Source of the DNA: an uncultured Clostridiaceae bacterium | Lineage (GTDB): Bacteria > Bacillota > Clostridia > DUPQ01 | DNA: 64,000 bases | Direction of reading: 5' to 3' | NCBI GenBank assembly: GCA_964563155.1 | Contig: CAZLVL010000007.1 | Coordinates: 6,389 to 70,388 of the forward strand | Shown: in pieces, positions 1-64,000 of the stretch | How positions within the stretch are numbered: the stretch's first letter is position 1 | Layout: each line of letters starts with the position of its first letter | Notes under the pieces: generated by a model | What the model was told of the DNA's origin: nothing | Seen by the model: only the letters and a program-made list of their open reading frames with translations | Databases searched by the model: none | Position numbers and translations under genes: made by a program

Positions 1-840
1 TTCTTTCAGTTGATCTGTATTTCTAGCACCTACAAGAACAGAAGCTGTTTGAGGCTTATGCATACCATAGGCTATAGAAAGGGCAGCCATGTTTAAGCCT
101 TCTTGCTTAGCTAATTTCTTAATACAGTCCAAGGTTTCAAATATTGGTTTATGGAGATGTTTGTACTCAGGGCTTAAATACCAGACCCTTTTTAATCTTT
201 CAGGTATCTCATCTATATTAGAGTATTTACCTGTACACAGGCCTTGGGCTAGGGCAGAGTAGTTTAAAATACCAATATCTTTTTTAATACAAGCATCTCT
301 AATTTCATGGTCAATTGCCCTAAATAGGGGGTTATATGCTATTTGATTGGTATGAATGGGTCCATATTTACTCATTTCCTCTAAATCTTCCACACCAAAG
401 TTTGAAACTCCAATAGCCCTAATTTTCCCGCTTTTGTACAAGCTCAATAGCCCCTCCATAGTATCTGAAAAATCAACCGTCCTTCTAGGCCAATGAATTT
501 GATATATATCAATATAGTCTGTTTGCAGTCTTTTTAAACTGGCCTCACATGCACTTATAACTGTAGCTTTATCTGGATGGCCATCTGCAACCTTAGTAGC
601 TATTATGGCCTTACTTCTTCTGTCTTTCAAACCTTCTCCAACTATTTCTTCACTTTTACCTGCTCCATAGGCTGTTGCAGTATCTATAAGGGTTATACCT
701 GCATCTAAGGCCATGTGTAGGGTTTTAATGGAGTCTTGGTCATCTTGGTCACCCCAATTAGCATCTTTAGAAAAAACCCAGGTGCCAAGGGCCATTTTGG
801 AGACCAAGATACTAGTATCTCTTATTTTCACATATTCCAT
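1..840 (-). CDS. aldo/keto reductase family oxidoreductase (C-terminus runs off window start)
   Basis: Minus-strand translation starts MEYVKIRDTSILVSKMALGTW and has the AKR hallmarks (LIDTATAYG, IGVSNF). ATG at 840 sits 5 nt after a GAGAGG RBS. Not in the ORF track because it is truncated at the window edge. Confidence 0.8.
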   Translation of the reverse strand, partial: MEYVKIRDTSILVSKMALGTWVFSKDANWGDQDDQDSIKTLHMALDAGITLIDTATAYGAGKSEEIVGEGLKDRRSKAIIATKVADGHPDKATVISACEASLKRLQTDYIDIYQIHWPRRTVDFSDTMEGLLSLYKSGKIRAIGVSNFGVEDLEEMSKYGPIHTNQIAYNPLFRAIDHEIRDACIKKDIGILNYSALAQGLCTGKYSNIDEIPERLKRVWYLSPEYKHLHKPIFETLDCIKKLAKQEGLNMAALSIAYGMHKPQTASVLVGARNTDQLKE

Positions 841-1015
841 TGTTTACCTCTCTTTTTTCTTGTCTTTTCTTTGTTTTCTCTTACCCCTTCATTATACTTA
901 CCCTGTGAAAGATATACAAATGAGGAAAGAAGAAAGAAGGAAGCTATACCACTTTTTTGAAATATTTAAGATACTTTTATGGTAGAATGAACCTATCTAT
1001 TTGGGAGGTAATAAT

Positions 1016-3145
1016 ATGGCCAGTCATGAATTTATGAATGCCAAGGCTGTCTGGGCCAAGGGCATGGAAGATTTGATGAATATAAGGATGGGGTTTTCTA
1101 GTAAGGTTCCAAAAGGAGTTTGTAGGGTTGATGTGGCCTGTGCAGGTGGTTATCAGCTCTTTGTAAATGACAAATACATCTGTGCTGGACCAGCTAGGGC
1201 AGCTCATGGATTTTACAAGGTAGATAGTATAGATATAAGTGGGTATTTAAATGAAGATAGTAACTATGTAGCCCTTTTAACCTGGGGTTATAGGGTAAAT
1301 TCATATTCTGTTCTTGATCAAGCTTCTTTCATAACAGCTGAAATCATTTGTGATGATCTAGTTATTGCTGCAACAGGGGACTTTGGATTTAATGCCTATT
1401 TACTAGAGGACTATGTAAGAAAAATCCAAAGATATACCTATCAAAGAGCTTTTGTAGAATCATATAAACTAAGTCAGGCTTCCTTTTCATGGATGAAGGC
1501 TGATATGGAGTCAAATACTAAGTTAGGAATATTTTTAGATAAAAAGTATTTAAAAAGAGATGTTCCTTATCCAGAGTATGAAAAACTTTATCCAAGAGAA
1601 TTATCTACTATGGGTGACTTTGAAAAAAGAATTCCTGATGAGTATAGGATTCCTTGGTATTTAGAACATAATGAACCCTACTACAAGGCTTTTGAGCCCC
1701 ATGAATTGGAAGAAGATACCAACAAAAAGATTCAAAATGTTAAATATGATACTAAAAATGTAGAAGAAGTCTCAAATAGTTCAGGCCTACTTTTAAAAGA
1801 AGGGAAATATAATATATATGCCTTTGAAAGAGAAACCACAGGTATGATTAAGTTTAAAGTTACTTGTAAAGAGCCTTGTGACTTTATGATGGTCTACGAT
1901 GAGCAGTTAACCGATGGCTATACCTTTCCCATTAGAATTAGAGGGCTTTGGGTAAATTCCTATGTCTTAGAGCCTGGGGAATATGAGTTAGTCTTTTTTG
2001 AGCCAGTAAGTATGAAATATTTAAATCTAGTAATGCTTAATGGCCAAGCATTTTTTGAAGACTTCCATATGGTTGAGTACAAGCATCCTCCTGTTAGCAA
2101 GACCTTTGAAACAGATGATAAGGACCTTTTAATGATATATGAAGCTGCTGTTGAGACCTATCGTCAAAACACCTTGGATATATATATGGACTGTCCATCA
2201 AGAGAAAGGGCAGGTTGGCTATGTGATAGCTTCTTTACCTCCAGAGTGGAATACCTTTTAACAGGTAAGTCTGTAATAGAGAGAAGCTTTTTGAATAACT
2301 TTTTACTACCTGACTCTTTTGAGCACCTACCAAAGGGTATGCTTCCCATGTGCTATCCCGCTGACCATCCCAATGGCCGCTTTATACCTAACTGGGCCAT
2401 GTGGCTGGTAATAGAACTTTATGAGTACCTAGGTAGAACCAATGATAGAGACTTTGTAGATGCTTTTAAATCTAAGGTCTATGGCCTTTGTGAATACTTT
2501 GAAGACTTCATAAACAAAGACGGCCTTTTACAAGACCTAAAAGAGTGGGTCTTTGTGGAATGGTCTCATGCCAACAATTTAGTGCAAAATGTCAATTTTC
2601 CCACCAATATGCTCTATGCCTTTATGCTAGAAAGAGTTTCTCTCTTGTATGATGATAAAGAAAAATTAGCTCAAGCTGAAAAGATTAGAAATACCATAAG
2701 AGAAGTATCTTTTAATGGACAATTCTTTAGAGATAGAATGGTTCTAGAAGATGGAAAATTAGAAATAACCGATGAGATTACTGAGGTTTGTCAGTACTAT
2801 GCCTTTTTTACTAAGACTGCCAGTATTGATAAATATCCTGAGCTTTGGGAAAAACTTCTAAAAGACTTCGGACCAGGCAGGGCAGAAAAAGGAGTGCACC
2901 CAGAAATTTATGGAACCAATGCCTTTATTGGAACATATTTAAGATTAGAGCTTTTATCCAATGCTGGTCTACATCAGCAATTATTAGATGAATCTGTAGA
3001 CTTCTTTTTATACATGGCAAAAAGAACTGGCACTCTTTGGGAAAATAAAACAGACAATGCTTCTTTGAATCATGGCTTTGCCTCTCATGTGGTTGTTTGG
3101 TTTGATAAGGCCATAAAAGTCCTAAAAATGGATAAAAAGAGCTAA
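1016..3145 (+). CDS. alpha-L-rhamnosidase (GH78)-like six-hairpin glycoside hydrolase, no signal peptide
   Basis: ORF 1001..3145. Internal ATG at 1016 follows GGGAGG with a 7 nt spacer. Motif YMDCPSRERAGWLCDSFF resembles the GH78 DCPxRERxGWxGD signature. Family call by eye only. Confidence 0.55.
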   Translation: MASHEFMNAKAVWAKGMEDLMNIRMGFSSKVPKGVCRVDVACAGGYQLFVNDKYICAGPARAAHGFYKVDSIDISGYLNEDSNYVALLTWGYRVNSYSVLDQASFITAEIICDDLVIAATGDFGFNAYLLEDYVRKIQRYTYQRAFVESYKLSQASFSWMKADMESNTKLGIFLDKKYLKRDVPYPEYEKLYPRELSTMGDFEKRIPDEYRIPWYLEHNEPYYKAFEPHELEEDTNKKIQNVKYDTKNVEEVSNSSGLLLKEGKYNIYAFERETTGMIKFKVTCKEPCDFMMVYDEQLTDGYTFPIRIRGLWVNSYVLEPGEYELVFFEPVSMKYLNLVMLNGQAFFEDFHMVEYKHPPVSKTFETDDKDLLMIYEAAVETYRQNTLDIYMDCPSRERAGWLCDSFFTSRVEYLLTGKSVIERSFLNNFLLPDSFEHLPKGMLPMCYPADHPNGRFIPNWAMWLVIELYEYLGRTNDRDFVDAFKSKVYGLCEYFEDFINKDGLLQDLKEWVFVEWSHANNLVQNVNFPTNMLYAFMLERVSLLYDDKEKLAQAEKIRNTIREVSFNGQFFRDRMVLEDGKLEITDEITEVCQYYAFFTKTASIDKYPELWEKLLKDFGPGRAEKGVHPEIYGTNAFIGTYLRLELLSNAGLHQQLLDESVDFFLYMAKRTGTLWENKTDNASLNHGFASHVVVWFDKAIKVLKMDKKS

Positions 3146-3171
3146 ATTTTGCAAAGTTACACAATATTGTG

Positions 3172-3200
3172 TTGACTTTAGTCATATGTATATGTAATAT
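3172..3200 (+). promoter_or_regulatory. sigma-A type promoter TTGACT-17-TAATAT upstream of csp; a 9+9 bp inverted repeat overlaps it
   Basis: TTGACT at 3172-3177, 17 nt spacer, TAATAT at 3195-3200. TAGTCATAT (3179-3187) and ATATGACTA (3197-3205) are exact reverse complements. Confidence 0.5.
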
Positions 3201-3313
3201 GACTAATATATCCTAATGCATTTCGTAAATCTGTAAAGGCTTCTAAATCATTTAGATTTGAGATTCATTTTGATTTTTAAAAAAGCAGGGAAATTTTTTT
3301 GTGGAGGTACCGA

Positions 3314-3526
3314 ATGAATAAAGGTACAGTAAAATGGTTTAACTCAGAAAAAGGATATGGCTTCATATCTAACGACGAAGGTGGAGAAGATGTATTTGTA
3401 CATTTTTCCGCTATTAACACTGACGGCTACAAAACTCTTAGAGAAGGACAAAAAGTATCTTTTGAAGTAGAGCAAGATCCTAAGAATAGTAATAAGCTTA
3501 GAGCAGCCAACGTTTCTTTTGACTAA
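3314..3526 (+). CDS. csp: cold-shock protein (CspA family)
   Basis: [18 protein letters not shown]...FVHFSAI carries the RNP1/RNP2 cold-shock motifs. GGAGG RBS precedes ATG at 3314 (the track ORF starts further upstream). Confidence 0.9.
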
Positions 3527-3593
3527 TTGAAACAAAGACCTAAAACGCTGATCTAATCATATTTTATATAAGATGTAAGGAACGTGTTTTGAG

Positions 3594-3617
3594 GAACGGG
3601 CAACCGTTCTTTTTTTT
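3594..3617 (+). terminator. rho-independent terminator after csp
   Basis: GAACGG-GCAA-CCGTTC hairpin followed by T8. Confidence 0.8.
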
Positions 3618-3666
3618 GAAGTAAAATATGGTATAATTTTTTTGAAATAAATAAAGGATGGAAAAT

Positions 3667-4293
3667 ATGCTAAGAGAAAAGAATATTGTGGATTTTACTA
3701 ATTTATTAGCTTCAAAAGAGGCTGTTCCAGGTGGGGGCGGAGCTAGTGCCTTGGCAGGTGCTCTAGGAGCTGCTTTAGCCTCAATGGTGGGAAACCTCAC
3801 CCTTGGTAAAAAAAGATATAAAGATGTAGAAGAAGATATAATAGGGCTACAAGAAGAAACAAAGAAATATATTGATGAATTTTTAGCTTTGATTGATGGA
3901 GATGCTATAGCTTTTTTACCCCTTTCAAAGGCCTATTCTTTACCTAGTAAGACCCAAGAAGAAAAAGAATACAAGGATAAAATAATGGAAGAAGCCTTAA
4001 ATACAGCTTCTAGTGCACCCTTGTTAATTATGGAAAGAGCCCATGAAATGCTGGTTATCTTAAAGGAATATGCAGAAAAAGGGTCCAAGTTAGCCATATC
4101 CGATGTAGCTGTGTCATCAGTAATGTTAAGGTCCGCAATTTTAGGAGCCTCAGTAAACATATTCATAAATGCAAAAATGATGAAAAATAGGGAGGTTGCA
4201 GAAGAATTAAATTCTAGATGTGACCAATTAATAGAAGAAGGTAAGGCCATGGCAGATGAGATCTTTAAAAGTGTAGAAGAGAAGATTAGATAG
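3667..4293 (+). CDS. cyclodeaminase/cyclohydrolase (FtcD-like, methenyl-THF cyclohydrolase family) protein
   Basis: Gly/Ala-rich N-terminus (VPGGGGASALAGALGAALASMVGNLT) typical of formiminotransferase-cyclodeaminase-like proteins. It lies directly upstream of folD. The second ATG (3667) has better RBS spacing than 3658. Confidence 0.7.
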   Translation: MLREKNIVDFTNLLASKEAVPGGGGASALAGALGAALASMVGNLTLGKKRYKDVEEDIIGLQEETKKYIDEFLALIDGDAIAFLPLSKAYSLPSKTQEEKEYKDKIMEEALNTASSAPLLIMERAHEMLVILKEYAEKGSKLAISDVAVSSVMLRSAILGASVNIFINAKMMKNREVAEELNSRCDQLIEEGKAMADEIFKSVEEKIR

Positions 4294-4307
4294 AAAGGTG
4301 AGAGTAA

Positions 4308-5150
4308 ATGGAAATATTATTAGGAAATGATGTAGTAAAAGAAATAACTAAACAAATTAAAAAGGACCTAGAAGACCTTAATGGCTATATTCCCACCTTG
4401 GCTATTGTAAGAGTTGGAGAAAATCCAGATGACATTTCTTATGAAAGAGCTGCCATAAAAAGATTTGAAAAGTTAGGCATGAATACTAAAGCTATAGCTT
4501 ATTCAGCTGATGTGGATAATGTGTCTTTTGTAAATAGTTTTAAGAAAATTAATGAAGATGAAAGTATTAATGGAATATTATTAATGCGTCCTTTACCAAA
4601 ACACATTGATGAAGACCAAATAACAAATATGATTGATCCCCTTAAAGACATTGATTGTATTGGACCTACAAATCTTGCTAAGGTCTTTGCATCGGATGAA
4701 AGTGGCTTTGAGCCTTGTACAGCAAAGGCAGTTATGGAAATGATTGATTATGCTGGTATTGACTTAAGAGGTAAAAGAGCTGTTGTGGTAGGAAGATCTT
4801 TAGTGGTTGGAAAACCAGTTTCTATGATGCTTATGAAGAAAAATGCAACAATTACCATTTGTCACACAGGTACTAAGAATATGGAAGAAGTGTGTAAACA
4901 AGGAGAAATTTTAGTTGCAGCTGCTGGAAGAGCTAAAATGATAAATGAAAAGCATGTAGCTAAAGGCGCCTATGTTTTTGATGTTGGCATAAATGTGGAT
5001 GAAGAAGGTAATTTGTGTGGGGATGTGGATATGGACTCAATTGGCCATTTAGCAGCCCTTTGTACCCCAGTTCCTAGAGGGGTTGGCACAGTTACTACCT
5101 CAGTTTTAGCTAAGCAGGTGGTTAAGGCTGCTAAATTGCAGAAGAAATAA
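4308..5150 (+). CDS. folD: bifunctional methylenetetrahydrofolate dehydrogenase / methenyl-THF cyclohydrolase
   Basis: 280 aa. Typical FolD layout: N-terminal substrate domain followed by the NAD(P) Rossmann segment (GKRAVVVGRSLVVGKP) and the C-terminal PVPRGVGTVT motif. Confidence 0.9.
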   Translation: MEILLGNDVVKEITKQIKKDLEDLNGYIPTLAIVRVGENPDDISYERAAIKRFEKLGMNTKAIAYSADVDNVSFVNSFKKINEDESINGILLMRPLPKHIDEDQITNMIDPLKDIDCIGPTNLAKVFASDESGFEPCTAKAVMEMIDYAGIDLRGKRAVVVGRSLVVGKPVSMMLMKKNATITICHTGTKNMEEVCKQGEILVAAAGRAKMINEKHVAKGAYVFDVGINVDEEGNLCGDVDMDSIGHLAALCTPVPRGVGTVTTSVLAKQVVKAAKLQKK

Positions 5151-5198
5151 TTATTATTTATTAAAAAAAACAGTGATGAAAAGAAAGTAGGGTAATAA

Positions 5199-6125
5199 AT
5201 GTATAATCTCTTGCATCTTAAATATGCTCTAGAGGTGGAAAAAACTGGTTCATTTTCCAAGGCTGCTCAAAACCTATACATGAACCAGCCCCAAGTTTCC
5301 AAGGCCATAAAAGAGTTGGAAACCTCTTTAAATATAATCATATTTGATAGAACTCCTGCAGGGGCTGTGGTTACAGCTAAGGGAAAAGAGTTTTTTAAAC
5401 ATGCTAGAAATGTTATTAATGAAGTAGAGCAGATGGAAAAGCTTTCTACTAAGGCAATTAAGAGTAACAAGGTCTTAAACATTTCTGTTCCTAGGGCCAG
5501 CTATGTCTCCTATGCCTTTACAGAGTTTTTAAACTCTATTAAAAAAGACCATGCCTTAAATGCTGACTACAGAGAAACCCATTCAGCTAGGGCCATGAAA
5601 AGTGTTTCCAAGTCTGAAAACAATTTGGGGATTATTAGATACAGAAAGAGGTTTGAAGAATACTTTTTAACCGCCTTAGATAAGTATGATTTGGTTTATG
5701 AGGACATTTTTTCCTTTGAATACCTACTTTTAATGTCTAAAGATTCTCCTATGGCTAAAAAAGAAAAGATTTATATGGAAGATATACAAGATAAGATTGA
5801 GATTATTCATGGGGATATTTCCATTCCTGCTAGGGCTTCTAGCAGGCAAGATATCTTAAAACTAGGTAAAGAAAAAAAGATTTCTGTCTATGAAAGGGCC
5901 AGTCAATTAGAAATGCTGGACAGAATCCCTGAAACCTTTATGTGGGCATCTCCTATGCCTCAATATATTTTAGACAAATTCAATTTAATCCAAAGAAAAT
6001 GTGAAGGTGGTGTAAATGTGTATAAAGATATATTTATATACAAAAAAGACCATATTTTAAGTGATCTTGAAATACATTTTATGGAGATTGTAAAAAAGAC
6101 AGCTGAAAAATTAAATAGACTATAG
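5199..6125 (+). CDS. LysR-family transcriptional regulator
   Basis: N-terminal HTH (LKYALEVEKTGSFSKAAQNLYMNQPQVSKAIKELE) followed by ~200 aa of co-inducer domain. Confidence 0.8.
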   Translation: MYNLLHLKYALEVEKTGSFSKAAQNLYMNQPQVSKAIKELETSLNIIIFDRTPAGAVVTAKGKEFFKHARNVINEVEQMEKLSTKAIKSNKVLNISVPRASYVSYAFTEFLNSIKKDHALNADYRETHSARAMKSVSKSENNLGIIRYRKRFEEYFLTALDKYDLVYEDIFSFEYLLLMSKDSPMAKKEKIYMEDIQDKIEIIHGDISIPARASSRQDILKLGKEKKISVYERASQLEMLDRIPETFMWASPMPQYILDKFNLIQRKCEGGVNVYKDIFIYKKDHILSDLEIHFMEIVKKTAEKLNRL

Positions 6126-6204
6126 ATAATGCTATATCGATAATGGAATATCGATATTCTAAAATGCATTCTACCCTAAGGTCATATTTCCTTTTATAAT
6201 GTAA

Positions 6205-6222
6205 TTGTTAAAACTTTAACAA
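6205..6222 (+). promoter_or_regulatory. Rex operator, perfect palindrome TTGTTAAAACTTTAACAA
   Basis: Matches the clostridial Rex consensus TTGTTAA-N4-TTAACAA exactly. It lies just downstream of a TATAAT (6195-6200) and ~75 bp upstream of rex. Confidence 0.65.
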
Positions 6223-6296
6223 TGTAAGGAATATGACTTTTTTCTTACATACAAAAAGAAAGGAGAGGTGCAAAGCATAGCTAGCACAAAGAGAAA

Positions 6297-6926
6297 ATGA
6301 ATCAAGTGTCAAGACAAACATTGGAAAGATTACCTCTTTATCTAAACTATCTAAAAAGTTTGGACTCTAATCTGCCAGAAAACATATCAGCAAGATGTAT
6401 CGCTGAAACCTTGGGCCTAACAGAAATTCAGGTGAGAAAGGATTTAGCCTGTGTAAGTGATGGGGGAAAGCCCAGAGTAGGTTTTGTATCCCTAGACCTT
6501 ATAAACGATATTGAGAACTTTCTAGGTTACAAGGATGTAAATGATGCAATCTTAGTAGGAACAGGAAAGCTAGGAAAGGCCCTAATGACCTACAAGGGAT
6601 TTTCTGATTATGGACTTAACATTGTTGCGGGTTTTGACATAGATGAAAACATAGTAGAAGAAAAAGAAGAGGGTAGGCCCATTTTTCATATATCAAAAAT
6701 GAAAAATCTCTGCCAAAGAATGAATATAAAGATAGGAATTATAACTGCCCCTTGGGAGGTAGCACAAGAAATAGCGGATGCCATGATTGATAGTGGAATT
6801 TTAGCTATTTGGAACTTTGCTCCTGCCCATATAGAGGTGCCAGAATGTGTTTTAGTTAAAAATGAAAATATGGCCGTTTCGTTGGCATTATTGTCAAAGC
6901 ATCTTAAAGAACAATTGACAAAATAG
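6297..6926 (+). CDS. rex: redox-sensing transcriptional repressor Rex
   Basis: MNQVSRQTLERLPLYLNYL... is a Rex-type N-terminal winged helix. It is followed by a Rossmann NADH-sensing domain (ILVGTGKLGKAL). Confidence 0.85.
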   Translation: MNQVSRQTLERLPLYLNYLKSLDSNLPENISARCIAETLGLTEIQVRKDLACVSDGGKPRVGFVSLDLINDIENFLGYKDVNDAILVGTGKLGKALMTYKGFSDYGLNIVAGFDIDENIVEEKEEGRPIFHISKMKNLCQRMNIKIGIITAPWEVAQEIADAMIDSGILAIWNFAPAHIEVPECVLVKNENMAVSLALLSKHLKEQLTK

Positions 6927-6939
6927 AAGGAGAATGTAT

Positions 6940-9555
6940 ATGAGTAATACAAGAGAAGTTATTGACACTAGAGAAAAACTGCAATTAGCACTGGGAAAAT
7001 TAAGACTAGCTCAAAAAGAGTTTGCCACATTTTCTCAGGAAAAAGTAGACCAAATCTTCAAAGCCGCTGCTATGGCTGCCAATAGTCAAAGGTTGCCCTT
7101 AGCCAAGATGGCTGTGGAAGAAACCAAGATGGGTATTGTTGAAGATAAGGTTATCAAAAATCATTATGCAGCTGAATATATATATAATACATATAAAGAT
7201 ACTAAGACCTGTGGTCTTGTAGAAGAAGATACAATAAACGGTATTAAAAGAATTTTAGAGCCTGTTGGAATTATTGCAGCGGTTATCCCTACAACCAATC
7301 CAACCTCCACCGTCATATTCAAAACCCTCATATCTCTAAAAACCAGAAATGGTATTGTCATAAGTCCTCACCCTAGAGCTAAAAACTCCACCATAGAAGC
7401 AGCTAGAATAGTACTAGAAGCTGCTGTTAAGGCTGGAGCACCTGAGGGCATTATTGAATGGATTGATGTGCCAAGTTTAGAAATGACCAACACTGTTATG
7501 AAAGAATGTGATTTAATCCTAGCAACAGGTGGCCCTGGTATGGTTAAAGCAGCCTACTCTTCTGGAAAACCTGCAGTTGGAGTTGGAGCTGGTAATACTC
7601 CTGCCATTATTGATAAAAGTGCAGACATCCTTTTAGCTGTTAACTCCATTATCCACTCTAAAACCTTTGATAATGGTATGATTTGTGCTTCTGAACAGTC
7701 AGTTATTGTGGATAAGACCATATACAACAAGGTTAAAAAAGAGTTTGAATACAGGGGATGCTACTTTTTAAACAAGGAAGAAACTGAAAAGGTTCGTAAA
7801 ACCATACTAATAAATGGGGCCTTAAATGCCAAAATAGTGGGCCAAAGTGCCTTTGATATAGCTAAGCTAGCCAATGTGGATGTGCCTACATATACAAAAA
7901 TCCTTATTGGTGAGGTGGTTTCTGTAGATATAGAAGAAGAATTTGCCCATGAAAAACTTTCTCCAGTACTAGCAATGTACAAGGCAGAAGATTTTGAAGC
8001 TGCCATAACAAAAGCTCAAAAACTAATAGAAGATGGTGGAATGGGACATACCTCTTCCATATATATAGATAGTTTAAATGCTAAAGAAAGACTAAACATA
8101 TTTGAAGATGCCATGAAGACCTGTAGGATCTTAATAAATACCCCTTCATCTCACGGTGGTATAGGTGATTTATATAACTTTAAATTAGCACCTTCTTTAA
8201 CCTTGGGTTGTGGTTCTTGGGGTGGAAACTCCACATCAGAAAACGTGGGAGTTAAGCATCTATTAAATATTAAAACAGTGGCAGACAGGAGAGAAAATAT
8301 GTTGTGGTTTAGAGCACCAGAAAAAGTATACATTAAAAAAGGTTGTACCCCCCTTGCCCTAGAAGAACTTAAAAATGTTTTAGGCAAAAAAAGAGTCTTC
8401 ATTGTAACTGACGAGTTTTTATTCAAAAACGGCTATACCAAACCTGTTACAGATAAACTAAATGAAATGGGCTTAGCACATCAAGTTTTCTTTGAAGTTA
8501 CTCCAGATCCTACCTTGGCTTGTGCTAAAGCTGGAGCTAAGGCTATGAGTGCCTTCCAACCAGACTGTATAATAGCCTTAGGTGGTGGTTCAGCAATGGA
8601 CGCTGCTAAGATTATGTGGGTTATGTATGAACATCCTCAAGTGGACTTTATGGATATGGCTATGAGATTTGCGGACATTAGAAAAAGAGTATACGATTTT
8701 CCTAAGATGGGAAAACTAGCCTACTTCATTGCTATACCTACAACAGCTGGTACTGGCTCAGAGGTAACACCTTTTGCAGTCATAACCGACGAAAAGACCA
8801 ATGTAAAGTATCCTTTGGCAGATTATGAAATAATGCCTAATATGGCTATAGTGGATGCAGACTTTATGATGAATGCTCCCAAGGCTTTAACAGCTGCCTC
8901 TGGTATTGATGCTGTAACCCATGCCCTAGAAGCTTATGCTTCCATGTTGGCAACCGACTACACAGATGCTTTGGCCTTAAGGTCCTTGAAAATAGTTTTT
9001 GAAAATCTTCCCACAGCTTATGAAAAAGGACCAGAAGATTCAAGGGCAAGAGAAAAGATGGCAGACGGAGCTACTATAGCGGGAATGGCCTTTGCCAATG
9101 CCTTCTTAGGAGTATGTCACTCCATGGCCCATAAGTTAGGAGCCTTCCATCATCTACCTCACGGTGTAGCAAACGCTTTGATGATTGAACAAGTCCTAAG
9201 ATTTAATGCATCAGAAAAACCAGTTAAGATGGGAACCTTCCCTCAGTACGACCACCCACATACCCTACAAAGATATGCTGACATAGCCCAATACCTAGGT
9301 TATGCTGGTAAAAATGACAAGGAAAGTTTAGAAAATCTCATAAATGGCTTAAATGACCTTAAAAAGAAGGTAGGAATTAAACAAAGTATTCAAGACTACG
9401 GTATTGATGAGAAGACCTTTATGGACAGCCTAGATGATATGGCAGACCAGGCCTTTGATGACCAATGTACTGGTGCCAATCCCAGATATCCTTTAATAAG
9501 TGAAATTAAGCAAATGTACATAAATGCATACTACAATAGGCAGGAGGAAGTTTAA
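6940..9555 (+). CDS. adhE: bifunctional acetaldehyde-CoA / alcohol dehydrogenase
   Basis: ~870 aa. N-terminal ALDH domain with the catalytic Cys context (NGMICASEQS). C-terminal iron-type ADH domain (GGGSAMDAAK, HSMAHKLG). ATG at 6940 follows AAGGAG with a 7 nt spacer and lies 13 nt after the rex stop. Confidence 0.9.
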   Translation: MSNTREVIDTREKLQLALGKLRLAQKEFATFSQEKVDQIFKAAAMAANSQRLPLAKMAVEETKMGIVEDKVIKNHYAAEYIYNTYKDTKTCGLVEEDTINGIKRILEPVGIIAAVIPTTNPTSTVIFKTLISLKTRNGIVISPHPRAKNSTIEAARIVLEAAVKAGAPEGIIEWIDVPSLEMTNTVMKECDLILATGGPGMVKAAYSSGKPAVGVGAGNTPAIIDKSADILLAVNSIIHSKTFDNGMICASEQSVIVDKTIYNKVKKEFEYRGCYFLNKEETEKVRKTILINGALNAKIVGQSAFDIAKLANVDVPTYTKILIGEVVSVDIEEEFAHEKLSPVLAMYKAEDFEAAITKAQKLIEDGGMGHTSSIYIDSLNAKERLNIFEDAMKTCRILINTPSSHGGIGDLYNFKLAPSLTLGCGSWGGNSTSENVGVKHLLNIKTVADRRENMLWFRAPEKVYIKKGCTPLALEELKNVLGKKRVFIVTDEFLFKNGYTKPVTDKLNEMGLAHQVFFEVTPDPTLACAKAGAKAMSAFQPDCIIALGGGSAMDAAKIMWVMYEHPQVDFMDMAMRFADIRKRVYDFPKMGKLAYFIAIPTTAGTGSEVTPFAVITDEKTNVKYPLADYEIMPNMAIVDADFMMNAPKALTAASGIDAVTHALEAYASMLATDYTDALALRSLKIVFENLPTAYEKGPEDSRAREKMADGATIAGMAFANAFLGVCHSMAHKLGAFHHLPHGVANALMIEQVLRFNASEKPVKMGTFPQYDHPHTLQRYADIAQYLGYAGKNDKESLENLINGLNDLKKKVGIKQSIQDYGIDEKTFMDSLDDMADQAFDDQCTGANPRYPLISEIKQMYINAYYNRQEEV

Positions 9556-9556
9556 A

Positions 9557-10306
9557 ATGAAGTTGGATAAGATTATAGCTGTAAGAACCAGCAAGACCAT
9601 TTATAGGGATAAAGACAAGGTAATAAAGCTTTTTAATGAAGATTATTCCAAGGCTGATATTCTTAATGAAGCCCTAAACCAAGCCAGAGTGGAAGAAACC
9701 GGCTTAAACATCCCTAAAATCTTAGAAGTGACCAAGATAGAAGGAAAATGGGCCATTGTACTAGAATTTATTGAAGGAAAAACCCTAGCTCAAATCATGG
9801 AAGAGGACAAGGAGAACTTTGACAAACACCTGGAAAGATTTGTGGACTTACAAATGGAAATGCACACCCATAAGGCTCCTTTGTTAAATAAACTAAAGGA
9901 CAAGATGAACAGGAAGATTACAGAAACCGGCCTGGATGCAACCATTAGATATGACCTTCACACCCGCCTAGAAAGTATGCCAAAAGGAACCAAGCTTTGT
10001 CATGGAGACTTTAATCCTAGTAACATTATTATTACTCCAGATGATAAAGCATATATCCTAGACTGGTCCCATGCTACTATGGGTAACGCTTCAGCGGATG
10101 TAGCCAGAACCTATTTACTCTTTTGGCTATCTGGAAACATAGACGGAGCAGAAAAATATTTAGAACTTTTCTGCAAAAAGAGCGACACAGCCAAGCAATA
10201 TGTGCAAAAGTGGATACCAATTGTAGCAGCCTCCCAATCAGTTAAGGGCAAGGCAGAAGAAAGAGAATTTTTATTACATTGGGTAAATGTAGTTGAATAT
10301 CAATAA
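9557..10306 (+). CDS. protein-kinase-like fold phosphotransferase (APH / choline-kinase family)
   Basis: Catalytic-loop-like CHGDFNPSNIII and ILDWSHATMG (APH/ChoK pattern). GGAGGAAG RBS precedes ATG at 9557. Begins 1 nt after the adhE stop and overlaps the next gene. Confidence 0.6.
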   Translation: MKLDKIIAVRTSKTIYRDKDKVIKLFNEDYSKADILNEALNQARVEETGLNIPKILEVTKIEGKWAIVLEFIEGKTLAQIMEEDKENFDKHLERFVDLQMEMHTHKAPLLNKLKDKMNRKITETGLDATIRYDLHTRLESMPKGTKLCHGDFNPSNIIITPDDKAYILDWSHATMGNASADVARTYLLFWLSGNIDGAEKYLELFCKKSDTAKQYVQKWIPIVAASQSVKGKAEEREFLLHWVNVVEYQ

Positions 10307-10322
10307 AAAAGAGGAGAGAAGT

Positions 10323-10565
10323 ATGAAAATAACAGTATGTATAGGAAGTTCATGTCATTTAAAGGGATCTAGACAGGTAGTAGAGTCATTACAATACCTT
10401 ATAGGAGAGCATAACTTAAAAGACGAGATTGATTTATCTGGTACCTTTTGTATGAACAATTGTCAAAATGGAGTTTGTGTTACCTTGGATGAAGAATTCT
10501 ATTCTCTCTCCCAAGATACGGTTAAAAGCTTTTTTGAAACAGAGGTCTTGCCTAAGATTAAATAG
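10323..10565 (+). CDS. thioredoxin-like [2Fe-2S] ferredoxin (HfsA-like small Fe-S subunit)
   Basis: KITVCIGSSCHLKGS...GTFCMNNCQNG gives a four-Cys thioredoxin-like 2Fe-2S pattern (NuoE/HymA-like). GAGGAG RBS precedes ATG at 10323. Confidence 0.7.
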   Translation: MKITVCIGSSCHLKGSRQVVESLQYLIGEHNLKDEIDLSGTFCMNNCQNGVCVTLDEEFYSLSQDTVKSFFETEVLPKIK

Positions 10566-10735
10566 AGTGTCTGATAAATATTTAAAAGTAAGAAAGCAAG
10601 AAAAGAAGAAAAGATAATATTGGTCACTTAAGAGAGACAAAATTGAGAAAAAAGAGTCTTCCTCTCTTAAGATGAGCCAAAATGAGTGAAAAGTAGAAAA
10701 CAAAAGATTAAAAAAGATAGAAGGTGGACATATAA

Positions 10736-12412
10736 ATGAAAGAATTTTTAAGATTTAAAAAATCCAATTGTAAAAACTGCTATAAATGCATCAGGCATTG
10801 CCCAGTAAAATCCATAAGGTTTTCTGGTAACCAAGCCCATATTATGGGAGATGAATGCATTTTATGTGGCCAATGCTTTGTTGTGTGTCCCCAAAATGCC
10901 AAAGAAATATCTGATAACAGAGAAACTGCTAAGGTAATGATAGCATCCAAAGTACCAGTTATAGCCAGTGTCGCCCCTTCTTTTGTAGCCAATTACAATG
11001 GCATGGGCATAAAGGCTTTAGAAAAGGCCCTACAAAAGTTGGGTTTTCATAGTGCTGAAGAAACAGCTATTGGGGCTAAGTTGGTAAAAGATGAATATGA
11101 CAAAATGCTAAAGGCAGAAGAAAAAGATATCATTATTACCTCTTGTTGTCACAGTGTTAATTTACTAATACAAAAACATCATCCAAAAGTTTTACCCTAT
11201 TTAGCAGATGTCTTAAGTCCCATGTTAGCCCACAGTCTGGATATTAAAAGAAGATATCCTGAGGCAAAAACCATATTTATTGGACCTTGCTTAGCTAAAA
11301 TGGATGAGGCTGATAGATACCCTAGAATAACCGACTGTGTTTTAACCTTTGATGATTTAACAAAATGGTTTGAAGAAGAAAAAATCCAACTAGACGAAGT
11401 AAGAGACCTAGAAGAAGAAAGTAAAACCAGATTGTTTCCCACAGCGGGAGGAATCTTAAAAACCATGGCTTGTGAAAACCAAAACTACACATATATGGTC
11501 ATAGATGGAATTGAAAACTGCAAGGCAGCTATTAAGGATATTGAAAGTGGCAATTTAAGCAAATGCTTTATAGAGATGTCTGCCTGTAAGGGGTCTTGTA
11601 TTGATGGTCCAGTTATGGAAAAGTATCATCCAACTCCCATAAGAAGCTTTAAAGAGGTAAATAATTATGCAGGTAAAAAGGACTTTTTAGTAAAGCCCTT
11701 GCAAGAGGGAAGTATAAGGATGGGTTATGCTCCCATTGAGATAGAATCTTCCATGCCCTCAGAAGAAGAAATAATCAGTATTTTAGGTCAAATTGGAAAG
11801 AAGAAAAAAGAAGATGAATTAAACTGTGGCTCATGTGGATATGACACTTGTAGGGAAAAAGCAATTGCAGTTCACCGAGGAAAAGCAGATTTTACTATGT
11901 GCTTACCCTTTTTACAGGCTAGATCTCAAAGCTTTTCTGACACAATTATTGGAAATACCCCCAATGGCATATTAGTACTAAACGAAGATTTAGAAGTACA
12001 ACAAATAAACAAGGCAGCCATGAAGCTAATGAATATTAGAAGTGTATCTGATGTAGTAGGAGAGCCTGTAGTAAGAATACTAGACCCTAAGGACTTTTTA
12101 GAGGTTAAACTGACAGGAAAAATCATAAGAGACAAGGTTACATATTTAGCAGATTATGATAAATACCTAGAAATGACCACCTTACACGATAGGGAGTACA
12201 AGATAATCCTTTGTATTATGAGAGATGTCACTGATTACTACAAGGATAAGGCCAAAAAAGAAGTTATTAGTAAGCGAACCATTGATACAGCTGACAAGGT
12301 AGTGGAAAAGCAAATGAGAGTAGTTCAAGAAATAGCCTCTCTCTTAGGAGAAACAGTAGCTGAAACCAAGGTAGCTTTGACAAAGCTGAAGGAGACCATA
12401 TCTAATGAATAA
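10736..12412 (+). CDS. sensory-type [FeFe]-hydrogenase with C-terminal PAS domain (HfsB/HydS-like)
   Basis: N-terminal 2x[4Fe-4S] region (CKNCYKCIRHCP, CILCGQCFVVCP). H-cluster motifs: L1 variant ITSCCH, L2 GPCLAK, L3 EMSACKGSCIDGP. An extra Cys-x2-Cys-x4-Cys cluster. C-terminal PAS-like segment (GNTPNGILVLNEDLEVQQINKAAMKLMN). Confidence 0.8.
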   Translation: MKEFLRFKKSNCKNCYKCIRHCPVKSIRFSGNQAHIMGDECILCGQCFVVCPQNAKEISDNRETAKVMIASKVPVIASVAPSFVANYNGMGIKALEKALQKLGFHSAEETAIGAKLVKDEYDKMLKAEEKDIIITSCCHSVNLLIQKHHPKVLPYLADVLSPMLAHSLDIKRRYPEAKTIFIGPCLAKMDEADRYPRITDCVLTFDDLTKWFEEEKIQLDEVRDLEEESKTRLFPTAGGILKTMACENQNYTYMVIDGIENCKAAIKDIESGNLSKCFIEMSACKGSCIDGPVMEKYHPTPIRSFKEVNNYAGKKDFLVKPLQEGSIRMGYAPIEIESSMPSEEEIISILGQIGKKKKEDELNCGSCGYDTCREKAIAVHRGKADFTMCLPFLQARSQSFSDTIIGNTPNGILVLNEDLEVQQINKAAMKLMNIRSVSDVVGEPVVRILDPKDFLEVKLTGKIIRDKVTYLADYDKYLEMTTLHDREYKIILCIMRDVTDYYKDKAKKEVISKRTIDTADKVVEKQMRVVQEIASLLGETVAETKVALTKLKETISNE

Positions 12413-13577
12413 CCTTTGTACCGATGTAGGATACAACAGTCTGAATAAATACCAAGAACTTTTATGTGGAGATTATATTGAATTTATAAATCAAGATGAA
12501 GGTACTAAGGTTCTAGTTTTAGCAGATGGCTTGGGTTCTGGTGCAAAGGCCAATATCTTATCTACCCTTACAGCTAAAATAATCTCTACCATGATGGCAG
12601 AGGGCTGTTCCATAGAAGAATGTGTAAAAACCATTGCTGAAACCTTGCCAGTCTGCTCGGTTAGGGGCATTGCCTATTCTACCTTTACCATAATTCGCAT
12701 AGTTAACAATGAATATGCAGAAATAATATGTTATGACAATCCTCAGGTCATTCTTTTAAGAGATGGTAAATCCTATGATTTTCCTAAAAATCTTATACAA
12801 ATAGATGGTAAAGATATTTATCAGTCTCGTATTGAGCTTTTGGAAAACGATATATTTATAGCCCTAAGTGATGGGGTCATCCATGCAGGTATTGGAAACA
12901 GCTTAAACTTTGGTTGGCTAAGAGAAGATATTATTTCTTTTATGGAAAATATTTACCATGCAGGCTTTACTGCAAAAACCCTATCTACCATTCTTTTAGA
13001 TGAATGCTTTGCCCTTTATGGGGGGCAACCTGGAGATGATACCAGCGTTTGTGTTTTAAGAATCAGAAAAAGAGAACCGGTTAATCTTTTAATAGGACCT
13101 CCCCATAACAGGCATGACTGTAACAAGATGATGTCTCTATTCTTTTCTAAAGAAGGAAAACACATTGTCTGTGGAGGAACAACCTCTAATATTGCTGCAG
13201 ATTTCTTGAAAAAACCCCTAATACCCAATTTGGATTTCTTTGACCCAGAAATTCCACCTACAGCAGAGATTGAAGGGGTAGATTTGGTTACAGAAGGAGT
13301 AATTACCATAAACAAGGTTTTAGAGTATGCAAAAGATTACCTTTTGACCAACAACTCATACAAGCACTGGAACTACAAAAAAGATGGGGCTTCTAAGGTT
13401 TCTAGAATGCTGTTTGAAGAGGCAACAGATATAAATTTCTATGTAGGTAAGGCTGTAAATCCTGCCCATCAAAATCCAGATTTGCCAATAAATTTTAGTG
13501 TAAAAATGCAATTAATTTCCGAATTGTCCAAGTGTTTAGGACAAATGGGTAAGAATATAAAAGTTAGTTATTTTTAG
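12405..13577 (+). CDS. PP2C-type (SpoIIE-like) serine phosphatase (HfsC-like)
   Basis: LVLADGLGSGAKANILS and downstream Asp-rich metal-binding segments are typical of PPM phosphatases. Overlaps the upstream gene by 8 nt. Confidence 0.75.
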   Translation: MNNLCTDVGYNSLNKYQELLCGDYIEFINQDEGTKVLVLADGLGSGAKANILSTLTAKIISTMMAEGCSIEECVKTIAETLPVCSVRGIAYSTFTIIRIVNNEYAEIICYDNPQVILLRDGKSYDFPKNLIQIDGKDIYQSRIELLENDIFIALSDGVIHAGIGNSLNFGWLREDIISFMENIYHAGFTAKTLSTILLDECFALYGGQPGDDTSVCVLRIRKREPVNLLIGPPHNRHDCNKMMSLFFSKEGKHIVCGGTTSNIAADFLKKPLIPNLDFFDPEIPPTAEIEGVDLVTEGVITINKVLEYAKDYLLTNNSYKHWNYKKDGASKVSRMLFEEATDINFYVGKAVNPAHQNPDLPINFSVKMQLISELSKCLGQMGKNIKVSYF

Positions 13578-13587
13578 GAGGGATAAA

Positions 13588-15015
13588 ATGAGAAAATTTG
13601 ATACAAAGGTTCAATTGTTAAAGTATAAGGTATTAAAGGAAGTTGCAAAACATGCCTGGCAGGATACCCTATTAGAATCTTTAACAGATATTCCCAAAAC
13701 TATTATCCCTGGTGAAGATGCAACCATGAGATGTTGTGTCTATAAAGAAAGGGCAATACTCAACGAAAGAGTAAAGCTAGCCATGGGTGGAGATAAGAAT
13801 AATCCTAATGTTATTGAGGTTATAGATATAGCCTGTGATGATTGTCCAGTAGGGGGCTATGAAGTATCTCAGGCTTGTAGGGGCTGTATTGCTCACAGAT
13901 GTGAAGATGTTTGTCGCTTTGGGGCCATTACCTTTGATTCCTCACAAAAAGCCCATATAGATAAAAGTAAGTGTGTAGAGTGTGGAATGTGTGCCAAGGT
14001 ATGTCCCTTTAGTGCCATTATGAATCATAAAAGGCCCTGTGAAAGAGCATGTAAGGTAAAAGCTATTTCTATGGATGAAAAAAGAGCTGCTTGTATTGAT
14101 AATGACCAATGTACAGCTTGTGGGGCCTGTGTATATCAATGCCCCTTTGGTGCCATAACAGATAAATCATACATTTTAAATGTAATTGATATCTTAAAAA
14201 AGAGCCAAGATAATGAAAAACACAAGGTATATGCAGTGGTTGCTCCCTCTATCTCCAGTCAGTTTTCCTACGCCAAGTTGGGACAAGTTATTTCAGGTAT
14301 AAAAGAATTAGGTTTTTATACTGTAGTAGAAGCAGCCCTTGGTGCAGACATGGCAGCTGATTTAGAAGCTAAAGAACTATATGAAAAAGGCTTTCTCATA
14401 AGTTCATGCTGTCCTTCCTTTGTACATTACACAAAAAAAGAGTTCCCAGAACTGGCTGACAGCATTTCTCACAACCTATCACCAATGGCCATTATTGCTA
14501 AATATATTAAAGAAACAGACCCTACAAGTAAGATTGTATTTATAGGGCCCTGTACTGCAAAAAAGGCTGAGTTTAAAATACCTGAAGTTAATAAATATAT
14601 AGATAGTGTTCTTACCTTTGAAGAACTTCAAGCCCTTTTTGACAGCAAGGAAATGGACATAAATACCTTGAAAGAAGATGTCTTAGACAATGCTTCCTAC
14701 TTTGGTCGTATTTTTGCCAGATCCGGTGGTCTTTCAGATGCCATAAGACAAGCCATAAGAGAAAATGGCTTGGATGAAGAAAAATATGACCCCATAGCTT
14801 GTGATGGCATTGAAGAGTGTAGAAAAGCACTACTAAAAGCTAAAAGCAAGGTTTTAAAGAATAACTTCATAGAAGGCATGGCCTGTGAAGGGGGATGTAT
14901 TGGTGGAGCAGGATGCTTAACCCATGGCCCTAAGGATAAAAGCGAAGTGGATAAGTATGGAATGGAAGCCTATGAAAAAAAGATATCCCACGCTATAAGC
15001 ATGATAAAACTCTAA
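13588..15015 (+). CDS. [FeFe]-hydrogenase catalytic protein with N-terminal ferredoxin-like clusters (HfsD-like)
   Basis: Several CxxCxxCxxxCP ferredoxin motifs. Canonical H-cluster motifs L1 SSCCPSF, L2 GPCTAKK and L3 EGMACEGGCIGGAGC. Confidence 0.8.
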   Translation: MRKFDTKVQLLKYKVLKEVAKHAWQDTLLESLTDIPKTIIPGEDATMRCCVYKERAILNERVKLAMGGDKNNPNVIEVIDIACDDCPVGGYEVSQACRGCIAHRCEDVCRFGAITFDSSQKAHIDKSKCVECGMCAKVCPFSAIMNHKRPCERACKVKAISMDEKRAACIDNDQCTACGACVYQCPFGAITDKSYILNVIDILKKSQDNEKHKVYAVVAPSISSQFSYAKLGQVISGIKELGFYTVVEAALGADMAADLEAKELYEKGFLISSCCPSFVHYTKKEFPELADSISHNLSPMAIIAKYIKETDPTSKIVFIGPCTAKKAEFKIPEVNKYIDSVLTFEELQALFDSKEMDINTLKEDVLDNASYFGRIFARSGGLSDAIRQAIRENGLDEEKYDPIACDGIEECRKALLKAKSKVLKNNFIEGMACEGGCIGGAGCLTHGPKDKSEVDKYGMEAYEKKISHAISMIKL

Positions 15016-15175
15016 GAGTCCATATTATGCTCTACTGGTTACATAGTCACGGTTGTTTTACCTCTGGCAAGATATAACAAAGTGGCTTTGTAATCAGTTT
15101 TTTTATCTTAAAACTTACAAACAAATTCCTTTTATCATCATAGATTAATTTGATATAATAAAAACGGAGATAAAA

Positions 15176-15418
15176 ATGTTTGTATTTAAAGCAGCAAAAC
15201 TTATACCTAAATTATCAAAAACCCTTTCTCTTCCAAAGGTTGCATTTTTTGGACCCTTTACTTTTTTCTACTACCTAATTACCTTTGTATCCATATATTT
15301 AGGTGTTCGTATGTCTAAAAAGGCAGGAAAAAGATTTTGGATATATTTATCTGCCATCCCCAGCCTTATTTTACTCATTCTTATTCCTATTCTTAGAATA
15401 GTTAAGAAAATTTGGTAA
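15176..15418 (+). CDS. small two-TM membrane protein, hypothetical
   Basis: 80 aa hydrophobic ORF. GGAG RBS sits 7 nt upstream of the ATG. Confidence 0.35.
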   Translation: MFVFKAAKLIPKLSKTLSLPKVAFFGPFTFFYYLITFVSIYLGVRMSKKAGKRFWIYLSAIPSLILLILIPILRIVKKIW

Positions 15419-15545
15419 TGTGTCTTTGTCACTGAAAATATTCTATAAAAGAAGTAGGATATCCCTTGATATTTAGATAACCAGAAGGATTTGGTAGAAA
15501 GGAAAATCCAATTGCTTTGTAAGTTGATTGGATTACGCATGGACA

Positions 15546-15950
15546 ATGAATAAAAAAAATTGGTTAATACTATTAAGCCTATTTATTATCGCTACACTGG
15601 TGCTAGGAGCTTGTAGTGTTCAAAAGGTAGAAAAAAATACATACAAACAAATTAGTGCCAAAGAGGCAAAAGAATTAATGGATACCCAAGAAGGTTACAT
15701 AATCTTGGACGTTAGAACAAGAGCTGAGTATCTTGAAGGCCATATACCCAATGCTGTGCTTTTACCCAATGAAAGTATAGGAAGCACACCAATTGAGCAA
15801 TTGCCAGATAAGGATCAGTTAATCTTGGTCTATTGTAGGTCTGGTAATAGAAGCAAACAGGCTTCTGCCAAATTAGTAAATCTAGGCTATACAAATGTGC
15901 ATGAGTTTGGGGGCATAGGTAGTTGGCCCTATGATATTGTTAAGGATTAA
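15546..15950 (+). CDS. single-domain rhodanese (sulfurtransferase) lipoprotein
   Basis: Lipobox LVLGAC. Rhodanese fold with the active-site CRSGNRS loop. Start codon uncertain (15528 or 15546). Confidence 0.7.
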   Translation: MNKKNWLILLSLFIIATLVLGACSVQKVEKNTYKQISAKEAKELMDTQEGYIILDVRTRAEYLEGHIPNAVLLPNESIGSTPIEQLPDKDQLILVYCRSGNRSKQASAKLVNLGYTNVHEFGGIGSWPYDIVKD

Positions 15951-16013
15951 TTCTAAATATACATTTAGTTTAGATAGTAATAGAGGATAAGAGGATAAGG
16001 GGAGGATGTTGTT

Positions 16014-17495
16014 GTGAAGAAATATGACTATATTATTATAGGTAGTGGAAGTGGCCTTATGGTTTTAGAGGCTGCTTTGAGTTATGGAAAAAAGTGTGCC
16101 CTAATAGAAAGCTCAAAACTAGGAGGGACCTGTTTAACCAAGGGTTGTATACCCTCTAAGATGCTGGTTTATCCAGCAGATTTAATAAGAGAGACCCAAG
16201 ACTCTTCTCAAATAGGTCTAAGCTATTCTAAACCTCAAGTAGATTGGGATTTAATATCTAAAAGGGTTTGGGAGCAGATTGATTACAATAAAAATATTGA
16301 AGAGAGCCTTAAAAGAACTAGCAATGTAGATTTATATAAAGGATATGGGGAGTTTATTGACGACCATACCCTAAGAGTCAAATATGCTGATGGTAGCTAT
16401 AGTGAAGAGTTAATTGGGGAAAATATAGTTATATCTGTAGGTGCAAGAACCAATATCCCACCTATTGAAGGCCTTGAACAAGCAGCCTATGTTACAGCTG
16501 AGTCCTTTTTTGGTCCAAAGTATCCTAAGAAGATATATAACCGTTTGGCAATTTTAGGGGCAGGTGCCATAGGTACAGAGTTTGCCCATATATTTTCTGC
16601 TTTAGGAAGTAAGGTTACCCTAATTGAAGCCTTACCTAGAATCTTAAGTCTTGAAGAGCCTGAAGTAAGTCAAGTGGTTGAAAACCAACTTACACAAGAC
16701 GGGATTGATATTAAAAAGGCAAGTCTTGCAAAAAAGGTTACCCTTAACGGGGACACAAAGGTCCTTCATCTAGAAAAATCTGATGGTAGCACTGAATTGG
16801 TAGAGTGTGATGAGATATTTATAGCTACAGGGGTAAAATCCAATGGAGATTTATTAAAAATTGAAAACACTAGTTTAGATATAAATATGAAAAACTACAT
16901 AATCACCAATGAACAAATGGAAACAAATGTAGAGCACATTTATGCAATAGGTGATATAAATGGAAAATTCCAGTTTAGACATACTGCCAATAAAGAGGCT
17001 GAAATTTTAGTTCACAACCTATTTATAGATAGTAAAAACAAGAAGTCGGTAAATTATCATGCTGTGCCTTGGGCTGTTTTTACTCATCCTCAAGTTGCCC
17101 ACGTGGGTATGACAGAAGAAGAGGTAAAAAATTGCACAGATTCTTACAAGGTGGGCTACAACCACTATTCTGATATAGTTGCAGGAATTTCTATGGGGTT
17201 TAGTGAAGAATCAGATGTTAATGGCTTTGTAAAACTCATTGTTGGACCAAACAAATCTATTCTAGGAGCTTCTATAGTAGGACCCAATGCTTCTGTTTTA
17301 ATTCAACCCTACGTATACTTAATGAACTGTAATCAAAAATGTGACCAAAAACCAAGAAGGAAACAAAAGGTAGAATTCGATAGTGCAAGAATGATGTGTC
17401 CTCATCTAGGTACCTATACTCCAATGGATGACTCTATGGTAATTCATCCTGCCATGAGTGAGTTAACTGCCTGGGTAACAGAGAGTTTGGAATAA
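16014..17495 (+). CDS. FAD-dependent pyridine nucleotide-disulfide oxidoreductase (class I, Lpd/GR/MerA-like)
   Basis: GTG start 7 nt after AAGGGGAGGA. FAD dinucleotide-binding fold IIIGSGSGL. Redox-active disulfide GGTCLTKGCIPSK. Second Rossmann fold LAILGAGAIGTEF. C-terminal HP dimer-interface motif. Confidence 0.8.
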   Translation: MKKYDYIIIGSGSGLMVLEAALSYGKKCALIESSKLGGTCLTKGCIPSKMLVYPADLIRETQDSSQIGLSYSKPQVDWDLISKRVWEQIDYNKNIEESLKRTSNVDLYKGYGEFIDDHTLRVKYADGSYSEELIGENIVISVGARTNIPPIEGLEQAAYVTAESFFGPKYPKKIYNRLAILGAGAIGTEFAHIFSALGSKVTLIEALPRILSLEEPEVSQVVENQLTQDGIDIKKASLAKKVTLNGDTKVLHLEKSDGSTELVECDEIFIATGVKSNGDLLKIENTSLDINMKNYIITNEQMETNVEHIYAIGDINGKFQFRHTANKEAEILVHNLFIDSKNKKSVNYHAVPWAVFTHPQVAHVGMTEEEVKNCTDSYKVGYNHYSDIVAGISMGFSEESDVNGFVKLIVGPNKSILGASIVGPNASVLIQPYVYLMNCNQKCDQKPRRKQKVEFDSARMMCPHLGTYTPMDDSMVIHPAMSELTAWVTESLE

Positions 17496-17542
17496 TGTTT
17501 ATTAATAAGAAAGAAGTAAAGAAATAAAAAATAGAAATCAAT

Positions 17543-17565
17543 AAAAAAGGCCATAGGCCTTTTTG
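17543..17565. terminator. bidirectional rho-independent terminator between convergent genes
   Basis: AAAAAAGGCC-ATA-GGCCTTTTTT: a GC stem flanked by A- and T-runs. Confidence 0.7.
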
Positions 17566-17641
17566 TTTGTAATATTTTCTTTATATGAATTCTTTATATA
17601 TATATTCTTTGTATATGAATTAAATATAAGTTAATGGATAG

Positions 17642-18889
17642 CTAGCCAATTATGGCCATTTCAATGTAGTAGGCAACAACACCTACAATTGCTGCTGGAA
17701 TTGTGTTAATTACAGTTGCCCAAAAGGCAGCTTTTCTATCCATGGCAATAAGGGGGAAAAGAGCATCACCATCTTGTGATATGCCGTTAGCCAAAAGAGC
17801 TGCAAAGGGAAACATTCCCTTTATGTATAGGGAAACAAAGATAACTTGGGGTCCACAACCTGGAATAATTCCTACCAGCGCCCCTATTAAAACAGAGGTA
17901 AGTCCAGCAGAAACCATAAAGCCAGCGATGACTTGTTCACCACCCATTAGATAAACTGAAAATTCATAAACAAAATATGCTGCAAAGACCCAGGTTCCAA
18001 CAAAGGCTGTCTCTTGGGCATTGTGGGCTAGGGTTTCTTTAAAGGATGAAAGTTTATGTTCCTCATCTTCATGGCTTTGGGCCTTGATAATTTTCTTTGA
18101 AAATATCATGTATAAAACAACCACAACAGTACCAACTATTCCCATAATCTTACCTGCATTGGGTAAATTGGGTATGTTATTCAAATCAATTTGGGTTAGT
18201 TCAACTATTCCAAAGGCAAAACCAATGGTGATAATAAACCAAAAGACTATGTAGTAGTTATGTGCTAACTTGTATCCAACCGAATGAGGATTCAATGGTT
18301 TTCTATGGTGAAGTAAAAGGTCAATTTCATCTCCTTCTTCATGACCAATATGCTTAATGTTACAAGAACGACAATACTCGTCAGTGTCTGAAAAAAGTGC
18401 GTCCATCTCTTTTTCAGCTTTAAGATGCTTTTCATCTATATTGTTAAAAGTCTTTCTGGAAGATCTTTTTTGAACCCAATCTCCAATCTTGAAAAAGTCA
18501 ACAATGTATCCAGTTACAACCCCAACAATAAAGCATAAAACTGTTAGTAAAATAAAGTCTTTGGGTGCTTGGGTCATTGTTACAAAGGCGGAATCTCCAG
18601 CAGTTGCAATTAAGGTTGCGATTATTGCTCCAAAGCTAACTGAGCCTTTCATGTATAAGGGCATTAAGAAAATTGAGCCACCACAGCCTGGAATAATTCC
18701 TAAAAGGGCTCCTATGAGAGGCTGTAACTTTTTTGAACCTTCAATTGATTCTACGAATTTCCCTTGACCTAAAAAGTCTATAGAGCCAAAAAGCAGGAGC
18801 ACTGCCCCTACAAAACCAGTAACTTGGATAAAAGACCCTTCTGCACTTACCAGAAAAATGTTCCAGATATCCTTAAGTATTTGTACCAT
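17642..18889 (-). CDS. internally duplicated polytopic membrane protein with twin GIIPGCG motifs and a Cys/His-rich cytoplasmic loop; putative anion/metal(loid) transporter
   Basis: 415 aa. The N-half (LIGALLGIIPGCGGSIFLMPLYMKG) and C-half (LIGALVGIIPGCGPQVIFVSLYIKG) are repeated. The central loop is CRSCNIKHIGHEEGDEIDLLLHH. The motif is reminiscent of TauE/SafE-type GxGGG repeats. Family assignment not secure. Confidence 0.6.
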   Translation of the reverse strand: MVQILKDIWNIFLVSAEGSFIQVTGFVGAVLLLFGSIDFLGQGKFVESIEGSKKLQPLIGALLGIIPGCGGSIFLMPLYMKGSVSFGAIIATLIATAGDSAFVTMTQAPKDFILLTVLCFIVGVVTGYIVDFFKIGDWVQKRSSRKTFNNIDEKHLKAEKEMDALFSDTDEYCRSCNIKHIGHEEGDEIDLLLHHRKPLNPHSVGYKLAHNYYIVFWFIITIGFAFGIVELTQIDLNNIPNLPNAGKIMGIVGTVVVVLYMIFSKKIIKAQSHEDEEHKLSSFKETLAHNAQETAFVGTWVFAAYFVYEFSVYLMGGEQVIAGFMVSAGLTSVLIGALVGIIPGCGPQVIFVSLYIKGMFPFAALLANGISQDGDALFPLIAMDRKAAFWATVINTIPAAIVGVVAYYIEMAIIG

Positions 18890-19146
18890 TTTTTACCTCG
18901 TTAATTTTTTTATAGAACAATAAATCCCATTTTTTATCTTGCTTTTTAATATATTCTCTATATTAACAACATTATGTCTCAATTACAAGTTAATATAGTT
19001 TTGAATAATCGATAGATAAAAGGAGCTTGAGAATCTTTATTAAATATTTGGCTTTTTTATTATATAATGGCATCAGGCAAAAAAATAATATTAAAAGATT
19101 TAGATTTTTGAAGACTATGGTCTGTTAGTTGAAAGTAGGAGAAAAA

Positions 19147-21984
19147 ATGAAAAAATACACAGCTTGGCTTTTAGTTATAATTTTACTCTTAGGATTCTTA
19201 CCATCTTTGGCAAAGGCAGATAGTGAAGAGGATGTCCTCTGGATGACAGGTTTTTATGATAGGGTTCTAGCCTTTAGAGAAGGCTATGCTGCCATAAGTG
19301 TTGAAGAGGGCGAATTTACCTATTATGGCTTTATCAATGTAAATGGAAGTCTGGTTGTAAAACCTCAGTATGACTATCTTTGGGATTTTTATGATGGTTT
19401 AGCCTTGGGTATAAAAGAGGGGAAGTTTGGATATGTTGATACCACAGGTCAAGAGGTTATTCCCTTTATATATGACTATTTAAATTTATTTGAAGATGGC
19501 TTAGCCTTAGGCTTAAAAGATGGTAAACATGGATATATTGATGAAAATAATAATACGATAATTGATTTTATATATGAAGATGGACTTAGTTTTTCACAAG
19601 GCTTAGCTGCTGTAAAAAAAGATGATAAGTGGGGATTTGTAAATACTGAAGGGAAGTTAGTTATTCCTCATAGTTTAGATGATACCTTTAGCTTTTACAA
19701 TGGTAGAACCATTGGTATTGTAGATGAAAAGTGGGGACACCTTGACCTTAATGGCAATTGGCTTATTGAGCCCATCTATGATGACATAGATATGCTCCAT
19801 GAAGGTCTTGTTTGGGCTAGAAAAGATGGTTTTTGGGGGCTTTTAAATGAAAATGGTCTACCTTTAAGTGAATTTGCCTTTTCATATAAGTATTTTTTCA
19901 ATGAAGGTTTATGTCCTGTGAAACTAGGGGATAAATGGGGTTATGTAAATACAAAAGGAGAATTTGCTATAGAGCCTATTTATGAAGGTGCTGACGTTTT
20001 TTCAGATGGCTTGGCTGCTGTTAGCATTAATGACAACTGGGGCTATATTGATAAAGAAGGTAGAGAGGCCTCTGTCTTTATATATGATGAAGCAAATGCT
20101 TTTTTTGATTCTGCAGCAGTGGTAAGACTGCGCCATAAATATGCCTATGTAGGAAAAGGTGGTTATACCTTTTCTAGTTTTGACTATGACTATGCTTATG
20201 ATTTTCAAGATGGATTTGGTCAGGTTTTAAAGGGTGAATATTGGGGTCTTGTAGATATTTATGGTAATGAGGTTTTAGCTCCTGAGTATGATTTTATTGG
20301 TAGGTATTTTGAAGGTCTGGCAAGTATCGAAAAGGACGGAAAAGCAGGCTTTATAGATAAGAGGGGTAATCTTGTAGTTGATTTTAAATATGATTATGCT
20401 TCTTACTTTTCTGAAGGTTTGGCCATAGTGAAATTAGAAGATAAATGGGGTATTTTAAAGAATCCCTTAAAAAGAGCAGAAGATAAGATTAAAAATGAGC
20501 TTAAAAGTTTTAATATTAAATGGTTAGAAGATGACTATTTCGATATTTGGGATTTTAATGAAGGCTTAGCTGGTGTATACAAAGAAGGGAAATGGGGCTT
20601 TATAAATCCTGAAGGAGATTTGGTAGCTCCTTTAAAATATGACGGTGTATGGAACTTTATAGAAGGGCGAGCCCTAGTTTTTTATAACAATTACGTTGGG
20701 GTAATTGATACAAGTGGTAGGGAGGTTTTACCTGTCGAATATGAGTTTGCTGGTTTGTACACCGATGAGCTTATTGAAGTTAGAAAGGATACTCGTTGGG
20801 GATTTGCAGATAAAGATGGCAATATTGTTATTCCGATTCAGTATGATAGAAGTCAAGTTTTTTCAGAGGGGCTAGCCTTTGTTCAAAAAAATAACAAGTG
20901 GGGAGCTGTGGATGGAAAGGGTAATGAAGTAATTCCTTTTATATATGACTATGCCACTTCTTTTGAAGATAATATTGCCAGTGTTGGAATAGACGGTAAA
21001 TGGGGTGTTATTGATAAACAAGGCCAGGTGCTTGTTCCTATTGAATATGATGACATTACATATATCTCTTCTGGCTATGCAGGTGTAGAGAAAGATGGTA
21101 AGTATGCCCTTATAGATATGACTGGTCAACTTCATACAGACTTTATATATGATACTTTTTCCTTTAATGCTGACGGATTGTTTGCTGTAGGAATAGATTA
21201 TAGATATGGATTTATAAATACTAAAGGAGAAGAGGTTGTACCTTTACACTATGACCTAGTGGGAGACTTTTACAAAGGCATAGGAAGTGTTCAAGAAAAT
21301 GACCTATGGGGTCTTGTAGATAAAGAAGGTAATTTTTTAACCGACATAGAATTTGATATGACCATGGGTTATGCAGAAAACTTAATTACGGTTTGCAAAC
21401 AAGGTCTTTGGGGTTATGTCAACTATGAAGGAGAGATGGTAATAGAACCCATCTATGACGATGCTTTTATGTTTATTGAAGGTTATGGCAAGGTTTCAAA
21501 GGATGGAAAAGTAGGATTTTTAGATGAAAAAGGTAATGTGCTCATAGACATCATATATGAGGATGCAGGAAACTTATCTCAAAATCTAATAAGTGTCAAA
21601 AAAGATAATAAATGGGGACTTATAGACAAAGAAGGAAACGAGATTATAGGTTTTCACTTTGATTATATTTCTGATTTTTCAGAAGGTTATAGTCTGGTTA
21701 GACTAGGGTCCTTGTGGGGTATTTTAGATATAGAAAATATATTCTCTGAAGATGATACATCTATAAATGATAAAGAAGATATAGACCCAAATGATAAAGA
21801 CAAGGAAAATGGTAAAGAAGAAGAAAAAATTGACAAAGACCCAGAAAAAGAGGAAACACCACCTGATGATAAAAAGATAAATTATTTAGTTTTCTACTTA
21901 GCTGGAGCTGGTCTATTGCTGGTAGCTCTTGTAATATTTGTAATTGTCTTTATGAAAATGAGAAAGGGAAAAGGTTCTAATTAG
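19147..21984 (+). CDS. WG (KWG)-repeat surface protein: signal peptide, ~24 tandem WG repeats, acidic low-complexity linker, C-terminal TM anchor
   Basis: AGGAG RBS precedes ATG at 19147. Signal peptide LLGFLPSLAKA. Repeated ~36-aa units such as GLAxVKKDDKWGFVNTEGKLVIPxxYDD. C-terminus DKDKENGKEEEKIDKDPEKEETPPDDKK followed by a hydrophobic anchor. Confidence 0.8.
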   Translation: MKKYTAWLLVIILLLGFLPSLAKADSEEDVLWMTGFYDRVLAFREGYAAISVEEGEFTYYGFINVNGSLVVKPQYDYLWDFYDGLALGIKEGKFGYVDTTGQEVIPFIYDYLNLFEDGLALGLKDGKHGYIDENNNTIIDFIYEDGLSFSQGLAAVKKDDKWGFVNTEGKLVIPHSLDDTFSFYNGRTIGIVDEKWGHLDLNGNWLIEPIYDDIDMLHEGLVWARKDGFWGLLNENGLPLSEFAFSYKYFFNEGLCPVKLGDKWGYVNTKGEFAIEPIYEGADVFSDGLAAVSINDNWGYIDKEGREASVFIYDEANAFFDSAAVVRLRHKYAYVGKGGYTFSSFDYDYAYDFQDGFGQVLKGEYWGLVDIYGNEVLAPEYDFIGRYFEGLASIEKDGKAGFIDKRGNLVVDFKYDYASYFSEGLAIVKLEDKWGILKNPLKRAEDKIKNELKSFNIKWLEDDYFDIWDFNEGLAGVYKEGKWGFINPEGDLVAPLKYDGVWNFIEGRALVFYNNYVGVIDTSGREVLPVEYEFAGLYTDELIEVRKDTRWGFADKDGNIVIPIQYDRSQVFSEGLAFVQKNNKWGAVDGKGNEVIPFIYDYATSFEDNIASVGIDGKWGVIDKQGQVLVPIEYDDITYISSGYAGVEKDGKYALIDMTGQLHTDFIYDTFSFNADGLFAVGIDYRYGFINTKGEEVVPLHYDLVGDFYKGIGSVQENDLWGLVDKEGNFLTDIEFDMTMGYAENLITVCKQGLWGYVNYEGEMVIEPIYDDAFMFIEGYGKVSKDGKVGFLDEKGNVLIDIIYEDAGNLSQNLISVKKDNKWGLIDKEGNEIIGFHFDYISDFSEGYSLVRLGSLWGILDIENIFSEDDTSINDKEDIDPNDKDKENGKEEEKIDKDPEKEETPPDDKKINYLVFYLAGAGLLLVALVIFVIVFMKMRKGKGSN

Positions 21985-21992
21985 ATAGCTAA

Positions 21993-22907
21993 ATGGAAAA
22001 GATACTGGAAGTAGAAAATCTAGTAAAGTCCTATAAAGATATTAAGGCTGTAGATGATATTAGCTTTTATTTAGAAAAAAATAAGGTCTTTGCTTTTTTA
22101 GGACCAAATGGAGCAGGGAAATCTACCACCATAAATATTTTATGTACTTTTTTACAAAAGGATTCAGGCAAAATTATAATCGATGGCTTGGAATTAGGTA
22201 AAAATGACCACCAAATTAGAGAAAAAATAGGGGTGGTCTTTCAAGATGGGGGGCTAGATCCTCTTTTATCTGTAAAGGATAATTTGAAGACAAGGGCTGG
22301 ATTATATGGGAATTATAAAAAGAATCTTAATAAATTGGTAGAAGACACAGCTCATATGGCTGGTGTTGACCATATTCTAAAAAGACCCTATGGAAAACTT
22401 TCTGGAGGTCAAAGAAGAAGATGTGATATTGCCAGAGCCCTTTTACACCAGCCTAAAATTCTCTTTTTAGATGAGCCTACCACTGGACTTGACCCACAAA
22501 CCAGAAAAAACACCTGGGAAACCATAGAAACTATACAAAAATCAAATGATATGACAATTTTTCTTACCACCCACTATATGGAAGAAGCTGCTTTAGCTGA
22601 CTATATTATTATCATTGATGAAGGAAAAATCGCTGCTAAAGGAAGCCCTGCCTATCTAAGAGAAACTTTTGCTAGAGATAAGTTATCTTTAATGGCCAAG
22701 AATCCAAAGGAGCTAAGCGGTCTTCTTTTTGGGGAAGGTATAGAAAACACCATTAAAGCAGATTGTGTTTTAGTAGGTATTCCCAAGACTTTAGCTGCCT
22801 TGGACATTATAAATAAGTATGAAGGATATATAAATGGCTTTGAGGTTATGGCAGGTACCATGGATGATGCCTTTTTAGAAATAACTGGAAAGGAGATTCG
22901 AGAATGA
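21993..22907 (+). CDS. ABC transporter ATP-binding protein (ABC-2 type exporter)
   Basis: Walker A GPNGAGKST. ABC signature LSGGQRRR. Walker B ILFLDEPTTGLD. Confidence 0.85.
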   Translation: MEKILEVENLVKSYKDIKAVDDISFYLEKNKVFAFLGPNGAGKSTTINILCTFLQKDSGKIIIDGLELGKNDHQIREKIGVVFQDGGLDPLLSVKDNLKTRAGLYGNYKKNLNKLVEDTAHMAGVDHILKRPYGKLSGGQRRRCDIARALLHQPKILFLDEPTTGLDPQTRKNTWETIETIQKSNDMTIFLTTHYMEEAALADYIIIIDEGKIAAKGSPAYLRETFARDKLSLMAKNPKELSGLLFGEGIENTIKADCVLVGIPKTLAALDIINKYEGYINGFEVMAGTMDDAFLEITGKEIRE

Positions 22908-23758
22908 TTGTTTTAGCTAAAAGAAATCTAAAGGTATTTTTTAAGGATAAAACTGCTGTTTTCTTCTCCCTTTTGGCTGTCTTTATTGTGGTAGGCCTTT
23001 ATGTTCTTTTTTTAAGAGATACTTGGACCATGAGCTTTTCAGCATTAGAAGGTGCATCTGTCTTAATGGATAATTGGGCCATGGCTGGCCTTGTGGCTAT
23101 TACTCCTTTTACTGCAGCCCTTGGAGCCTTTGGGATAATGATAAATGATAAAGAGAGAAAGATATATAAAGACTTTTACAGTTCTCCCATAAAAAGATAT
23201 GAAATAACCGGTGGATATATCTTAAGTTCCTTTCTTGTTTCTTTAGTTTTAAGTGGTTTTGCCTTAATTTTTACTCAAATCTATATAGTTGCCAATGGAG
23301 GAGCTTTACAAGATTTGTTAAGCATTACAAAAATCCTTGGTGTCATTATCCTTTCGGTTTTCATGAATACTTCTTTGGTCTTTTTTATAGTAACCTTTTT
23401 AGACAGTCAAAATGGATTTGCCACTGTATCTACAATTATGGGCACCCTTATCGGATTTTTAACAGGAGTATACATACCCATTGGCATGATGCCTAAAATG
23501 GTCCAAACAGTTATAAAGGTTTTTCCAGCCTCACAAAGTGCTCTTTTATTGAGAAATATTATGATGGAAAAAGCCATGGAAGTCTCTTTTGCTAATTTGC
23601 CCTTATCTGCTATAGAGGAAATTAAAGAAACCATGGGCCTAAACTTTAAATTTGCTTCCTATGAGGTGTCTTTGTTTGAGCATCTTCTTTATATAATCAT
23701 AATTGGTCTTGTCTTTTTCTTATTGGCTCTTTGGAGGGTTTCTAAAAAGAGTAAATAG
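22904..23758 (+). CDS. ABC-2 family transporter permease
   Basis: Six-TM hydrophobic protein. Its ATG overlaps the stop of the ATPase gene. Confidence 0.7.
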   Translation: MIVLAKRNLKVFFKDKTAVFFSLLAVFIVVGLYVLFLRDTWTMSFSALEGASVLMDNWAMAGLVAITPFTAALGAFGIMINDKERKIYKDFYSSPIKRYEITGGYILSSFLVSLVLSGFALIFTQIYIVANGGALQDLLSITKILGVIILSVFMNTSLVFFIVTFLDSQNGFATVSTIMGTLIGFLTGVYIPIGMMPKMVQTVIKVFPASQSALLLRNIMMEKAMEVSFANLPLSAIEEIKETMGLNFKFASYEVSLFEHLLYIIIIGLVFFLLALWRVSKKSK

Positions 23759-23852
23759 GGTAAATTCCTTCTTTTTCATTTAATTCTTGTTATTAGGTGA
23801 GTATTTTGCTATTATAAATTTTATGGATAGACACGAAGAGCAATATATAAAA

Positions 23853-25217
23853 ATGACACAAACTCCTATACCTAAACTTGTAACCACCTTGGCAATACCC
23901 ATGGTGGTTAGTATGTTAGTGTCTGCAATATATAATATGGCAGACACCTATTTTGTATCTCAATTGGGAACATCTGCCTCTGGTGCTGTTGGAGTTGTTT
24001 TTTCCATAATGGCAATTATCCAGGCTGTAGGCTTTATGTTGGGTATGGGCTCTGGAGCTCAGATATCTAGATTGTTAGGTCAAAAAGAAAATAGACAGGC
24101 TAATGTTGTGGCAATTAATGGTTTAGTTTCTGCTTTAAGTTTTGGAATATTGCTAATGATAATTGGAGTCATATACAATGAGCCAATTTTACGCCTTTTA
24201 GGCTCAACTGACACCATAATGCCCCATGCCAAGGCTTATGCTGAATACATCTTTTATGGAGCTCCCTTTATGATGGGTTCCTTTTTATTAAACAATGTTT
24301 TAAGGTCCCAAGGTAAGGCTAAGTTTGCCATGATAGGCATAACTGTTGGTGGAGTGCTAAATATTATTTTAGATCCTATCTTCATTTTTTACTTTAGATT
24401 AGGAGCAGGGGGAGCAGCCCTAGCTACAGCTATTAGTCAGATGATTTCCTTTATTGTTCTTTTGGTTCCTTTTTTAAGAAAAATAACAGAGGTTGAACTG
24501 AGTTTTAAATACTTTTCTTTTAACCCTATGGTCTTGTTTGGTTTAATGGGAAATGGCTTTCCTTCATTTATACGTCAAGCCTTGGCCTCTGGTGCAACTG
24601 TGCTATTAAATAGGCAGGCATCTCTTTATGGTGACCCTGCTATTGCAGCCATGTCTATAGTAATGAAAATTGTAATGGTTATTTTTGTTATTATGCTAGG
24701 CTTTGGTCAAGGCTACCAGGTTGTAGTAGGCTATAACTTTGGGGCTAGAATATATGGGAGGGTTAGGGAGTCCTTTGCCTTTTCCTTGAAGGTAGGTATG
24801 AGTATTATGGCTTTTTTTGCCATAATTGGATTCATCTTTTCTAAGGGAATTATAACTATCTTTATAGCAGATGATCCGTTGGTAATTGAGATAGGCTCAC
24901 TGGCCCTAAGGGCTCAGTGTATAGCTATGCTCTTTATGCCTTTTTCCACCATTACCAACATGACCTTCCAATCTTTAGGTAAGTCTTGGACAGCCACCTT
25001 CTTGTCTTCTTTGAGACAAGGACTTTTCTTTATTCCCCTAATTATTATCCTACCTAACTATTTAGGTATTAATGGTGTTCAGTTTACCCAGGCTATCTCG
25101 GATGTGTTAACCTTTGCTGTTAGTTTGCCATTTGCTGCTGTTTTCTTTTCAAGATTGAAACAAAACAAGATTACCCACCCTAAAGATAGGGTAGCAGTAG
25201 ACTTGGCTATGGATTAA
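23853..25217 (+). CDS. MATE family efflux transporter
   Basis: 12-TM protein with a MATE N-terminus (PIPKLVTTLAIPMVVSMLVSAIYNMADTYFVSQLG). ORF is open from 23787 and the start is uncertain (23787 TTG, 23823 or 23853 ATG). Confidence 0.75.
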   Translation: MTQTPIPKLVTTLAIPMVVSMLVSAIYNMADTYFVSQLGTSASGAVGVVFSIMAIIQAVGFMLGMGSGAQISRLLGQKENRQANVVAINGLVSALSFGILLMIIGVIYNEPILRLLGSTDTIMPHAKAYAEYIFYGAPFMMGSFLLNNVLRSQGKAKFAMIGITVGGVLNIILDPIFIFYFRLGAGGAALATAISQMISFIVLLVPFLRKITEVELSFKYFSFNPMVLFGLMGNGFPSFIRQALASGATVLLNRQASLYGDPAIAAMSIVMKIVMVIFVIMLGFGQGYQVVVGYNFGARIYGRVRESFAFSLKVGMSIMAFFAIIGFIFSKGIITIFIADDPLVIEIGSLALRAQCIAMLFMPFSTITNMTFQSLGKSWTATFLSSLRQGLFFIPLIIILPNYLGINGVQFTQAISDVLTFAVSLPFAAVFFSRLKQNKITHPKDRVAVDLAMD

Positions 25218-25239
25218 AATATATTCATGGTGATGAAAA

Positions 25240-26505
25240 TTGACTTTTGATAAAGACGCTAAAAAATTAATTTTACTCTGCTGGCTCTCCTACATGATAA
25301 ATTATCTTGCTAGGTATGGTCTTTCAACCTCCATGAATGAAATGGTTTCTTTTGGGATTTTTTCTATTAGTTTTGCTGGAGTGGTAGGAACCGCCTTTTT
25401 AGGAGCTTACGGCCTAGGACAATTTGTAAATGGCCTTATAGGTGACAAAATTCATCCCAAATACATGATATCTATTGGTCTTGGTGCATCAGCTATTATG
25501 AACATCCTTGTGGGTCTTTCTAATAACCCCTATGTAATACTAGTTCTATGGTGCTTAAATGGATATTTTTGTTCTATGCTTTGGGCCCCCTTGGTAAGAA
25601 GTTTTTCTGAGTTTTTAAGTAGAGAACACCAGTCAATTGCTGGCATGACCATCTCTTCTGCTATTCCTGTAGGTAATATAGTTACCTATTTAGCAGCCTC
25701 CTTAATTTTAAGATTTGCTTCTTGGCGCTTTGTATTCATAATTTTAGGTGCAATTGTTTTGGTCATGGCCTTTGTTTGGTATTTTTCCATGAATTCTCTT
25801 TCAGACTACTTTAAAGAGGTTGCTATAGTGAAGGCTAAGGAGCTAGAAGAGATAGAAGGTAAGAAAAAAGAAGATACTCAGTTTAAAAAGGTTGGACTTT
25901 TTAGGCTCATATTGACAACAGGGGTCATATTTACAATTGGTGGTATCTTTTTTAATGGAATATTAAAAGAAGGGGTTACCCTTTGGGTACCTACATATAT
26001 AAGTCAGTTTTTTGATAAGGACGCTTCAGTAGCCTCTATGGCTGCCATAATACTACCAATTTTTAACCTAGTTGGAGTTTTCTTGGCGGTTCGACTATTT
26101 AAGCATGTTTTGAAAAATGAAATGTTAACTGCTGGCATTATGTTTACCATTAGTAGTATTTCTTTAGCAGCCCTATACTTCTTTGGCCATATAAATATGT
26201 TTTTAGCCCTAGTTTTAGTTGCCTTTTCCACCGCTGCCATGCTAGGGGTAAACACCATGTTTTTAACCTTCATACCCTTAAACTTTTCTAATATCAAAAA
26301 GTCCTCATCCATTTCAGGAATTCTAAATGCTTTTTCCTACATAGCCTCTTCAATATCTTCAGTGGCCATAGGTTCCATTGTACAATCCCACGGTTGGAAT
26401 GTTACAATACTTATGTGGACTGCTTTAGCAGTGTTAGGAGCCTTGGTCTCTTATGCTGGTATTAGATACTGGACAAGGGGAAAAGACCTACTGCAAAAGA
26501 TTTAG
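25240..26505 (+). CDS. MFS transporter
   Basis: 12-TM major-facilitator topology. Probable TTG start. Confidence 0.7.
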   Translation: MTFDKDAKKLILLCWLSYMINYLARYGLSTSMNEMVSFGIFSISFAGVVGTAFLGAYGLGQFVNGLIGDKIHPKYMISIGLGASAIMNILVGLSNNPYVILVLWCLNGYFCSMLWAPLVRSFSEFLSREHQSIAGMTISSAIPVGNIVTYLAASLILRFASWRFVFIILGAIVLVMAFVWYFSMNSLSDYFKEVAIVKAKELEEIEGKKKEDTQFKKVGLFRLILTTGVIFTIGGIFFNGILKEGVTLWVPTYISQFFDKDASVASMAAIILPIFNLVGVFLAVRLFKHVLKNEMLTAGIMFTISSISLAALYFFGHINMFLALVLVAFSTAAMLGVNTMFLTFIPLNFSNIKKSSSISGILNAFSYIASSISSVAIGSIVQSHGWNVTILMWTALAVLGALVSYAGIRYWTRGKDLLQKI

Positions 26506-26551
26506 TCTTGTAATTATTCTTTTTAAAATCATGTATTAAGGGGGAATATGT

Positions 26552-28003
26552 ATGAATATAAACTTGGTTCCCAAACCTCAAAAACTTGAAGTTGACCATA
26601 AGAATTTTTTCTTAGGCAATATTTTTCTTAAAACAAAGATAGAATATGACTCTTCTTGCAAAAAAGAAAGCTATAAATTATCCATAAATGAAAATGGTGC
26701 TTTGATAAAAACCTGTGACCGAAAAGGTGAGTACTTTGCAAAACAAAGTTTAAAACAACTGGAATATATTTACAAAGACAAGATTCCTTATATGGAAATA
26801 GAGGATTGGCCTAGTTTTTCTTACAGAGGCTTTATGATTGATACAGCTAGACATTACCTTCCACTGGAGCAACTTAAAGCCATGATAGAAGGGGCCTCAT
26901 TATTTAAATTTAATAAGTTTCATTGGCACTTATGTGATGACCAAGGATGGAGAATTGAAATAGATCAATTTCCTCTTTTAGTAGAAAAGGGATCTATTAG
27001 AAGTCATTCTTCTTTTGGCAGAAAGTATGACCCAAACCCTCATGGGGGTTACTATACTAAGGATGAAATAAAGGAGATTGTAGAATTTTGCAGCAATAGG
27101 GCTATTGAAGTAATTCCAGAGATAGAGATACCTGGCCATGTAAGTGCACTTTTACACGCCTATCCCCATTTGAGTTGTAGACAGGTGGATGTGGATATAA
27201 AGAGTGGTGGAGGTATCTTTTTTGATATCTTATGTGCAGGTCGAGAAGAGACTTTTTCCTTTCTTTTTAAGGTTTTAGATGAGGTTATAGCTCTTTTTCC
27301 TTCTCCATATATCCATATAGGAGGAGATGAAGCTCCTAAAAGAAGGTGGGAGGAGTGTAGTCATTGCCAAGCAAGGCTTAAAGAAGAAAACCTGAAATCC
27401 TTTGATGAGCTTCAAGGCTACATGATGAATAGGGTATATAGCTACCTTCAAAAAAGTGGTAAAAAAGCTATTACTTGGAATGAAAGCCTTAGAGGGCAAA
27501 ATCTAGATAAACACATTATCATACAAAATTGGAGAGAAAAGAAAAATGAAGTCTTCCAATGGGCTAATAAGGAAGGCCAAGTTATTGTATCTGACTTTTT
27601 TCACTACTATGTAGATTATCCTATAGGAATGACCTCTTTAAAAAAGACCTATATGTATGACCCCATAGACCCACTTTTAAATCAAGAAAGTAGGAAAAAT
27701 ATTATTGGTCTAGAAACCCCTATTTGGACAGAACATATCAGTAACCTAGAAAAGTTATCTAAAATGGCTTTTCCCAGATTTGGGGCTGTTGCTGAAAGGG
27801 GCTGGTCTTATGGTATGGAGAAAAACTACAAGGATTTTGAAAAAAGACTAAAAAATATTTTACCAATGATAAATAAGTATGGACTTTCTTTTAATGAGAA
27901 ATCTTGGACTCCTAATATCTTTTCATCATTAGGGCAAATATTGAAGTTTTTCTACATGGGCTTTAATAAAGAGACCATTAAAAACCTTTTAGAAAAAGAA
28001 TAA
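26552..28003 (+). CDS. beta-N-acetylhexosaminidase (GH20)
   Basis: HWHLCDDQGWRIEI and catalytic HIGGDE motifs. Zincin-like N-domain. GGGGGA RBS. Confidence 0.85.
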   Translation: MNINLVPKPQKLEVDHKNFFLGNIFLKTKIEYDSSCKKESYKLSINENGALIKTCDRKGEYFAKQSLKQLEYIYKDKIPYMEIEDWPSFSYRGFMIDTARHYLPLEQLKAMIEGASLFKFNKFHWHLCDDQGWRIEIDQFPLLVEKGSIRSHSSFGRKYDPNPHGGYYTKDEIKEIVEFCSNRAIEVIPEIEIPGHVSALLHAYPHLSCRQVDVDIKSGGGIFFDILCAGREETFSFLFKVLDEVIALFPSPYIHIGGDEAPKRRWEECSHCQARLKEENLKSFDELQGYMMNRVYSYLQKSGKKAITWNESLRGQNLDKHIIIQNWREKKNEVFQWANKEGQVIVSDFFHYYVDYPIGMTSLKKTYMYDPIDPLLNQESRKNIIGLETPIWTEHISNLEKLSKMAFPRFGAVAERGWSYGMEKNYKDFEKRLKNILPMINKYGLSFNEKSWTPNIFSSLGQILKFFYMGFNKETIKNLLEKE

Positions 28004-28144
28004 GTAAAAGCTATATAGATAACTTGTATAAGAGCCATCTATTAAATATGGAGGCTTTTTGTATGCTCTCATTCAATAGACAAAAGACTGGGTATATAAT
28101 ACAATTAGAGGAGAAAAGATTGATTAAAAAATGAGAGGTAATGC

Positions 28145-29596
28145 ATGAAAAAAGCTGATATTGGTCTGATAGGTTTGGCGGTAATGGGTGAAAACCTGGT
28201 ACTGAACATGGAAAGTAAGGGCTATACTGTAGCCGTTTATAATAGGACAACCGAGAGGGTGGACAACTTTATAGCTTCTAGAGCTGCTGGTAAAAATATT
28301 ATTGGTAGTCACAGCCTAAAAGAATTAGTGGATAATTTAAAAAGCCCTAAGAAGGTTATGATGATGGTCAAGGCTGGTGCCCCAGTTGATGCTATGATAG
28401 ACCAATTAATCCCTCTTTTAGATAAGGGAGATATTATTATAGATGGTGGTAATACTAATTTTAATGACTCTATAGCTAGAACAAAAAAAGTTGAAGCAGC
28501 TGGTCTTTTATACATTGGCACAGGAGTAAGCGGTGGAGAAGAGGGAGCTTTAACTGGACCTTCTTTAATGCCAGGTGGCTCACCTGAGGCTTGGCCCTAT
28601 GTTAAAAGTATCTTCCAAGACATTGCTGCCAAGGTAGATGATGGCGTTCCTTGCTGTGATTGGGTGGGAGAAGATGGGGCAGGCCACTTTACTAAAATGG
28701 TTCACAATGGTATTGAATATGGAGACATGGAGTTAATCTGTGAGTCATATAACATCATGAAAACCCTCTTAAATATGAATACAGATGTAATGCATGAAAT
28801 TTTTAAAGACTGGAATGAAGGTGAACTGGATTCCTATCTAATAGAGATTACTAGAGATATCTTAGCTGTAAAGGATGAAGATGGAGAGCCTTTAGTAGAA
28901 AAGATTCTAGATACAGCGGGACAAAAAGGAACAGGTAAATGGACAGCCATTTCTGCTTTGGATGAAGGAATTCCTTTAACCTTAATTGCAGAAGCTGTTT
29001 TTGCCAGATGTCTATCTGCTATGAAAGATGAAAGAGTGGCAGCCAGTAAGGTTTTATCTGGACCTGAGTTAGATTTTAATGAAGATAAAGCTTCTTTTGT
29101 TGAAGACTTAAGAAAGGCCCTTTATCTTTCAAAAATAGTTTCCTATGCCCAAGGCTACTCTTTAATGAAGGCAGCAGCCCAAACCTATAATTGGCATCTC
29201 AACTATGGGGGTATTGCCCTAATGTGGAGAGGTGGCTGTATTATCCGTTCAGCCTTCTTAGGAAAAATTAAGGAAGCCTACGATAGAGACCCTGAAATAG
29301 CCAATCTGCTTTTAGATCCTTTCTTTAAGGAAAAAGCTGATGAATGTCATATGAGTTTGAGAAAAGTAGTAGCACTATGTGCTCTTAATGGAATCCCAGC
29401 ACCTGCCCTAGCAGCTGCCCTTTCCTACTATGATGGCTATAGGTCAGAAAGATTGCCAGCCAACCTTCTACAAGCTCAAAGAGACTATTTCGGTGCTCAT
29501 ACCTACGAAAGAATAGATAAGCCTAGAGGTGAATTCTTCCATACCAATTGGACTGGTAGAGGGGGAGACACTGCAGCTTCTCAATATAATGTGTAG
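28145..29596 (+). CDS. gnd: 6-phosphogluconate dehydrogenase (decarboxylating)
   Basis: IGLIGLAVMGENLVLN NADP fold with the full Gnd length and motifs. GAGAGG RBS. Confidence 0.9.
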   Translation: MKKADIGLIGLAVMGENLVLNMESKGYTVAVYNRTTERVDNFIASRAAGKNIIGSHSLKELVDNLKSPKKVMMMVKAGAPVDAMIDQLIPLLDKGDIIIDGGNTNFNDSIARTKKVEAAGLLYIGTGVSGGEEGALTGPSLMPGGSPEAWPYVKSIFQDIAAKVDDGVPCCDWVGEDGAGHFTKMVHNGIEYGDMELICESYNIMKTLLNMNTDVMHEIFKDWNEGELDSYLIEITRDILAVKDEDGEPLVEKILDTAGQKGTGKWTAISALDEGIPLTLIAEAVFARCLSAMKDERVAASKVLSGPELDFNEDKASFVEDLRKALYLSKIVSYAQGYSLMKAAAQTYNWHLNYGGIALMWRGGCIIRSAFLGKIKEAYDRDPEIANLLLDPFFKEKADECHMSLRKVVALCALNGIPAPALAAALSYYDGYRSERLPANLLQAQRDYFGAHTYERIDKPRGEFFHTNWTGRGGDTAASQYNV

Positions 29597-29672
29597 ATTA
29601 AGAGTTGGTTGTTTGGATTTAATAAATAAAGATTTAGATTAAAGATAAAATATAAGCAAGGGAGAAAAGTAA

Positions 29673-39820: not shown

Positions 39821-40228
39821 ATGAAAGAAAAAACACTTATGTATTTTAGCTATGTAACCTCCCTAATAATTGGTAGTGGCATTTTTTGGACAATTATTTT
39901 ACTTTTTACAGATTTAAGACTTAGCCTCCTATTTTCTTGCTTTGTATATTTAGTAACCTTATTCTTGTTATTGTCTTATCTGGGAGGCCTTGATAAGAAG
40001 AAAACAAATAAAAAAGATGAATATTTAGAGCATCTAGATTCTTCTTGTAGCCATGAAGATTTTTTGGTTTATGAAAAGGTATTTATAAGTCCTTTATTTG
40101 CAAAATTTCTAAATTCCTTGTCTGTAAGTAGAAGATATGGAGATGTCTTTCTTATGACCTTTAAAAAGTGTAAAAGCTGTAAGTCCTTTTTATATGAAGG
40201 AATAAAGAGTTTAGAAAGACATGTCTAG
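39821..40228 (+). CDS. hypothetical membrane protein
   Basis: 135 aa. Two N-terminal TM helices and a Cys-containing C-terminus. Confidence 0.35.
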   Translation: MKEKTLMYFSYVTSLIIGSGIFWTIILLFTDLRLSLLFSCFVYLVTLFLLLSYLGGLDKKKTNKKDEYLEHLDSSCSHEDFLVYEKVFISPLFAKFLNSLSVSRRYGDVFLMTFKKCKSCKSFLYEGIKSLERHV

Positions 40229-40325
40229 GATATATAGAATTTCTAGAACATGTAAAAAAGATAATTTTAAAAAAGACTGGTAGATGATAGAATAAGAGCA
40301 AGATCTTTTTGGAGGGAAATCTAAT

Positions 40326-41585
40326 ATGGATAGAAAAATGAACAAAACCGAATGGAGCTGGGTCTTTTACGACGTTGCGAATTCGGCCTTTGTCCTATTA
40401 TCTACAGCCCTAGTCCCCATATACTTTGCCAGTCTTACAGCCAGAACCAATGTGATTGAAGCTAATCAAGCAACAGCTCTTTGGGGAACAGGTAATTCTG
40501 TGGCAATACTAATTCTTGCCCTGCTATCACCTGTTTTGGGAGCAATAGCAGATTACAAGGGCATGAAAAAGAGGTTATTTGGGGTTGCTTTGGGAGTTGG
40601 AGTAATAGGAGTTTTAGGCATGGCCTTTATGAATACCTGGTTATCTTTTTTGATTATTTATGTTGTAGCTAGGTTGGGCTTTTCTGCCACCAATGTATTT
40701 TATGATTCTATGCTAACCGATGTAACCACTGATGACAGAATGGATATGATATCCTCTAATGGCTATGCTTATGGTTATATTGGTAGTGTTATTCCTTTTA
40801 TAGCTAGTTTAATAATCTACATATTCCAGCCCTTTGGATTAAATGATGATTCAGCTATGCAAATAGCCTTTATTATTACTGCTTTATGGTGGTTTATATT
40901 TACTCTACCACTGTTTAAGAATGTCCACCAAACCCACTATTTAGAAGATAGGAAGGGCAAGGTTAAAGAAGCCTTTATTCGTATAGGAAACACCTTTAAG
41001 AATATTAAAAAGAAAAAGTATGTTTTCATATACATTCTAGCCTACTTTTTCTATATAGATGGAGTATACACAATCATTACCATGGCCACAGCCTATGGGG
41101 CTGAGTTGGGACTAGATTCTACATCCATGGTATTAGCCTTGTTAATGACCCAGTTTATAGCTTTTCCTTTTGCCATCTTATCTGGTTATCTAGGAGCAAA
41201 ATTTGGAACCTTGAAGATTATTAAGGTCTTTATAGGTATTTATACCTTTGTTGCCATATTTGGCTTCTTCTTAGCCCACGAATGGCAATTTTGGGTTCTG
41301 GCAGCCATTGTTGGAATAGCCCAAGGGGGAATCCAGTCTTTATCTAGGGGCTTTTTTGGAAGAATTATTCCTAAAAAGGAATCCAACGAGTACTTTGGAT
41401 TTTTCGATATTTTCGGAAAGTTAGCAGATGTTTTAGGTCCCTTGTTAATGGGTGCTTTTGCCATAATAACTGGGCATTCCAGATATGGAATTTTATCTTT
41501 AATCATCCTCTTTATCATCGGTTATGTTTTATTAAGCCGCCTGCCAAAAGGATTTGGAGATGTGGAAGTTGAAACAGAAGGTTAG
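40326..41585 (+). CDS. MFS transporter, UMF1 (Atg22-like) family
   Basis: N-terminal WSWVFYDVANSAF is characteristic of UMF1/Atg22-like MFS proteins. 12 TM. GGAGGG RBS. Confidence 0.7.
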   Translation: MDRKMNKTEWSWVFYDVANSAFVLLSTALVPIYFASLTARTNVIEANQATALWGTGNSVAILILALLSPVLGAIADYKGMKKRLFGVALGVGVIGVLGMAFMNTWLSFLIIYVVARLGFSATNVFYDSMLTDVTTDDRMDMISSNGYAYGYIGSVIPFIASLIIYIFQPFGLNDDSAMQIAFIITALWWFIFTLPLFKNVHQTHYLEDRKGKVKEAFIRIGNTFKNIKKKKYVFIYILAYFFYIDGVYTIITMATAYGAELGLDSTSMVLALLMTQFIAFPFAILSGYLGAKFGTLKIIKVFIGIYTFVAIFGFFLAHEWQFWVLAAIVGIAQGGIQSLSRGFFGRIIPKKESNEYFGFFDIFGKLADVLGPLLMGAFAIITGHSRYGILSLIILFIIGYVLLSRLPKGFGDVEVETEG

Positions 41586-41631
41586 GGCTAAGCCCTATCT
41601 TCTGTAAATTTATGTTGAGGAGAAGTAGTTA

Positions 41632-42582
41632 ATGGATTTTAATAAACAAAAGGGATCAAAAAATTCTAAGCAGAATAAAGTTATAATTATTATTTTATTA
41701 GTTTTGATCTCTTTGGTCTCTACTTTTTTATCCCAGTATTTTGATAAAGGTGAGACTCTTTTAGATTTAGACCAGGTTTTTTCAGAAGGTGGTATTTGCA
41801 TTCACTATGTAGATGTGGGCCAAGGAGACTGTGTTCTAATACAAGATGGACAGCATAACATATTAATTGATACTGGCACTAATAAGATGTCGGATAATGT
41901 TATGGATTTTTTGAAAAACTATGGGGTTGATTATCTGGATATGGTTGTTTTGACCCATCCCCATGAAGACCATATTGGAGCTTTTGTCCGCATAGGAGAA
42001 GAATATAATATTGGTTTAGTCCTAAAAAGCCAAGGAGTAGCTAGCACAACAGTTTATAATAATGTGGAAAGTTTTTTAAAGAAGAATAAGATTAAAAATG
42101 TAATTCCCCATTTTGGGGAGGTCTTTACTTTTGGACAAATGGTCTTTACCATAGTTTCAGATTCTTCTATTTCTTATGATAATTTAAATGATACATCCAT
42201 TGTTATAAAACTAGACCATTTAGGAAATAGCTTTTTGTTTACAGGAGATGCTGAAAGTAAGGCTGAAAGAAACATCCTAGACTCTAATGTGGATATTGAG
42301 TGTGATGTTTTACAGTTGGGCCACCATGGCAGTTCCACATCCACTACAGCGGCCTTTTTGTATAGGGCATCTCCCATATATGGAGTTATACAATGTGGAG
42401 AAAACAATGAATATGGTCATCCCCATAAGACTATTATGACTAGATTGGATGTTCAAGGAGTTAAGGTTTTTAGAAATGATATCCATGGAGATATAACCTG
42501 TGTTTCTAACTATGATGGAGTCTATTTTGTGACAGAAAAAGGAGAGGCTAAAAGTGTTTATAGATATCAGTATGCCAATTGA
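41632..42582 (+). CDS. membrane-anchored MBL-fold hydrolase (ComEC C-terminal domain-like)
   Basis: N-terminal TM helix. Metallo-beta-lactamase motifs LTHPHEDHIGAF and GHHGS. Confidence 0.65.
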   Translation: MDFNKQKGSKNSKQNKVIIIILLVLISLVSTFLSQYFDKGETLLDLDQVFSEGGICIHYVDVGQGDCVLIQDGQHNILIDTGTNKMSDNVMDFLKNYGVDYLDMVVLTHPHEDHIGAFVRIGEEYNIGLVLKSQGVASTTVYNNVESFLKKNKIKNVIPHFGEVFTFGQMVFTIVSDSSISYDNLNDTSIVIKLDHLGNSFLFTGDAESKAERNILDSNVDIECDVLQLGHHGSSTSTTAAFLYRASPIYGVIQCGENNEYGHPHKTIMTRLDVQGVKVFRNDIHGDITCVSNYDGVYFVTEKGEAKSVYRYQYAN

Positions 42583-43177
42583 TTCTAATTCTATACCTTA
42601 TCCAGATGACCCTAATACAGATATTAGGGTGCTAAAAAGAGTAAAAAAAGATGGCTACTTTCTAACTAGATATTCTAGCTCTTTTCACACAGGCACTCAC
42701 ATTGATTTTCCTGCTCATTTTATAGATGAAGGTAAGATGGCTTACGACTATCCTTTGGAGCGATTTTACGGGCCCTTAAGCCTTATAGATGTAAGAGGAG
42801 AGGATATCATCTATCCTTCTAAGAAATTTAATGCAGTTTCTAAAAATCATATAGTAATTTTGTATACAGGTTATGAAGACATTTATCCTAAAAAAGAATA
42901 TTTCTCAAAGCATCCAACTTTAAGTAAAGAAGCAGCCCTTTTTTTCATAGAAAAAGAGATCTCTATTTTAGGGGCTGATTTGCCTAATTTTGACAATGGA
43001 TCTTTTGAAATCCATAAATTACTCCTGTCAAATGAGGTCTTAATAGGAGAGAATTTTACAAATCTTGCACAGGTGCATAAGGCTTTTTTAGAGGGAAAAA
43101 AGCTGGAAGCTTTCATGTTTCCCCTTAAAATTTCAGCTGAAGCAAGCCAGGTTAGGGCCTTAGTCAAGGTTATTTAA
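42554..43177 (+). CDS. putative cyclase (kynurenine formamidase-like, PF04199-type)
   Basis: HTGTHIDFPAHF metal-binding motif. GTG start after AAAGGAGAGG. Overlaps the upstream gene by 29 nt. Confidence 0.7.
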   Translation: MFIDISMPIDSNSIPYPDDPNTDIRVLKRVKKDGYFLTRYSSSFHTGTHIDFPAHFIDEGKMAYDYPLERFYGPLSLIDVRGEDIIYPSKKFNAVSKNHIVILYTGYEDIYPKKEYFSKHPTLSKEAALFFIEKEISILGADLPNFDNGSFEIHKLLLSNEVLIGENFTNLAQVHKAFLEGKKLEAFMFPLKISAEASQVRALVKVI

Positions 43178-43283
43178 ATACAACGAATGTCACATTTTTC
43201 ATATGGTGGTGAACTTGTATAAATGATAAAATATACCTATACATTCGCAATTTAAGTAGTTTAAATATTGAAAGGGGAAAAAT

Positions 43284-43670
43284 ATGAAAAATTCGAGAAA
43301 AATTATTTCTTTACTTCTGGTTGTAGGTATTGTTTTAACTTTAATGGTAGCCTTAACTGGATGTATGGAAAAAGAAGAAGCAACTTACTACATTACAAAT
43401 ACAACTGATGAGGTGTTTATTTATAAGTTAGTAAAAGATCTTAAGATATTACAAACTTGGGTGGATGTAAAACCTGGGGATACAATTGAAATGCATGTGG
43501 AAATTACCAATAAAGAAAATACTTTAAAGATTTTCCAAGCAGCTAAAGTACGTGGAAGAATTCATCTAAAACCTGAAGATGGTTATGTAGATGGTGGATA
43601 CTATAATGTTGTTATGCACGAAACTCCAGGAGCAACCGAAATTAACTTTATTTTGGTGCCTGCTAATTAG
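43284..43670 (+). CDS. lipoprotein, hypothetical
   Basis: Lipobox ALTGCM. 128 aa. GGGGAA RBS. Confidence 0.55.
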   Translation: MKNSRKIISLLLVVGIVLTLMVALTGCMEKEEATYYITNTTDEVFIYKLVKDLKILQTWVDVKPGDTIEMHVEITNKENTLKIFQAAKVRGRIHLKPEDGYVDGGYYNVVMHETPGATEINFILVPAN

Positions 43671-43711
43671 TTAATCTTAAACAAGAAGTTTAGATAAAAA
43701 TTTATGCAAAT

Positions 43712-43737
43712 AAGGATGCTTAGGCATCTTTATTTTT
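43712..43737 (+). terminator. rho-independent terminator
   Basis: AAGGATGC-TTAG-GCATCTTT followed by a T-run. Confidence 0.55.
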
Positions 43738-43840
43738 GCAAAAAATCCTAGTTTTTTCCTTAAAATGCTCTAATTTCTTAAGATTCCACCAAGCTTCTCC
43801 CAACCTTATATTTTCACCTCCATATATAACATTTGACGTA

Positions 43841-43869
43841 TTGACATGTTTATGACTAAGTAATAATAT
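43841..43869 (+). promoter_or_regulatory. sigma-A promoter TTGACA-17-TAATAT; its spacer contains ATGACTAAG
   Basis: TTGACA at 43841-43846 and TAATAT at 43864-43869, ~20 nt upstream of the oxidoreductase RBS. Confidence 0.5.
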
Positions 43870-43888
43870 TAGGCGGACGGAGGTTTTT

Positions 43889-44938
43889 ATGGAACACAAA
43901 TTAGGTATTATAGGGTATGGGGGTGTCGGTTCTTGGCACCATAAAAATTCAGTAAAAATTCCTGGTCTAAAAGTTACATCAGCATATGATATAGATCCAG
44001 TAAGATTAGAAGTAGCAGCACAAAACGGACTTACAGTTTATGACAATGTAGATGACTTCATTAAAAAGGGAGACTTCTCTATTGTTCTAGTAGCTACACC
44101 TAATAATTTTCACATGCATTATTCCATAATGGCTATGGATGCTAAAAAGCATGTAGTATGTGAAAAACCAGTTGCTATGAGTTTATCTGAATTAAACGAA
44201 ATGGTAGCAGCATCAAAGAGAAATGGAGTACTTTTCACTGTTCACCAAAATAGACGCTGGGATAAGGACTACAAAGTAGTTAAAGAAGTCTTGGCTGAAG
44301 GCACCATTGGAAAACCTTACACCATTGAATCTAGGGTTCATGGTCAAAACGGTATAGTACATGGTTGGAGAGCATACAAGGTTGCTGGCGGAGGAATGCT
44401 TTTTGATTGGGGAGTTCATTTAATAGACCAACTACTATTTATGATAGATGAAAAGGTTACACAAGTTTACTGCCAACTCTTTTCTATAAAAACTCCTGAG
44501 GTTGATGACTACTTCAAACTTTTATTAACCTTTGAATCAGGTCTTTCAGCTCAAATAGAAGTGGGAACCTATTGTTTGGAAAAGATGCCTAGATGGTATA
44601 TTAATGCAGATCATGGCTCAGTGCTGGTTAAAAACTGGGAATGTGAAGGTAAAATAACCAAGGCCTCTGAAACAGTTATGGAGTGGGAACCAGAGATTGT
44701 TCAAACTGTTGGTGGACCTACAAGAACCATGGCACCAAGACCAAAAGAGACCCTAGAGGAGTTACCACTGCCAAAAATTGAAAGTGAATGGGCAGATTAC
44801 TATAAGAATGTAATAGCATATTTAGACGGAAAAGATGATATAATAGTAAAGCAAGAAGAAATTATTAGAGTAATGAAGGTAATTGAGGCTGCTTTTCTGT
44901 CAGATAAACAAAAAAGTAGTGTTGATTGCATGATTTAA
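43889..44938 (+). CDS. Gfo/Idh/MocA-family NAD(P)-dependent oxidoreductase
   Basis: LGIIGYGGVGSWHH N-terminal Rossmann fold and EKP motif (VVCEKPVA). GGAGG RBS. Confidence 0.85.
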   Translation: MEHKLGIIGYGGVGSWHHKNSVKIPGLKVTSAYDIDPVRLEVAAQNGLTVYDNVDDFIKKGDFSIVLVATPNNFHMHYSIMAMDAKKHVVCEKPVAMSLSELNEMVAASKRNGVLFTVHQNRRWDKDYKVVKEVLAEGTIGKPYTIESRVHGQNGIVHGWRAYKVAGGGMLFDWGVHLIDQLLFMIDEKVTQVYCQLFSIKTPEVDDYFKLLLTFESGLSAQIEVGTYCLEKMPRWYINADHGSVLVKNWECEGKITKASETVMEWEPEIVQTVGGPTRTMAPRPKETLEELPLPKIESEWADYYKNVIAYLDGKDDIIVKQEEIIRVMKVIEAAFLSDKQKSSVDCMI

Positions 44939-44950
44939 GAGGGGGTAAGA

Positions 44951-45286
44951 ATGAGCAACCAAGCTGACATTTATTTCATGACTAATCAAAAGTTTTTTCC
45001 ATCAGATAAACTACATCTTATTAAGGAAAAACTAGATACTATGACCGATGACCAAATTAAAAACTTAATGTTTGTTCAATACAAAGAACCAACAACCTTT
45101 TTATTAATCTCAATTTTCATTGGTACTTTAGGTATTGATAGGTTTTTACTAAATGATATTCCAATGGGAGTATTAAAGCTTCTAACTGGTGGGCTTTGTG
45201 GTATTTTATGGATATATGACATGATAACCATTATGGACAAGGCAAAAAACCTTAACTTTGAAGAGTTTATGAAGTTTTCACATTAA
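44951..45286 (+). CDS. TM2-domain membrane protein
   Basis: GTLGIDRFLLND...GGLCGILWIYD pattern of the TM2 domain (two TM helices, DRF motif). Confidence 0.6.
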   Translation: MSNQADIYFMTNQKFFPSDKLHLIKEKLDTMTDDQIKNLMFVQYKEPTTFLLISIFIGTLGIDRFLLNDIPMGVLKLLTGGLCGILWIYDMITIMDKAKNLNFEEFMKFSH

Positions 45287-45321
45287 GAAAAAATTAAAAG
45301 ACTATTAAAAGAGTAAGCTGA

Positions 45322-45350
45322 AGGACACTTTGAAAAATAAGTGTCTTTTG
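45322..45350 (+). terminator. rho-independent terminator
   Basis: AGGACACT, a 10-nt loop, AGTGTCTT, then T-rich sequence. Confidence 0.5.
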
Positions 45351-45448
45351 CTTATATGAGTTTTTTGCAAAGTTAATCCTTTTTGGACTTATTACATTAT
45401 CTATGTTATTTTATGCCTACAAAAATAAAATTTAAAAGGGGAGTAAAA

Positions 45449-45664
45449 ATGGCATTTTTTCCACCAGTAGCTTTGATAAGAAAAAAACATATTATTAAGC
45501 AACTTAAAAAGCATGGGGCTGTGTCTGAATCTACAGCTATAACCTTTAATGAGGCTGATATTATTAACCCTGACAAATTCAAGGCTGTCACCAAAACTAT
45601 GTTAAATAGAAATATCCTTGCTAAAACAGCAGATGGACACTTTTATTTAAAACCACAAAGATAA
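45449..45664 (+). CDS. hypothetical small protein
   Basis: GGGGAG RBS precedes ATG at 45449. 71 aa, basic. Confidence 0.3.
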   Translation: MAFFPPVALIRKKHIIKQLKKHGAVSESTAITFNEADIINPDKFKAVTKTMLNRNILAKTADGHFYLKPQR

Positions 45665-45712
45665 GTCTGTTATTAAAAGAACCTATTGTTTTTTGTGCTA
45701 AACTATAATCTA

Positions 45713-46297
45713 TCAAAAACTTATAACATTAAAATGATTAAGTAAAAACTTAAGGCCAATAAGTATGAGAATAACACCTCCACTTATTTCTGCCTTAGCC
45801 TTATGTTTGCAGCCAAAGTAATTACCTATATATACTGCTAGAGCTGAAAAAACGAAGGTAACAAGACCAATGGTCAAAATGGTAGGTAGTACCTTAATAG
45901 ATACTAAAGAAAAGGTAATTCCCACTGCTAGAGCATCTATAGAGGTGGCAAGAGCAAGGGGAAACATATTCTTAAAGCCTAAGAGCTTCTTGTTTAAATA
46001 ATGGTCTTGTATGTCACATGAGGGACTTTTAAAGCTTTCATATATCATTTTTCCCCCAATAAAGGTTAAAACTAAAAATACTAGCCAATGGCTCCAGACT
46101 TGGATATAGTTGGCAAAGGATTTTCCAGCAAAATAGCCCAAAAGGGGCATAAGGGCTTGAGAAAGTCCAAAATACAAGCCTACTAATATAGCATCTTTGT
46201 ATATAATCTTACGTAAAGAAAGGCCCTTGCATATTGCAACGGCAAAAGCGTCCATGGACAGACCTATTGAAATTAAAAAAAGTTCCCAAAATGACAT
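45713..46297 (-). CDS. mntP: manganese efflux pump MntP
   Basis: MSFWELFLISIGLSMDAFAVAI... with the duplicated DUF204 halves (second copy ALATSIDALAVG). Confidence 0.85.
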   Translation of the reverse strand: MSFWELFLISIGLSMDAFAVAICKGLSLRKIIYKDAILVGLYFGLSQALMPLLGYFAGKSFANYIQVWSHWLVFLVLTFIGGKMIYESFKSPSCDIQDHYLNKKLLGFKNMFPLALATSIDALAVGITFSLVSIKVLPTILTIGLVTFVFSALAVYIGNYFGCKHKAKAEISGGVILILIGLKFLLNHFNVISF

Positions 46298-46459
46298 TGG
46301 ATACTCCCATCTTTTTATGTCCCTACATTATACAACTCAATTGGGTCTAGTACAAGTTTTATAGCCTAGTGCCAATATTCAATTTCTAGAGATTCTTGTA
46401 AAAGAATCTGTGGCATGATATATTCTTAGTGTCAGAAAATTAAGAATAGGAGATCAGTT

Positions 46460-46684
46460 ATGGATGCGTTTTTTCCCTTAAATAACAATGTGAAAAAGAA
46501 AAAACCTGTTTCTTTGGTTATTACAATTATCATTTACCTTGTTCTTCCAGCTATACTTTGGTTTGTGCAAACCCTACTAGGTGGAGTACCTGTAATAGGT
46601 TGGGTTCTATCACTAATTAGTTATGTTTTAGGGCTTTATTGCTTAATAGGAATTATTTTAGCGATTATAAAATATGTGAAGTAG
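46460..46684 (+). CDS. small two-TM membrane protein, hypothetical
   Basis: 74 aa. AGGAG RBS. Confidence 0.4.
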   Translation: MDAFFPLNNNVKKKKPVSLVITIIIYLVLPAILWFVQTLLGGVPVIGWVLSLISYVLGLYCLIGIILAIIKYVK

Positions 46685-46787
46685 AACTTTTTAAATCATA
46701 ATACAATTTAGAGATACTTAACAAGGCTTTTGTTGATGACTTTTAGTTTAGTCTTATGGTTAATGTTTTAGGATAAGTGTTGTTCAT

Positions 46788-47321
46788 ATGGAAAAGAATA
46801 AAGAAAAAAACTATAAAGTGATAAGGTCAAGACGAAAGACCTTATCTTTATCTATAAATCAAGATTTAGAAGTTACAATAAAAAGCCCTCTGTATTGTCC
46901 TAATTGGGTTATTAATGACTTTTATGAGAAGAATAAAAAGTGGATAGAAAAAAGAATTACCCAAGAAAGTAATAAGATATTACTTCCACAAGTTTTGGAT
47001 GAAGATATACCAGCTATAAAAAAAGAAGCCTATGATATCTTATCTTCTAGGACCAAGTATTATTCTCAACTAATGGGTCTAGAGCCAAGTTATGTAAAGA
47101 TTAGTTCTGCTAAAAAAAGATTTGGAAGCTGTAATGGGAAAAATGGTATTTCTTATTCTTATCGATTAATCTTTTATCCTAAAAAGGCTATAGATTATGT
47201 AATTATTCATGAGCTAGCCCATATAAAGCATAAAAACCATCAAAAAGAGTTTTATGAGCTTATAAAAAAGTATATGCCTGATTACAAGGAAGCAGAGGCT
47301 CTGTTAAAGGCGTATAGGTAG
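46788..47321 (+). CDS. DUF45/YgjP-like (SprT/WLM-like) zinc metallohydrolase
   Basis: C-terminal HELAHIKHKNH (HExxHx5H) zinc motif in a ~180 aa protein. Confidence 0.6.
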   Translation: MEKNKEKNYKVIRSRRKTLSLSINQDLEVTIKSPLYCPNWVINDFYEKNKKWIEKRITQESNKILLPQVLDEDIPAIKKEAYDILSSRTKYYSQLMGLEPSYVKISSAKKRFGSCNGKNGISYSYRLIFYPKKAIDYVIIHELAHIKHKNHQKEFYELIKKYMPDYKEAEALLKAYR

Positions 47322-47327
47322 ATACAA

Positions 47328-48698
47328 CTAATCCAAGGTTGAATAAGCCTTAACCATGAAGTCATCCCTATAGGTTATTTCTGTTATCCAGTAGTTAACT
47401 ATGAAGTCATTAACACCTTTTGATTTGGCAAAGTCTATGAGATTTAGGTTATCACAATGGCTTTTGTCATAGGTTCTAGCATCTACAACATAGATCTTTT
47501 TATAGTGGGGAAGTAAAAAGGATATTAAAGAATCTCCAAAGGAGTCTTTTTTCACCAAGCAGACTCTATCAGTGTCCACATCTGTCACAATCTCACTATA
47601 GGTGCCAAAGCCACCATCAGAGAATAAAAGATAATAGTCTTTACCAACTTCAATTCTTTCAGGATTTATGAGGGTTTTTTCTACTTGGTAATCTGCCCAA
47701 TGATAGGTGTAGGTATAATCTACAAAGGGAAGATAAGCAATTATTTTATCAGGGTTGTCATAATCTGCCTGGGTTAGGTAGGGTTTGTTGTAATAGCCTA
47801 GATAGCCTTCTGCAACAAAGGTATCATAAGCATCTAAGGGTATAACTTCATTTTCTCTACCCATGGACTTCATTAGCTCTACATAGCCATAATAGGCGCC
47901 TAGAGGGGTCCAGTGGTGGTCTGTTCTGTAATAGATATATTCGTTTACATGCTCTACCATGGATCTTAAGACATTTACATTTTTAACCCTAGGGTCAATC
48001 ATATTGTTTATTTGAGCTATATTTGCAGCCTTAGAGGCTAGAAAGTCATATTTAGTTAAAGCTAAGTAGGTAGACCTAGAAGGAGCTAGCATGCTGTAGA
48101 CCTCCATGTCATCTCCAGCCATTTCTTTTACCTTGTTTATATAATTAGCATAGTTTTCATAATCATCTTCACTATATTCATCTAGTTTAAAGGTTTCTCC
48201 ATCTATAGTTATATACATACCGGTTGCAGCACCATAAGCTTCTTGTTCTGGCTCTTCAGGTGGTTCTGGTTTTGTTGTCTGGGTTGGGCTTGGCTCTGGG
48301 CTAGGACTTGTGGTTTCTAAAGGTCCTAGGCTTTGGCTAGGGCTTTCACTGGGCTTTGTACTTGGGCTGGGTTTCTTGCTAGCTTGTGGGGTAGGGGAAG
48401 GTTTGTTTCCAACTATTACTATGGATATATCATTTTTATTTGAACCAAAGTGTTTTTTAGCTTCAATATTCCATTTTATTAAAGATTCTCTATGTAAGAT
48501 GGTATCTGAATAGTAGTTGTTCCAATCTTTAAAATATTGGCCTGATAAAAGAGCCTGGCTAGTAAAAATTGGCTTTTTAGCTAGGTTCCTGTTTTCTTGT
48601 AAAGAAATAGTTGGCTTGTTGGGATTTAATAGATTTGCTATTCCATATAGGGCTATAAAGAATAAAAAAACTAGTGTTGCTAAATTAAACTTTCTCAT
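47328..48698 (-). CDS. DHHW-family protein (AlgX/AlgJ-like SGNH-type acyl-transfer accessory protein) with signal anchor and Pro/Ser/Thr-rich linker
   Basis: AAAGAGG RBS precedes internal ATG (MRKFNLATLVFLFF). 50-aa PSPTPQASKKPSPSTKPSESPSQS... linker. DHHW motif (YYRTDHHWTPLGAYYGY). Confidence 0.6.
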   Translation of the reverse strand: MRKFNLATLVFLFFIALYGIANLLNPNKPTISLQENRNLAKKPIFTSQALLSGQYFKDWNNYYSDTILHRESLIKWNIEAKKHFGSNKNDISIVIVGNKPSPTPQASKKPSPSTKPSESPSQSLGPLETTSPSPEPSPTQTTKPEPPEEPEQEAYGAATGMYITIDGETFKLDEYSEDDYENYANYINKVKEMAGDDMEVYSMLAPSRSTYLALTKYDFLASKAANIAQINNMIDPRVKNVNVLRSMVEHVNEYIYYRTDHHWTPLGAYYGYVELMKSMGRENEVIPLDAYDTFVAEGYLGYYNKPYLTQADYDNPDKIIAYLPFVDYTYTYHWADYQVEKTLINPERIEVGKDYYLLFSDGGFGTYSEIVTDVDTDRVCLVKKDSFGDSLISFLLPHYKKIYVVDARTYDKSHCDNLNLIDFAKSKGVNDFIVNYWITEITYRDDFMVKAYSTLD

Positions 48699-48861
48699 CA
48701 AATACCTCTTTCTTTCCCTAATGAAATATATCATAAATAGATGATTAAACCAAGGTAGCTTCAAAAGTTATATAAGATAAGTTTATGTTTGCAAGTCTAT
48801 TTTCCTCTTTATTTCTGCACAAGTGTTATAATGTCTTTGATATATTTAAGGAGGCCATATT

Positions 48862-51843
48862 ATGACTTTTCCCCATTTATTTGCTAACAAAGAGAAACTA
48901 GATAAAATACGTGAAGATATAAAAAAATATGATTGGTATGAGAAATCCTTTTTACGCATCCAGAAAATAAGTGATGAGATGATAGAAAAGGGTTTTTTTG
49001 TACCTGATAAAAAGGGCTATGTTTTTAATGAAGCTTGTAGGGCCCATAATGTAAACCTCGTTTTTGACCCCTATGATAAGGACTCTTTTGTGTGTCCTGT
49101 ATGTAGGGTCAATTTTAAGGATGAACCCTATAGAAGGGCTTGGATAAACATTTATCATTCCTGGCTATCTCAAATGATAATCTACTTGGGAATCTCTTAT
49201 CAAATGACCTTTGATGACAAGTATGCTGATGCAGGTAGAAAGATAATATTGGGCTATGTTGAAAAGTATCCCAATTACCCCAATAGAGATAATGAGATTG
49301 GAACTACTAAATTGTCTCAATCTACCTTTGTAGAGTCCATATGGTTAACCCACCTTTGCTGTGGCTATGACCTTTTAAACCAATCTTCAGTTTTTTCTGA
49401 CCAGGATAGAAAAGAAGCTCTAGATCTATTTATCCAATCAGCTAAGACCATTTATGACTATGATGAAAGATGGAATAATAGACAGGCCTTTAACAATTCA
49501 GGGATGTGTGCAGCTGCTATCTTAAATGGAGATAGAAAGCTTTTAGACTATGTCCTAAATGGACCTCATGGTTTTGTAAAGCATATGGAAAACTCCCTAT
49601 TAGAAGATGGCCTTTGGTATGAGGGGGATAATTATCATTTTGCAACCCTACCCTCTATAGTAAACATCGCCCAAATGTGCTTGTTCAATGGTATCGATTT
49701 ATACAATAGAAGCTTTAATGGAAAGAGCATAAAAGATATGTTTTATGGCCCCCTCTTATCCTTGCAACCTGATGGAACCTTTCCATCTAGAAAGGACTCT
49801 CCCTATGCAAATTCTGCATCCAATAGGTGGTATGCAGGACTATATGAAATAGCCTATAGCAGATATCAGGATAAAGAGCTTTCTGACTTTTTAAATTTCA
49901 TATACAAGACACCTCCAGTGGATGCGAAAAAGATTACCAGTGCCGCTGGTATTATGGATGTTTTAGCCCCTGGTATTTCTTCTTTAGAATCTATGGACTG
50001 GAGAGGGTTTTTAAGTGTGGACCCTGAAAGGTCATCTGATATGGGACTACCAGTAACCGACTCAGTTAATATGAAAGGAACTGGTCTAGCGGTACTAAGA
50101 AGAGATGACTCTTATGCTAGTGTAGACTATGGCCACTATGGTGGAGGCCATGGTCATCCTGACAGACTGGCTGTTACCTGCTTTTTAAAGGGAAAAAGAT
50201 GGTTTTCCGACTATGGAACCGGCAACTACTATTTAGACCACTTAAGATATTATAGAAGTAGTCTAGGACACAACACAGTAGTACAAGATGGAAAAAGACA
50301 AGCTGTTGTTTCTGGTGAGTATGAATTCTTTTACAAGGGACAAGCATTTGATGCTACAAGAGCCTATGTAAAAGACATTTATCCTAAAACAGATGGTAGA
50401 AGGACCTTAGCCCTATTTGAGGATTCTCTTCTTTTTGATTTTGTAGAAATTGAATCTAATACTAAACATACCTATCATCAAGTCTTTCATTCTTTTGGAA
50501 AACTTAATGATGATGACTATGGAGATAGCCTATTGGAAATAGATGAAGAGGGCTATGACTTTTTAAGAAATGTTAAGAGTAAAAAGGTAGAAGCAAATAG
50601 GATAAATATTTTTACAGATAAGAATGCTAGTTTGTATATGTATTCTTCTTCTAAAGCTCCTTTTGTTCAACACTCTGCCATGGCTTATGGACCACCAAAA
50701 GAAATTCCTAAGCTCTTTCCTAAATTGATTATGGAAAAGCGGGATAAATTAGTTGTTTTTGCCAATTTATATGAGCATGTTGATAAGGATAATAAAAGAA
50801 AGGTTAAGTCTTTAGACTATATAGATGACTATAACTACAAGATTACTTTTTATAACAAAGAAGATATATACATAGATTTATCTCAAGGAATTGAGGTTAA
50901 ATACTTTAAAGATGGAAAGCTTGTAGTTGAATCCCAAAAGGTGGAAGTGCAAGAAGAGATAAATCTAGGAGTAGAATACCAAACTTGGATAGACTATAAC
51001 ACAGGTTCAGATAAGCAGTTTTGTGTAGAGGTTACCAACAGGGATTCAAATCATATCTATGCTGAAATTATGGGAAGAGACATCCTTTTATCCCCTAAGG
51101 AGTCTAAGATATTTAGATATTCAACCAATCATAGAAATATCCAGATTGATAAGGGTTATTTAAAAGCTTACTACAGTGAGACTGAAAAACCTTTTGAGAA
51201 AAAGATAATTGATGTCTTTAAGTATGATGGCTTTGGGCCCATTAACGAAGTAAGCTTGAAGGAGAATATTGTTATAGACCAAGAATCTCAAATAGCTAGG
51301 GCAGAAAGAAGATGGGAAGGCAAGTCGGATATTTCAGCAAAAGGCAGTATCTTTATGCCAAATGAAGACTCAATTGCCCTTGTATTAAAGGTAGAAGATG
51401 ACACTGTAATGTTTGATGGGGGAAAGTATAACTATGACAATGACTCTATTGAAGTCTTTTTTGACAGAAGAGATGAATTGTATAGAAATGCCAAGGATCT
51501 TAATCCTCAAACCTATGCCATGCTCTTAAAGGGCGGAAGCTCAGGTAATGTTTCCAAGGTTGTACCTATAAGTAAAAATATTGAAGATATAACTGCTATA
51601 TCATTGACCATGAACCAAAGGGAAAATGGCTATGATGTGGCCATGGTTCTACCTTTTGACTGTATTGGTGGAAAACCAGAAAAAAATGATATCTGGGGTT
51701 TTGATATAATTGTTTCTGATAGAGATAGCGGGGTAAGAAGAGAGTTTATGGCATATTTATCCCCAGCTTTAGAAGGTGAAAGGGTATATATGAGGGGAGA
51801 GGATTCCCACAGCCCTCAAAGATTTGTACTTTTAAGATTTTAA
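48862..51843 (+). CDS. heparinase II/III-like (polysaccharide lyase superfamily) protein with C-terminal beta-sandwich extension, no signal peptide
   Basis: GHGHPDRLAVTCFLKGKRWFSDYGTGNYY matches the heparinase II/III HxHxD...DxGT..Y block. N-terminal alpha/alpha toroid-like region. 993 aa. AAGGAGG RBS. Confidence 0.6.
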   Translation: MTFPHLFANKEKLDKIREDIKKYDWYEKSFLRIQKISDEMIEKGFFVPDKKGYVFNEACRAHNVNLVFDPYDKDSFVCPVCRVNFKDEPYRRAWINIYHSWLSQMIIYLGISYQMTFDDKYADAGRKIILGYVEKYPNYPNRDNEIGTTKLSQSTFVESIWLTHLCCGYDLLNQSSVFSDQDRKEALDLFIQSAKTIYDYDERWNNRQAFNNSGMCAAAILNGDRKLLDYVLNGPHGFVKHMENSLLEDGLWYEGDNYHFATLPSIVNIAQMCLFNGIDLYNRSFNGKSIKDMFYGPLLSLQPDGTFPSRKDSPYANSASNRWYAGLYEIAYSRYQDKELSDFLNFIYKTPPVDAKKITSAAGIMDVLAPGISSLESMDWRGFLSVDPERSSDMGLPVTDSVNMKGTGLAVLRRDDSYASVDYGHYGGGHGHPDRLAVTCFLKGKRWFSDYGTGNYYLDHLRYYRSSLGHNTVVQDGKRQAVVSGEYEFFYKGQAFDATRAYVKDIYPKTDGRRTLALFEDSLLFDFVEIESNTKHTYHQVFHSFGKLNDDDYGDSLLEIDEEGYDFLRNVKSKKVEANRINIFTDKNASLYMYSSSKAPFVQHSAMAYGPPKEIPKLFPKLIMEKRDKLVVFANLYEHVDKDNKRKVKSLDYIDDYNYKITFYNKEDIYIDLSQGIEVKYFKDGKLVVESQKVEVQEEINLGVEYQTWIDYNTGSDKQFCVEVTNRDSNHIYAEIMGRDILLSPKESKIFRYSTNHRNIQIDKGYLKAYYSETEKPFEKKIIDVFKYDGFGPINEVSLKENIVIDQESQIARAERRWEGKSDISAKGSIFMPNEDSIALVLKVEDDTVMFDGGKYNYDNDSIEVFFDRRDELYRNAKDLNPQTYAMLLKGGSSGNVSKVVPISKNIEDITAISLTMNQRENGYDVAMVLPFDCIGGKPEKNDIWGFDIIVSDRDSGVRREFMAYLSPALEGERVYMRGEDSHSPQRFVLLRF

Positions 51844-51853
51844 GGAGACCAAG

Positions 51854-53071
51854 ATGAAATTAATAGACAAGAAGGATAAGTATCTAGACCACAAAAACTA
51901 CTATGTGTTAGGACCATCAGTAGTCTATTGTCCCAATAGTGATGACATGCTTTTAAATGCTGACCTTTTTGACAACTCTGATAGCAACACAGGTTCCATG
52001 CTTTGGAGATCTTTAGATAAGGGTCTTACCTGGCAAGAAGAGGACTTAATTGAAAAATCCCATGTCTATGATTTTAAAAACTCCAAGGTTAAAAACGGCT
52101 ATGGTGCCCTTTATACTGATCATAAGGCTAAAGTTATTATGTATTTTGCCAATGAAACCTACTGGGTGGAAAACAAACTGGATTCAGTTTGGTTTATGAG
52201 AAAACTCTATTACAGACTTTCTTTTGACCAAGGTCATACTTGGACTGATAAAAAATATGTGATTCAAAAGGGTGATAAATATAATTCTATAGACTTTTTA
52301 AGAGATGGCTCCTTTGGTAAAAACATGGTAGCCAGTGTCAGCCCATATATTGTAAGGACCCTTGATGATAGTCTTTTAATAAGTGTACAAGTTCAAATGT
52401 TAAATGAAGATGGTAGCCTATATAATCCTACCACCATGGGCTATATGAAGGCAGGTGCCCTTAGAGCCAGCTGGAATAAGGATAAATTGGAGTATGACTT
52501 TGAGATAGACTCCTATGTTACAGTAGATCCCAAGTTTTCCACTAGAGGCCTTTATGAGCCAGCCTTTGGCTACATAGATAATAATAACCTAATCATGCTT
52601 ATGAGAAACAGTAACTATACTAAAGATAAAGATATCTTAGGAGTAAAGTATTTTAGTATTTCTAAAGACCAAGGGAAAAATTGGACTAAGCCTGAGATGC
52701 TTAAGTATGATGATGACAAACTAGTTTATTCCTCTTCTTGTATTCCTAAACTTTTAAATCACTCCAATGGTAACCTATACTTTATTGGTGTAATAAATGA
52801 AGATAATCCTAAGGGTAATCTTCCCAGATACCCCCTAGTCATTGCCCAAGTAGATAAAAAGACTTGTAGAATAATAAAAGATAAGATGCTTGTTATTGAT
52901 GACAAAAGAGAAAACCACATAATAAAAGAAGGTATAAAAAATGTGGTTGACTATTCAAATCATGGAATTTATGAGGATAAGTTTACTAAAAGAATTATTG
53001 TCTTAGCCCCCTATAGAGAGGACCTTTCTAATTACAAGTCCTACCTTAATAGGTATGAAATAGAGGTGTGA
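51854..53071 (+). CDS. BNR/Asp-box repeat glycosidase-like protein (sialidase-like fold), no signal peptide
   Basis: Three Asp-box motifs: SLDKGLTW, SFDQGHTW, SKDQGKNW. Confidence 0.6.
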   Translation: MKLIDKKDKYLDHKNYYVLGPSVVYCPNSDDMLLNADLFDNSDSNTGSMLWRSLDKGLTWQEEDLIEKSHVYDFKNSKVKNGYGALYTDHKAKVIMYFANETYWVENKLDSVWFMRKLYYRLSFDQGHTWTDKKYVIQKGDKYNSIDFLRDGSFGKNMVASVSPYIVRTLDDSLLISVQVQMLNEDGSLYNPTTMGYMKAGALRASWNKDKLEYDFEIDSYVTVDPKFSTRGLYEPAFGYIDNNNLIMLMRNSNYTKDKDILGVKYFSISKDQGKNWTKPEMLKYDDDKLVYSSSCIPKLLNHSNGNLYFIGVINEDNPKGNLPRYPLVIAQVDKKTCRIIKDKMLVIDDKRENHIIKEGIKNVVDYSNHGIYEDKFTKRIIVLAPYREDLSNYKSYLNRYEIEV

Positions 53072-53122
53072 AAGAAGAAAATTAAAAGAATCTAAAAGAA
53101 TCTAAAATAACCTAAAATATAA

Positions 53123-53162
53123 CCCCCATAACTTGAATTAAATCAAACTTTTGGGGGTTTTA
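53123..53162. terminator. hairpin terminator between convergent genes
   Basis: CCCCCA and TGGGGG flank a 21-nt loop, followed by TTTTATT. Confidence 0.45.
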
Positions 53163-53210
53163 TTGTGATAAAAAATTTCTTAGACTAAAAGGTTATAAAT
53201 CTGAAATTTG

Positions 53211-56072
53211 TTAGTCTTCCAACTCAATCAAAAGACTCACAGTATTATATGCTTCAACTTCTAGGCTAAAGGTTTTTTCTTTAATGGTTATAGGGCTGGT
53301 ATATGAAGGATAAGCATCTTTTTCATCTGGCTTAACCATTTTAATAGACTTAATATCCTTAGTAAATTTAGCCTCAAACCTACTTCTGTTGCCATTACTT
53401 TCATAAAGTCTTAAGATTAAAGCCTTGTCATTATCCTCAGCTAGTTTTAAGGCTGAAATCACACAGCTTGTGTCTTGGTTAATCTCTACTAAGCTTTGAG
53501 TTAGGGGAAGGTGTCCTTTTTCTGGTCTTACAGAAATCGTGCTTAAAGGATGTGATATGGTGCTAGCTTCATCTATTAGTTTTTTGTTGTTATTTTGGTC
53601 AGCTGTTAAACTTAAAGCAAATTTCACCTTATGCATATGAATTTCAGGATGAGGATCTGGCTCATAGGTGCCTCTAATAAGGGTGAGGGCAATAGAGTTC
53701 TTATAGGTTCTGTAGCCATACTTTGAATCACTGTAAAGCATTAGAGATTTTTCATTTAAGTTATCATTGTTAGCTAAAACAAAGCCGGTTGAGGGCCTAT
53801 CATCATTGGCCTCTTCTCTTTCTAAAACACCTAGGGGAACCTGATATTTATATGTCTTTGTAGAGTAGTTAAAAGGAAGGATAAAGTTAAGTTGGGGTAC
53901 TCTATCTCCTCTTATACCAAACTCCTTCCAATCACAAACTAGGTCATAGACTAAAGAATTTGAGTGTTTGTCTAAATATATAGTTACCTTTATTTGGGAG
54001 TTTCTAAAATCACAGGTATAGGTTAAACTTTGCCTGATTAAATTGGGTCCAGCCTCGTAGTCAACAAGTTTAGCATTTTTACTTAAATTCTCAATATTTA
54101 TATACTTACTTACAATCCAAGAGGTCCTTCTTCTAATGGTAGCCTCTTCAATTAATCTAAAGGTTCCAGGTCCAGCTTCCTTTGAGATAAAGTCCTTGTT
54201 GGTCTTTTTATCTACAAGAGACTCTAAAGAAAAGTCTACTGGTGAAAAACTAGCTTTTATGCTCTTGTTTTCTAGAACAAAGCTAGCAGGTATGGACATT
54301 CTTTCAAAGACATAGTTTTCATACTCAATAACCTGGTCTCTTACAGATTTTAAGATATATGTACTATAGCCCATGGCAGGTACATCCACATCAAAAAGTA
54401 TCTTGTAATGGAATTGTACATCCCAGCCTTGGTAAGGCTCTTTAGTTACTAACTGATGAGATATTTCTTTCATTGTATGGTCATAGACCTTTATGGATTT
54501 CAAGTCATATTCCCAGTTCCATAGCTCAATCTCACAAACTTCTTTTCTATCAAAAAAGCTGGGATTAAAGACAGTAAAGATTCTGGTGGGACCTCTTCCT
54601 CTACAAATTTGGCTAACCTTAAAGTCCATTACTCCAGAGCCTGTACCAGCTCCCTCTGATGTGGTTAAGGCCTCTTCATCTTTTGCCAATACATAGTCTT
54701 TTAGGTCTAGGTTGGCAGCAATCTTATTCATAGCCATATTTCTATATACATTTCCTGCAGCAAAGGCTGTATGGTATTCTCCTAAAGCATGCTCTATGGT
54801 TTCAGAGCTACCTGTTCCAGGTAGGATATCATGGAATTGATTAAAGAGAACTCTTTGCCAGGCATCTTCAAATATGTGGTAAGGGTAGACCATGTAATTG
54901 TCTATAGAGGCTAAAGAGCTTAAGGCTTCTGCTTCATATAATAGGGATTCTGAGAACTTATTGCCTTTTTTAATCTTAGATTGACTGGTATAGCAACCAG
55001 TAAAGATAAAGTTTAGTTCGTGGTCCACTGTAGGTAGGGTAGATGAGATTTTTTCTAATGTTGCAAAAAACTCCCTATAGGAAGAAAACTTAATGTTAGG
55101 CCATAGGGGCCAGGTTTGCATGTCTAAAAGTCTTTCTATATCTCTTCTGGAAGGTCCACCTCCGTGGTCTCCCACACCATAGACATAAAGCATAGAATCT
55201 GTCTTTACCTTGTGGGTAAAAGCAGGGATTTTTAGTGCAGGTTCTGTGGTAACCCTAGAATTATAGTAGGAGGCATCGTTGTAAACAAGTATGCTTTTTC
55301 CAGATGGAGCCATCCATTTATATGCCATATGTTGGGTAAAACCCCTGGTATGATAATAGTATTTAACTCCAGTTTGGCTTAATATTTCAGGAACAAAGCC
55401 AGAGTGGCCAAAGGTGTCTGGTTCATAGTCCATATCAAAAAAGTCATAGTCTAAATCAAAAAGTTCTGAAAGATATTTTTTTGCATATAGTAGTTGTCTA
55501 ACATGGCTTTCTGAGCCTGCCAAGTTTTTATCTCCTTCTACCCAAGTAGTAGCTGTTACTTCCCATCTGCCTTCTTTTACATACTTTTTAATCTCTTCTA
55601 GCATTTTGGGGTCATACTTTTCTACCATCTGGTATACAGAGGCTTGAGATTGAGAAAACCTGAACTCTGGATACTCCTTTAAAAGGTTTAGCATAGTCTT
55701 AAAGGTATCTAAAACAACCATAACTGTTTCATCATACCTCCATTGCCAGTTCATATCTATATGGGCATGAGCAATACACATAAGAGTATATTTTTTCAGT
55801 TCACCCCTTATAGATTCCAGGCTCTTTTCACATTCTAAAGCAACATCTTTACTTATCATTCCTTCTTCTTTTTGTTTGTCTAGTAAGAAGTCTATTGCCT
55901 TATCCAAAATATCCTTTATTCCTACCTGGTGGTAGTATTCTATGCCATAAGCAAATTCTACTTGAGAGACAATTCTGTCTGTCCAGTATCCCTTTTCTTT
56001 TAAGGCTGTAAGGTCTTTTAATTTAGAAAAATTCATTTCCTTTTTTGCCCTCCATAAATTTTTTTCATGCAA
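53211..56072 (-). CDS. alpha-mannosidase (GH38), cytoplasmic
   Basis: YEPDTFGHSGFVPEILSQTGVKYY matches the GH38 catalytic nucleophile region. ~950 aa. Alternative start at 56036. Confidence 0.85.
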   Translation of the reverse strand: MHEKNLWRAKKEMNFSKLKDLTALKEKGYWTDRIVSQVEFAYGIEYYHQVGIKDILDKAIDFLLDKQKEEGMISKDVALECEKSLESIRGELKKYTLMCIAHAHIDMNWQWRYDETVMVVLDTFKTMLNLLKEYPEFRFSQSQASVYQMVEKYDPKMLEEIKKYVKEGRWEVTATTWVEGDKNLAGSESHVRQLLYAKKYLSELFDLDYDFFDMDYEPDTFGHSGFVPEILSQTGVKYYYHTRGFTQHMAYKWMAPSGKSILVYNDASYYNSRVTTEPALKIPAFTHKVKTDSMLYVYGVGDHGGGPSRRDIERLLDMQTWPLWPNIKFSSYREFFATLEKISSTLPTVDHELNFIFTGCYTSQSKIKKGNKFSESLLYEAEALSSLASIDNYMVYPYHIFEDAWQRVLFNQFHDILPGTGSSETIEHALGEYHTAFAAGNVYRNMAMNKIAANLDLKDYVLAKDEEALTTSEGAGTGSGVMDFKVSQICRGRGPTRIFTVFNPSFFDRKEVCEIELWNWEYDLKSIKVYDHTMKEISHQLVTKEPYQGWDVQFHYKILFDVDVPAMGYSTYILKSVRDQVIEYENYVFERMSIPASFVLENKSIKASFSPVDFSLESLVDKKTNKDFISKEAGPGTFRLIEEATIRRRTSWIVSKYINIENLSKNAKLVDYEAGPNLIRQSLTYTCDFRNSQIKVTIYLDKHSNSLVYDLVCDWKEFGIRGDRVPQLNFILPFNYSTKTYKYQVPLGVLEREEANDDRPSTGFVLANNDNLNEKSLMLYSDSKYGYRTYKNSIALTLIRGTYEPDPHPEIHMHKVKFALSLTADQNNNKKLIDEASTISHPLSTISVRPEKGHLPLTQSLVEINQDTSCVISALKLAEDNDKALILRLYESNGNRSRFEAKFTKDIKSIKMVKPDEKDAYPSYTSPITIKEKTFSLEVEAYNTVSLLIELED

Positions 56073-56164
56073 GTATAATTATATAGTAATCCTAAGATGG
56101 TCTCAAGAAGAATGGTAAGGAAAGTTCTTGGAAAAAGAATGAGAAAAAAGAAGATATGAATAAT

Positions 56165-56190
56165 GAAAAAGGTCCATATAGGACCTTTTT
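56165..56190. terminator. bidirectional rho-independent terminator
   Basis: A5-GGTCC-ATATA-GGACC-T6, immediately after the HTH-ARH stop. Confidence 0.65.
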
Positions 56191-56253
56191 TATAAATACA
56201 ACTCAAATCTTCATTATCAAACTATATTAATATTTTGTATATATATACCACTA

Positions 56254-57861
56254 CTACAACTTATTCTTGTAATGCTCTGAATAGAGGTTAATGTGCTCCA
56301 TGGTCTTGTCCACTAGGTAATCAACACTAACAGTACCCATGCCAAAAATGGAGGTATCTAATTTATTGTTTATGGGTTTTTGCCATTCTTCTGATATGGC
56401 CCTTATTCCTTTTTGCATACCGATTATGGAGCCCACAGTAGCACCATTACAGTCTGTATCAAAACCAGCTTGGACAGACATGCATATGGACTTGGCAAAA
56501 TCACCCTTACCATAAAGTAATGAGGCTACAACTATTAAGGTGTTAGATATGGCATGACACCAGTGGTGTTGAAGAAATTCATCATATTTTTTATGTATTC
56601 GAATAAAACAATCATCTTGACTCATATTATTATCAAAGTTATTAATTATCTCCATAACTTCTTTGTATGTCCTACTAGTTGTGGGTATATGGTTAAGACC
56701 ATAGAGAATAGCATCTTTAATATCTTTGTAATATGGGGCCACACTAATAATTGCACTTATGAGCATGGAGGTATAGATACCATTTTTAACATGGGAAAGA
56801 CTGGCATCTTTCCAGGCCATAAGGGCTGCTTTTTTAGGGTCACCTGGATTTATGTAGCCATAATAGTCTATTCTAATTTGGGCTCCAATCCATTCTCTAA
56901 AGGGGTTTTTGTATTGAGCTGTTTGTGGGGGTAAAAAGCCTTTAATAATGTTTAAATATGCCACTCTTTCAGCTGTACAATAGGCGCTCTTAGGTTGAAG
57001 GTCCAACCAAGATTTGGCCACATTTTCTCCAGAAAATTCATCCCCATACTTATCTAAGATAACAGAGGAAAGCACTGTATAGTTGGTGTCATCATCAGAG
57101 GGTGCATTTTTTATAGCATCAGCAAAGGCCCTGTTTCTTAAATTAAAAGAGTACTTGTCATAAATCTCTTCTGTCATATCTGCCTTTTCTATGTATCTAT
57201 GCATAGGAAAGTTGTTGGTTTCTTTTAAAAGGGGAATTAGTTCATCTGTTCTAATGCCTTCTACTGGTTTTCCTAAAAGACAGCCTGCAATCCTTCCCAT
57301 CCATGCTCCTTCTATAGATTCTTGAAGTGATTTTGGAGAAAGAATTTTAAAGGGTATTTCCTTATCGGGTTTACTCAAACTATATATGGCTTCTAAGTTG
57401 TCTGGTTCATTAAAAGGATAGTTTTCAACTTGAGGACAGTTGCCTATCATTTCAAAAACAGTGTCAGCAAGTTTTTCCTTGTAATTGCTGGTTTCTAGCA
57501 TATGAATGCTTTCCATAAGCTGCTTTAATTTTGTTACATCAATACCTTGGTCTATACACTGAACATACTCTACCATTAATTGAGAAGAATAGAGCTCCCA
57601 CCAGTGTAGGGCTGTGTATTGAGGTTGAGGTTGTTTTTTAAGTCTAAATTCTGTTTTAGTATCGTTGTTGTCCAAACCTAAAAGATAATCAGCAGATACA
57701 TTAAAGATTCTACATATTTTTAGAAGGTTATCGCTATCAGGTGAGGTAACACTGGTTTCCCATTTTTGTACCGATTGTCTGCTAACTCCTAAAAGTTCTG
57801 AAAAGGCTTCTTGAGTAAGATTTTGTTGCTTTCTTAACTCATAAATTCTGTTTTTATTCAT
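56254..57861 (-). CDS. fusion protein: N-terminal XRE-family HTH DNA-binding domain + C-terminal ADP-ribosylglycohydrolase (DraG/ARH-fold) domain
   Basis: GGAGGT RBS 8 nt before ATG (MNKNRIYELRKQQNLTQEAFSELLGVSRQSVQKWE is an HTH_3). ARH signatures: Gly-rich GAWMGRIAGCLLG, mid-domain SDDDTNYTVLSS and C-terminal AGFDTDCNGATVGSIIG. Confidence 0.8.
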   Translation of the reverse strand: MNKNRIYELRKQQNLTQEAFSELLGVSRQSVQKWETSVTSPDSDNLLKICRIFNVSADYLLGLDNNDTKTEFRLKKQPQPQYTALHWWELYSSQLMVEYVQCIDQGIDVTKLKQLMESIHMLETSNYKEKLADTVFEMIGNCPQVENYPFNEPDNLEAIYSLSKPDKEIPFKILSPKSLQESIEGAWMGRIAGCLLGKPVEGIRTDELIPLLKETNNFPMHRYIEKADMTEEIYDKYSFNLRNRAFADAIKNAPSDDDTNYTVLSSVILDKYGDEFSGENVAKSWLDLQPKSAYCTAERVAYLNIIKGFLPPQTAQYKNPFREWIGAQIRIDYYGYINPGDPKKAALMAWKDASLSHVKNGIYTSMLISAIISVAPYYKDIKDAILYGLNHIPTTSRTYKEVMEIINNFDNNMSQDDCFIRIHKKYDEFLQHHWCHAISNTLIVVASLLYGKGDFAKSICMSVQAGFDTDCNGATVGSIIGMQKGIRAISEEWQKPINNKLDTSIFGMGTVSVDYLVDKTMEHINLYSEHYKNKL

Positions 57862-57954
57862 AAGGTCTACCTCCATAAGCATATAATATACCTTGCAATC
57901 TAAGCTTACAAGAAGATAAGGTTGCTAAATATGCAACTTAGAGTTGCAAAAGCC

Positions 57955-60732
57955 TTATGAAGGCCAAGTTATTTCAATTTCAAAGCCTAGCTTGAATACT
58001 CTTTCATTAAAGTCTTTTATTGAAAGAACAAAGGAGTTAATACCTAGATTATCTATAGAAGGGGTTCCCAAAAGAGCTCCATCCTTTTTATCTATTGAAA
58101 GCCAGATTGGCCCATAAAGTTCATAGACTAAATCATCCATATGAGAGCCTAAAAAGCCTAAATCATAAAGATATGTAGGTTTACATGAATAGGGTTGGTC
58201 TACCAAGGCCTTGGAGTCTATAGTGTCTTTAAAAATAAAAGGGTAGGGAAGACTTAAAAGGTCAGATGCAAGACCCCTATTTTTATTCTTATCAATTGCA
58301 TAAACCCTATAGTGGAATTGCAGCAAATCTCTATCTTTAGTTAAATCAAGACTTAAGAAGGGATTTTTAACCTGTTTTAAAAGATTGCTGGCATGTTCAA
58401 GCATTTTTTTAGATGTAGAAGAAGCCTTGTAACTAAAGTATTTAGTGTGAGATGGAATAAATGAAGAAATGTTTTCAGCAAAAACCATATAGGATTTGGC
58501 ATTTTTTGCTTTATCCCAACTTAAAAGTAATTTGTCTTGACTAAGTTCTAAGATAAGTCCTTTTACCTTATCAGGTGCTTCATGGGTGTATCTTTTAACA
58601 GGAGACCAATAGCCCCACACTCCATTTTTGTTTTTAGCTCTTACCCTCCAGTAATAGTGGGTATTGGGCCTTAAAAGCTTATACACCTCTATTTTCACTT
58701 GAACCCTTTTAGATAGTTTATGAAAGGCTGGACTATAGGGGATTTCACAAGACCTATCTAAACTTAGAATAAATTCATATTCAGAAGCATCAGGTAGACT
58801 AGTCCAAGAAAAAAGTCCTCTTCTCGGCTCTCTTAGTTGAGGGGCTATGGGCCTATCCATGGTAGATATGATGTAAGAGTGAGTTATCCTTAGATTTCCT
58901 TCTTCTGCCCTAATACCAAACCTATTGTTTCCAGCTCTTAATCTAGGAATACAAGTCCAATTAGCTTGGAAATATATGGTAAGAGAGTTTAGTCTAAACT
59001 TAGCAGCTTGGCCCTCTATAATAACATAAATCTCATTTACTAAATCAGACAATTTTTGCCCTTCATTTATGCTTGAGTATAGGGCAAACTCCCCAAGTTC
59101 ATTAACTGAAAAGGTCTCGCTAGATAGATTAGAAGTAATTTCAAGGCATCCAGAATATAGTCTACCTTCTAACAAAAAGCCAGTGATGGGATAAGAAGAC
59201 TGGTGGTCAAACCAAACTTTTCCATCTTTTTCGCAGGAAAAGAGATTATCTGTAATGTTCATTTTCCTGTAATGGAAAAACTTACCTAGGTTGGGATTTC
59301 TATGAAAATTTAAAATCTTCTTTCCATTTATAATGTTGGCATAGGGTCTTTTCTTACCATAAAAGGCTCCATAAAAATCTGGAGAAAAGACAATTTTTTC
59401 CTTGGGTTTTAAATAGAAGCCCATGGTGTAGGGATCTTTATATGAATCTTGCCAGTTTTCCCAAGAGATATCCTTTTTTGCTAAATCTAAAAGATAAGCT
59501 TTAGAGCCCTGCCAGGATTTTAAGATTTTATACAAATCCTTTTGTAAGTCCTTGTAGTCTAAAAAGCCCTTTTCATCATCAGGCAAGATATTTCCTAAAA
59601 AAGGAGAAGTGCTCCCTTCAAAGGCATCTACCAAGGTCTCTTTAGAATCTATTGATACTCTTAAAAGAGAGGGATTATCTGGTCTTTTTTCAGTCTTTTT
59701 AACCCCTAGGCCAGAGGCCCTAAGAAAAAGAGCAAAAAGGGCATTTAAGCTTTCTTTTTCTCCTCCAGTCATAAAGTTAAGATACCTAATTAGTGAAAAA
59801 TTCTTATCTTCCATATGGTCTGCTAGGTTTTGGTCTTCTAGGTTAATGTATTCATTAAAAAACTTCCAAAGAAGATAAAGTTTTTTCTCTTTCTTATCAG
59901 TGTTTTTAAAAAGACTTTGTATTAGGTTTTTAGTATTAGAAAAGTCTAAAAAACTATCTTTAAAGCCATAGATATATATATCTTTGTCATCTTTGTTTTC
60001 AATGGAATATTCAAGGTTGTTTTCAAAGGCTGGTTTTTCCTTAGCAACTCTACTAGTATTGTGGTAGTCCAAAAAGGTAAAGTTATCTATTTGATATTTA
60101 TACAAAAGGTCTTTGGTCCTAGCTGTTCTACTGGTAGAAATTACAGGTCTAAAATCTAAATCCTCTAACATGGCATTTTCTGGCCTATCGCCTAAGAAAA
60201 CATATGGAATATTATATAGGTCAGTAAGAATTATAAGGGTGTCATTAGCTTCAATGTTTACATATTTTTGCCTAGATTCCTTGGTAGGAACAAACTTTTT
60301 TATTGGCCTTTTGGAGTTGTTAGAGTACATCATGTGGCTAGGTTCATCATTTATTTGGTCTTTTAAAAACATATGACCATATATGGAGCCATCATGGTTT
60401 AAAATGGTAATAATAGAGGGTTCTAGATGGCCTTGAGCTTTTGTAAGTACATAGATATATTTTTTGCTAAGAGCTAGACTATATGGACCATTTAGGTTAG
60501 GTCCAAAGCTTTGAATATGATTGTTTTTAACTAAAAGAAGTCTATGATAAAGAGTATCGCAGGCTAAAAAGTTGCCAGACTTAAAAGAAACTACCTGGGT
60601 AATGTCACCTAAATGGTCTGGGTATCCACTTACCCTTGTAAACACTCTATTATCCGGCATAATCAATTCTTTTTGGCTTATGTCCCAAAAAATACTATTC
60701 TCTTTATCTGAATAGACACAAATCTTTGCCAT
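57955..60732 (-). CDS. large (925 aa) uncharacterised cytoplasmic multidomain protein; FN3-like module, C-terminal putative-Ig segment, possible degenerate transglutaminase-like core
   Basis: AGAGGT RBS. No signal peptide or TM. YYWRVRAKNKNGVWGYWS (FN3-like). LSIDKKDGALLGTPS (putative Ig motif). GEKESLNALFALFLRASGLG aligns to the transglutaminase-like G-C-x-x-[FY]-A-x-x-F-x-x-L-x-R-x-x-G-I core with the Cys position occupied by Lys. Confidence 0.55.
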   Translation of the reverse strand: MAKICVYSDKENSIFWDISQKELIMPDNRVFTRVSGYPDHLGDITQVVSFKSGNFLACDTLYHRLLLVKNNHIQSFGPNLNGPYSLALSKKYIYVLTKAQGHLEPSIITILNHDGSIYGHMFLKDQINDEPSHMMYSNNSKRPIKKFVPTKESRQKYVNIEANDTLIILTDLYNIPYVFLGDRPENAMLEDLDFRPVISTSRTARTKDLLYKYQIDNFTFLDYHNTSRVAKEKPAFENNLEYSIENKDDKDIYIYGFKDSFLDFSNTKNLIQSLFKNTDKKEKKLYLLWKFFNEYINLEDQNLADHMEDKNFSLIRYLNFMTGGEKESLNALFALFLRASGLGVKKTEKRPDNPSLLRVSIDSKETLVDAFEGSTSPFLGNILPDDEKGFLDYKDLQKDLYKILKSWQGSKAYLLDLAKKDISWENWQDSYKDPYTMGFYLKPKEKIVFSPDFYGAFYGKKRPYANIINGKKILNFHRNPNLGKFFHYRKMNITDNLFSCEKDGKVWFDHQSSYPITGFLLEGRLYSGCLEITSNLSSETFSVNELGEFALYSSINEGQKLSDLVNEIYVIIEGQAAKFRLNSLTIYFQANWTCIPRLRAGNNRFGIRAEEGNLRITHSYIISTMDRPIAPQLREPRRGLFSWTSLPDASEYEFILSLDRSCEIPYSPAFHKLSKRVQVKIEVYKLLRPNTHYYWRVRAKNKNGVWGYWSPVKRYTHEAPDKVKGLILELSQDKLLLSWDKAKNAKSYMVFAENISSFIPSHTKYFSYKASSTSKKMLEHASNLLKQVKNPFLSLDLTKDRDLLQFHYRVYAIDKNKNRGLASDLLSLPYPFIFKDTIDSKALVDQPYSCKPTYLYDLGFLGSHMDDLVYELYGPIWLSIDKKDGALLGTPSIDNLGINSFVLSIKDFNERVFKLGFEIEITWPS

Positions 60733-60995
60733 GTAATTACCTCTATTTCCTTTATTCTAGCATGGCTATTTTTAATTATCAATTGAGCAAATAGTCCAAG
60801 ACACAGACTGGTCTACTATTAAGCATTTTCCATATTTACTCTTATGAAAGGTGATAATAGCAATAATTAAGGGATTTTACAGAAAATTACCTAGAAAATC
60901 AGGAAAATTGTGCAAAATCTCGTAAATTACATCCTATTTTACAAAAAAAGGAATATAATTAAATGAGATAAGATATTAATAATGGAGGTATGAAA

Positions 60996-62009
60996 ATGAA
61001 AGTTTGTCTAATAGGTGGCACCGGTTTATTAGGTAGTGAAGCCGCTAGAGAATTAATTGCTAGAGGCCATCAGGTTAAAGCTATAGCCTTACCACCTTTA
61101 CCTGAAGGAGCTGTGTTACCACCGGAAATGGAAATATCTTTTAATAACTATATGACCATGACCGATGATGAAATTCTAGAAATGTTTGAAGGCTGTGAGG
61201 GTTTTGTATTTGCAGCTGGAATAGATGAAAGAGTGGAAGGACCTCCACCAGTCTATGATCTTTTTAAGAAGTATAATATTGAGCCTTTAGAAAGACTATT
61301 AAGACTTGCTAAGGAGTCAGGAGTAAAACATAGTGTTGTTCACGGTTCCTATTTCTCCTATTTTGCCAAAGAGTGGAAAGACCTTAACCTAACAGAACAT
61401 CACCCATATATTAGGTCTAGGATAGATCAAGAGAAAATGGCTTTAAGTTTTGCAGATGATAACTTTGATGTAGCTATACTAGAGCTACCCTATATCTTTG
61501 GAGCTCAACCAGGTAGAAAGCCTGTATGGGTCTTTTTAATTGAAAACATTAGAGCTATGGGCAAAACAACCTTATGGCCCAAGGGTGGAACTACCATGGT
61601 TACAGTAAAGCAAGTTGCCCAAGCCACAGCAGGAGCTCTTGAAAAGAATAAAGGGGGGCAATCCTATCCCATAGGTTACTACAATATGACCTGGAAGGAA
61701 ATGCTAACCATAATGCACAAGCACATGGGAGAGCCAGATAGAAAGATTGTCACTATCCCTACTTTTTTATTCAAGCTTAATGCTAAGAAAATGCAAAAAG
61801 ACTTTGTCGCAAGAAACATTGAGCCAGGTTTAAACATGATTGAATTTGTAAAGCTACAATGTGCCAATCAGTTTATTGATAAGTCTTTAGGAAGTATTCC
61901 TCTTGGGGTCAAAGAAGATGATATAGATGCTGCTATTGGTGAAAGTGTAAAGCTTTGCATAGACATCATTGACAACAAACTTGAAACTGTAGATATGAAG
62001 GGTGAGTAG
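60996..62009 (+). CDS. NAD(P)-binding epimerase/dehydratase-like (extended SDR / NmrA-like) protein
   Basis: KVCLIGGTGLLGSEAAREL GxxGxxG Rossmann N-terminus. GGAGG RBS 7 nt before ATG at 60996. Confidence 0.7.
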   Translation: MKVCLIGGTGLLGSEAARELIARGHQVKAIALPPLPEGAVLPPEMEISFNNYMTMTDDEILEMFEGCEGFVFAAGIDERVEGPPPVYDLFKKYNIEPLERLLRLAKESGVKHSVVHGSYFSYFAKEWKDLNLTEHHPYIRSRIDQEKMALSFADDNFDVAILELPYIFGAQPGRKPVWVFLIENIRAMGKTTLWPKGGTTMVTVKQVAQATAGALEKNKGGQSYPIGYYNMTWKEMLTIMHKHMGEPDRKIVTIPTFLFKLNAKKMQKDFVARNIEPGLNMIEFVKLQCANQFIDKSLGSIPLGVKEDDIDAAIGESVKLCIDIIDNKLETVDMKGE

Positions 62010-62026
62010 TAGAGAAGAACCCTCTT

Positions 62027-62458
62027 TTACATACCAATTTCTTCTAGTATTTCAATAGCCAGAACTATTGCATTAGGACAAACCTCTTGCATGGTTTCTT
62101 TGTTTTGCTCTCTTTTTTCTTCATCTCTAACATCAAAACCTAATAATTCCTTGCAAAGATAACTTTTATTCCTTTTAACATACTCATCCATAAAACGTAT
62201 GGTTAAATTATTACAATTAGCTTTAGCATCTTGGTCATCTCCACTTTCTTGACCATATTTAAGACCTAAGGCCATAAGAGCACCGGTTACACCACCACAA
62301 ACCTCACCACAGCGCATACCACCACCAAAGGCTCCTGCCATTTTCATGGCTGTATTTTCATCTAATCCTAAGTCCTTAGCATAGGCTCCAATAACCGCCT
62401 GTGAGCAATTGTATCCAGTGGAAAATAGTTCTAAAGCTTTATCAATTCTTTTCTTCAT
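62027..62458 (-). CDS. C_GCAxxG_C_C family putative redox-active protein
   Basis: GYNCSQAVIGAY and CGEVCGGVTGALMALG motifs of the C_GCAxxG_C_C family. 143 aa. Confidence 0.65.
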   Translation of the reverse strand: MKKRIDKALELFSTGYNCSQAVIGAYAKDLGLDENTAMKMAGAFGGGMRCGEVCGGVTGALMALGLKYGQESGDDQDAKANCNNLTIRFMDEYVKRNKSYLCKELLGFDVRDEEKREQNKETMQEVCPNAIVLAIEILEEIGM

Positions 62459-62600
62459 ACTTATTCGTGTGTCTTATGAGTCACACTCCTCCTTGTTTTA
62501 GTAATCTAAGTTTTTGCTACCTATATAGTTACTTATTGTAGGCTAAACATAATTATCCTTTAACATAATATGATACAAGCATAGATTATGCAAAGTTATT

Positions 62601-62670
62601 AAGAAAAGAGGGAAGAGGAGAGAAAAAAGAAAGAAGAAAGAAAAGATAGAGAGAAAAGAAAGAAACCAGC
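62601..62670. repeat. ~70-nt polypurine (A/G-only apart from one T) tract followed by a 9-bp GC-rich hairpin (62661-62682)
   Basis: aagaaaagagggaagaggagagaaaaaagaaagaagaaagaaaagatagagagaaaagaaagaaacc, then GAAACCAGC-TCA-GCTGGTTTC. Confidence 0.8.
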
Positions 62671-62759
62671 TCAGCTGGTTTCTTGGAAAAGAGTAGTGTT
62701 AATTGGTTTGTGTTTCAATGATTATTTGCTTCGTTTATGCCTAATGCTTGCAAGGTGCG

Positions 62760-64000
62760 TCACTCTCCGAATGAGACCACATAGGTACTAAACTCACTTT
62801 CTTTTTGCGCTGTGATGATAAGTGTATCATTGCATGTCCACCGGTAGCTCCTTATCAACCCATCAATCAGGTTTGCATTTTCGACGGAAGCGGTCAGTAA
62901 CTTTTGTATCCCAGTCGCCAAATCGACAAGCATCACATCATCTGTACCGGCCATGGGGTCGCTTCCGTAACCGATTGCCATTATCTTGCCAGACGGCGAA
63001 AACTGCGTCTCGGAACCAAGGTACCCAACCACTTTTGTGATCAGTGTCATTAAGCCTGTTGAGGCGTCTATGCGGCTGATATATGCTGTGGTATCGGAAG
63101 TCCCGTCAACATAGCTTGCATAGACAACGATACCGTCATTTACGCCGTCTATACGGAAGTTGGGAAGATTCGGAAACGATACGGAAACAATGGCCCCTGT
63201 AGTTATATCTACAATGCGGGTATCATGGAGTGAGCCAACCATGACATGGTAATCGGACACAAAGCCAACAATATCGTTGTTGAGTGCCGGTTCGATGATC
63301 CGCTGTTCTTTCCCTGTTCGCAGATCGATTGCCCATATGGTGGTGTCCGAAGAAGTGTCTTCGCAATCCTTGTTGGTGCGGTAAAGTGCATAATTGCCAT
63401 GGGGACTGACGAAAACGCTGTCAATCCAAAGCAGATAATAGCCTACACTCCTTTTTTTTGCCTCAATTTCATCCCAGTTTTTTCCTTCGTATGTGTCACT
63501 TGTTATTTTCTCAGATGTCAAGATTTTCGGATCGATACGCCATATTCCCATGTCGGTATAGGCGAGATATATACCTGCTTTATCGGTGGTAACAAAACCG
63601 CAAGACTGACCACCACCCCATTCCGACGGATATACAAAATAGTCATCCTCAATCCGTGCCTGATAGAACAGACAGGAATACTCGCCCTTCGATACACTTT
63701 TTATATTAATGCTGAAAGGATATGTTTCCACAGCAGCCACATCATTACCCTTGAATCCAAAGGCATTGGTATGATCTGCGATAAATTCCCCGCGGCGTTC
63801 TTCAAGATCGTCCACACTGCCAATCTCCTGACCTTGTTCGTCAAGCATACCGTTTGGATAGAGAATACGCATCATTTCGTCGTAGTCTTGTTCACTGACG
63901 GATTTCACCCATAGGGTTGAATCGTTCTCACCAGTTAAAACTCCCATATTCGGGTCTTTTAGGACAGGGATATCGTTCACAGTGCTGGGCTTGTTGTTAG
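62760..64000 (-). CDS. beta-propeller-like (TolB/PD40-like?) protein in a GC-richer segment; 5' end probably beyond the window
   Basis: ORF ends at a TGA (62757-62759). Composition visibly richer in G+C than the rest of the window. Repeated hydrophobic/Gly-Asp-rich blade-like segments (IVGFVSDYHVMVGSLHDTRIVDITTG, DGIVVYASYVDGTSD). The frame stays open upstream of the GTG at 63980 to the window edge. Confidence 0.5.
   Translation of the reverse strand, partial: NNKPSTVNDIPVLKDPNMGVLTGENDSTLWVKSVSEQDYDEMMRILYPNGMLDEQGQEIGSVDDLEERRGEFIADHTNAFGFKGNDVAAVETYPFSINIKSVSKGEYSCLFYQARIEDDYFVYPSEWGGGQSCGFVTTDKAGIYLAYTDMGIWRIDPKILTSEKITSDTYEGKNWDEIEAKKRSVGYYLLWIDSVFVSPHGNYALYRTNKDCEDTSSDTTIWAIDLRTGKEQRIIEPALNNDIVGFVSDYHVMVGSLHDTRIVDITTGAIVSVSFPNLPNFRIDGVNDGIVVYASYVDGTSDTTAYISRIDASTGLMTLITKVVGYLGSETQFSPSGKIMAIGYGSDPMAGTDDVMLVDLATGIQKLLTASVENANLIDGLIRSYRWTCNDTLIITAQKESEFSTYVVSFGE

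Follow-up and report, generated by a model that had tools for sequence, protein, structure and literature searches.

Does the stretch that runs from a Rex operator through rex and adhE to two [FeFe]-hydrogenase genes form a single redox unit in this uncultured saccharolytic member of the Clostridia, and is the coupling of its parts new? The window, i.e., the whole stretch of 64,000 nucleotides that was analysed, carries on its + strand, in this order, rex, adhE, a phosphotransferase gene, a [2Fe-2S] ferredoxin gene, hydS, a phosphatase gene, and hydA2 (Table 1). The junctions between these seven genes from rex to hydA2 measure 13, 1, 16, 170, −8, and 10 nt. Taken as a whole, the region is very likely the orthologue of the rex-adhE-kinase-ferredoxin-hydS-phosphatase-hydA2 cluster of Ruminococcus albus 7, with a counterpart in Cthe_0422–0430 of Clostridium thermocellum. 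A sequence-only reading of this DNA had described one contiguous redox unit; its gene identifications all stood, apart from an overlap placed between the kinase and ferredoxin genes, and the contiguity was borne out by an order conserved in many genomes and by the co-regulation of the R. albus and C. thermocellum clusters.

Table 1. Features of the locus, with positions in the window and amino acid identity to the R. albus protein.
Feature	Position	Strand	Basis	Identity
LysR-family regulator	5199..6125	+	Pfam HTH_1
TATAAT, candidate −10 box	6195..6200	+	read by eye
Rex operator TTGTTAAAACTTTAACAA	6205..6222	+	exact match to TTGTTAANNNNTTAACAA
rex, redox-sensing (NADH/NAD+) repressor	6297..6926	+	NCBIfam NF003994 equivalog, 279.7 bits (cut-off 130)	44%
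adhE, bifunctional acetaldehyde-CoA/alcohol dehydrogenase	6940..9555	+	NCBIfam NF010378, 1378 bits (cut-off 951)	72%
APH/choline-kinase-like phosphotransferase, 249 aa	9557..10306	+	Pfam APH 57.6 bits, RIO1 39.2 bits	66%
Thioredoxin-like [2Fe-2S] ferredoxin, 80 aa	10323..10565	+	Pfam 2Fe-2S_thioredx 33.5 bits	67% (first of two ferredoxin genes)
Hairpin within spacer	about 10620..10680	+	MFE z = −2.55; 5/200 shuffles fold as well
hydS (HydS/HfsB), putative H2-sensing group C (M2f-type) [FeFe]-hydrogenase	10736..12412	+	Pfam, motifs	60% (both 558 aa)
SpoIIE/PP2C phosphatase (HfsC)	12405..13577	+	Pfam; 8-nt overlap with hydS	66%
hydA2 (HydA2/HfsD), monomeric ferredoxin-type [FeFe]-hydrogenase	13588..15015	+	NCBIfam TIGR04105 FeFe_hydrog_B1, 563.9 bits (cut-off 450)	70%
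Weak terminator-like hairpin ACAAAG-TGG-CTTTGT, then 7 T	15077..15104	+	read by eye

On pRUMAL01 of R. albus 7, genes for LysR, Rex, AdhE, a phosphotransferase, two 2Fe-2S ferredoxins, a hydrogenase, a SpoIIE phosphatase, and HydA2 are arranged in an order and on a strand identical to those of the window, with protein identities of 44–72%. The two copies differ in the number of ferredoxin genes (one in the window, two in R. albus), in the 170-nt spacer with its hairpin before hydS, which sets the window apart, and in the Rex box, which is exact in the window, whereas the search ahead of R. albus rex gave none with up to two mismatches. The R. albus copy lies on a 421-kb megaplasmid, while the window version occurs among housekeeping genes on contigs as long as 277 kb. 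The sources named for the R. albus 7 cluster are Zheng et al. (2014) and Greening et al. (2019). Co-culture with an H2 consumer lowered expression of the putative eight-gene cluster of R. albus 111-fold; its group C hydrogenase was proposed as an H2 sensor (PMC6776011). In C. thermocellum, Cthe_0422 (Rex), 0423 (AdhE), 0424 (aminoglycoside phosphotransferase), 0425, 0426, 0427 (SpoIIE), and 0428–0430 (hydrogenase) responded jointly, and the block Cthe_0422–0432 was co-regulated (PMC3848806). The genes for Rex, AdhE, the phosphotransferase, a small protein, the sensory hydrogenase, and the SpoIIE phosphatase in Cthe_0422–0430 (Clo1313_1799–1791) are ordered as in the window, and so are those of the relative Acetivibrio mesophilus (L040). 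However, the downstream hydrogenase of C. thermocellum is a NuoE/NuoF-linked trimeric enzyme, whereas HydA2 of the window is of the monomeric B1 type, and in L040 the match to HydA2 shares only 27% identity and is located about 2.8 kb further on. The coupling of rex-adhE to an APH-like kinase and a sensor, earlier held to be unusual, is the standard, published arrangement in both organisms, and most of the 80 related genomes in the sample show it too. The cluster is a real, well-preserved copy of a known and ordinary arrangement that hundreds of fermenting Clostridia carry.

Directly upstream, outside the coordinates originally considered, lies a LysR-family gene. R. albus has a LysR gene at the same position (37% identity), and of 50 related loci, 25 carry a + strand LysR homologue immediately ahead of rex or adhE; the LysR gene is a conserved neighbour of the cluster. 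The perfect Rex operator claimed ahead of rex was confirmed, and it is the sole exact TTGTTAANNNNTTAACAA match in 64 kb (0.01 expected from shuffles). It is placed 75 nt 5′ of the rex ATG (6297) and just past the candidate −10 box, which precedes it by 4 nt, has a poor −35, and was not reported by a consensus promoter scan. Of 54 related loci, 31 had a Rex-like box with two mismatches or fewer upstream of rex/adhE, the expectation being 0.0145 per 430 bp. The rex product contains the Pfam domains Put_DNA-bind_N and CoA_binding. From the family-level assignment of Rex, the exact operator, and the conserved operator position, it is proposed that Rex would bind at 6205–6222, over or just past the promoter, at low NADH/NAD+ and be released as NADH rises.

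The adhE start was assigned to ATG 6940, with AAGGAG at 6927–6932, 7 nt before it; it follows the rex stop (6924–6926) at the 13-nt distance first reported, and adhE in identical metagenome contigs is called at 871 aa, corresponding to this start. The ATG at 6934 given by the ORF lister was rejected as too close to the ribosome-binding site. The adhE stop (9553–9555) and the kinase ATG (9557, with AGGAGG ahead) are separated by 1 nt, also as previously read. In the kinase, K24, H149-G-D151-x4-N156, and D169-W are invariant, and the NCBIfam profile search placed it in no family above its cut-off. Its fold is nearest to APH(3′) and LicA, and the nearest solved relatives by sequence and fold, LicA, APH(3′), FN3K, and MTR kinase, are all small-molecule kinases. 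Most characterised members of the APH/choline-kinase type act on small molecules.

The kinase is present in at least 598 species-level genomes and 71–88% conserved across hundreds of species. In a survey of 80 loci, chosen as the closest relatives of this one protein and phylogenetically non-independent, adhE was immediately 5′ of the kinase in 54 of the 55 loci with enough upstream sequence, with a gap usually of 10–25 nt as against 1 nt in the window. Both the conservation and this position are unlike those of resistance genes. An antibiotic-resistance aminoglycoside phosphotransferase present by chance would agree with APH as the best Pfam match and APH(3′)-Ia structures as the best Foldseek hits, but it can be given hardly any credence, as identity to APH structures is 12–16% with a TM of about 0.55 and the NCBIfam APH_3p score of 28.3 bits falls far short of the 205-bit cut-off. 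The gene is thus not a typical antibiotic APH, in keeping with the sequence-only reading.

Downstream of the kinase, HydS and PP2C were found in 46 of 62 loci and HydA2 in 42, while 16 of the 62 had the kinase next to adhE without HydS or PP2C within 6 kb downstream; at one such locus (L026), transporter and DegV genes come next. The kinase and the phosphatase are therefore not an obligatory pair, because these 16 loci have no adjacent HydS or PP2C and the Thermoanaerobacterium literature consulted describes hfsABCD without a kinase among its four genes. The kinase has an intact catalytic set, is almost always coupled to adhE, and tracks adhE more tightly than it does the sensor; its putative substrate may be either a protein or a small molecule. 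Such a pattern would also be expected if the kinase were primarily a partner of AdhE and not the output of an H2 sensor, with HydS-PP2C-HydA2 a separate unit attached downstream in many lineages; the kinase might then phosphorylate AdhE, with an effect on enzyme activity or on the filament state, or it might have its substrate among the small molecules of the acetyl-CoA/acetaldehyde/ethanol branch. The adhE adjacency with its short gaps, the loci without HydS or PP2C, and the APH/choline-kinase fold and motifs all favour this, and ADH activity rose without ALDH activity in high-ethanol strains, suggesting post-transcriptional control (PMC5707799). However, genomes without an adjacent Hfs module may carry Hfs elsewhere, and the counts come from a non-independent sample of relatives of one protein, so that we hold a primary role with AdhE possible but rather doubtful. 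In the preferred reading, an orthologue of the R. albus cluster, the 9557 kinase is equivalent to Cthe_0424 and to what the R. albus model calls a "Ser/Thr kinase"; Zheng et al. (2014), as summarised in PMC5707799, proposed a route from HydS through PAS to the adjacent Ser/Thr kinase.

The ferredoxin resembles the C-terminal half of NuoE, and its cysteines 6, 11, 43, and 47 form the motif C-x4-C-x31-C-x3-C. ATG 10323, with a GAGGAG ribosome-binding site, yields a product of 80 aa, as in the orthologues and gene calls, and leaves 16 nt after the kinase; the overlap reported earlier would need TTG 10293, the only start that produces it, which was rejected in favour of this ATG. The 170-bp structured spacer (10566–10735) held as to length, but its structure amounts to just one hairpin, and an Rfam search of the spacer gave no match. 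The spacer sequence is unique within the window and showed no similarity to a ferredoxin gene or to related loci of other species; in the closest related locus (L002), the ferredoxin and hydS matches lie only about 26 nt apart. As the cluster's only long intergenic gap, with a stable hairpin that could be a terminator, attenuator, or processing site, it might divide the genes into two transcription units, rex-adhE-kinase-ferredoxin and hydS-phosphatase-hydA2, and in Thermoanaerobacterium saccharolyticum the hfs genes do form a separate operon that has a predicted Rex site to itself. Such a division is nevertheless unlikely: the hairpin is not followed by a T-run, no Rex-like box was found in the spacer, the sole promoter-like match touching it (10725–10754) spans the hydS start codon and so is not a usable promoter, the related loci compared show no similar sequence, and the eight R. 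albus genes respond as one cluster. A sequence scan found no convincing internal promoter or terminator within the rex-hydA2 unit. A single seven-gene transcript would probably arise upon derepression, as suggested by the sequence together with the co-regulation in R. albus and C. thermocellum.

HydS matches the Pfam families Fer4 and Fe_hyd_lg_C and the PF04060 Fe-S motif, and carries the H-cluster motifs ITSCCH (L1, altered to TSCCH as noticed before), GPCLAKMDE (L2), and EMSACKGSC (L3). Its orthologues have (S/T)SCCH in 48 of 52 cases and EMSAC.GSC in nearly all. The PAS region attributed to the sensory hydrogenase falls just under the Pfam cut-offs in the window (PAS_9, 24.3 against 27 bits; PAS, 21.2 against 22.6) and matches PF00989 in 17 of 18 orthologues, which upholds the assignment. 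Similar to Thermotoga maritima HydS (group C, M2f), the window protein has two N-terminal [4Fe-4S] motifs, Met353 to Gly, Met497 to Ser, a C-terminal C-x2-C-x4-C-x16-C motif, and PAS; Met353Gly and Met497Ser were reported for the T. maritima protein and match the conserved HydS motifs of the window orthologues (PMC8163306). Cys299 was stated not to be conserved in subclasses M2e/M2f (PMC8163306), whereas the window HydS and most orthologues retain the Cys-Cys pair, with the Pro of TSCCP changed to His.

The hfsABCD operon of T. saccharolyticum likewise combines a PAS hydrogenase (HfsB), a PP2C (HfsC), and a ferredoxin-linked HfsD resembling R. albus HydA2. Unlike the window's genes, it is linked to neither rex nor adhE; hfsABCD and adhE each have their own predicted Rex site (PMC5886521). 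No kinase is named in the literature among the four hfs genes (PMC11837493), whereas the window has one, and HfsA is described as unlike known proteins, while the small gene here encodes a clear thioredoxin-like 2Fe-2S ferredoxin, the two being compared by description only. In T. saccharolyticum, the hfs operon has been called the main hydrogenase for H2 production (PMC11837493), and HydS/HfsB could accordingly be a catalytic subunit of an Hfs complex that the phosphatase and kinase regulate post-translationally, rather than a sensor. The retained L1 Cys-Cys pair would be compatible with catalysis. In group A [FeFe]-hydrogenases, the first Cys of this pair starts the proton path. However, the protein shows the hallmarks of the putatively sensory group C (the two Met substitutions, an extra cluster at the C terminus, and PAS), and deletion of hfsB left growth unimpaired but altered ethanol yield and the expression of adhE (PMC5707799, PMC11837493), raising the yield in five species (PMC5707799); a catalytic HydS is therefore quite improbable.

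The PP2C phosphatase identified earlier was confirmed and has a conserved C-terminal Rossmann-like domain, and the second hydrogenase has the standard motifs ascribed to it (SSCCP, GPCTAKKAE, and EGMACEGGCIGG). The cluster puts ethanol formation and an H2-producing enzyme downstream of a sensor for NADH and a putative one for hydrogen. Upon derepression, AdhE would dispose of NADH as ethanol and HydA2 of reduced ferredoxin as H2, which would correspond to the fermentation mode of R. albus under high H2. As hypothesised in the literature, HydS, with its group C substitutions (including L1 Pro to His), extra cluster, and PAS, would report H2 or the redox state of ferredoxin to the phosphatase, its translationally coupled partner, which would set the phosphorylation state of a putative target. 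The mechanism past Rex repression is hypothetical, and a link from H2/NADH sensing to ethanol formation through protein phosphorylation is a hypothesis already proposed in the literature. A conceptual parallel is HoxBC-HoxJ-HoxA of Ralstonia eutropha, where a low-activity hydrogenase acts through a PAS partner on a phosphorylation step controlling hydrogenase genes, but the proteins are unrelated: the hydrogenase there is of the [NiFe] and not the [FeFe] type, and a histidine kinase with a response regulator stands where the window has a PP2C phosphatase and an APH-like kinase.

The hairpin after hydA2, which the terminator scan did not call, probably marks where the unit stops, although with low confidence. 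The gene that follows is served by a separate TG-extended TATAAT (15132–15159).

The ORF listing placed all sizeable ORFs of positions 5199–15015 on the + strand, and gene calls made on metagenome contigs of identical sequence gave the same starts for all the cluster genes. The region is found unchanged, and between the same neighboring genes, on contigs as long as 277 kb (ENA ERZ27247346 and ERZ4239849; Logan SRR8925768), and the closest species-level genome among the matches listed is an uncultured Clostridia MAG, the kinase of which is 86% identical. The distances proposed in the sequence-only reading were reproduced for rex/adhE (13 nt), adhE/kinase (1 nt) and the spacer ahead of hydS (170 nt); hydS overlaps the phosphatase gene by 8 nt. 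An overlap between the kinase and ferredoxin genes was not borne out, as the start of the ferredoxin gene is ATG 10323, preceded by an RBS of its own, rather than TTG 10293. The PP2C phosphatase and Fe_hyd_lg_C hydrogenase identities held, with PF07228 and TIGR04105 passing the Pfam/NCBIfam family cut-offs.

Genes of the cluster and the LysR gene preceding it, with the family matches that identify them
Product	Position	Strand	Basis
LysR-family regulator	5199-6125	+	Pfam/NCBIfam searches
Rex	6297-6926	+	NF003994 279.7 bits (cut-off 130); Pfam PF06971 + PF02629
AdhE	6940-9555	+	NF010378 1378 bits (cut-off 951)
APH/RIO-like phosphotransferase (kinase), 249 aa	9557-10306	+	PF01636 57.6 bits (cut-off 23.2)
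Thioredoxin-like [2Fe-2S] ferredoxin, 80 aa	10323-10565	+	Pfam/NCBIfam searches
HydS [FeFe]-hydrogenase, 558 aa, extra Fe-S motif + PAS region	10736-12412	+	
SpoIIE/PP2C phosphatase, 390 aa	12405-13577	+	PF07228 46.2 bits (cut-off 25)
HydA2, monomeric [FeFe]-hydrogenase, 475 aa	13588-15015	+	TIGR04105 FeFe_hydrog_B1 563.9 bits (cut-off 450)

Megablast of the region against plasmids returned a sole match of 157 nt in R. albus hydS, pointing to the annotated cluster on pRUMAL01 of R. albus 7. This cluster encodes LysR, Rex, AdhE, a phosphotransferase, two (2Fe-2S) ferredoxins, a 558-aa [FeFe]-hydrogenase, a SpoIIE phosphatase and a 4Fe-4S hydrogenase on one strand. Essentially full-length tblastn alignments showed identities of 44% (Rex), 72% (AdhE), 66% (kinase), 60% (HydS), 66% (PP2C) and 70% (HydA2) with the R. 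albus proteins, and the window ferredoxin was 67% identical to the first of the two R. albus ferredoxins. The description of the region as one contiguous redox unit is in agreement with these comparisons, the genes lying in one order on one strand as in the pRUMAL01 locus. By sequence, the window cluster could be grouped as R. albus type, with every component present and both order and strand equal. Summaries of Zheng et al. (2014) in PMC5707799 and PMC10838669 are our source for that study; according to the former, R. albus HydS was proposed to sense H2 and to pass the signal on, by way of its PAS domain, to the neighboring Ser/Thr kinase. The R. albus genes, described as a putative eight-gene cluster, were 111-fold down when Wolinella removed H2 (Greening et al., 2019; PMC6776011). 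In C. thermocellum the same order is seen, i.e., Cthe_0422 (Rex), 0423 (AdhE), 0424 (aminoglycoside phosphotransferase), 0425 (hypothetical), 0426 (Fe-S cluster protein), 0427 (SpoIIE) and 0428–0430 (hydrogenase), and the Cthe_0422–0430 block responds to furfural as a whole (PMC3848806). However, the hfs operon of Thermoanaerobacterium is unlinked to adhE (PMC5886521) and no kinase is named among its four genes (PMC11837493), whereas the Hfs module of the window follows adhE, the kinase gene and the ferredoxin gene. The coupling of rex-adhE to an Hfs module had been considered unusual; this view has to be given up, since the same arrangement is found in two model organisms and in dozens of the related genomes sampled.

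A perfect Rex operator had been reported ahead of rex, and TTGTTAAAACTTTAACAA at 6205–6222 was indeed found to match TTGTTAANNNNTTAACAA exactly. It is the only exact match in the window, against 0.01 expected by chance, and a TATAAT ends 4 nt before it. The Rex protein contains the winged-helix N-terminus and the Rossmann NADH domain (Pfam PF06971 and PF02629). Of 54 related kinase-bearing loci, 31 have a Rex-like box with up to two mismatches ahead of rex or adhE (0.0145 expected per 430 bp), among them loci without an adjacent rex. The region upstream of rex is identical in two same-species contigs (L082 and L083) and therefore provides no covariation information. Within the cluster, spacer included, neither a Rex-like box nor, in a promoter scan, a convincing internal promoter was found, and a scan of the cluster genes revealed no + strand terminator. 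A weak hairpin with a T-run (~15077–15104) follows hydA2, and a separate extended -10 precedes the gene after it. The most economical reading of these signals would be a single seven-gene transcript from the Rex-controlled promoter. Alternatively, there may be a transcript break or processing site at the 170-nt spacer (10566–10735), which folds into a single hairpin (~10620–10680, z = -2.55) with no T-run after it. The length of the spacer is kept in same-species contigs, and the ferredoxin and hydS matches of L002, the closest other species, are only ~26 nt apart.

Three other identities were considered for the spacer and rejected. It does not correspond to a known RNA element, as the Rfam search gave no match at E ≤ 1 in 5900–15400 and none at the gathering score in the whole window. 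The hairpin is not a repeated element, being present as a single copy in the window and absent from the other loci compared. Nor is the spacer a decayed second ferredoxin gene: tblastn with the second ferredoxins of R. albus and of the related locus L003 gave chance-level matches, stops occur throughout all three frames, and no similarity to the ferredoxin gene or to the related loci compared was seen.

The LysR gene lies directly upstream of rex on the same strand, an arrangement shared with R. albus. Of 50 related loci, 25 have a + strand LysR homologue at the equivalent site; in 14 of these it lies directly ahead of adhE with no rex between. The best NCBIfam matches of the window LysR, far below cut-off, are the overflow-metabolism regulators CidR and AlsR. 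Two palindrome copies, ATATCGATA and TATCGATAT, lie 6 nt apart at 6134–6157, downstream of the lysR stop and ahead of the putative rex promoter; LysR or another regulator could bind there. At 6178–6244, the TATAAT and the Rex box lie between the arms of an 11-nt inverted repeat (AAGGTCATATT/AATATGACTTT), behind which a T-run is found; this repeat could terminate lysR transcription or form an alternative structure that competes with the binding of Rex.

Domain analysis of HydS showed two N-terminal [4Fe-4S] motifs and an H-domain (Pfam Fer4 and Fe_hyd_lg_C). In GPCLAKMDE, GPC replaces MPC (Met353 to Gly), and in EMSACKGSC, EMSAC replaces ExMAC (Met497 to Ser). The C-terminal motif C-x2-C-x4-C-x16-C, CGSCGYDTCREKAIAVHRGKADFTMC in translation, matched Pfam PF04060 with 38.6 bits. 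The PAS domain attributed to this protein could be placed in the region after the Fe-S motif, where the window protein is marginal, just below the Pfam cut-offs (PAS_9, 24.3 against 27; PAS, 21.2 against 22.6), and of 18 orthologues, 17 match PF00989 in the same region (best E-value, 5.9e-8). By its motifs and domains, HydS has the features of a group C (M2f) putative sensory [FeFe]-hydrogenase as given in PMC8163306; its nearest NCBIfam model is FeFe_hydrog_B1 (182 bits, below cut-off). The L1 motif TSCCH, regarded earlier as altered, is present but not peculiar to this protein, as (S/T)SCCH is the family norm (48 of 52 orthologues, from loci L001–L081). The window motif (HydS residues 135–140) retains both cysteines and aligns to TSCCP of DdH. 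The proton-relay Cys299 is reported as not conserved in M2e/M2f sensory hydrogenases (PMC8163306), the Tm HydS subclass among them, whereas the lineage of the window HydS keeps the Cys-Cys pair. This is a difference from Tm HydS and no ground for excluding HydS from group C. Since both L1 cysteines are kept, this lineage may differ biochemically from Tm HydS.

HydA2 matched the B1 family over its full length (TIGR04105, residues 4–446), and its motifs SSCCP, GPCTAKKAE and EGMACEGGCIGG are canonical. The R. albus orthologue is placed in group A1 by Greening et al. (PMC6776011), the naming varying between sources. In the phosphatase, the PPM metal-binding aspartates (ADGLGSG, SDG and GDDT) were found to be conserved in 31 sequences. 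Its C-terminal domain (13065–13574, residues 221–390) is likewise conserved, with CGGTTS and NPAHQNPDLPINF as (nearly) invariant stretches. The structural model of this domain is confident (pLDDT 85) and showed a Rossmann-like α/β fold, the structural neighbours of which are generic only. The domain is not a STAS-type phospho-acceptor.

The kinase is a member of the APH/choline-kinase-like (eukaryotic-like kinase) superfamily. Alignment of orthologues revealed the invariant residues K24, H149, D151, N156 and D169, a catalytic loop HGDFNPSN, and a metal loop LDW followed by a GNxxxDxA segment aligned to the choline kinase LicA, which is also the best solved relative by sequence. The AlphaFold model (pLDDT 74) was nearest to APH(3'), LicA, FN3K and methylthioribose kinase, at TM ~0.5 and 12–16% identity. 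The protein falls in no curated NCBIfam family; the Bud32, thiamine kinase and CcrZ models all scored far below their cut-offs, and the APH(3') model NF033068 gave 28.3 bits against a cut-off of 205. Owing to these scores and the remote structural identity, an antibiotic aminoglycoside phosphotransferase of the APH(3') type was rejected and the gene is not considered a resistance gene, in line with the sequence-only reading. A Hanks-type Pkinase domain (HRDxKxxN, DFG and activation segment) was not detected either, with no PF00069 match in the window kinase at E ≤ 0.001, and a precomputed PF00069 tag is present on some orthologues. Ser/Thr protein kinase, the name given to it in publications, is itself an inference. 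The literature search on the kinase found Cthe_0424 only as a row of one transcriptome table and no mention of Clo1313_1797, and the search on AdhE phosphorylation returned no relevant match.

Homologues of the kinase form at least 8000 clusters at 90% identity (E < 1e-10) and are encoded in at least 598 species-representative genomes; among the best 120 clusters the length is 248–257 aa, nearly all being 249 aa. Of the 80 closest loci, 55 have enough upstream sequence to be assessed, and in 54 of these the kinase gene comes straight after adhE, typically at a gap of 10–25 nt; at least 20 of the 80 show the gene order of the window. HydS and PP2C genes were found downstream in 46 of the 62 loci with at least 6 kb of downstream sequence, and a HydA2 orthologue in 42 of the 62. 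All 46 HydS/PP2C loci carry small ferredoxin genes between the kinase and HydS genes (two in 35, one in 11). The remaining 16 of the 62 have neither HydS nor PP2C, nor HydA2, in this downstream range, yet the kinase stays with adhE (L026, L029, L038, L044, L049, L051, L057, L058, L061, L062, L065, L067, L072, L074, L075 and L078). In these, adhE precedes the kinase wherever upstream sequence exists (none in L044, L061 and L062), and four retain a small ferredoxin gene. In L026, the kinase gene is followed by one for a sodium:neurotransmitter symporter and by a DegV gene of opposite orientation. An adjacent rex, present in 24 of 50 related loci, was confined to loci with the Hfs module (20/31 against 0/10; Fisher p = 0.0005, uncorrected for phylogeny). 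Across the surveyed loci, the kinase thus follows adhE more faithfully than it follows the HydS sensor. Two loci whose contigs were binned outside Clostridia, L048 (Treponema sp.) and L030 (Coriobacteriaceae), also carry the same cluster, which could reflect horizontal transfer or mis-binning.

In the working model, Rex would repress the unit through the predicted operator at a low NADH/NAD+ ratio, and a rise in NADH would lead to AdhE and the ferredoxin hydrogenase HydA2 being made together. By analogy with R. albus at high H2 (PMC6776011), this would favor an ethanol-plus-H2 mode. The PP2C phosphatase, translationally coupled to HydS, is proposed to receive from HydS a signal on H2 or on the redox state of ferredoxin. 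Deletion of hfsB in five species resulted in higher ethanol yield and adhE expression (PMC5707799), which shows that the sensor does feed into ethanol formation. The hypothetical wiring of H2/NADH sensing to ethanol formation by phosphorylation, as envisaged in the sequence-only reading, is a model already put forward in the literature. Through the cluster, NADH sensing by Rex and putative H2 sensing by HydS would bear on which of two routes is taken: ethanol plus H2, with the ferredoxin hydrogenase, or acetate plus H2, with the bifurcating hydrogenase. This choice influences the supply of H2 to rumen and gut methanogens and limits the ethanol yield of biofuel strains.

The kinase is the least understood component. 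Its retention beside adhE in the 16 loci devoid of HydS and PP2C argues against a simple kinase/phosphatase pair, as does the adhE-unlinked Thermoanaerobacterium hfs operon with no kinase named. It is possible, though we consider it rather unlikely, that the kinase is a dedicated AdhE partner independent of HydS/PP2C, which either regulates the activity or filament state of AdhE through phosphorylation or has a small-molecule substrate in the ethanol branch. The position of the kinase gene, almost always within ~25 nt after adhE and retained without an adjacent sensor module, is consistent with this reading. If true, a dedicated AdhE partner would represent an undescribed layer of control of ethanol fermentation in many gut and rumen Clostridia. 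The window itself adds no new principle; the survey shows that the arrangement is widespread (by kinase-encoding species) and fixed (by the adhE neighbor), and the tight, sensor-independent linkage to adhE is the sole forward-looking point.

The remainder of the window codes for transporters and polysaccharide-degrading enzymes, and no further hydrogenase gene was present outside the cluster among the genes checked. Downstream of the cluster, 15176–17495 encodes an 80-aa ORF without a Pfam match, a rhodanese-domain protein and a pyridine nucleotide-disulphide oxidoreductase, which are redox/sulfur-related and have their own promoter-like site. At 62001–64000, the GC content rises to 0.42 against ~0.35 elsewhere in the window, and the Rfam search detected no rRNA or other Rfam family there. 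A 951-aa protein with at least 15 WG-containing β repeats (PF14903, 648 bits) is encoded at 19129–21984.

Follow-up and report, generated by a model that had tools for sequence, protein, structure and literature searches.

A transglutaminase-fold protein with a probably dismantled catalytic centre beside an HTH-ADP-ribosylglycohydrolase gene in a Clostridia genome

What is the role of a large protein that has a transglutaminase-like core but carries Lys at the position of the nucleophilic Cys, and whose gene abuts one for an HTH-ADP-ribosylglycohydrolase (ARH)? The question is raised by a 64-kb stretch of DNA from an uncultured Clostridiaceae bacterium, called the window here. A sequence-only reading had offered a PNGase-like or other glycan-related role on the one hand and a role as partner or target of the ARH protein on the other.

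The window gene and its neighbours

The gene for the transglutaminase-like (TGL) protein and the features around it are the following, all on the minus strand.

57955..60732, minus strand: window TGL gene, a complete ORF of 925 aa with an ATG start and exact boundaries, encoding a multidomain transglutaminase-like protein that is probably catalytically inactive
60744-60740, minus strand: ribosome-binding site AGAGG, 8 nt 5' of the TGL ATG; consensus match only
60782-60754, minus strand: promoter-like site TTGATA-17-TAGAAT with extended TG, upstream of the TGL ATG; consensus match only
56254..57861, minus strand: HTH(XRE)-ADP-ribosylglycohydrolase gene, downstream and co-oriented, probable start at Met8
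56190-56166: terminator-like hairpin between the ARH and GH38 genes
53211..56036, minus strand: GH38 alpha-mannosidase gene, apparently with its own promoter

The co-orientation with the HTH-ARH gene that had been claimed was borne out, since both genes are on the minus strand and ARH lies directly downstream. They are separated by 72 nt as listed, or by 93 nt with the ARH start at Met8. Apart from a weak 5-bp hairpin and a weak promoter-like site, no signals lie in the gap. TGL would be expressed together with the HTH-ARH regulator; the weak promoter-like site is a counterpoint to their co-transcription. The HTH-ARH protein as called is 535 aa long, keeps the acidic motifs SDDDT (256) and DTDC (468), and gave generic HTH matches but no defence-system match in PADLOC. 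An Rfam search of the 64-kb window returned no match.

The window protein begins with MAKICVYSDKENSIFWD... and has no hydrophobic signal-like segment at its N-terminus, in agreement with the claim that it lacks a signal peptide; it is cytoplasmic. A protein identical to it is encoded by contig k141_599830 of ENA ERZ27247346. Logan SRR8925714 encodes one that is 99.7% identical, with seven synonymous and three non-synonymous codon differences from the window gene. The window ORF is thus intact in two independent assemblies.

Domain architecture and the substituted active centre

From N- to C-terminus, the protein consists of an NHL-like beta-rich domain, a transglutaminase/papain-fold core, a jelly roll resembling CBMs, a pair of FN3 domains and an Ig domain of the He_PIG type. 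The parts of the coding sequence and the codons of the active centre are listed below.

60154..60732, minus strand: N-terminal beta-rich domain, residues 1-193, possibly NHL/propeller-like; 14 short strands in the AF2 model, pLDDT 36-79
59947..60153, minus strand: pre-core beta region, residues 194-262, with the family motifs PAFxNN and IEN (E245, N246)
59617..59946, minus strand: transglutaminase/papain-fold core, residues 263-372
59755..59757, minus strand: codon AAA, Lys326, at the position of the family catalytic Cys at the N-terminus of the core helix
59671..59673, minus strand: codon CCC, Pro354, at the position of the family catalytic His
59626..59628, minus strand: codon GAT, Asp369, the kept third triad residue, in a column invariant in the family
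59419..59616, minus strand: partly helical insert, residues 373-438, with the invariant D386 and D399; low-confidence model
58858..59418, minus strand: CBM-like jelly-roll beta-sandwich, residues 439-625
58573..58827, minus strand: FN3-like domain 1, residues 636-720, with YYWRV inside at 693-697
58237..58572, minus strand: FN3-like domain 2, residues 721-832; fn3 match in homologue P0002 at 723-763, beta-sandwich in the AF2 model
57958..58236, minus strand: C-terminal He_PIG-like Ig domain, residues 833-925; matches in homologues, beta strands in the AF2 model

The N-terminal domain is confined to the cytoplasmic subfamily. Residues 1-193 of the window protein had no Pfam match, and weak NHL matches to this domain were found in homologues P0014 and L017. 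No similarity was detected to the 284-aa propeller-like protein encoded upstream in locus L001. Foldseek with the full-length model returned only FN3/Ig arrays, and residues 195-640 were remodelled alone. The nearest structural matches of the jelly roll are CBMs. As modelled, it would resemble CBM6, CBM29, CBM36, CBM61 and the N-terminal domain of CE2 in fold only, at about 4-17% identity and with no sequence similarity. FN3-like domain 1 has weak Ig_Rha78A_N and fn3 matches, which are stronger in homologues, and is modelled by AF2 as beta-sandwiches. The FN3-like YYWRV module described earlier falls within this weak match and agrees with the FN3 arrays found by Foldseek, and the proposed C-terminal Ig segment is supported by He_PIG matches in P0002, P0005, P0007, P0009 and P0148. 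PDB sequence searches with the whole protein, the core profile (A4) and a transglutaminase-only profile (A9) gave nothing meaningful.

The core has a papain-like fold in which the nucleophile position lies at a helix N-terminus and the His and Asp positions on the following beta-strands. In the family alignment, columns 326 (Cys) and 354 (His) are nearly invariant and column 369 (Asp) is invariant. The complete Cys-His-Asp triad is present in all nine of the other closest-lineage loci, in three more distant cytoplasmic relatives and in over 97% of 72 distant members. The window protein has the substitutions G322T, C326K, G327E and H354P in its active centre. The replacement of the nucleophilic Cys by Lys had been noted before; it rests on more than a pattern, since K326 is aligned with Cys at all nine closest-lineage loci. 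The loss of His to Pro at 354 is an addition to that observation. Cys is absent from residues 59-499, and H306 is the only His of the core. Both K326 and P354 occur also in the independent assembly SRR8925714 and are therefore not assembly errors. Judged by these substitutions, the window protein is probably a pseudoenzyme whose catalytic centre has been dismantled.

The transglutaminase-like superfamily (PF01841) comprises papain-fold Cys-His-Asp enzymes, for example bacterial TGL peptidases, TglA (9crn), BDI_1141 (3kd4) and arylamine N-acetyltransferases. The window protein, in contrast, has neither the Cys nor the His, although the Asp is kept, and it had no match to the Transglut_core profile at E<=0.1. 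Its full-length homologues P0002, P0005, P0007 and P0009 reached 23.4-32 bits, the cutoff being 23. Membership of the window protein in the superfamily is hence assigned because of its homology to these matching relatives and not by its own profile score.

Loss of catalysis in this fold has precedents. Erythrocyte protein 4.2 is an inactive animal transglutaminase whose nucleophilic Cys has been replaced, as in the window protein, and which persists in a structural or scaffolding role; it is a four-domain transglutaminase with other accessory domains and a membrane-skeleton role. According to PMC6222260 (which cites Anantharaman et al. 2001), the transglutaminase-fold domains of XPC/Rad4 and of inactive PNGase paralogues in parabasalids descend from an active enzyme but no longer catalyse, and they serve protein or ligand interaction. 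These proteins share with the window protein the loss of catalytic residues in a TGL fold and the retention of the protein. They are, however, eukaryotic, belong to the PNGase clade and are fused to DNA-binding domains, whereas the window protein is bacterial and has no PNGase-specific features; the likeness is at the superfamily level.

An uncharacterised family and its three-gene module

The window protein is 37-39% identical over its full length to 940-aa proteins from four GTDB genomes and five metagenome contigs, all nine of which carry GSGACGSFNG, GSHAALRL and (V/I)DA. More remote relatives (P0004, P0005 and P0007, 28% identity) and a large set of distant members, with 247 matches, are colinear with residues ~205-925. 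By hmmsearch and alignments, homology spans residues 1-925 with the cytoplasmic subfamily and 205-925 with distant members. The family counts 247 word-indexed matches and thousands of profile matches, and every member is labelled 'hypothetical'. For its core, Pfam offers no dedicated model and the PDB no relative by sequence. We propose from these alignments that a TGL core, a jelly roll, two FN3 domains and a He_PIG domain define an unnamed family, delineated here. The Pfam, NCBIfam and PDB matches included no characterised member with the NHL-like/jelly roll/two FN3/He_PIG architecture or with the module described below, and a literature search for ARH/GH38/transglutaminase combinations found no description of the locus or family. 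A search for conserved neighbours of the secreted Planctomycete-type homologues found none, which makes these homologues uninformative on function.

In four divergent cytoplasmic lineages (L001-type, L017, L018 and L023), the TGL gene opens a tightly packed module of three genes whose stop and start codons overlap; the second gene codes for a protein of ~1000 aa and the third for an (alpha/alpha)6 glycosidase-like protein of ~830 aa. The module lies among sugar-utilisation genes (GH38 or GH43, MFS transporter, oxidoreductases). The GH38 or GH43 genes are downstream, GH38 in one sublineage only and GH43 in the others. The ~1000-aa partner had no Pfam or PDB match; the idea that it is a relative of the window's heparinase II/III-like protein was rejected (hhalign probability 6%). 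The ~830-aa partner gave only weak (alpha/alpha)6 signals (MGH1-like, GH116, rhamnosidase; 3cih, E 0.013). PADLOC models matched neither the window TGL nor the two module partners.

By tblastn, neither partner is present in the 64-kb window. In the lineage of this genome, their absence from the locus explains why TGL now abuts the HTH-ARH gene. The three-gene module among sugar-utilisation genes would be the ancestral state of the cytoplasmic (Clostridia-type) branch. The family most likely acts on an imported glycoconjugate, on which TGL may carry out a thiol-dependent amidase, peptidase or acyl-transfer step.

Retention, decay and the role of the window copy

We consider it probable, with moderate confidence, that the window protein has been retained as a pseudoenzyme with a non-catalytic function in a locus that lacks its usual partners. 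Binding of glycans or glycoconjugates, or scaffolding, would be the most plausible function. Its active centre appears dismantled, and the rest of the protein is about as rich in family-conserved positions as a predicted-active orthologue. The protein is presumably still made and may bind a ligand or serve as a scaffold through its jelly roll, FN3 and Ig domains. The types of these domains make a binding role plausible.

A different possibility is that TGL lost its function after the deletion of its two partners and is a decaying relic, its open frame reflecting how recent the loss is. Both module partners are missing from the locus, two of the three triad residues are lost, and the core has diverged beyond recognition by Pfam. 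The core is also the fastest-diverging domain: the window core is 33% identical to those of triad-bearing orthologues, which are 77% identical among themselves, and the Poisson-distance ratio is ~4.2-fold for the core versus 1.8-2.9-fold for the other domains. However, 925 codons have stayed open in a 35% GC genome, in which base composition would predict a random stop about every 14 codons, and the sequence has diverged to 38% identity with no frameshift and few indels, all of them short. The window protein retains 81 of 228 family-conserved columns as compared with 88 of 228 in the predicted-active P0002, which argues against general decay. The promoter-like and ribosome-binding signals are intact. 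Between the two strains, synonymous codon differences outnumber non-synonymous ones, thin evidence of selection with ten differences in all. On balance we regard a relic as possible but unlikely. As to the whole protein, an acceleration of ~1.8-fold relative to ARH (L004 yardstick) had no counterpart relative to the GH38 N-terminal region; this comparison is equivocal and only the domain-specific excess was kept.

Could the protein still be an enzyme, with Lys326 acting in Schiff-base or general-base chemistry, or a PNGase-like glyco-amidase that uses other residues? D369 and the invariant acidic residues E245, D386, D399 and E445 are kept, and GH38, BNR and heparinase-like proteins in the window provide a glycan-related context. 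In eukaryotes, a PNGase step precedes a cytosolic GH38 mannosidase. The eukaryotic PNGase has the transglutaminase fold (PMC9102325). Yet Cys and His are both gone in the window protein, as are the neighbouring Gly residues that give the nucleophile turn its shape, and no replacement Cys exists at 59-499. A hydrolase of the transglutaminase fold that relies on Lys is not known to us. Compared with Png1/NGLY1 and GH38 Man2C1, the window protein has no complete triad and no Zn-binding Cys pairs, and no PNGase core was found among its structural matches; its PAW match was no better than those to many CBMs. The GH38 linkage of the TGL family in a single sublineage is a further difference from the Png1/NGLY1-Man2C1 pair. 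A surviving catalytic activity is therefore hardly credible, and the PNGase-like reading was not sustained. Of the broader idea of a glycan role, the PNGase features did not stand, but non-catalytic binding is plausible given the CBM-like jelly roll and the linkage of the family to (alpha/alpha)6 GH-like, GH38 and GH43 genes.

The neighbouring HTH-ARH gene suggests a role in ADP-ribosylation, with the window protein as partner, target or modifier, such as a substrate of ADP-ribosylation or a cryptic ADP-ribosyltransferase (ART). ARH immediately follows the window TGL in the same orientation, its acidic motifs are intact, the two genes lie in a common locus in each of the nine closest relatives, and L005 has a Macro-domain gene 5 kb upstream. 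Profile and structure searches detected no ART family or fold in the window protein, which speaks against its being an ADP-ribosylating protein. ARH occurs in the TGL locus of one sublineage only, there two genes further downstream, and is missing in three other module lineages, so the linkage is not conserved across them. Homologues of HTH-ARH number at least 7,900, and all three of those sampled were in unrelated contexts. This limited linkage and these unrelated contexts indicate that ARH is not a specific TGL partner, contrary to the dedicated pairing put forward before, and we consider an ADP-ribosylation role very unlikely.

A more speculative and quite unlikely proposal is that TGL, the ~1000-aa protein and the (alpha/alpha)6 protein constitute an unrecognised bacterial cytoplasmic system for dismantling imported glycoconjugates, functionally analogous to the eukaryotic PNGase/GH38 route, in which TGL would serve as thiol glyco-amidase. 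On this view, the window copy would have been exapted as a non-catalytic sensor or co-regulator acting with HTH-ARH in the control of the GH38 locus. If triad-bearing members are indeed glyco-amidases or glycopeptide-processing enzymes, they would represent a new step in bacterial glycan catabolism.

The window gene should not be annotated as a transglutaminase, a PNGase or a component of ADP-ribosylation. It provides an entry to a sizeable uncharacterised family that combines a transglutaminase-fold active site with carbohydrate-binding-like and Ig-like domains, and whose cytoplasmic branch has a conserved module with two large uncharacterised proteins beside glycoside hydrolases. The window copy amounts to a natural active-site knock-out whose partners have also been lost from the locus. 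Its comparison with predicted-active orthologues can reveal the catalytic residues, the surfaces kept for binding and any function independent of the module.

The transglutaminase-like protein and its catalytic triad

The gene for the 925-aa transglutaminase-like protein (TGL) lies where the sequence-only reading had placed it, as ORF listing of the window and translation showed. It is ATG-initiated, with an AGAGG ribosome-binding site 8 nt upstream of the ATG and a promoter-like TTGATA-17-TAGAAT with an extended TG further upstream. The window DNA is 100% identical to contig k141_599830 of ENA ERZ27247346. Sequence inspection found no signal-like hydrophobic segment at the N-terminus of the protein, in agreement with the earlier view that it lacks a signal peptide. 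A Pfam and NCBIfam scan returned only a weak FN3/Ig_Rha78A_N signal (residues ~675-715), inside which falls the YYWRV sequence (residues 693-697) described before as an FN3-like module.

A word-indexed protein search retrieved only the window protein itself and one 940-aa homologue, P0002, which is 39% identical over the full length and labelled 'transglutaminase-like domain-containing protein'. Residues 273-347 of P0002 match Pfam Transglut_core at 26.8 bits (cutoff 23). Scans of genome and metagenome contigs gave nine closest-lineage loci from about three Clostridia MAG lineages. An exhaustive profile search yielded full-length relatives of 28% identity (P0004, P0005, P0007, P0009 and others) as well as many ~830-aa TGL relatives with N-terminal signal-like segments, and an indexed search with the core profile yielded 247 proteins, most of which belong to Planctomycetota and allied groups and all of which are named 'hypothetical'. 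Together these proteins form an as yet unnamed branch of the transglutaminase-like superfamily with a distinctive architecture and genomic associations with glycoside hydrolases.

All nine closest-lineage loci encode GSGACGSFNG, GSHAALRL and (V/I)DA in succession; the same stretches in the window protein read GGEKESLN, NPSLLRV and VDA. The triad columns were judged in two alignments, of 15 and 74 sequences. In both, the Asp column is invariant and those of Cys and His come close to it, the window protein being the only exception at these two positions. The proposed replacement of the nucleophilic Cys by Lys in the transglutaminase-like helix is thus borne out by the family alignments. The window codons are AAA and CCC, and each substitution needs at least two nucleotide changes. 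Both recur in an independent assembly, Logan SRR8925714, the protein of which is 99.7% identical.

A full-length AF2 model built from the 74-sequence alignment had a mean pLDDT of 72.9 and a pTM of 0.68. The classical transglutaminase triad is placed at a helix N-terminus and on two following strands. The modeled positions correspond to this placement: helix 326-339 begins with K326, and the next two strands are flanked by P354 and D369. The Foldseek search proposed earlier, run with the full-length model, returned FN3/Ig arrays only; it confirms the predicted C-terminal beta-sandwich modules but leaves the core hidden.

Gene order in the window and in relatives

The gene following TGL on the same strand is, by Pfam, an HTH_3/ADP_ribosyl_GH fusion (HTH-ARH), so that the reported co-orientation is correct. 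The relevant features of the window are as follows.

57955-60732, minus strand: TGL, 925 aa
56254-57882, minus strand: HTH-ARH ORF as listed, 542 aa; likelier start Met8 at 57861
56190-56166: terminator-like hairpin between HTH-ARH and GH38
56106-56078: strong promoter-like site between HTH-ARH and GH38, 11/12 promoter match
53211-56072, minus strand: GH38 alpha-mannosidase (Pfam), listed from TTG at 56072; ATG at 56036 and 941 aa in the gene calls of the identical contig

HTH-ARH probably starts at Met8, because a GGAGG precedes it by 8 nt, the alignment with orthologues begins at residue 8, and the gene call on the source contig has 535 aa. The gap to TGL is 72 nt, or 93 nt with this start, and the two genes are possibly expressed together. 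GH38 is probably a separate transcription unit, since the hairpin and the promoter-like site intervene. The ARH domain retains the acidic motifs SDDDT (256) and DTDC (468), so the fusion may join an active hydrolase to a repressor-type HTH. Rfam families at gathering score were absent across window positions 1-64000.

Gene order common to all nine closest-lineage loci, wherever the contig reaches far enough
Gene 1: TGL, 940 aa
Gene 2: ~1000-aa protein, no Pfam or PDB match
Gene 3: ~830-aa protein, weak MGH1-like, GH116 and rhamnosidase (alpha/alpha)6 signals
Gene 4: HTH-ARH
Gene 5: 146-aa protein
Gene 6: AraC, opposite strand
Gene 7: GH38

Three far more distant TGL relatives (L017, L018 and L023) head the same first three genes, with stop and start codons that overlap or abut, and the partner proteins are 42-45% identical between these lineages. 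GH43 and a GFO/IDH/MocA oxidoreductase come after the module in L017 and L023; no glycan-related gene was found after it in L018.

Coordinates of the three-gene module in the closest Clostridia lineage (L001) and the distant relatives
L001: 3536-11836
L017: 3827-11917
L018: 8466-16913
L023: 9001-16664

In all four of these divergent lineages, L001 included, the stop and start codons of the module overlap or abut. Lying near GH38 or GH43, the module looks like a glycan-related system not yet described, and this conserved, uncharacterised arrangement is a by-product of interest. The ~1000-aa, ~830-aa, 146-aa and AraC genes had no tblastn match within the 64-kb window. Since four divergent lineages carry the module and the window does not, the arrangement is most simply explained by a putative deletion of the partners that would have placed TGL beside ARH. 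The secreted Planctomycete-type members are stand-alone genes with no conserved neighbours. In both L005 (4583-8635) and L004 (9-2917), the active TGL module has upstream of it genes for an FAD amine-oxidase-like protein and an MFS sugar-type transporter, and L005 also encodes a Macro-domain protein, a second ADP-ribose-related gene near the ARH gene.

The suggested linkage of TGL to HTH-ARH holds within the closest lineage, where they share a locus and the window HTH-ARH is 65-67% identical to its counterparts, but not in the more distant loci sampled. ARH is absent from L017, L018 and L023. Homologues of the window HTH-ARH number at least 7,936 at E<1e-30, and three sampled ones (51-63% identity) sit in unrelated neighborhoods with neither TGL nor GH38 nearby.

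Divergence and possible function

Loss of the triad Cys and His could mark a retained non-catalytic protein or, alternatively, a relic. Among the four active orthologues no domain is better conserved than the transglutaminase core (77% identity); at 33% it is among the worst of the window protein, the other domains of which are at 32-53% vs 62-76% among active orthologues. In Poisson distances, the core is over-diverged ~4.2-fold vs 1.8-2.9-fold for other domains. The whole TGL is ~1.8-fold more diverged than ARH predicts, with the relative L004 as yardstick; faster evolution of the entire protein is equivocal, because the N-terminal region of GH38 has diverged relatively further still. No stop codon interrupts the 925-codon frame, in a genome of 35% GC. 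Of the 228 columns conserved at ≥90% in 72 distant members, 81 are retained by the window protein, against 88 by the active orthologue P0002; those lost only in the former include the cluster G322, C326, G327 and H354. Codon differences from the SRR8925714 strain are 7 synonymous and 3 non-synonymous. Though the counts are small, these comparisons speak more for a protein that is kept with its active site dismantled than for a dying pseudogene.

For active members, the natural guess is that they act on an imported glycoconjugate, in a thiol-dependent amidase, peptidase or acyl-transferase step. Cys-His chemistry is not possible for the window protein, and it most likely persists in a non-catalytic role, binding or scaffolding through its CBM-like jelly roll, FN3 and Ig domains. 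Such retention of an inactive transglutaminase fold has precedents, protein 4.2 among them. XPC/Rad4 and inactive PNGase paralogues likewise keep inactive transglutaminase-fold domains (PMC6222260). The PNGase-like role suggested earlier is not supported: the window protein lacks the Zn-binding Cys pairs of PNGase, structural hits contained no PNGase core, and the PAW match is non-specific. The sequence-only interpretation is partly supported, its underlying observation being confirmed; what is new is an inactivated, orphaned variant inside the known transglutaminase-like superfamily.

Elsewhere in the window, 48862-53071 on the plus strand encodes two proteins: a 993-aa heparinase II/III-like one carrying a CBM9 at its C-terminus, and a 405-aa BNR_2 sialidase-like one. 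Neither has an N-terminal signal-like segment, which is unusual for a CBM-bearing lyase. The GC content is 0.42 at 62001-64000 vs about 0.35 in the rest. A 406-aa ORF there (62760-63980, minus strand), with no Pfam match, has as its counterpart on the source contig a 466-aa gene, likewise without a Pfam match, that neighbours a GH3 gene and a two-component system.

Follow-up and report, generated by a model that had tools for sequence, protein, structure and literature searches.

The 64,000-nt stretch of DNA analysed here (the window) ends inside a three-gene operon, encoding a response regulator (RR), a histidine kinase (HK) and a predicted exported beta-propeller, that was probably acquired from another bacterium. 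On the account favoured here, a foreign RR-HK-propeller operon lies in a Clostridia genome of ~35% GC, is closed by a terminator belonging to the genome backbone and is followed by a purine tract made partly from a relic of the neighbouring GH3 gene, and its propeller would act as a co-sensor; we give this account as a whole a probability of roughly 0.72.

Extension of the window and gene order

The last open reading frame on the window is cut by the window end, and its start codon lies ~130 nt past it, so that a length of 406 aa read from the window had to be corrected to ~455-476 aa (full-length propeller P0001, 476 aa). The extension was obtained with the C_GCAxxG protein of the window as anchor, which occurs in identical form on 13 contigs. 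Scanning metagenome contigs with the propeller, as protein and as exact 40-mers, gave no match, and the best locus found with the propeller query among genome contigs had 46% identity. Contig L014 (276 kb) matches the window tail at 100% identity across 11,974 nt and adds 8.4 kb beyond the window. With GH3 standing for a glycosidase gene, the order on this contig is GH3 - RR - HK - propeller - hairpin - tract - C_GCAxxG; RR, HK and propeller are co-directional, and only the 3' part of the propeller gene falls inside the window. The features of the junction, in window coordinates, are as follows.

62027..62458, minus strand: C_GCAxxG_C_C family gene, 143 aa (Pfam E = 2e-33), a host-typical flank
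62565..62594, minus strand: promoter-like site TTTGCA-18-TATTAT for the C_GCAxxG gene, from a consensus scan only (9/12 matches); abuts the tract
62601..62665, plus strand: purine tract, pyrimidine on the strand of both flanking genes (run statistics, strain alignment, TRF)
62617..62621, no strand: end of >99% identity to the L018/L019 haplotype (BLAST alignment ends L014:9838-9842)
62660..62684, minus strand: predicted Rho-independent terminator hairpin, 11-bp stem and 3-nt loop (terminator scans, folds)
62685..62759, minus strand: 3' untranslated spacer from the propeller stop codon to the terminator, GC 0.37 (alignment of 10 contigs)
62760..64000, minus strand: 3' 1.24 kb of the propeller gene (C-terminal 412 codons plus stop), frame open to the window end, 100% identical to P0001

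The TTTGCA-18-TATTAT site is treated as a putative promoter, a consensus match being no evidence of function, and an Rfam search of the junction region returned no family.

Composition and codon usage of the operon

Positions 62760-64000 are 45.8% GC compared to 35.4% in the rest of the window. At 0.458, the segment 62760-63999 stands well above all other 1240-nt windows (0.354 +/- 0.019, maximum 0.407; z = 5.6), and the maximum-likelihood high-GC segment is L014:6420-9720 (~3.3 kb), with a GC of 0.446 inside and 0.353 outside it, for a gain of 46 in log-likelihood. This segment ends at L014:9720 (window ~62739), beside the propeller stop codon at 62760-62762, and host composition resumes on L014 beyond the GC-rich block. 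The GC profile, the z-score and the maximum-likelihood segment all bear out the compositional break that a sequence-only reading of the window had placed at about 62750.

Codon usage was compared with that of 42 window genes (GC3 0.303 +/- 0.032, maximum 0.39; synonymous-codon log-likelihood -0.968 +/- 0.056, minimum -1.10). The propeller gene, for which the same reading had claimed a different codon usage, does deviate (GC3 0.47, log-likelihood -1.39), and RR, HK and propeller together (GC3 0.40-0.47, log-likelihoods -1.39 to -1.43) lie >7 SD from the 42 genes. Both flanks, GH3 and C_GCAxxG, are window-typical in codon usage (GC3 0.24 and log-likelihood -0.89 for C_GCAxxG). The description of the protein as Gly/Asp-rich did not hold up, as glycine (8.3%) and aspartate (8.6%) are both at levels usual for the window.

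It is improbable that the block is a native core-gene segment with a GC content raised by protein composition or expression level. Such a segment would match an operon that is identical in all 8 carrier contigs and sits on an otherwise ordinary chromosome with no mobility genes, but the surplus of GC is seen at synonymous positions (GC3 of 0.40-0.47 vs 0.30; codon log-likelihood >7 SD below the 42 neighbours), is common to three functionally different genes and stops at the operon borders. Near-identical strains also differ structurally at this place, and the contigs that carry the closest homologues have 42-46% GC and different flanks.

An assembly chimera, in which DNA of a higher-GC organism was mis-joined at the low-complexity tract, was considered as well. 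Metagenome assemblies do break or join falsely at low-complexity tracts and where strains are mixed, and two contigs end at or near the tract. However, eight contigs carry this junction, they come from at least seven samples and from several assembly sources (ENA k141 contigs, Logan, JGI), and L014, L015 and L016 return to host-like composition and host genes beyond the block. The recurrent junction and the host sequence beyond it effectively refute a chimera.

Strain haplotypes and relatives of the operon

Two contigs of an alternative haplotype, L018 and L019, are 99-99.7% identical to the right flank of the window type. At coordinates higher than 62617..62621 the tract is rearranged, and past the hairpin there is no homology to L018, which is lost within the 62685..62759 stretch, ~0-12 nt upstream of the hairpin. 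L019 stops within the tract, 0 nt beyond it; L018, the sole alternative-haplotype contig that passes the hairpin, ends 117 nt beyond it, and there carries unrelated AT-rich DNA (L018:1-117) that has no match in the other contigs compared. An IS insertion in the L018-type strain may be the source of this different DNA. The hairpin of L018 is the same as that of the window type except for a loop of TTA instead of TGA. Because the L018 haplotype shares both hairpin and tract and has different DNA upstream of the hairpin, these two elements belong to the backbone and not to the cassette.

Contigs L024 and L025 hold the same RR-HK-propeller order within unrelated flanks, with amino acid identities of 85% for RR, 66-70% for HK and 58-62% for the propeller, and their DNA homology to L014 is limited to L014:6170-9667. 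The L025 cassette ends with a different terminator. No related genome with conserved synteny that would show the empty site was found in the databases, where the nearest relatives of the host genes have 39-51% amino acid identity and no shared locus. The 925-aa neighbour has one homologue (39% identity), at whose locus the far side shows only partial synteny, and the CN_hydrolase homologues (50% identity) have just the CN_hydrolase-GFO pair in common. Searches with P0034 and P0036 led to the strain contigs L019 and L028, the latter ending inside GH3.

A recent sweep, suggested by a cassette that is 100% identical and has differing flanks, was rejected because the differences between strains are concentrated in remote recombination patches and the sequence directly beside the cassette is just as identical.

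Probable horizontal transfer and the search for signs of mobility

The proposed history is that the operon would have come by horizontal transfer from a higher-GC Bacillota donor, with no recognisable recombinase or att signature left behind. Among the called genes with Pfam matches in L014:1-20432 (10 kb either side of the junction) there is no integrase, recombinase or transposase; no tRNA was found in L014, L018, L024 or L025, and the search for att-like direct, inverted or terminal inverted repeats flanking the cassette gave only chance-level 11-19-mers. Extending the window to look for integrase, tRNA or att repeats, as the sequence-only reading had proposed, gave none, whether in the 10 kb that follow the window or in the surroundings of the cassette. 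The propeller had no PHROGs match and no tblastn match in phage or plasmid collections. At the left cassette edge (L014:5965-6140) there is a weak, decayed Cro/C1-type (XRE/Cro-like) HTH remnant (HTH_26, E = 0.024, which does not reach the Pfam cut-off), and no second copy of the tract or hairpin was seen at this left junction. Upstream of the L025 cassette, the small ORFs had no significant Pfam match and no PHROGs match, so a mobile-element context for that cassette could not be shown.

A classical integrative element (genomic island, prophage or ICE) that has its edge at the window end, with the tract as its attachment site or scar, is very unlikely on these results. Like such elements, the block differs from its host in GC (0.446 vs 0.353) and codon usage, a compositional break and strain polymorphism coincide here, and the HTH remnant at the other cassette edge could be read in the same way. 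Unlike them, it has no recombinase or transposase within 10 kb either side, no tRNA insertion site and no flanking att repeats above chance level. The foreign block is only ~3.3 kb long with three genes, its propeller has no match in the phage and plasmid collections or PHROGs, and both tract and hairpin occur in a haplotype that lacks the propeller junction, the tract itself being derived from GH3 coding DNA.

The operon can be compared with small horizontally acquired genomic islets, which show atypical GC and codon usage in a short gene run, sharp intergenic borders, strain polymorphism and no mobility genes, although one border here coincides with a terminator that the host already had, not with a tRNA or repeat. 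The place had been read as the edge of a horizontally acquired segment, and acquisition is what stands of that reading: the foreign composition extends over the whole three-gene operon with host-typical genes on both sides, the gene trio occurs in other contexts in its nearest relatives, and near-identical strains differ structurally at this point. What falls is the use of the tract and hairpin as marks of integration.

The hairpin as a predicted terminator

The GC hairpin noted 3' of the propeller gene is present and unique. Its core, GAAACCAGC-TCA-GCTGGTTTC at 62662-62682, extends to an 11-bp stem (62660-62684) with 5 G-C pairs, occurs once in the window and had 0 matches in 100 shuffles. 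The stem is kept in both MFE and centroid folds, and terminator scans found the hairpin to be the sole strong same-strand terminator after the operon. On the minus strand it is directly followed by UUUCUUUUCUCU. The hairpin is thus predicted to be simply the intrinsic terminator of the operon. It resembles a standard Rho-independent terminator in its 11-bp stem, its 3-nt loop, the U-rich run that begins at once and its position 75 nt after the stop codon, and differs from one in that the U-rich tail is broken by C and runs into a ~60 nt pyrimidine tract of other origin. The operon transcript would then end at a hairpin derived from the backbone.

Origin of the purine tract

The polypurine tract, first put at ~70 nt, is 65 nt long with one pyrimidine, which makes it 2.5 times the length of any other such run in the window (the next is 26 nt); purine runs in mononucleotide shuffles reached a maximum of 28. 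Within the 65-nt run, 20 nt form a perfect purine mirror repeat, AAAAGAAAGAAGAAAGAAAA. Another purine-rich stretch, a 50-nt leader, is found at 843-890 upstream of another gene.

Strain alignment and TRF showed that a 13-nt unit, TCTATCTTTTCTC, is present in 2 degenerate copies in the window type and in 6.2 copies in L018. These repeats fall in no ORF and are placed upstream of the -35-like hexamer. Additionally, L018 keeps 58 nt that are absent from the window tract, and the deletion is bounded by CTCTC microhomology. The suspicion that the tract is prone to slippage is supported by both differences, and only two length alleles were seen.

The L018 version of the tract matches GH3 nt 49-170 with a local score of 119, compared to 30 +/- 4.7 (maximum 56) for shuffles, and is 81% identical to GH3 over 115 nt (E = 2.6e-24). 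It has no other match in the ~76 kb besides GH3. The window's own tract is too decayed for a significant match (it scores 31 against GH3, vs 25.8 +/- 3.8 for shuffles), and the link to GH3 runs through the L018 version. On this sequence evidence, the tract combines the T-rich tail of the terminator with an inverted and decayed relic of the 5' end of the adjacent GH3 gene, where that gene codes for Lys, Glu and Arg. The scrap would have arisen as an inverted partial copy of the purine-rich (AAA/AAG/GAA/GAG/AGA) GH3 5' coding region and would now be pseudogene scrap, the microhomology deletion would have taken out the non-purine middle of the relic, and the 13-nt unit would grow and shrink by slippage between strains. 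An integration scar fits neither the homology of the tract to the GH3 5' coding region nor the occurrence of tract and hairpin, the tract in its longer form, in the L018 haplotype.

It is also conceivable, though unlikely, that the tract is a functional regulatory element, either a copy-number-variable spacer or an H-DNA former, that tunes the C_GCAxxG promoter or shields it from the operon before it. The tract abuts a -35-like hexamer, its 13-nt unit ranges from 2 to 6 copies together with the 58-nt indel between strains that are otherwise >99% identical, it holds the purine mirror repeat, and the leader at 843-890 provides a second case upstream of a gene. Against this, the variation sits upstream of the -35, so promoter spacing is unaffected by it, the length alleles number just two, and slippage decay of a coding relic accounts for the same facts without function. 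The tract shares with VNTR or contingency loci a 13-nt unit of strain-variable copy number beside a promoter-like site, but the repeat is upstream of the -35 and not in the spacer or an ORF, has two alleles and is derived from GH3 coding DNA; no evidence of switching at the tract was found. In sequence it also recalls H-DNA-forming purine mirror repeats, through its homopurine-homopyrimidine make-up and its 20-nt mirror repeat. The origin from GH3 indicates that a stretch of almost pure purine in a low-GC genome can be what is left of coding sequence rich in Lys, Glu and Arg and not a recombination site.

The propeller and its family

The gene at the window end had been called a beta-propeller, and structural modeling agrees. 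The AF2 model has a pLDDT of 81, and Foldseek gave a probability of 1.0 to TolB, oligogalacturonate-lyase and other propellers, with TM-scores of only 0.3-0.5. P0001 alone has no Pfam match at E <= 0.1; at the family level, 11/18 members match Pfam PD40 (PF07676), and the family profile matches TolB (7mx5, E = 5e-4). The protein therefore shares the family PD40 matches, the TolB profile match and the Foldseek result with PD40/TolB-type propellers, and differs from them in having no Pfam match of its own, TM-scores in the above range and no Tol-Pal context. Its N-terminus, MKKWITGIVLVVVIILGSTALLTFAM, is a signal anchor with no lipobox cysteine. As modeled, the gene is a signal-anchored PD40/TolB-type beta-propeller and the last gene of the RR-HK-propeller operon. 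The family is small (259 clusters at E <= 1e-3 among 1.84 billion representatives) and uncharacterised. In more distant homologues (L002, L004, L006, L008, L034), the propeller is adjacent or fused to an M23 peptidase.

A possible role in signalling

The two genes ahead of the propeller lie outside the window on L014. The RR is OmpR-type (Response_reg 2.5e-22, Trans_reg_C 2.1e-24; Pfam), and the HK contains HAMP (2.6e-12), HisKA (5e-15) and HATPase_c (9.6e-22) domains, so that the pair is of the OmpR/EnvZ two-component class as judged by predicted domains. Membrane topology of the kinase and the propeller was taken from hydropathy, which predicts two transmembrane segments and a ~130-aa outside loop for the kinase.

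This arrangement recalls the MtrA-MtrB-LpqB system of Actinobacteria. LpqB is a propeller-containing accessory lipoprotein encoded beside mtrAB; it interacts with MtrB and modulates it, in a system with ties to cell wall and cell division (PMC2732212, PMC5845573). The order of OmpR-type RR, kinase and exported propeller is the same and is kept here in three lineages (L014, L024, L025), and the cell-wall tie there is paralleled by a propeller family here that is otherwise linked to M23 peptidoglycan peptidases. The differences are that the propeller here has PD40/TolB-type repeats and no GerMN or Gmad1 (0/18 family members at E <= 0.01), that its signal anchor lacks the lipobox cysteine, and that the host belongs to the Bacillota and not the Actinobacteria. 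From gene order and the analogy with MtrAB-LpqB, we infer that the extracytoplasmic propeller may be an accessory or co-sensor for the kinase, and the cue it would read is probably cell-wall-related.

A more far-reaching proposal, which we regard as tentative and rather doubtful, is that RR, HK and propeller form a previously undescribed Bacillota 'three-component' module. In such a module, a rare PD40-type propeller, ancestrally partnered with or fused to M23, would have been recruited as co-sensor of the HK, giving a functional analogue of MtrAB-LpqB that moves between lineages as a self-contained cassette.

The striking boundary at the window end resolves to three ordinary things, namely a small two-component operon that was probably acquired, a normal terminator, and a scrap of neighbouring coding sequence that is decaying and prone to slippage. 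That members of one rare PD40 propeller family are paired with an M23 peptidase in some cases and with a two-component system in others leads to a testable hypothesis that these propellers may be cell-wall-sensing accessory proteins in Bacillota.

A probably foreign three-gene operon at the end of the window

The sequence-only reading had proposed that the end of the window is the GC-richer edge of a horizontally acquired segment, carrying a Gly/Asp-rich beta-propeller gene with different codon usage. The compositional part of this proposal was borne out. GC of 62760-63999 is 0.458 (z = 5.6 against every other 1240-nt window; mean 0.354 ± 0.019, highest 0.407). For the propeller gene, GC3 is 0.47 and the synonymous-codon log-likelihood is -1.39, compared to 0.303 ± 0.032 and -0.968 ± 0.056 for 42 window genes. 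The Gly and Asp content of the protein turned out not to be unusual for this window. Since the minus-strand propeller frame, which closes with the stop codon at 62760-62762, is still open where the window ends, a 406-aa ORF with a GTG start was rejected as the full gene and represents a truncation.

The locus was extended with the 276,795-nt ENA contig L014, which matches the final 11,974 nt of the window at 100% identity and reaches 8,458 nt further (L014 position = 72459 - x, where x is the window coordinate). The window fragment of the propeller is 100% identical to P0001, which is 476 aa as called, with MKKWITG as the likely start.

Features of the locus in L014 orientation (window minus strand)
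Left flank: CN_hydrolase, GFO/IDH/MocA and 296-aa protein genes, then GH3
L014:3135-5876: GH3 glycosidase gene, 6.7 kb past the purine tract, outside the window
Between GH3 and the response regulator: AT-rich spacer
About L014:5965-6140: probable decayed Cro/C1-type HTH remnant at the left edge of the cassette, outside the window (HTH_26, E = 0.024, below the Pfam cut-off)
L014:6217-6864: response regulator (Response_reg, Trans_reg_C)
L014:6867-8261: histidine kinase (HAMP, HisKA, HATPase_c)
L014:8299/8332-9699: propeller
L014:9775-9799: hairpin, with the purine tract next
L014:10001-10432: C_GCAxxG gene

Maximum likelihood placed the high-GC segment at L014:6420-9720 (GC 0.446 vs 0.353 outside; log-likelihood gain 46). 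Response regulator, kinase and propeller are all outliers in GC3 (0.40, 0.47 and 0.47) and codon log-likelihood (-1.43, -1.41 and -1.39), whereas GH3, the remaining left-flank genes and C_GCAxxG have window-typical codon usage, so the compositional break is one edge of a block of only three genes and about 3.3 kb, too small for a large island. Among the called genes 10 kb either side there was no integrase or transposase, no tRNA at the locus, and no meaningful flanking repeats around the cassette. Composition, codon usage, the portable gene trio and strain polymorphism make a foreign origin well supported, and the segment is a small operon without mobility genes rather than an integrase- or tRNA-type island.

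The HTH remnant reads KELQEKLGISQGELGKCLGASCQTINAVKTGRF...IAKHFKISIEDVFDF, with internal stops, two of them directly before IAKHFKISIEDVFDF. In the GH3 glycosidase, an N-terminal tail of 85 aa, rich in Lys, Glu and Arg, is followed by one transmembrane helix, and the domain order is permuted (Glyco_hydro_3_C 145-390, Fn3-like 451-523, Glyco_hydro_3 N-domain 642-869). The exact C_GCAxxG protein sequence was found on 13 contigs. Its 5' UTR (window 62459-62500, minus strand) carries a strong Shine-Dalgarno-like AAGGAGGAG at an unusual spacing of ~30 nt before the ATG, with an in-frame TAA and a small imperfect inverted repeat (GTGTGAC...GACACAC) in between; it matched no Rfam family.

Strain variation at the junction

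Exactly the window junction recurs in eight contigs that come from a number of samples and assembly sources, which rules out an assembly chimera. A second strain haplotype, on contigs L018 and L019, shares the right flank with the window at 99.7% and 99.0% identity, respectively; in L018 the first difference lies 3.9 kb in, one difference within the tract aside. This near-identity ends inside the tract, at 62617-62621, and both contigs keep a longer tract. L018, which reaches further than L019, has the same hairpin (loop TTA vs TGA) and, upstream of it, unrelated DNA, rich in AT, in which another ORF ends (...FHSL) and which found no match among the contigs compared; both contigs end in this region. 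L028, from the sample of L019, shows that the GH3 gene is present in that strain too, and stops within it.

Between L014 and L016-L019, strain differences cluster mainly in a handful of 1-2 kb patches that diverge by 2-3% (L014:4025-5702, 13.3-14.2 kb and 18.2-19.6 kb) in otherwise identical sequence, as is usual for imports by homologous recombination. GH3 contains one of these patches, which ends 170 nt short of the GH3 stop codon. Because strain differences are patchy recombination tracts, we rejected the 100% identity of the cassette among its carriers as evidence of a sweep.

The hairpin and the purine tract

Both elements reported beside the propeller gene are present. The hairpin (62662-62682; 11-bp stem when extended to 62660-62684) occurs once in the window and lies 75 nt past the propeller stop codon. 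On the minus strand, which both flanking genes share, UUUCUUUUCUCU comes immediately after the stem; the stem appears in MFE and centroid folds, and terminator scans found the hairpin to be the sole strong same-strand terminator downstream of the operon. It is predicted to be an ordinary intrinsic terminator, and it belongs to the recipient backbone, because the alternative haplotype has it and the related cassette on L025 lacks it, having a different terminator of its own.

The tract (62601-62665) contains a single pyrimidine in 65 nt; the second-longest run of this kind in the window has 26 nt, and shuffles gave at most 28. Its longer L018 form has 58 extra nt with CTCTC microhomology at the bounds, and 6.2 copies of a 13-nt unit, TCTATCTTTTCTC, vs 2 degenerate copies in the window, in line with the suggestion that the tract is slippage-prone. 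Read on the window plus strand, the L018 tract aligns with GH3 nt 49-170 (local score 119; shuffles 30 ± 4.7, maximum 56) at 81% identity over 115 nt (E = 2.6e-24), its sole match in ~76 kb. This part of GH3 encodes the Lys/Glu/Arg-rich tail, cytoplasmic and ahead of the single transmembrane helix, in nearly all-purine codons. Translated, the L018 relic gives LRKEGREELSSFSRKEKGIEIKKKEE and GH3 gives ARKERKKELSALTRKEKRIEIKKDKK; the relic lacks a start codon and has stops inside. The homology and the stops point to the tract being an inverted, partial, decayed duplicate of the GH3 5' coding region, reshaped further by slippage, and not the integration scar raised as one possibility. The window tract by itself has no significant match to GH3. 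Loss of the 58-nt middle, site of the non-purine bases, from the window allele explains both this and the near-pure purine run, which on the opposite strand runs into the terminator T-tail.

The tract may also act as a regulatory or H-DNA element, as it adjoins a promoter-like site for C_GCAxxG and holds a 20-nt perfect purine mirror repeat, though nothing requires such a role; the tract and junction region matched no Rfam family. Apart from the tract, the window has a single long purine/pyrimidine run, a 50-nt leader at 843-890, GAAGGGGTAAGAGAAAACAAAGAAAAGACAAGAAAAAAGAGAGGTAAACA, purine-rich on the minus strand, with a TATAAT box before it and directly upstream of an ATG at 838 that opens a minus-strand ORF running off the window start.

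The propeller family and its partners

The propeller family is small, with 33 matches in a 5.8-billion-protein set and 259 clusters (E <= 1e-3) among 1.84 billion representatives. Those members that have a name belong to the Bacillota (Oscillospiraceae MAGs, Paenibacillus, Carbobacillus, Thermincola), at loci of mostly 42-64% GC, and phage collections, plasmid collections and PHROGs contained no homologue of the propeller. The two nearest relatives, P0002 (64% identity; contig L024, 46% GC) and P0003 (57%; L025, 42% GC), keep the response regulator-kinase-propeller order, with amino acid identities of 85%, 66-70% and 58-62%. Their flanks are unrelated to the window locus, and at the DNA level they match L014 only between 47 nt before the response regulator start and a point just short of the propeller stop. 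Distant homologues (35-52% identity) have no response regulator or kinase nearby; an M23 peptidase lies directly after the propeller (L002:11407-12315, L004:3228-4124, L034:1502-2413) or is fused to it (L006:4916-7099, L008:9878-12142). On L004 and L005 an additional conserved ~190-aa ORF without a Pfam match follows.

The kinase has two transmembrane segments flanking a ~130-aa outside loop, and a single signal anchor, without a lipobox cysteine, lies at the N-terminus of the propeller. The propeller fold itself found support: the AF2 model (pLDDT 81, pTM 0.75) has a long N-terminal helix, a small alpha/beta domain and a beta-propeller, Foldseek matched it to TolB, oligogalacturonate-lyase and WD40 propellers (probability 1.0, TM-scores only 0.3-0.5), 11 of 18 family members have a PD40 match, and the family profile matches TolB weakly. 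Given the conserved order of the trio and the link of the wider family to M23 peptidases, we infer that the propeller is most likely an extracytoplasmic accessory or co-sensor of the kinase, reading a cell-wall-related signal. It would work like MtrAB-LpqB, in which a propeller-containing lipoprotein, the product of a gene beside mtrAB, interacts with MtrB and modulates it (PMC2732212, PMC5845573). Unlike LpqB, the window propeller lacks GerMN and Gmad1 domains and is not a lipoprotein, so membership in the LpqB family was rejected.

Host genes have their nearest relatives at 39-51% amino acid identity, with no shared synteny at the cassette locus. A 925-aa protein (window 57955-60732, minus strand) without a significant Pfam domain has one homologue among 5.8 billion proteins (39% identity, annotated transglutaminase-like, from a Clostridia MAG), a sign of a poorly sampled host lineage. 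What is mildly new in the biology here is limited to the propeller family, which is uncharacterised, and to the two alternative partnerships that it forms.
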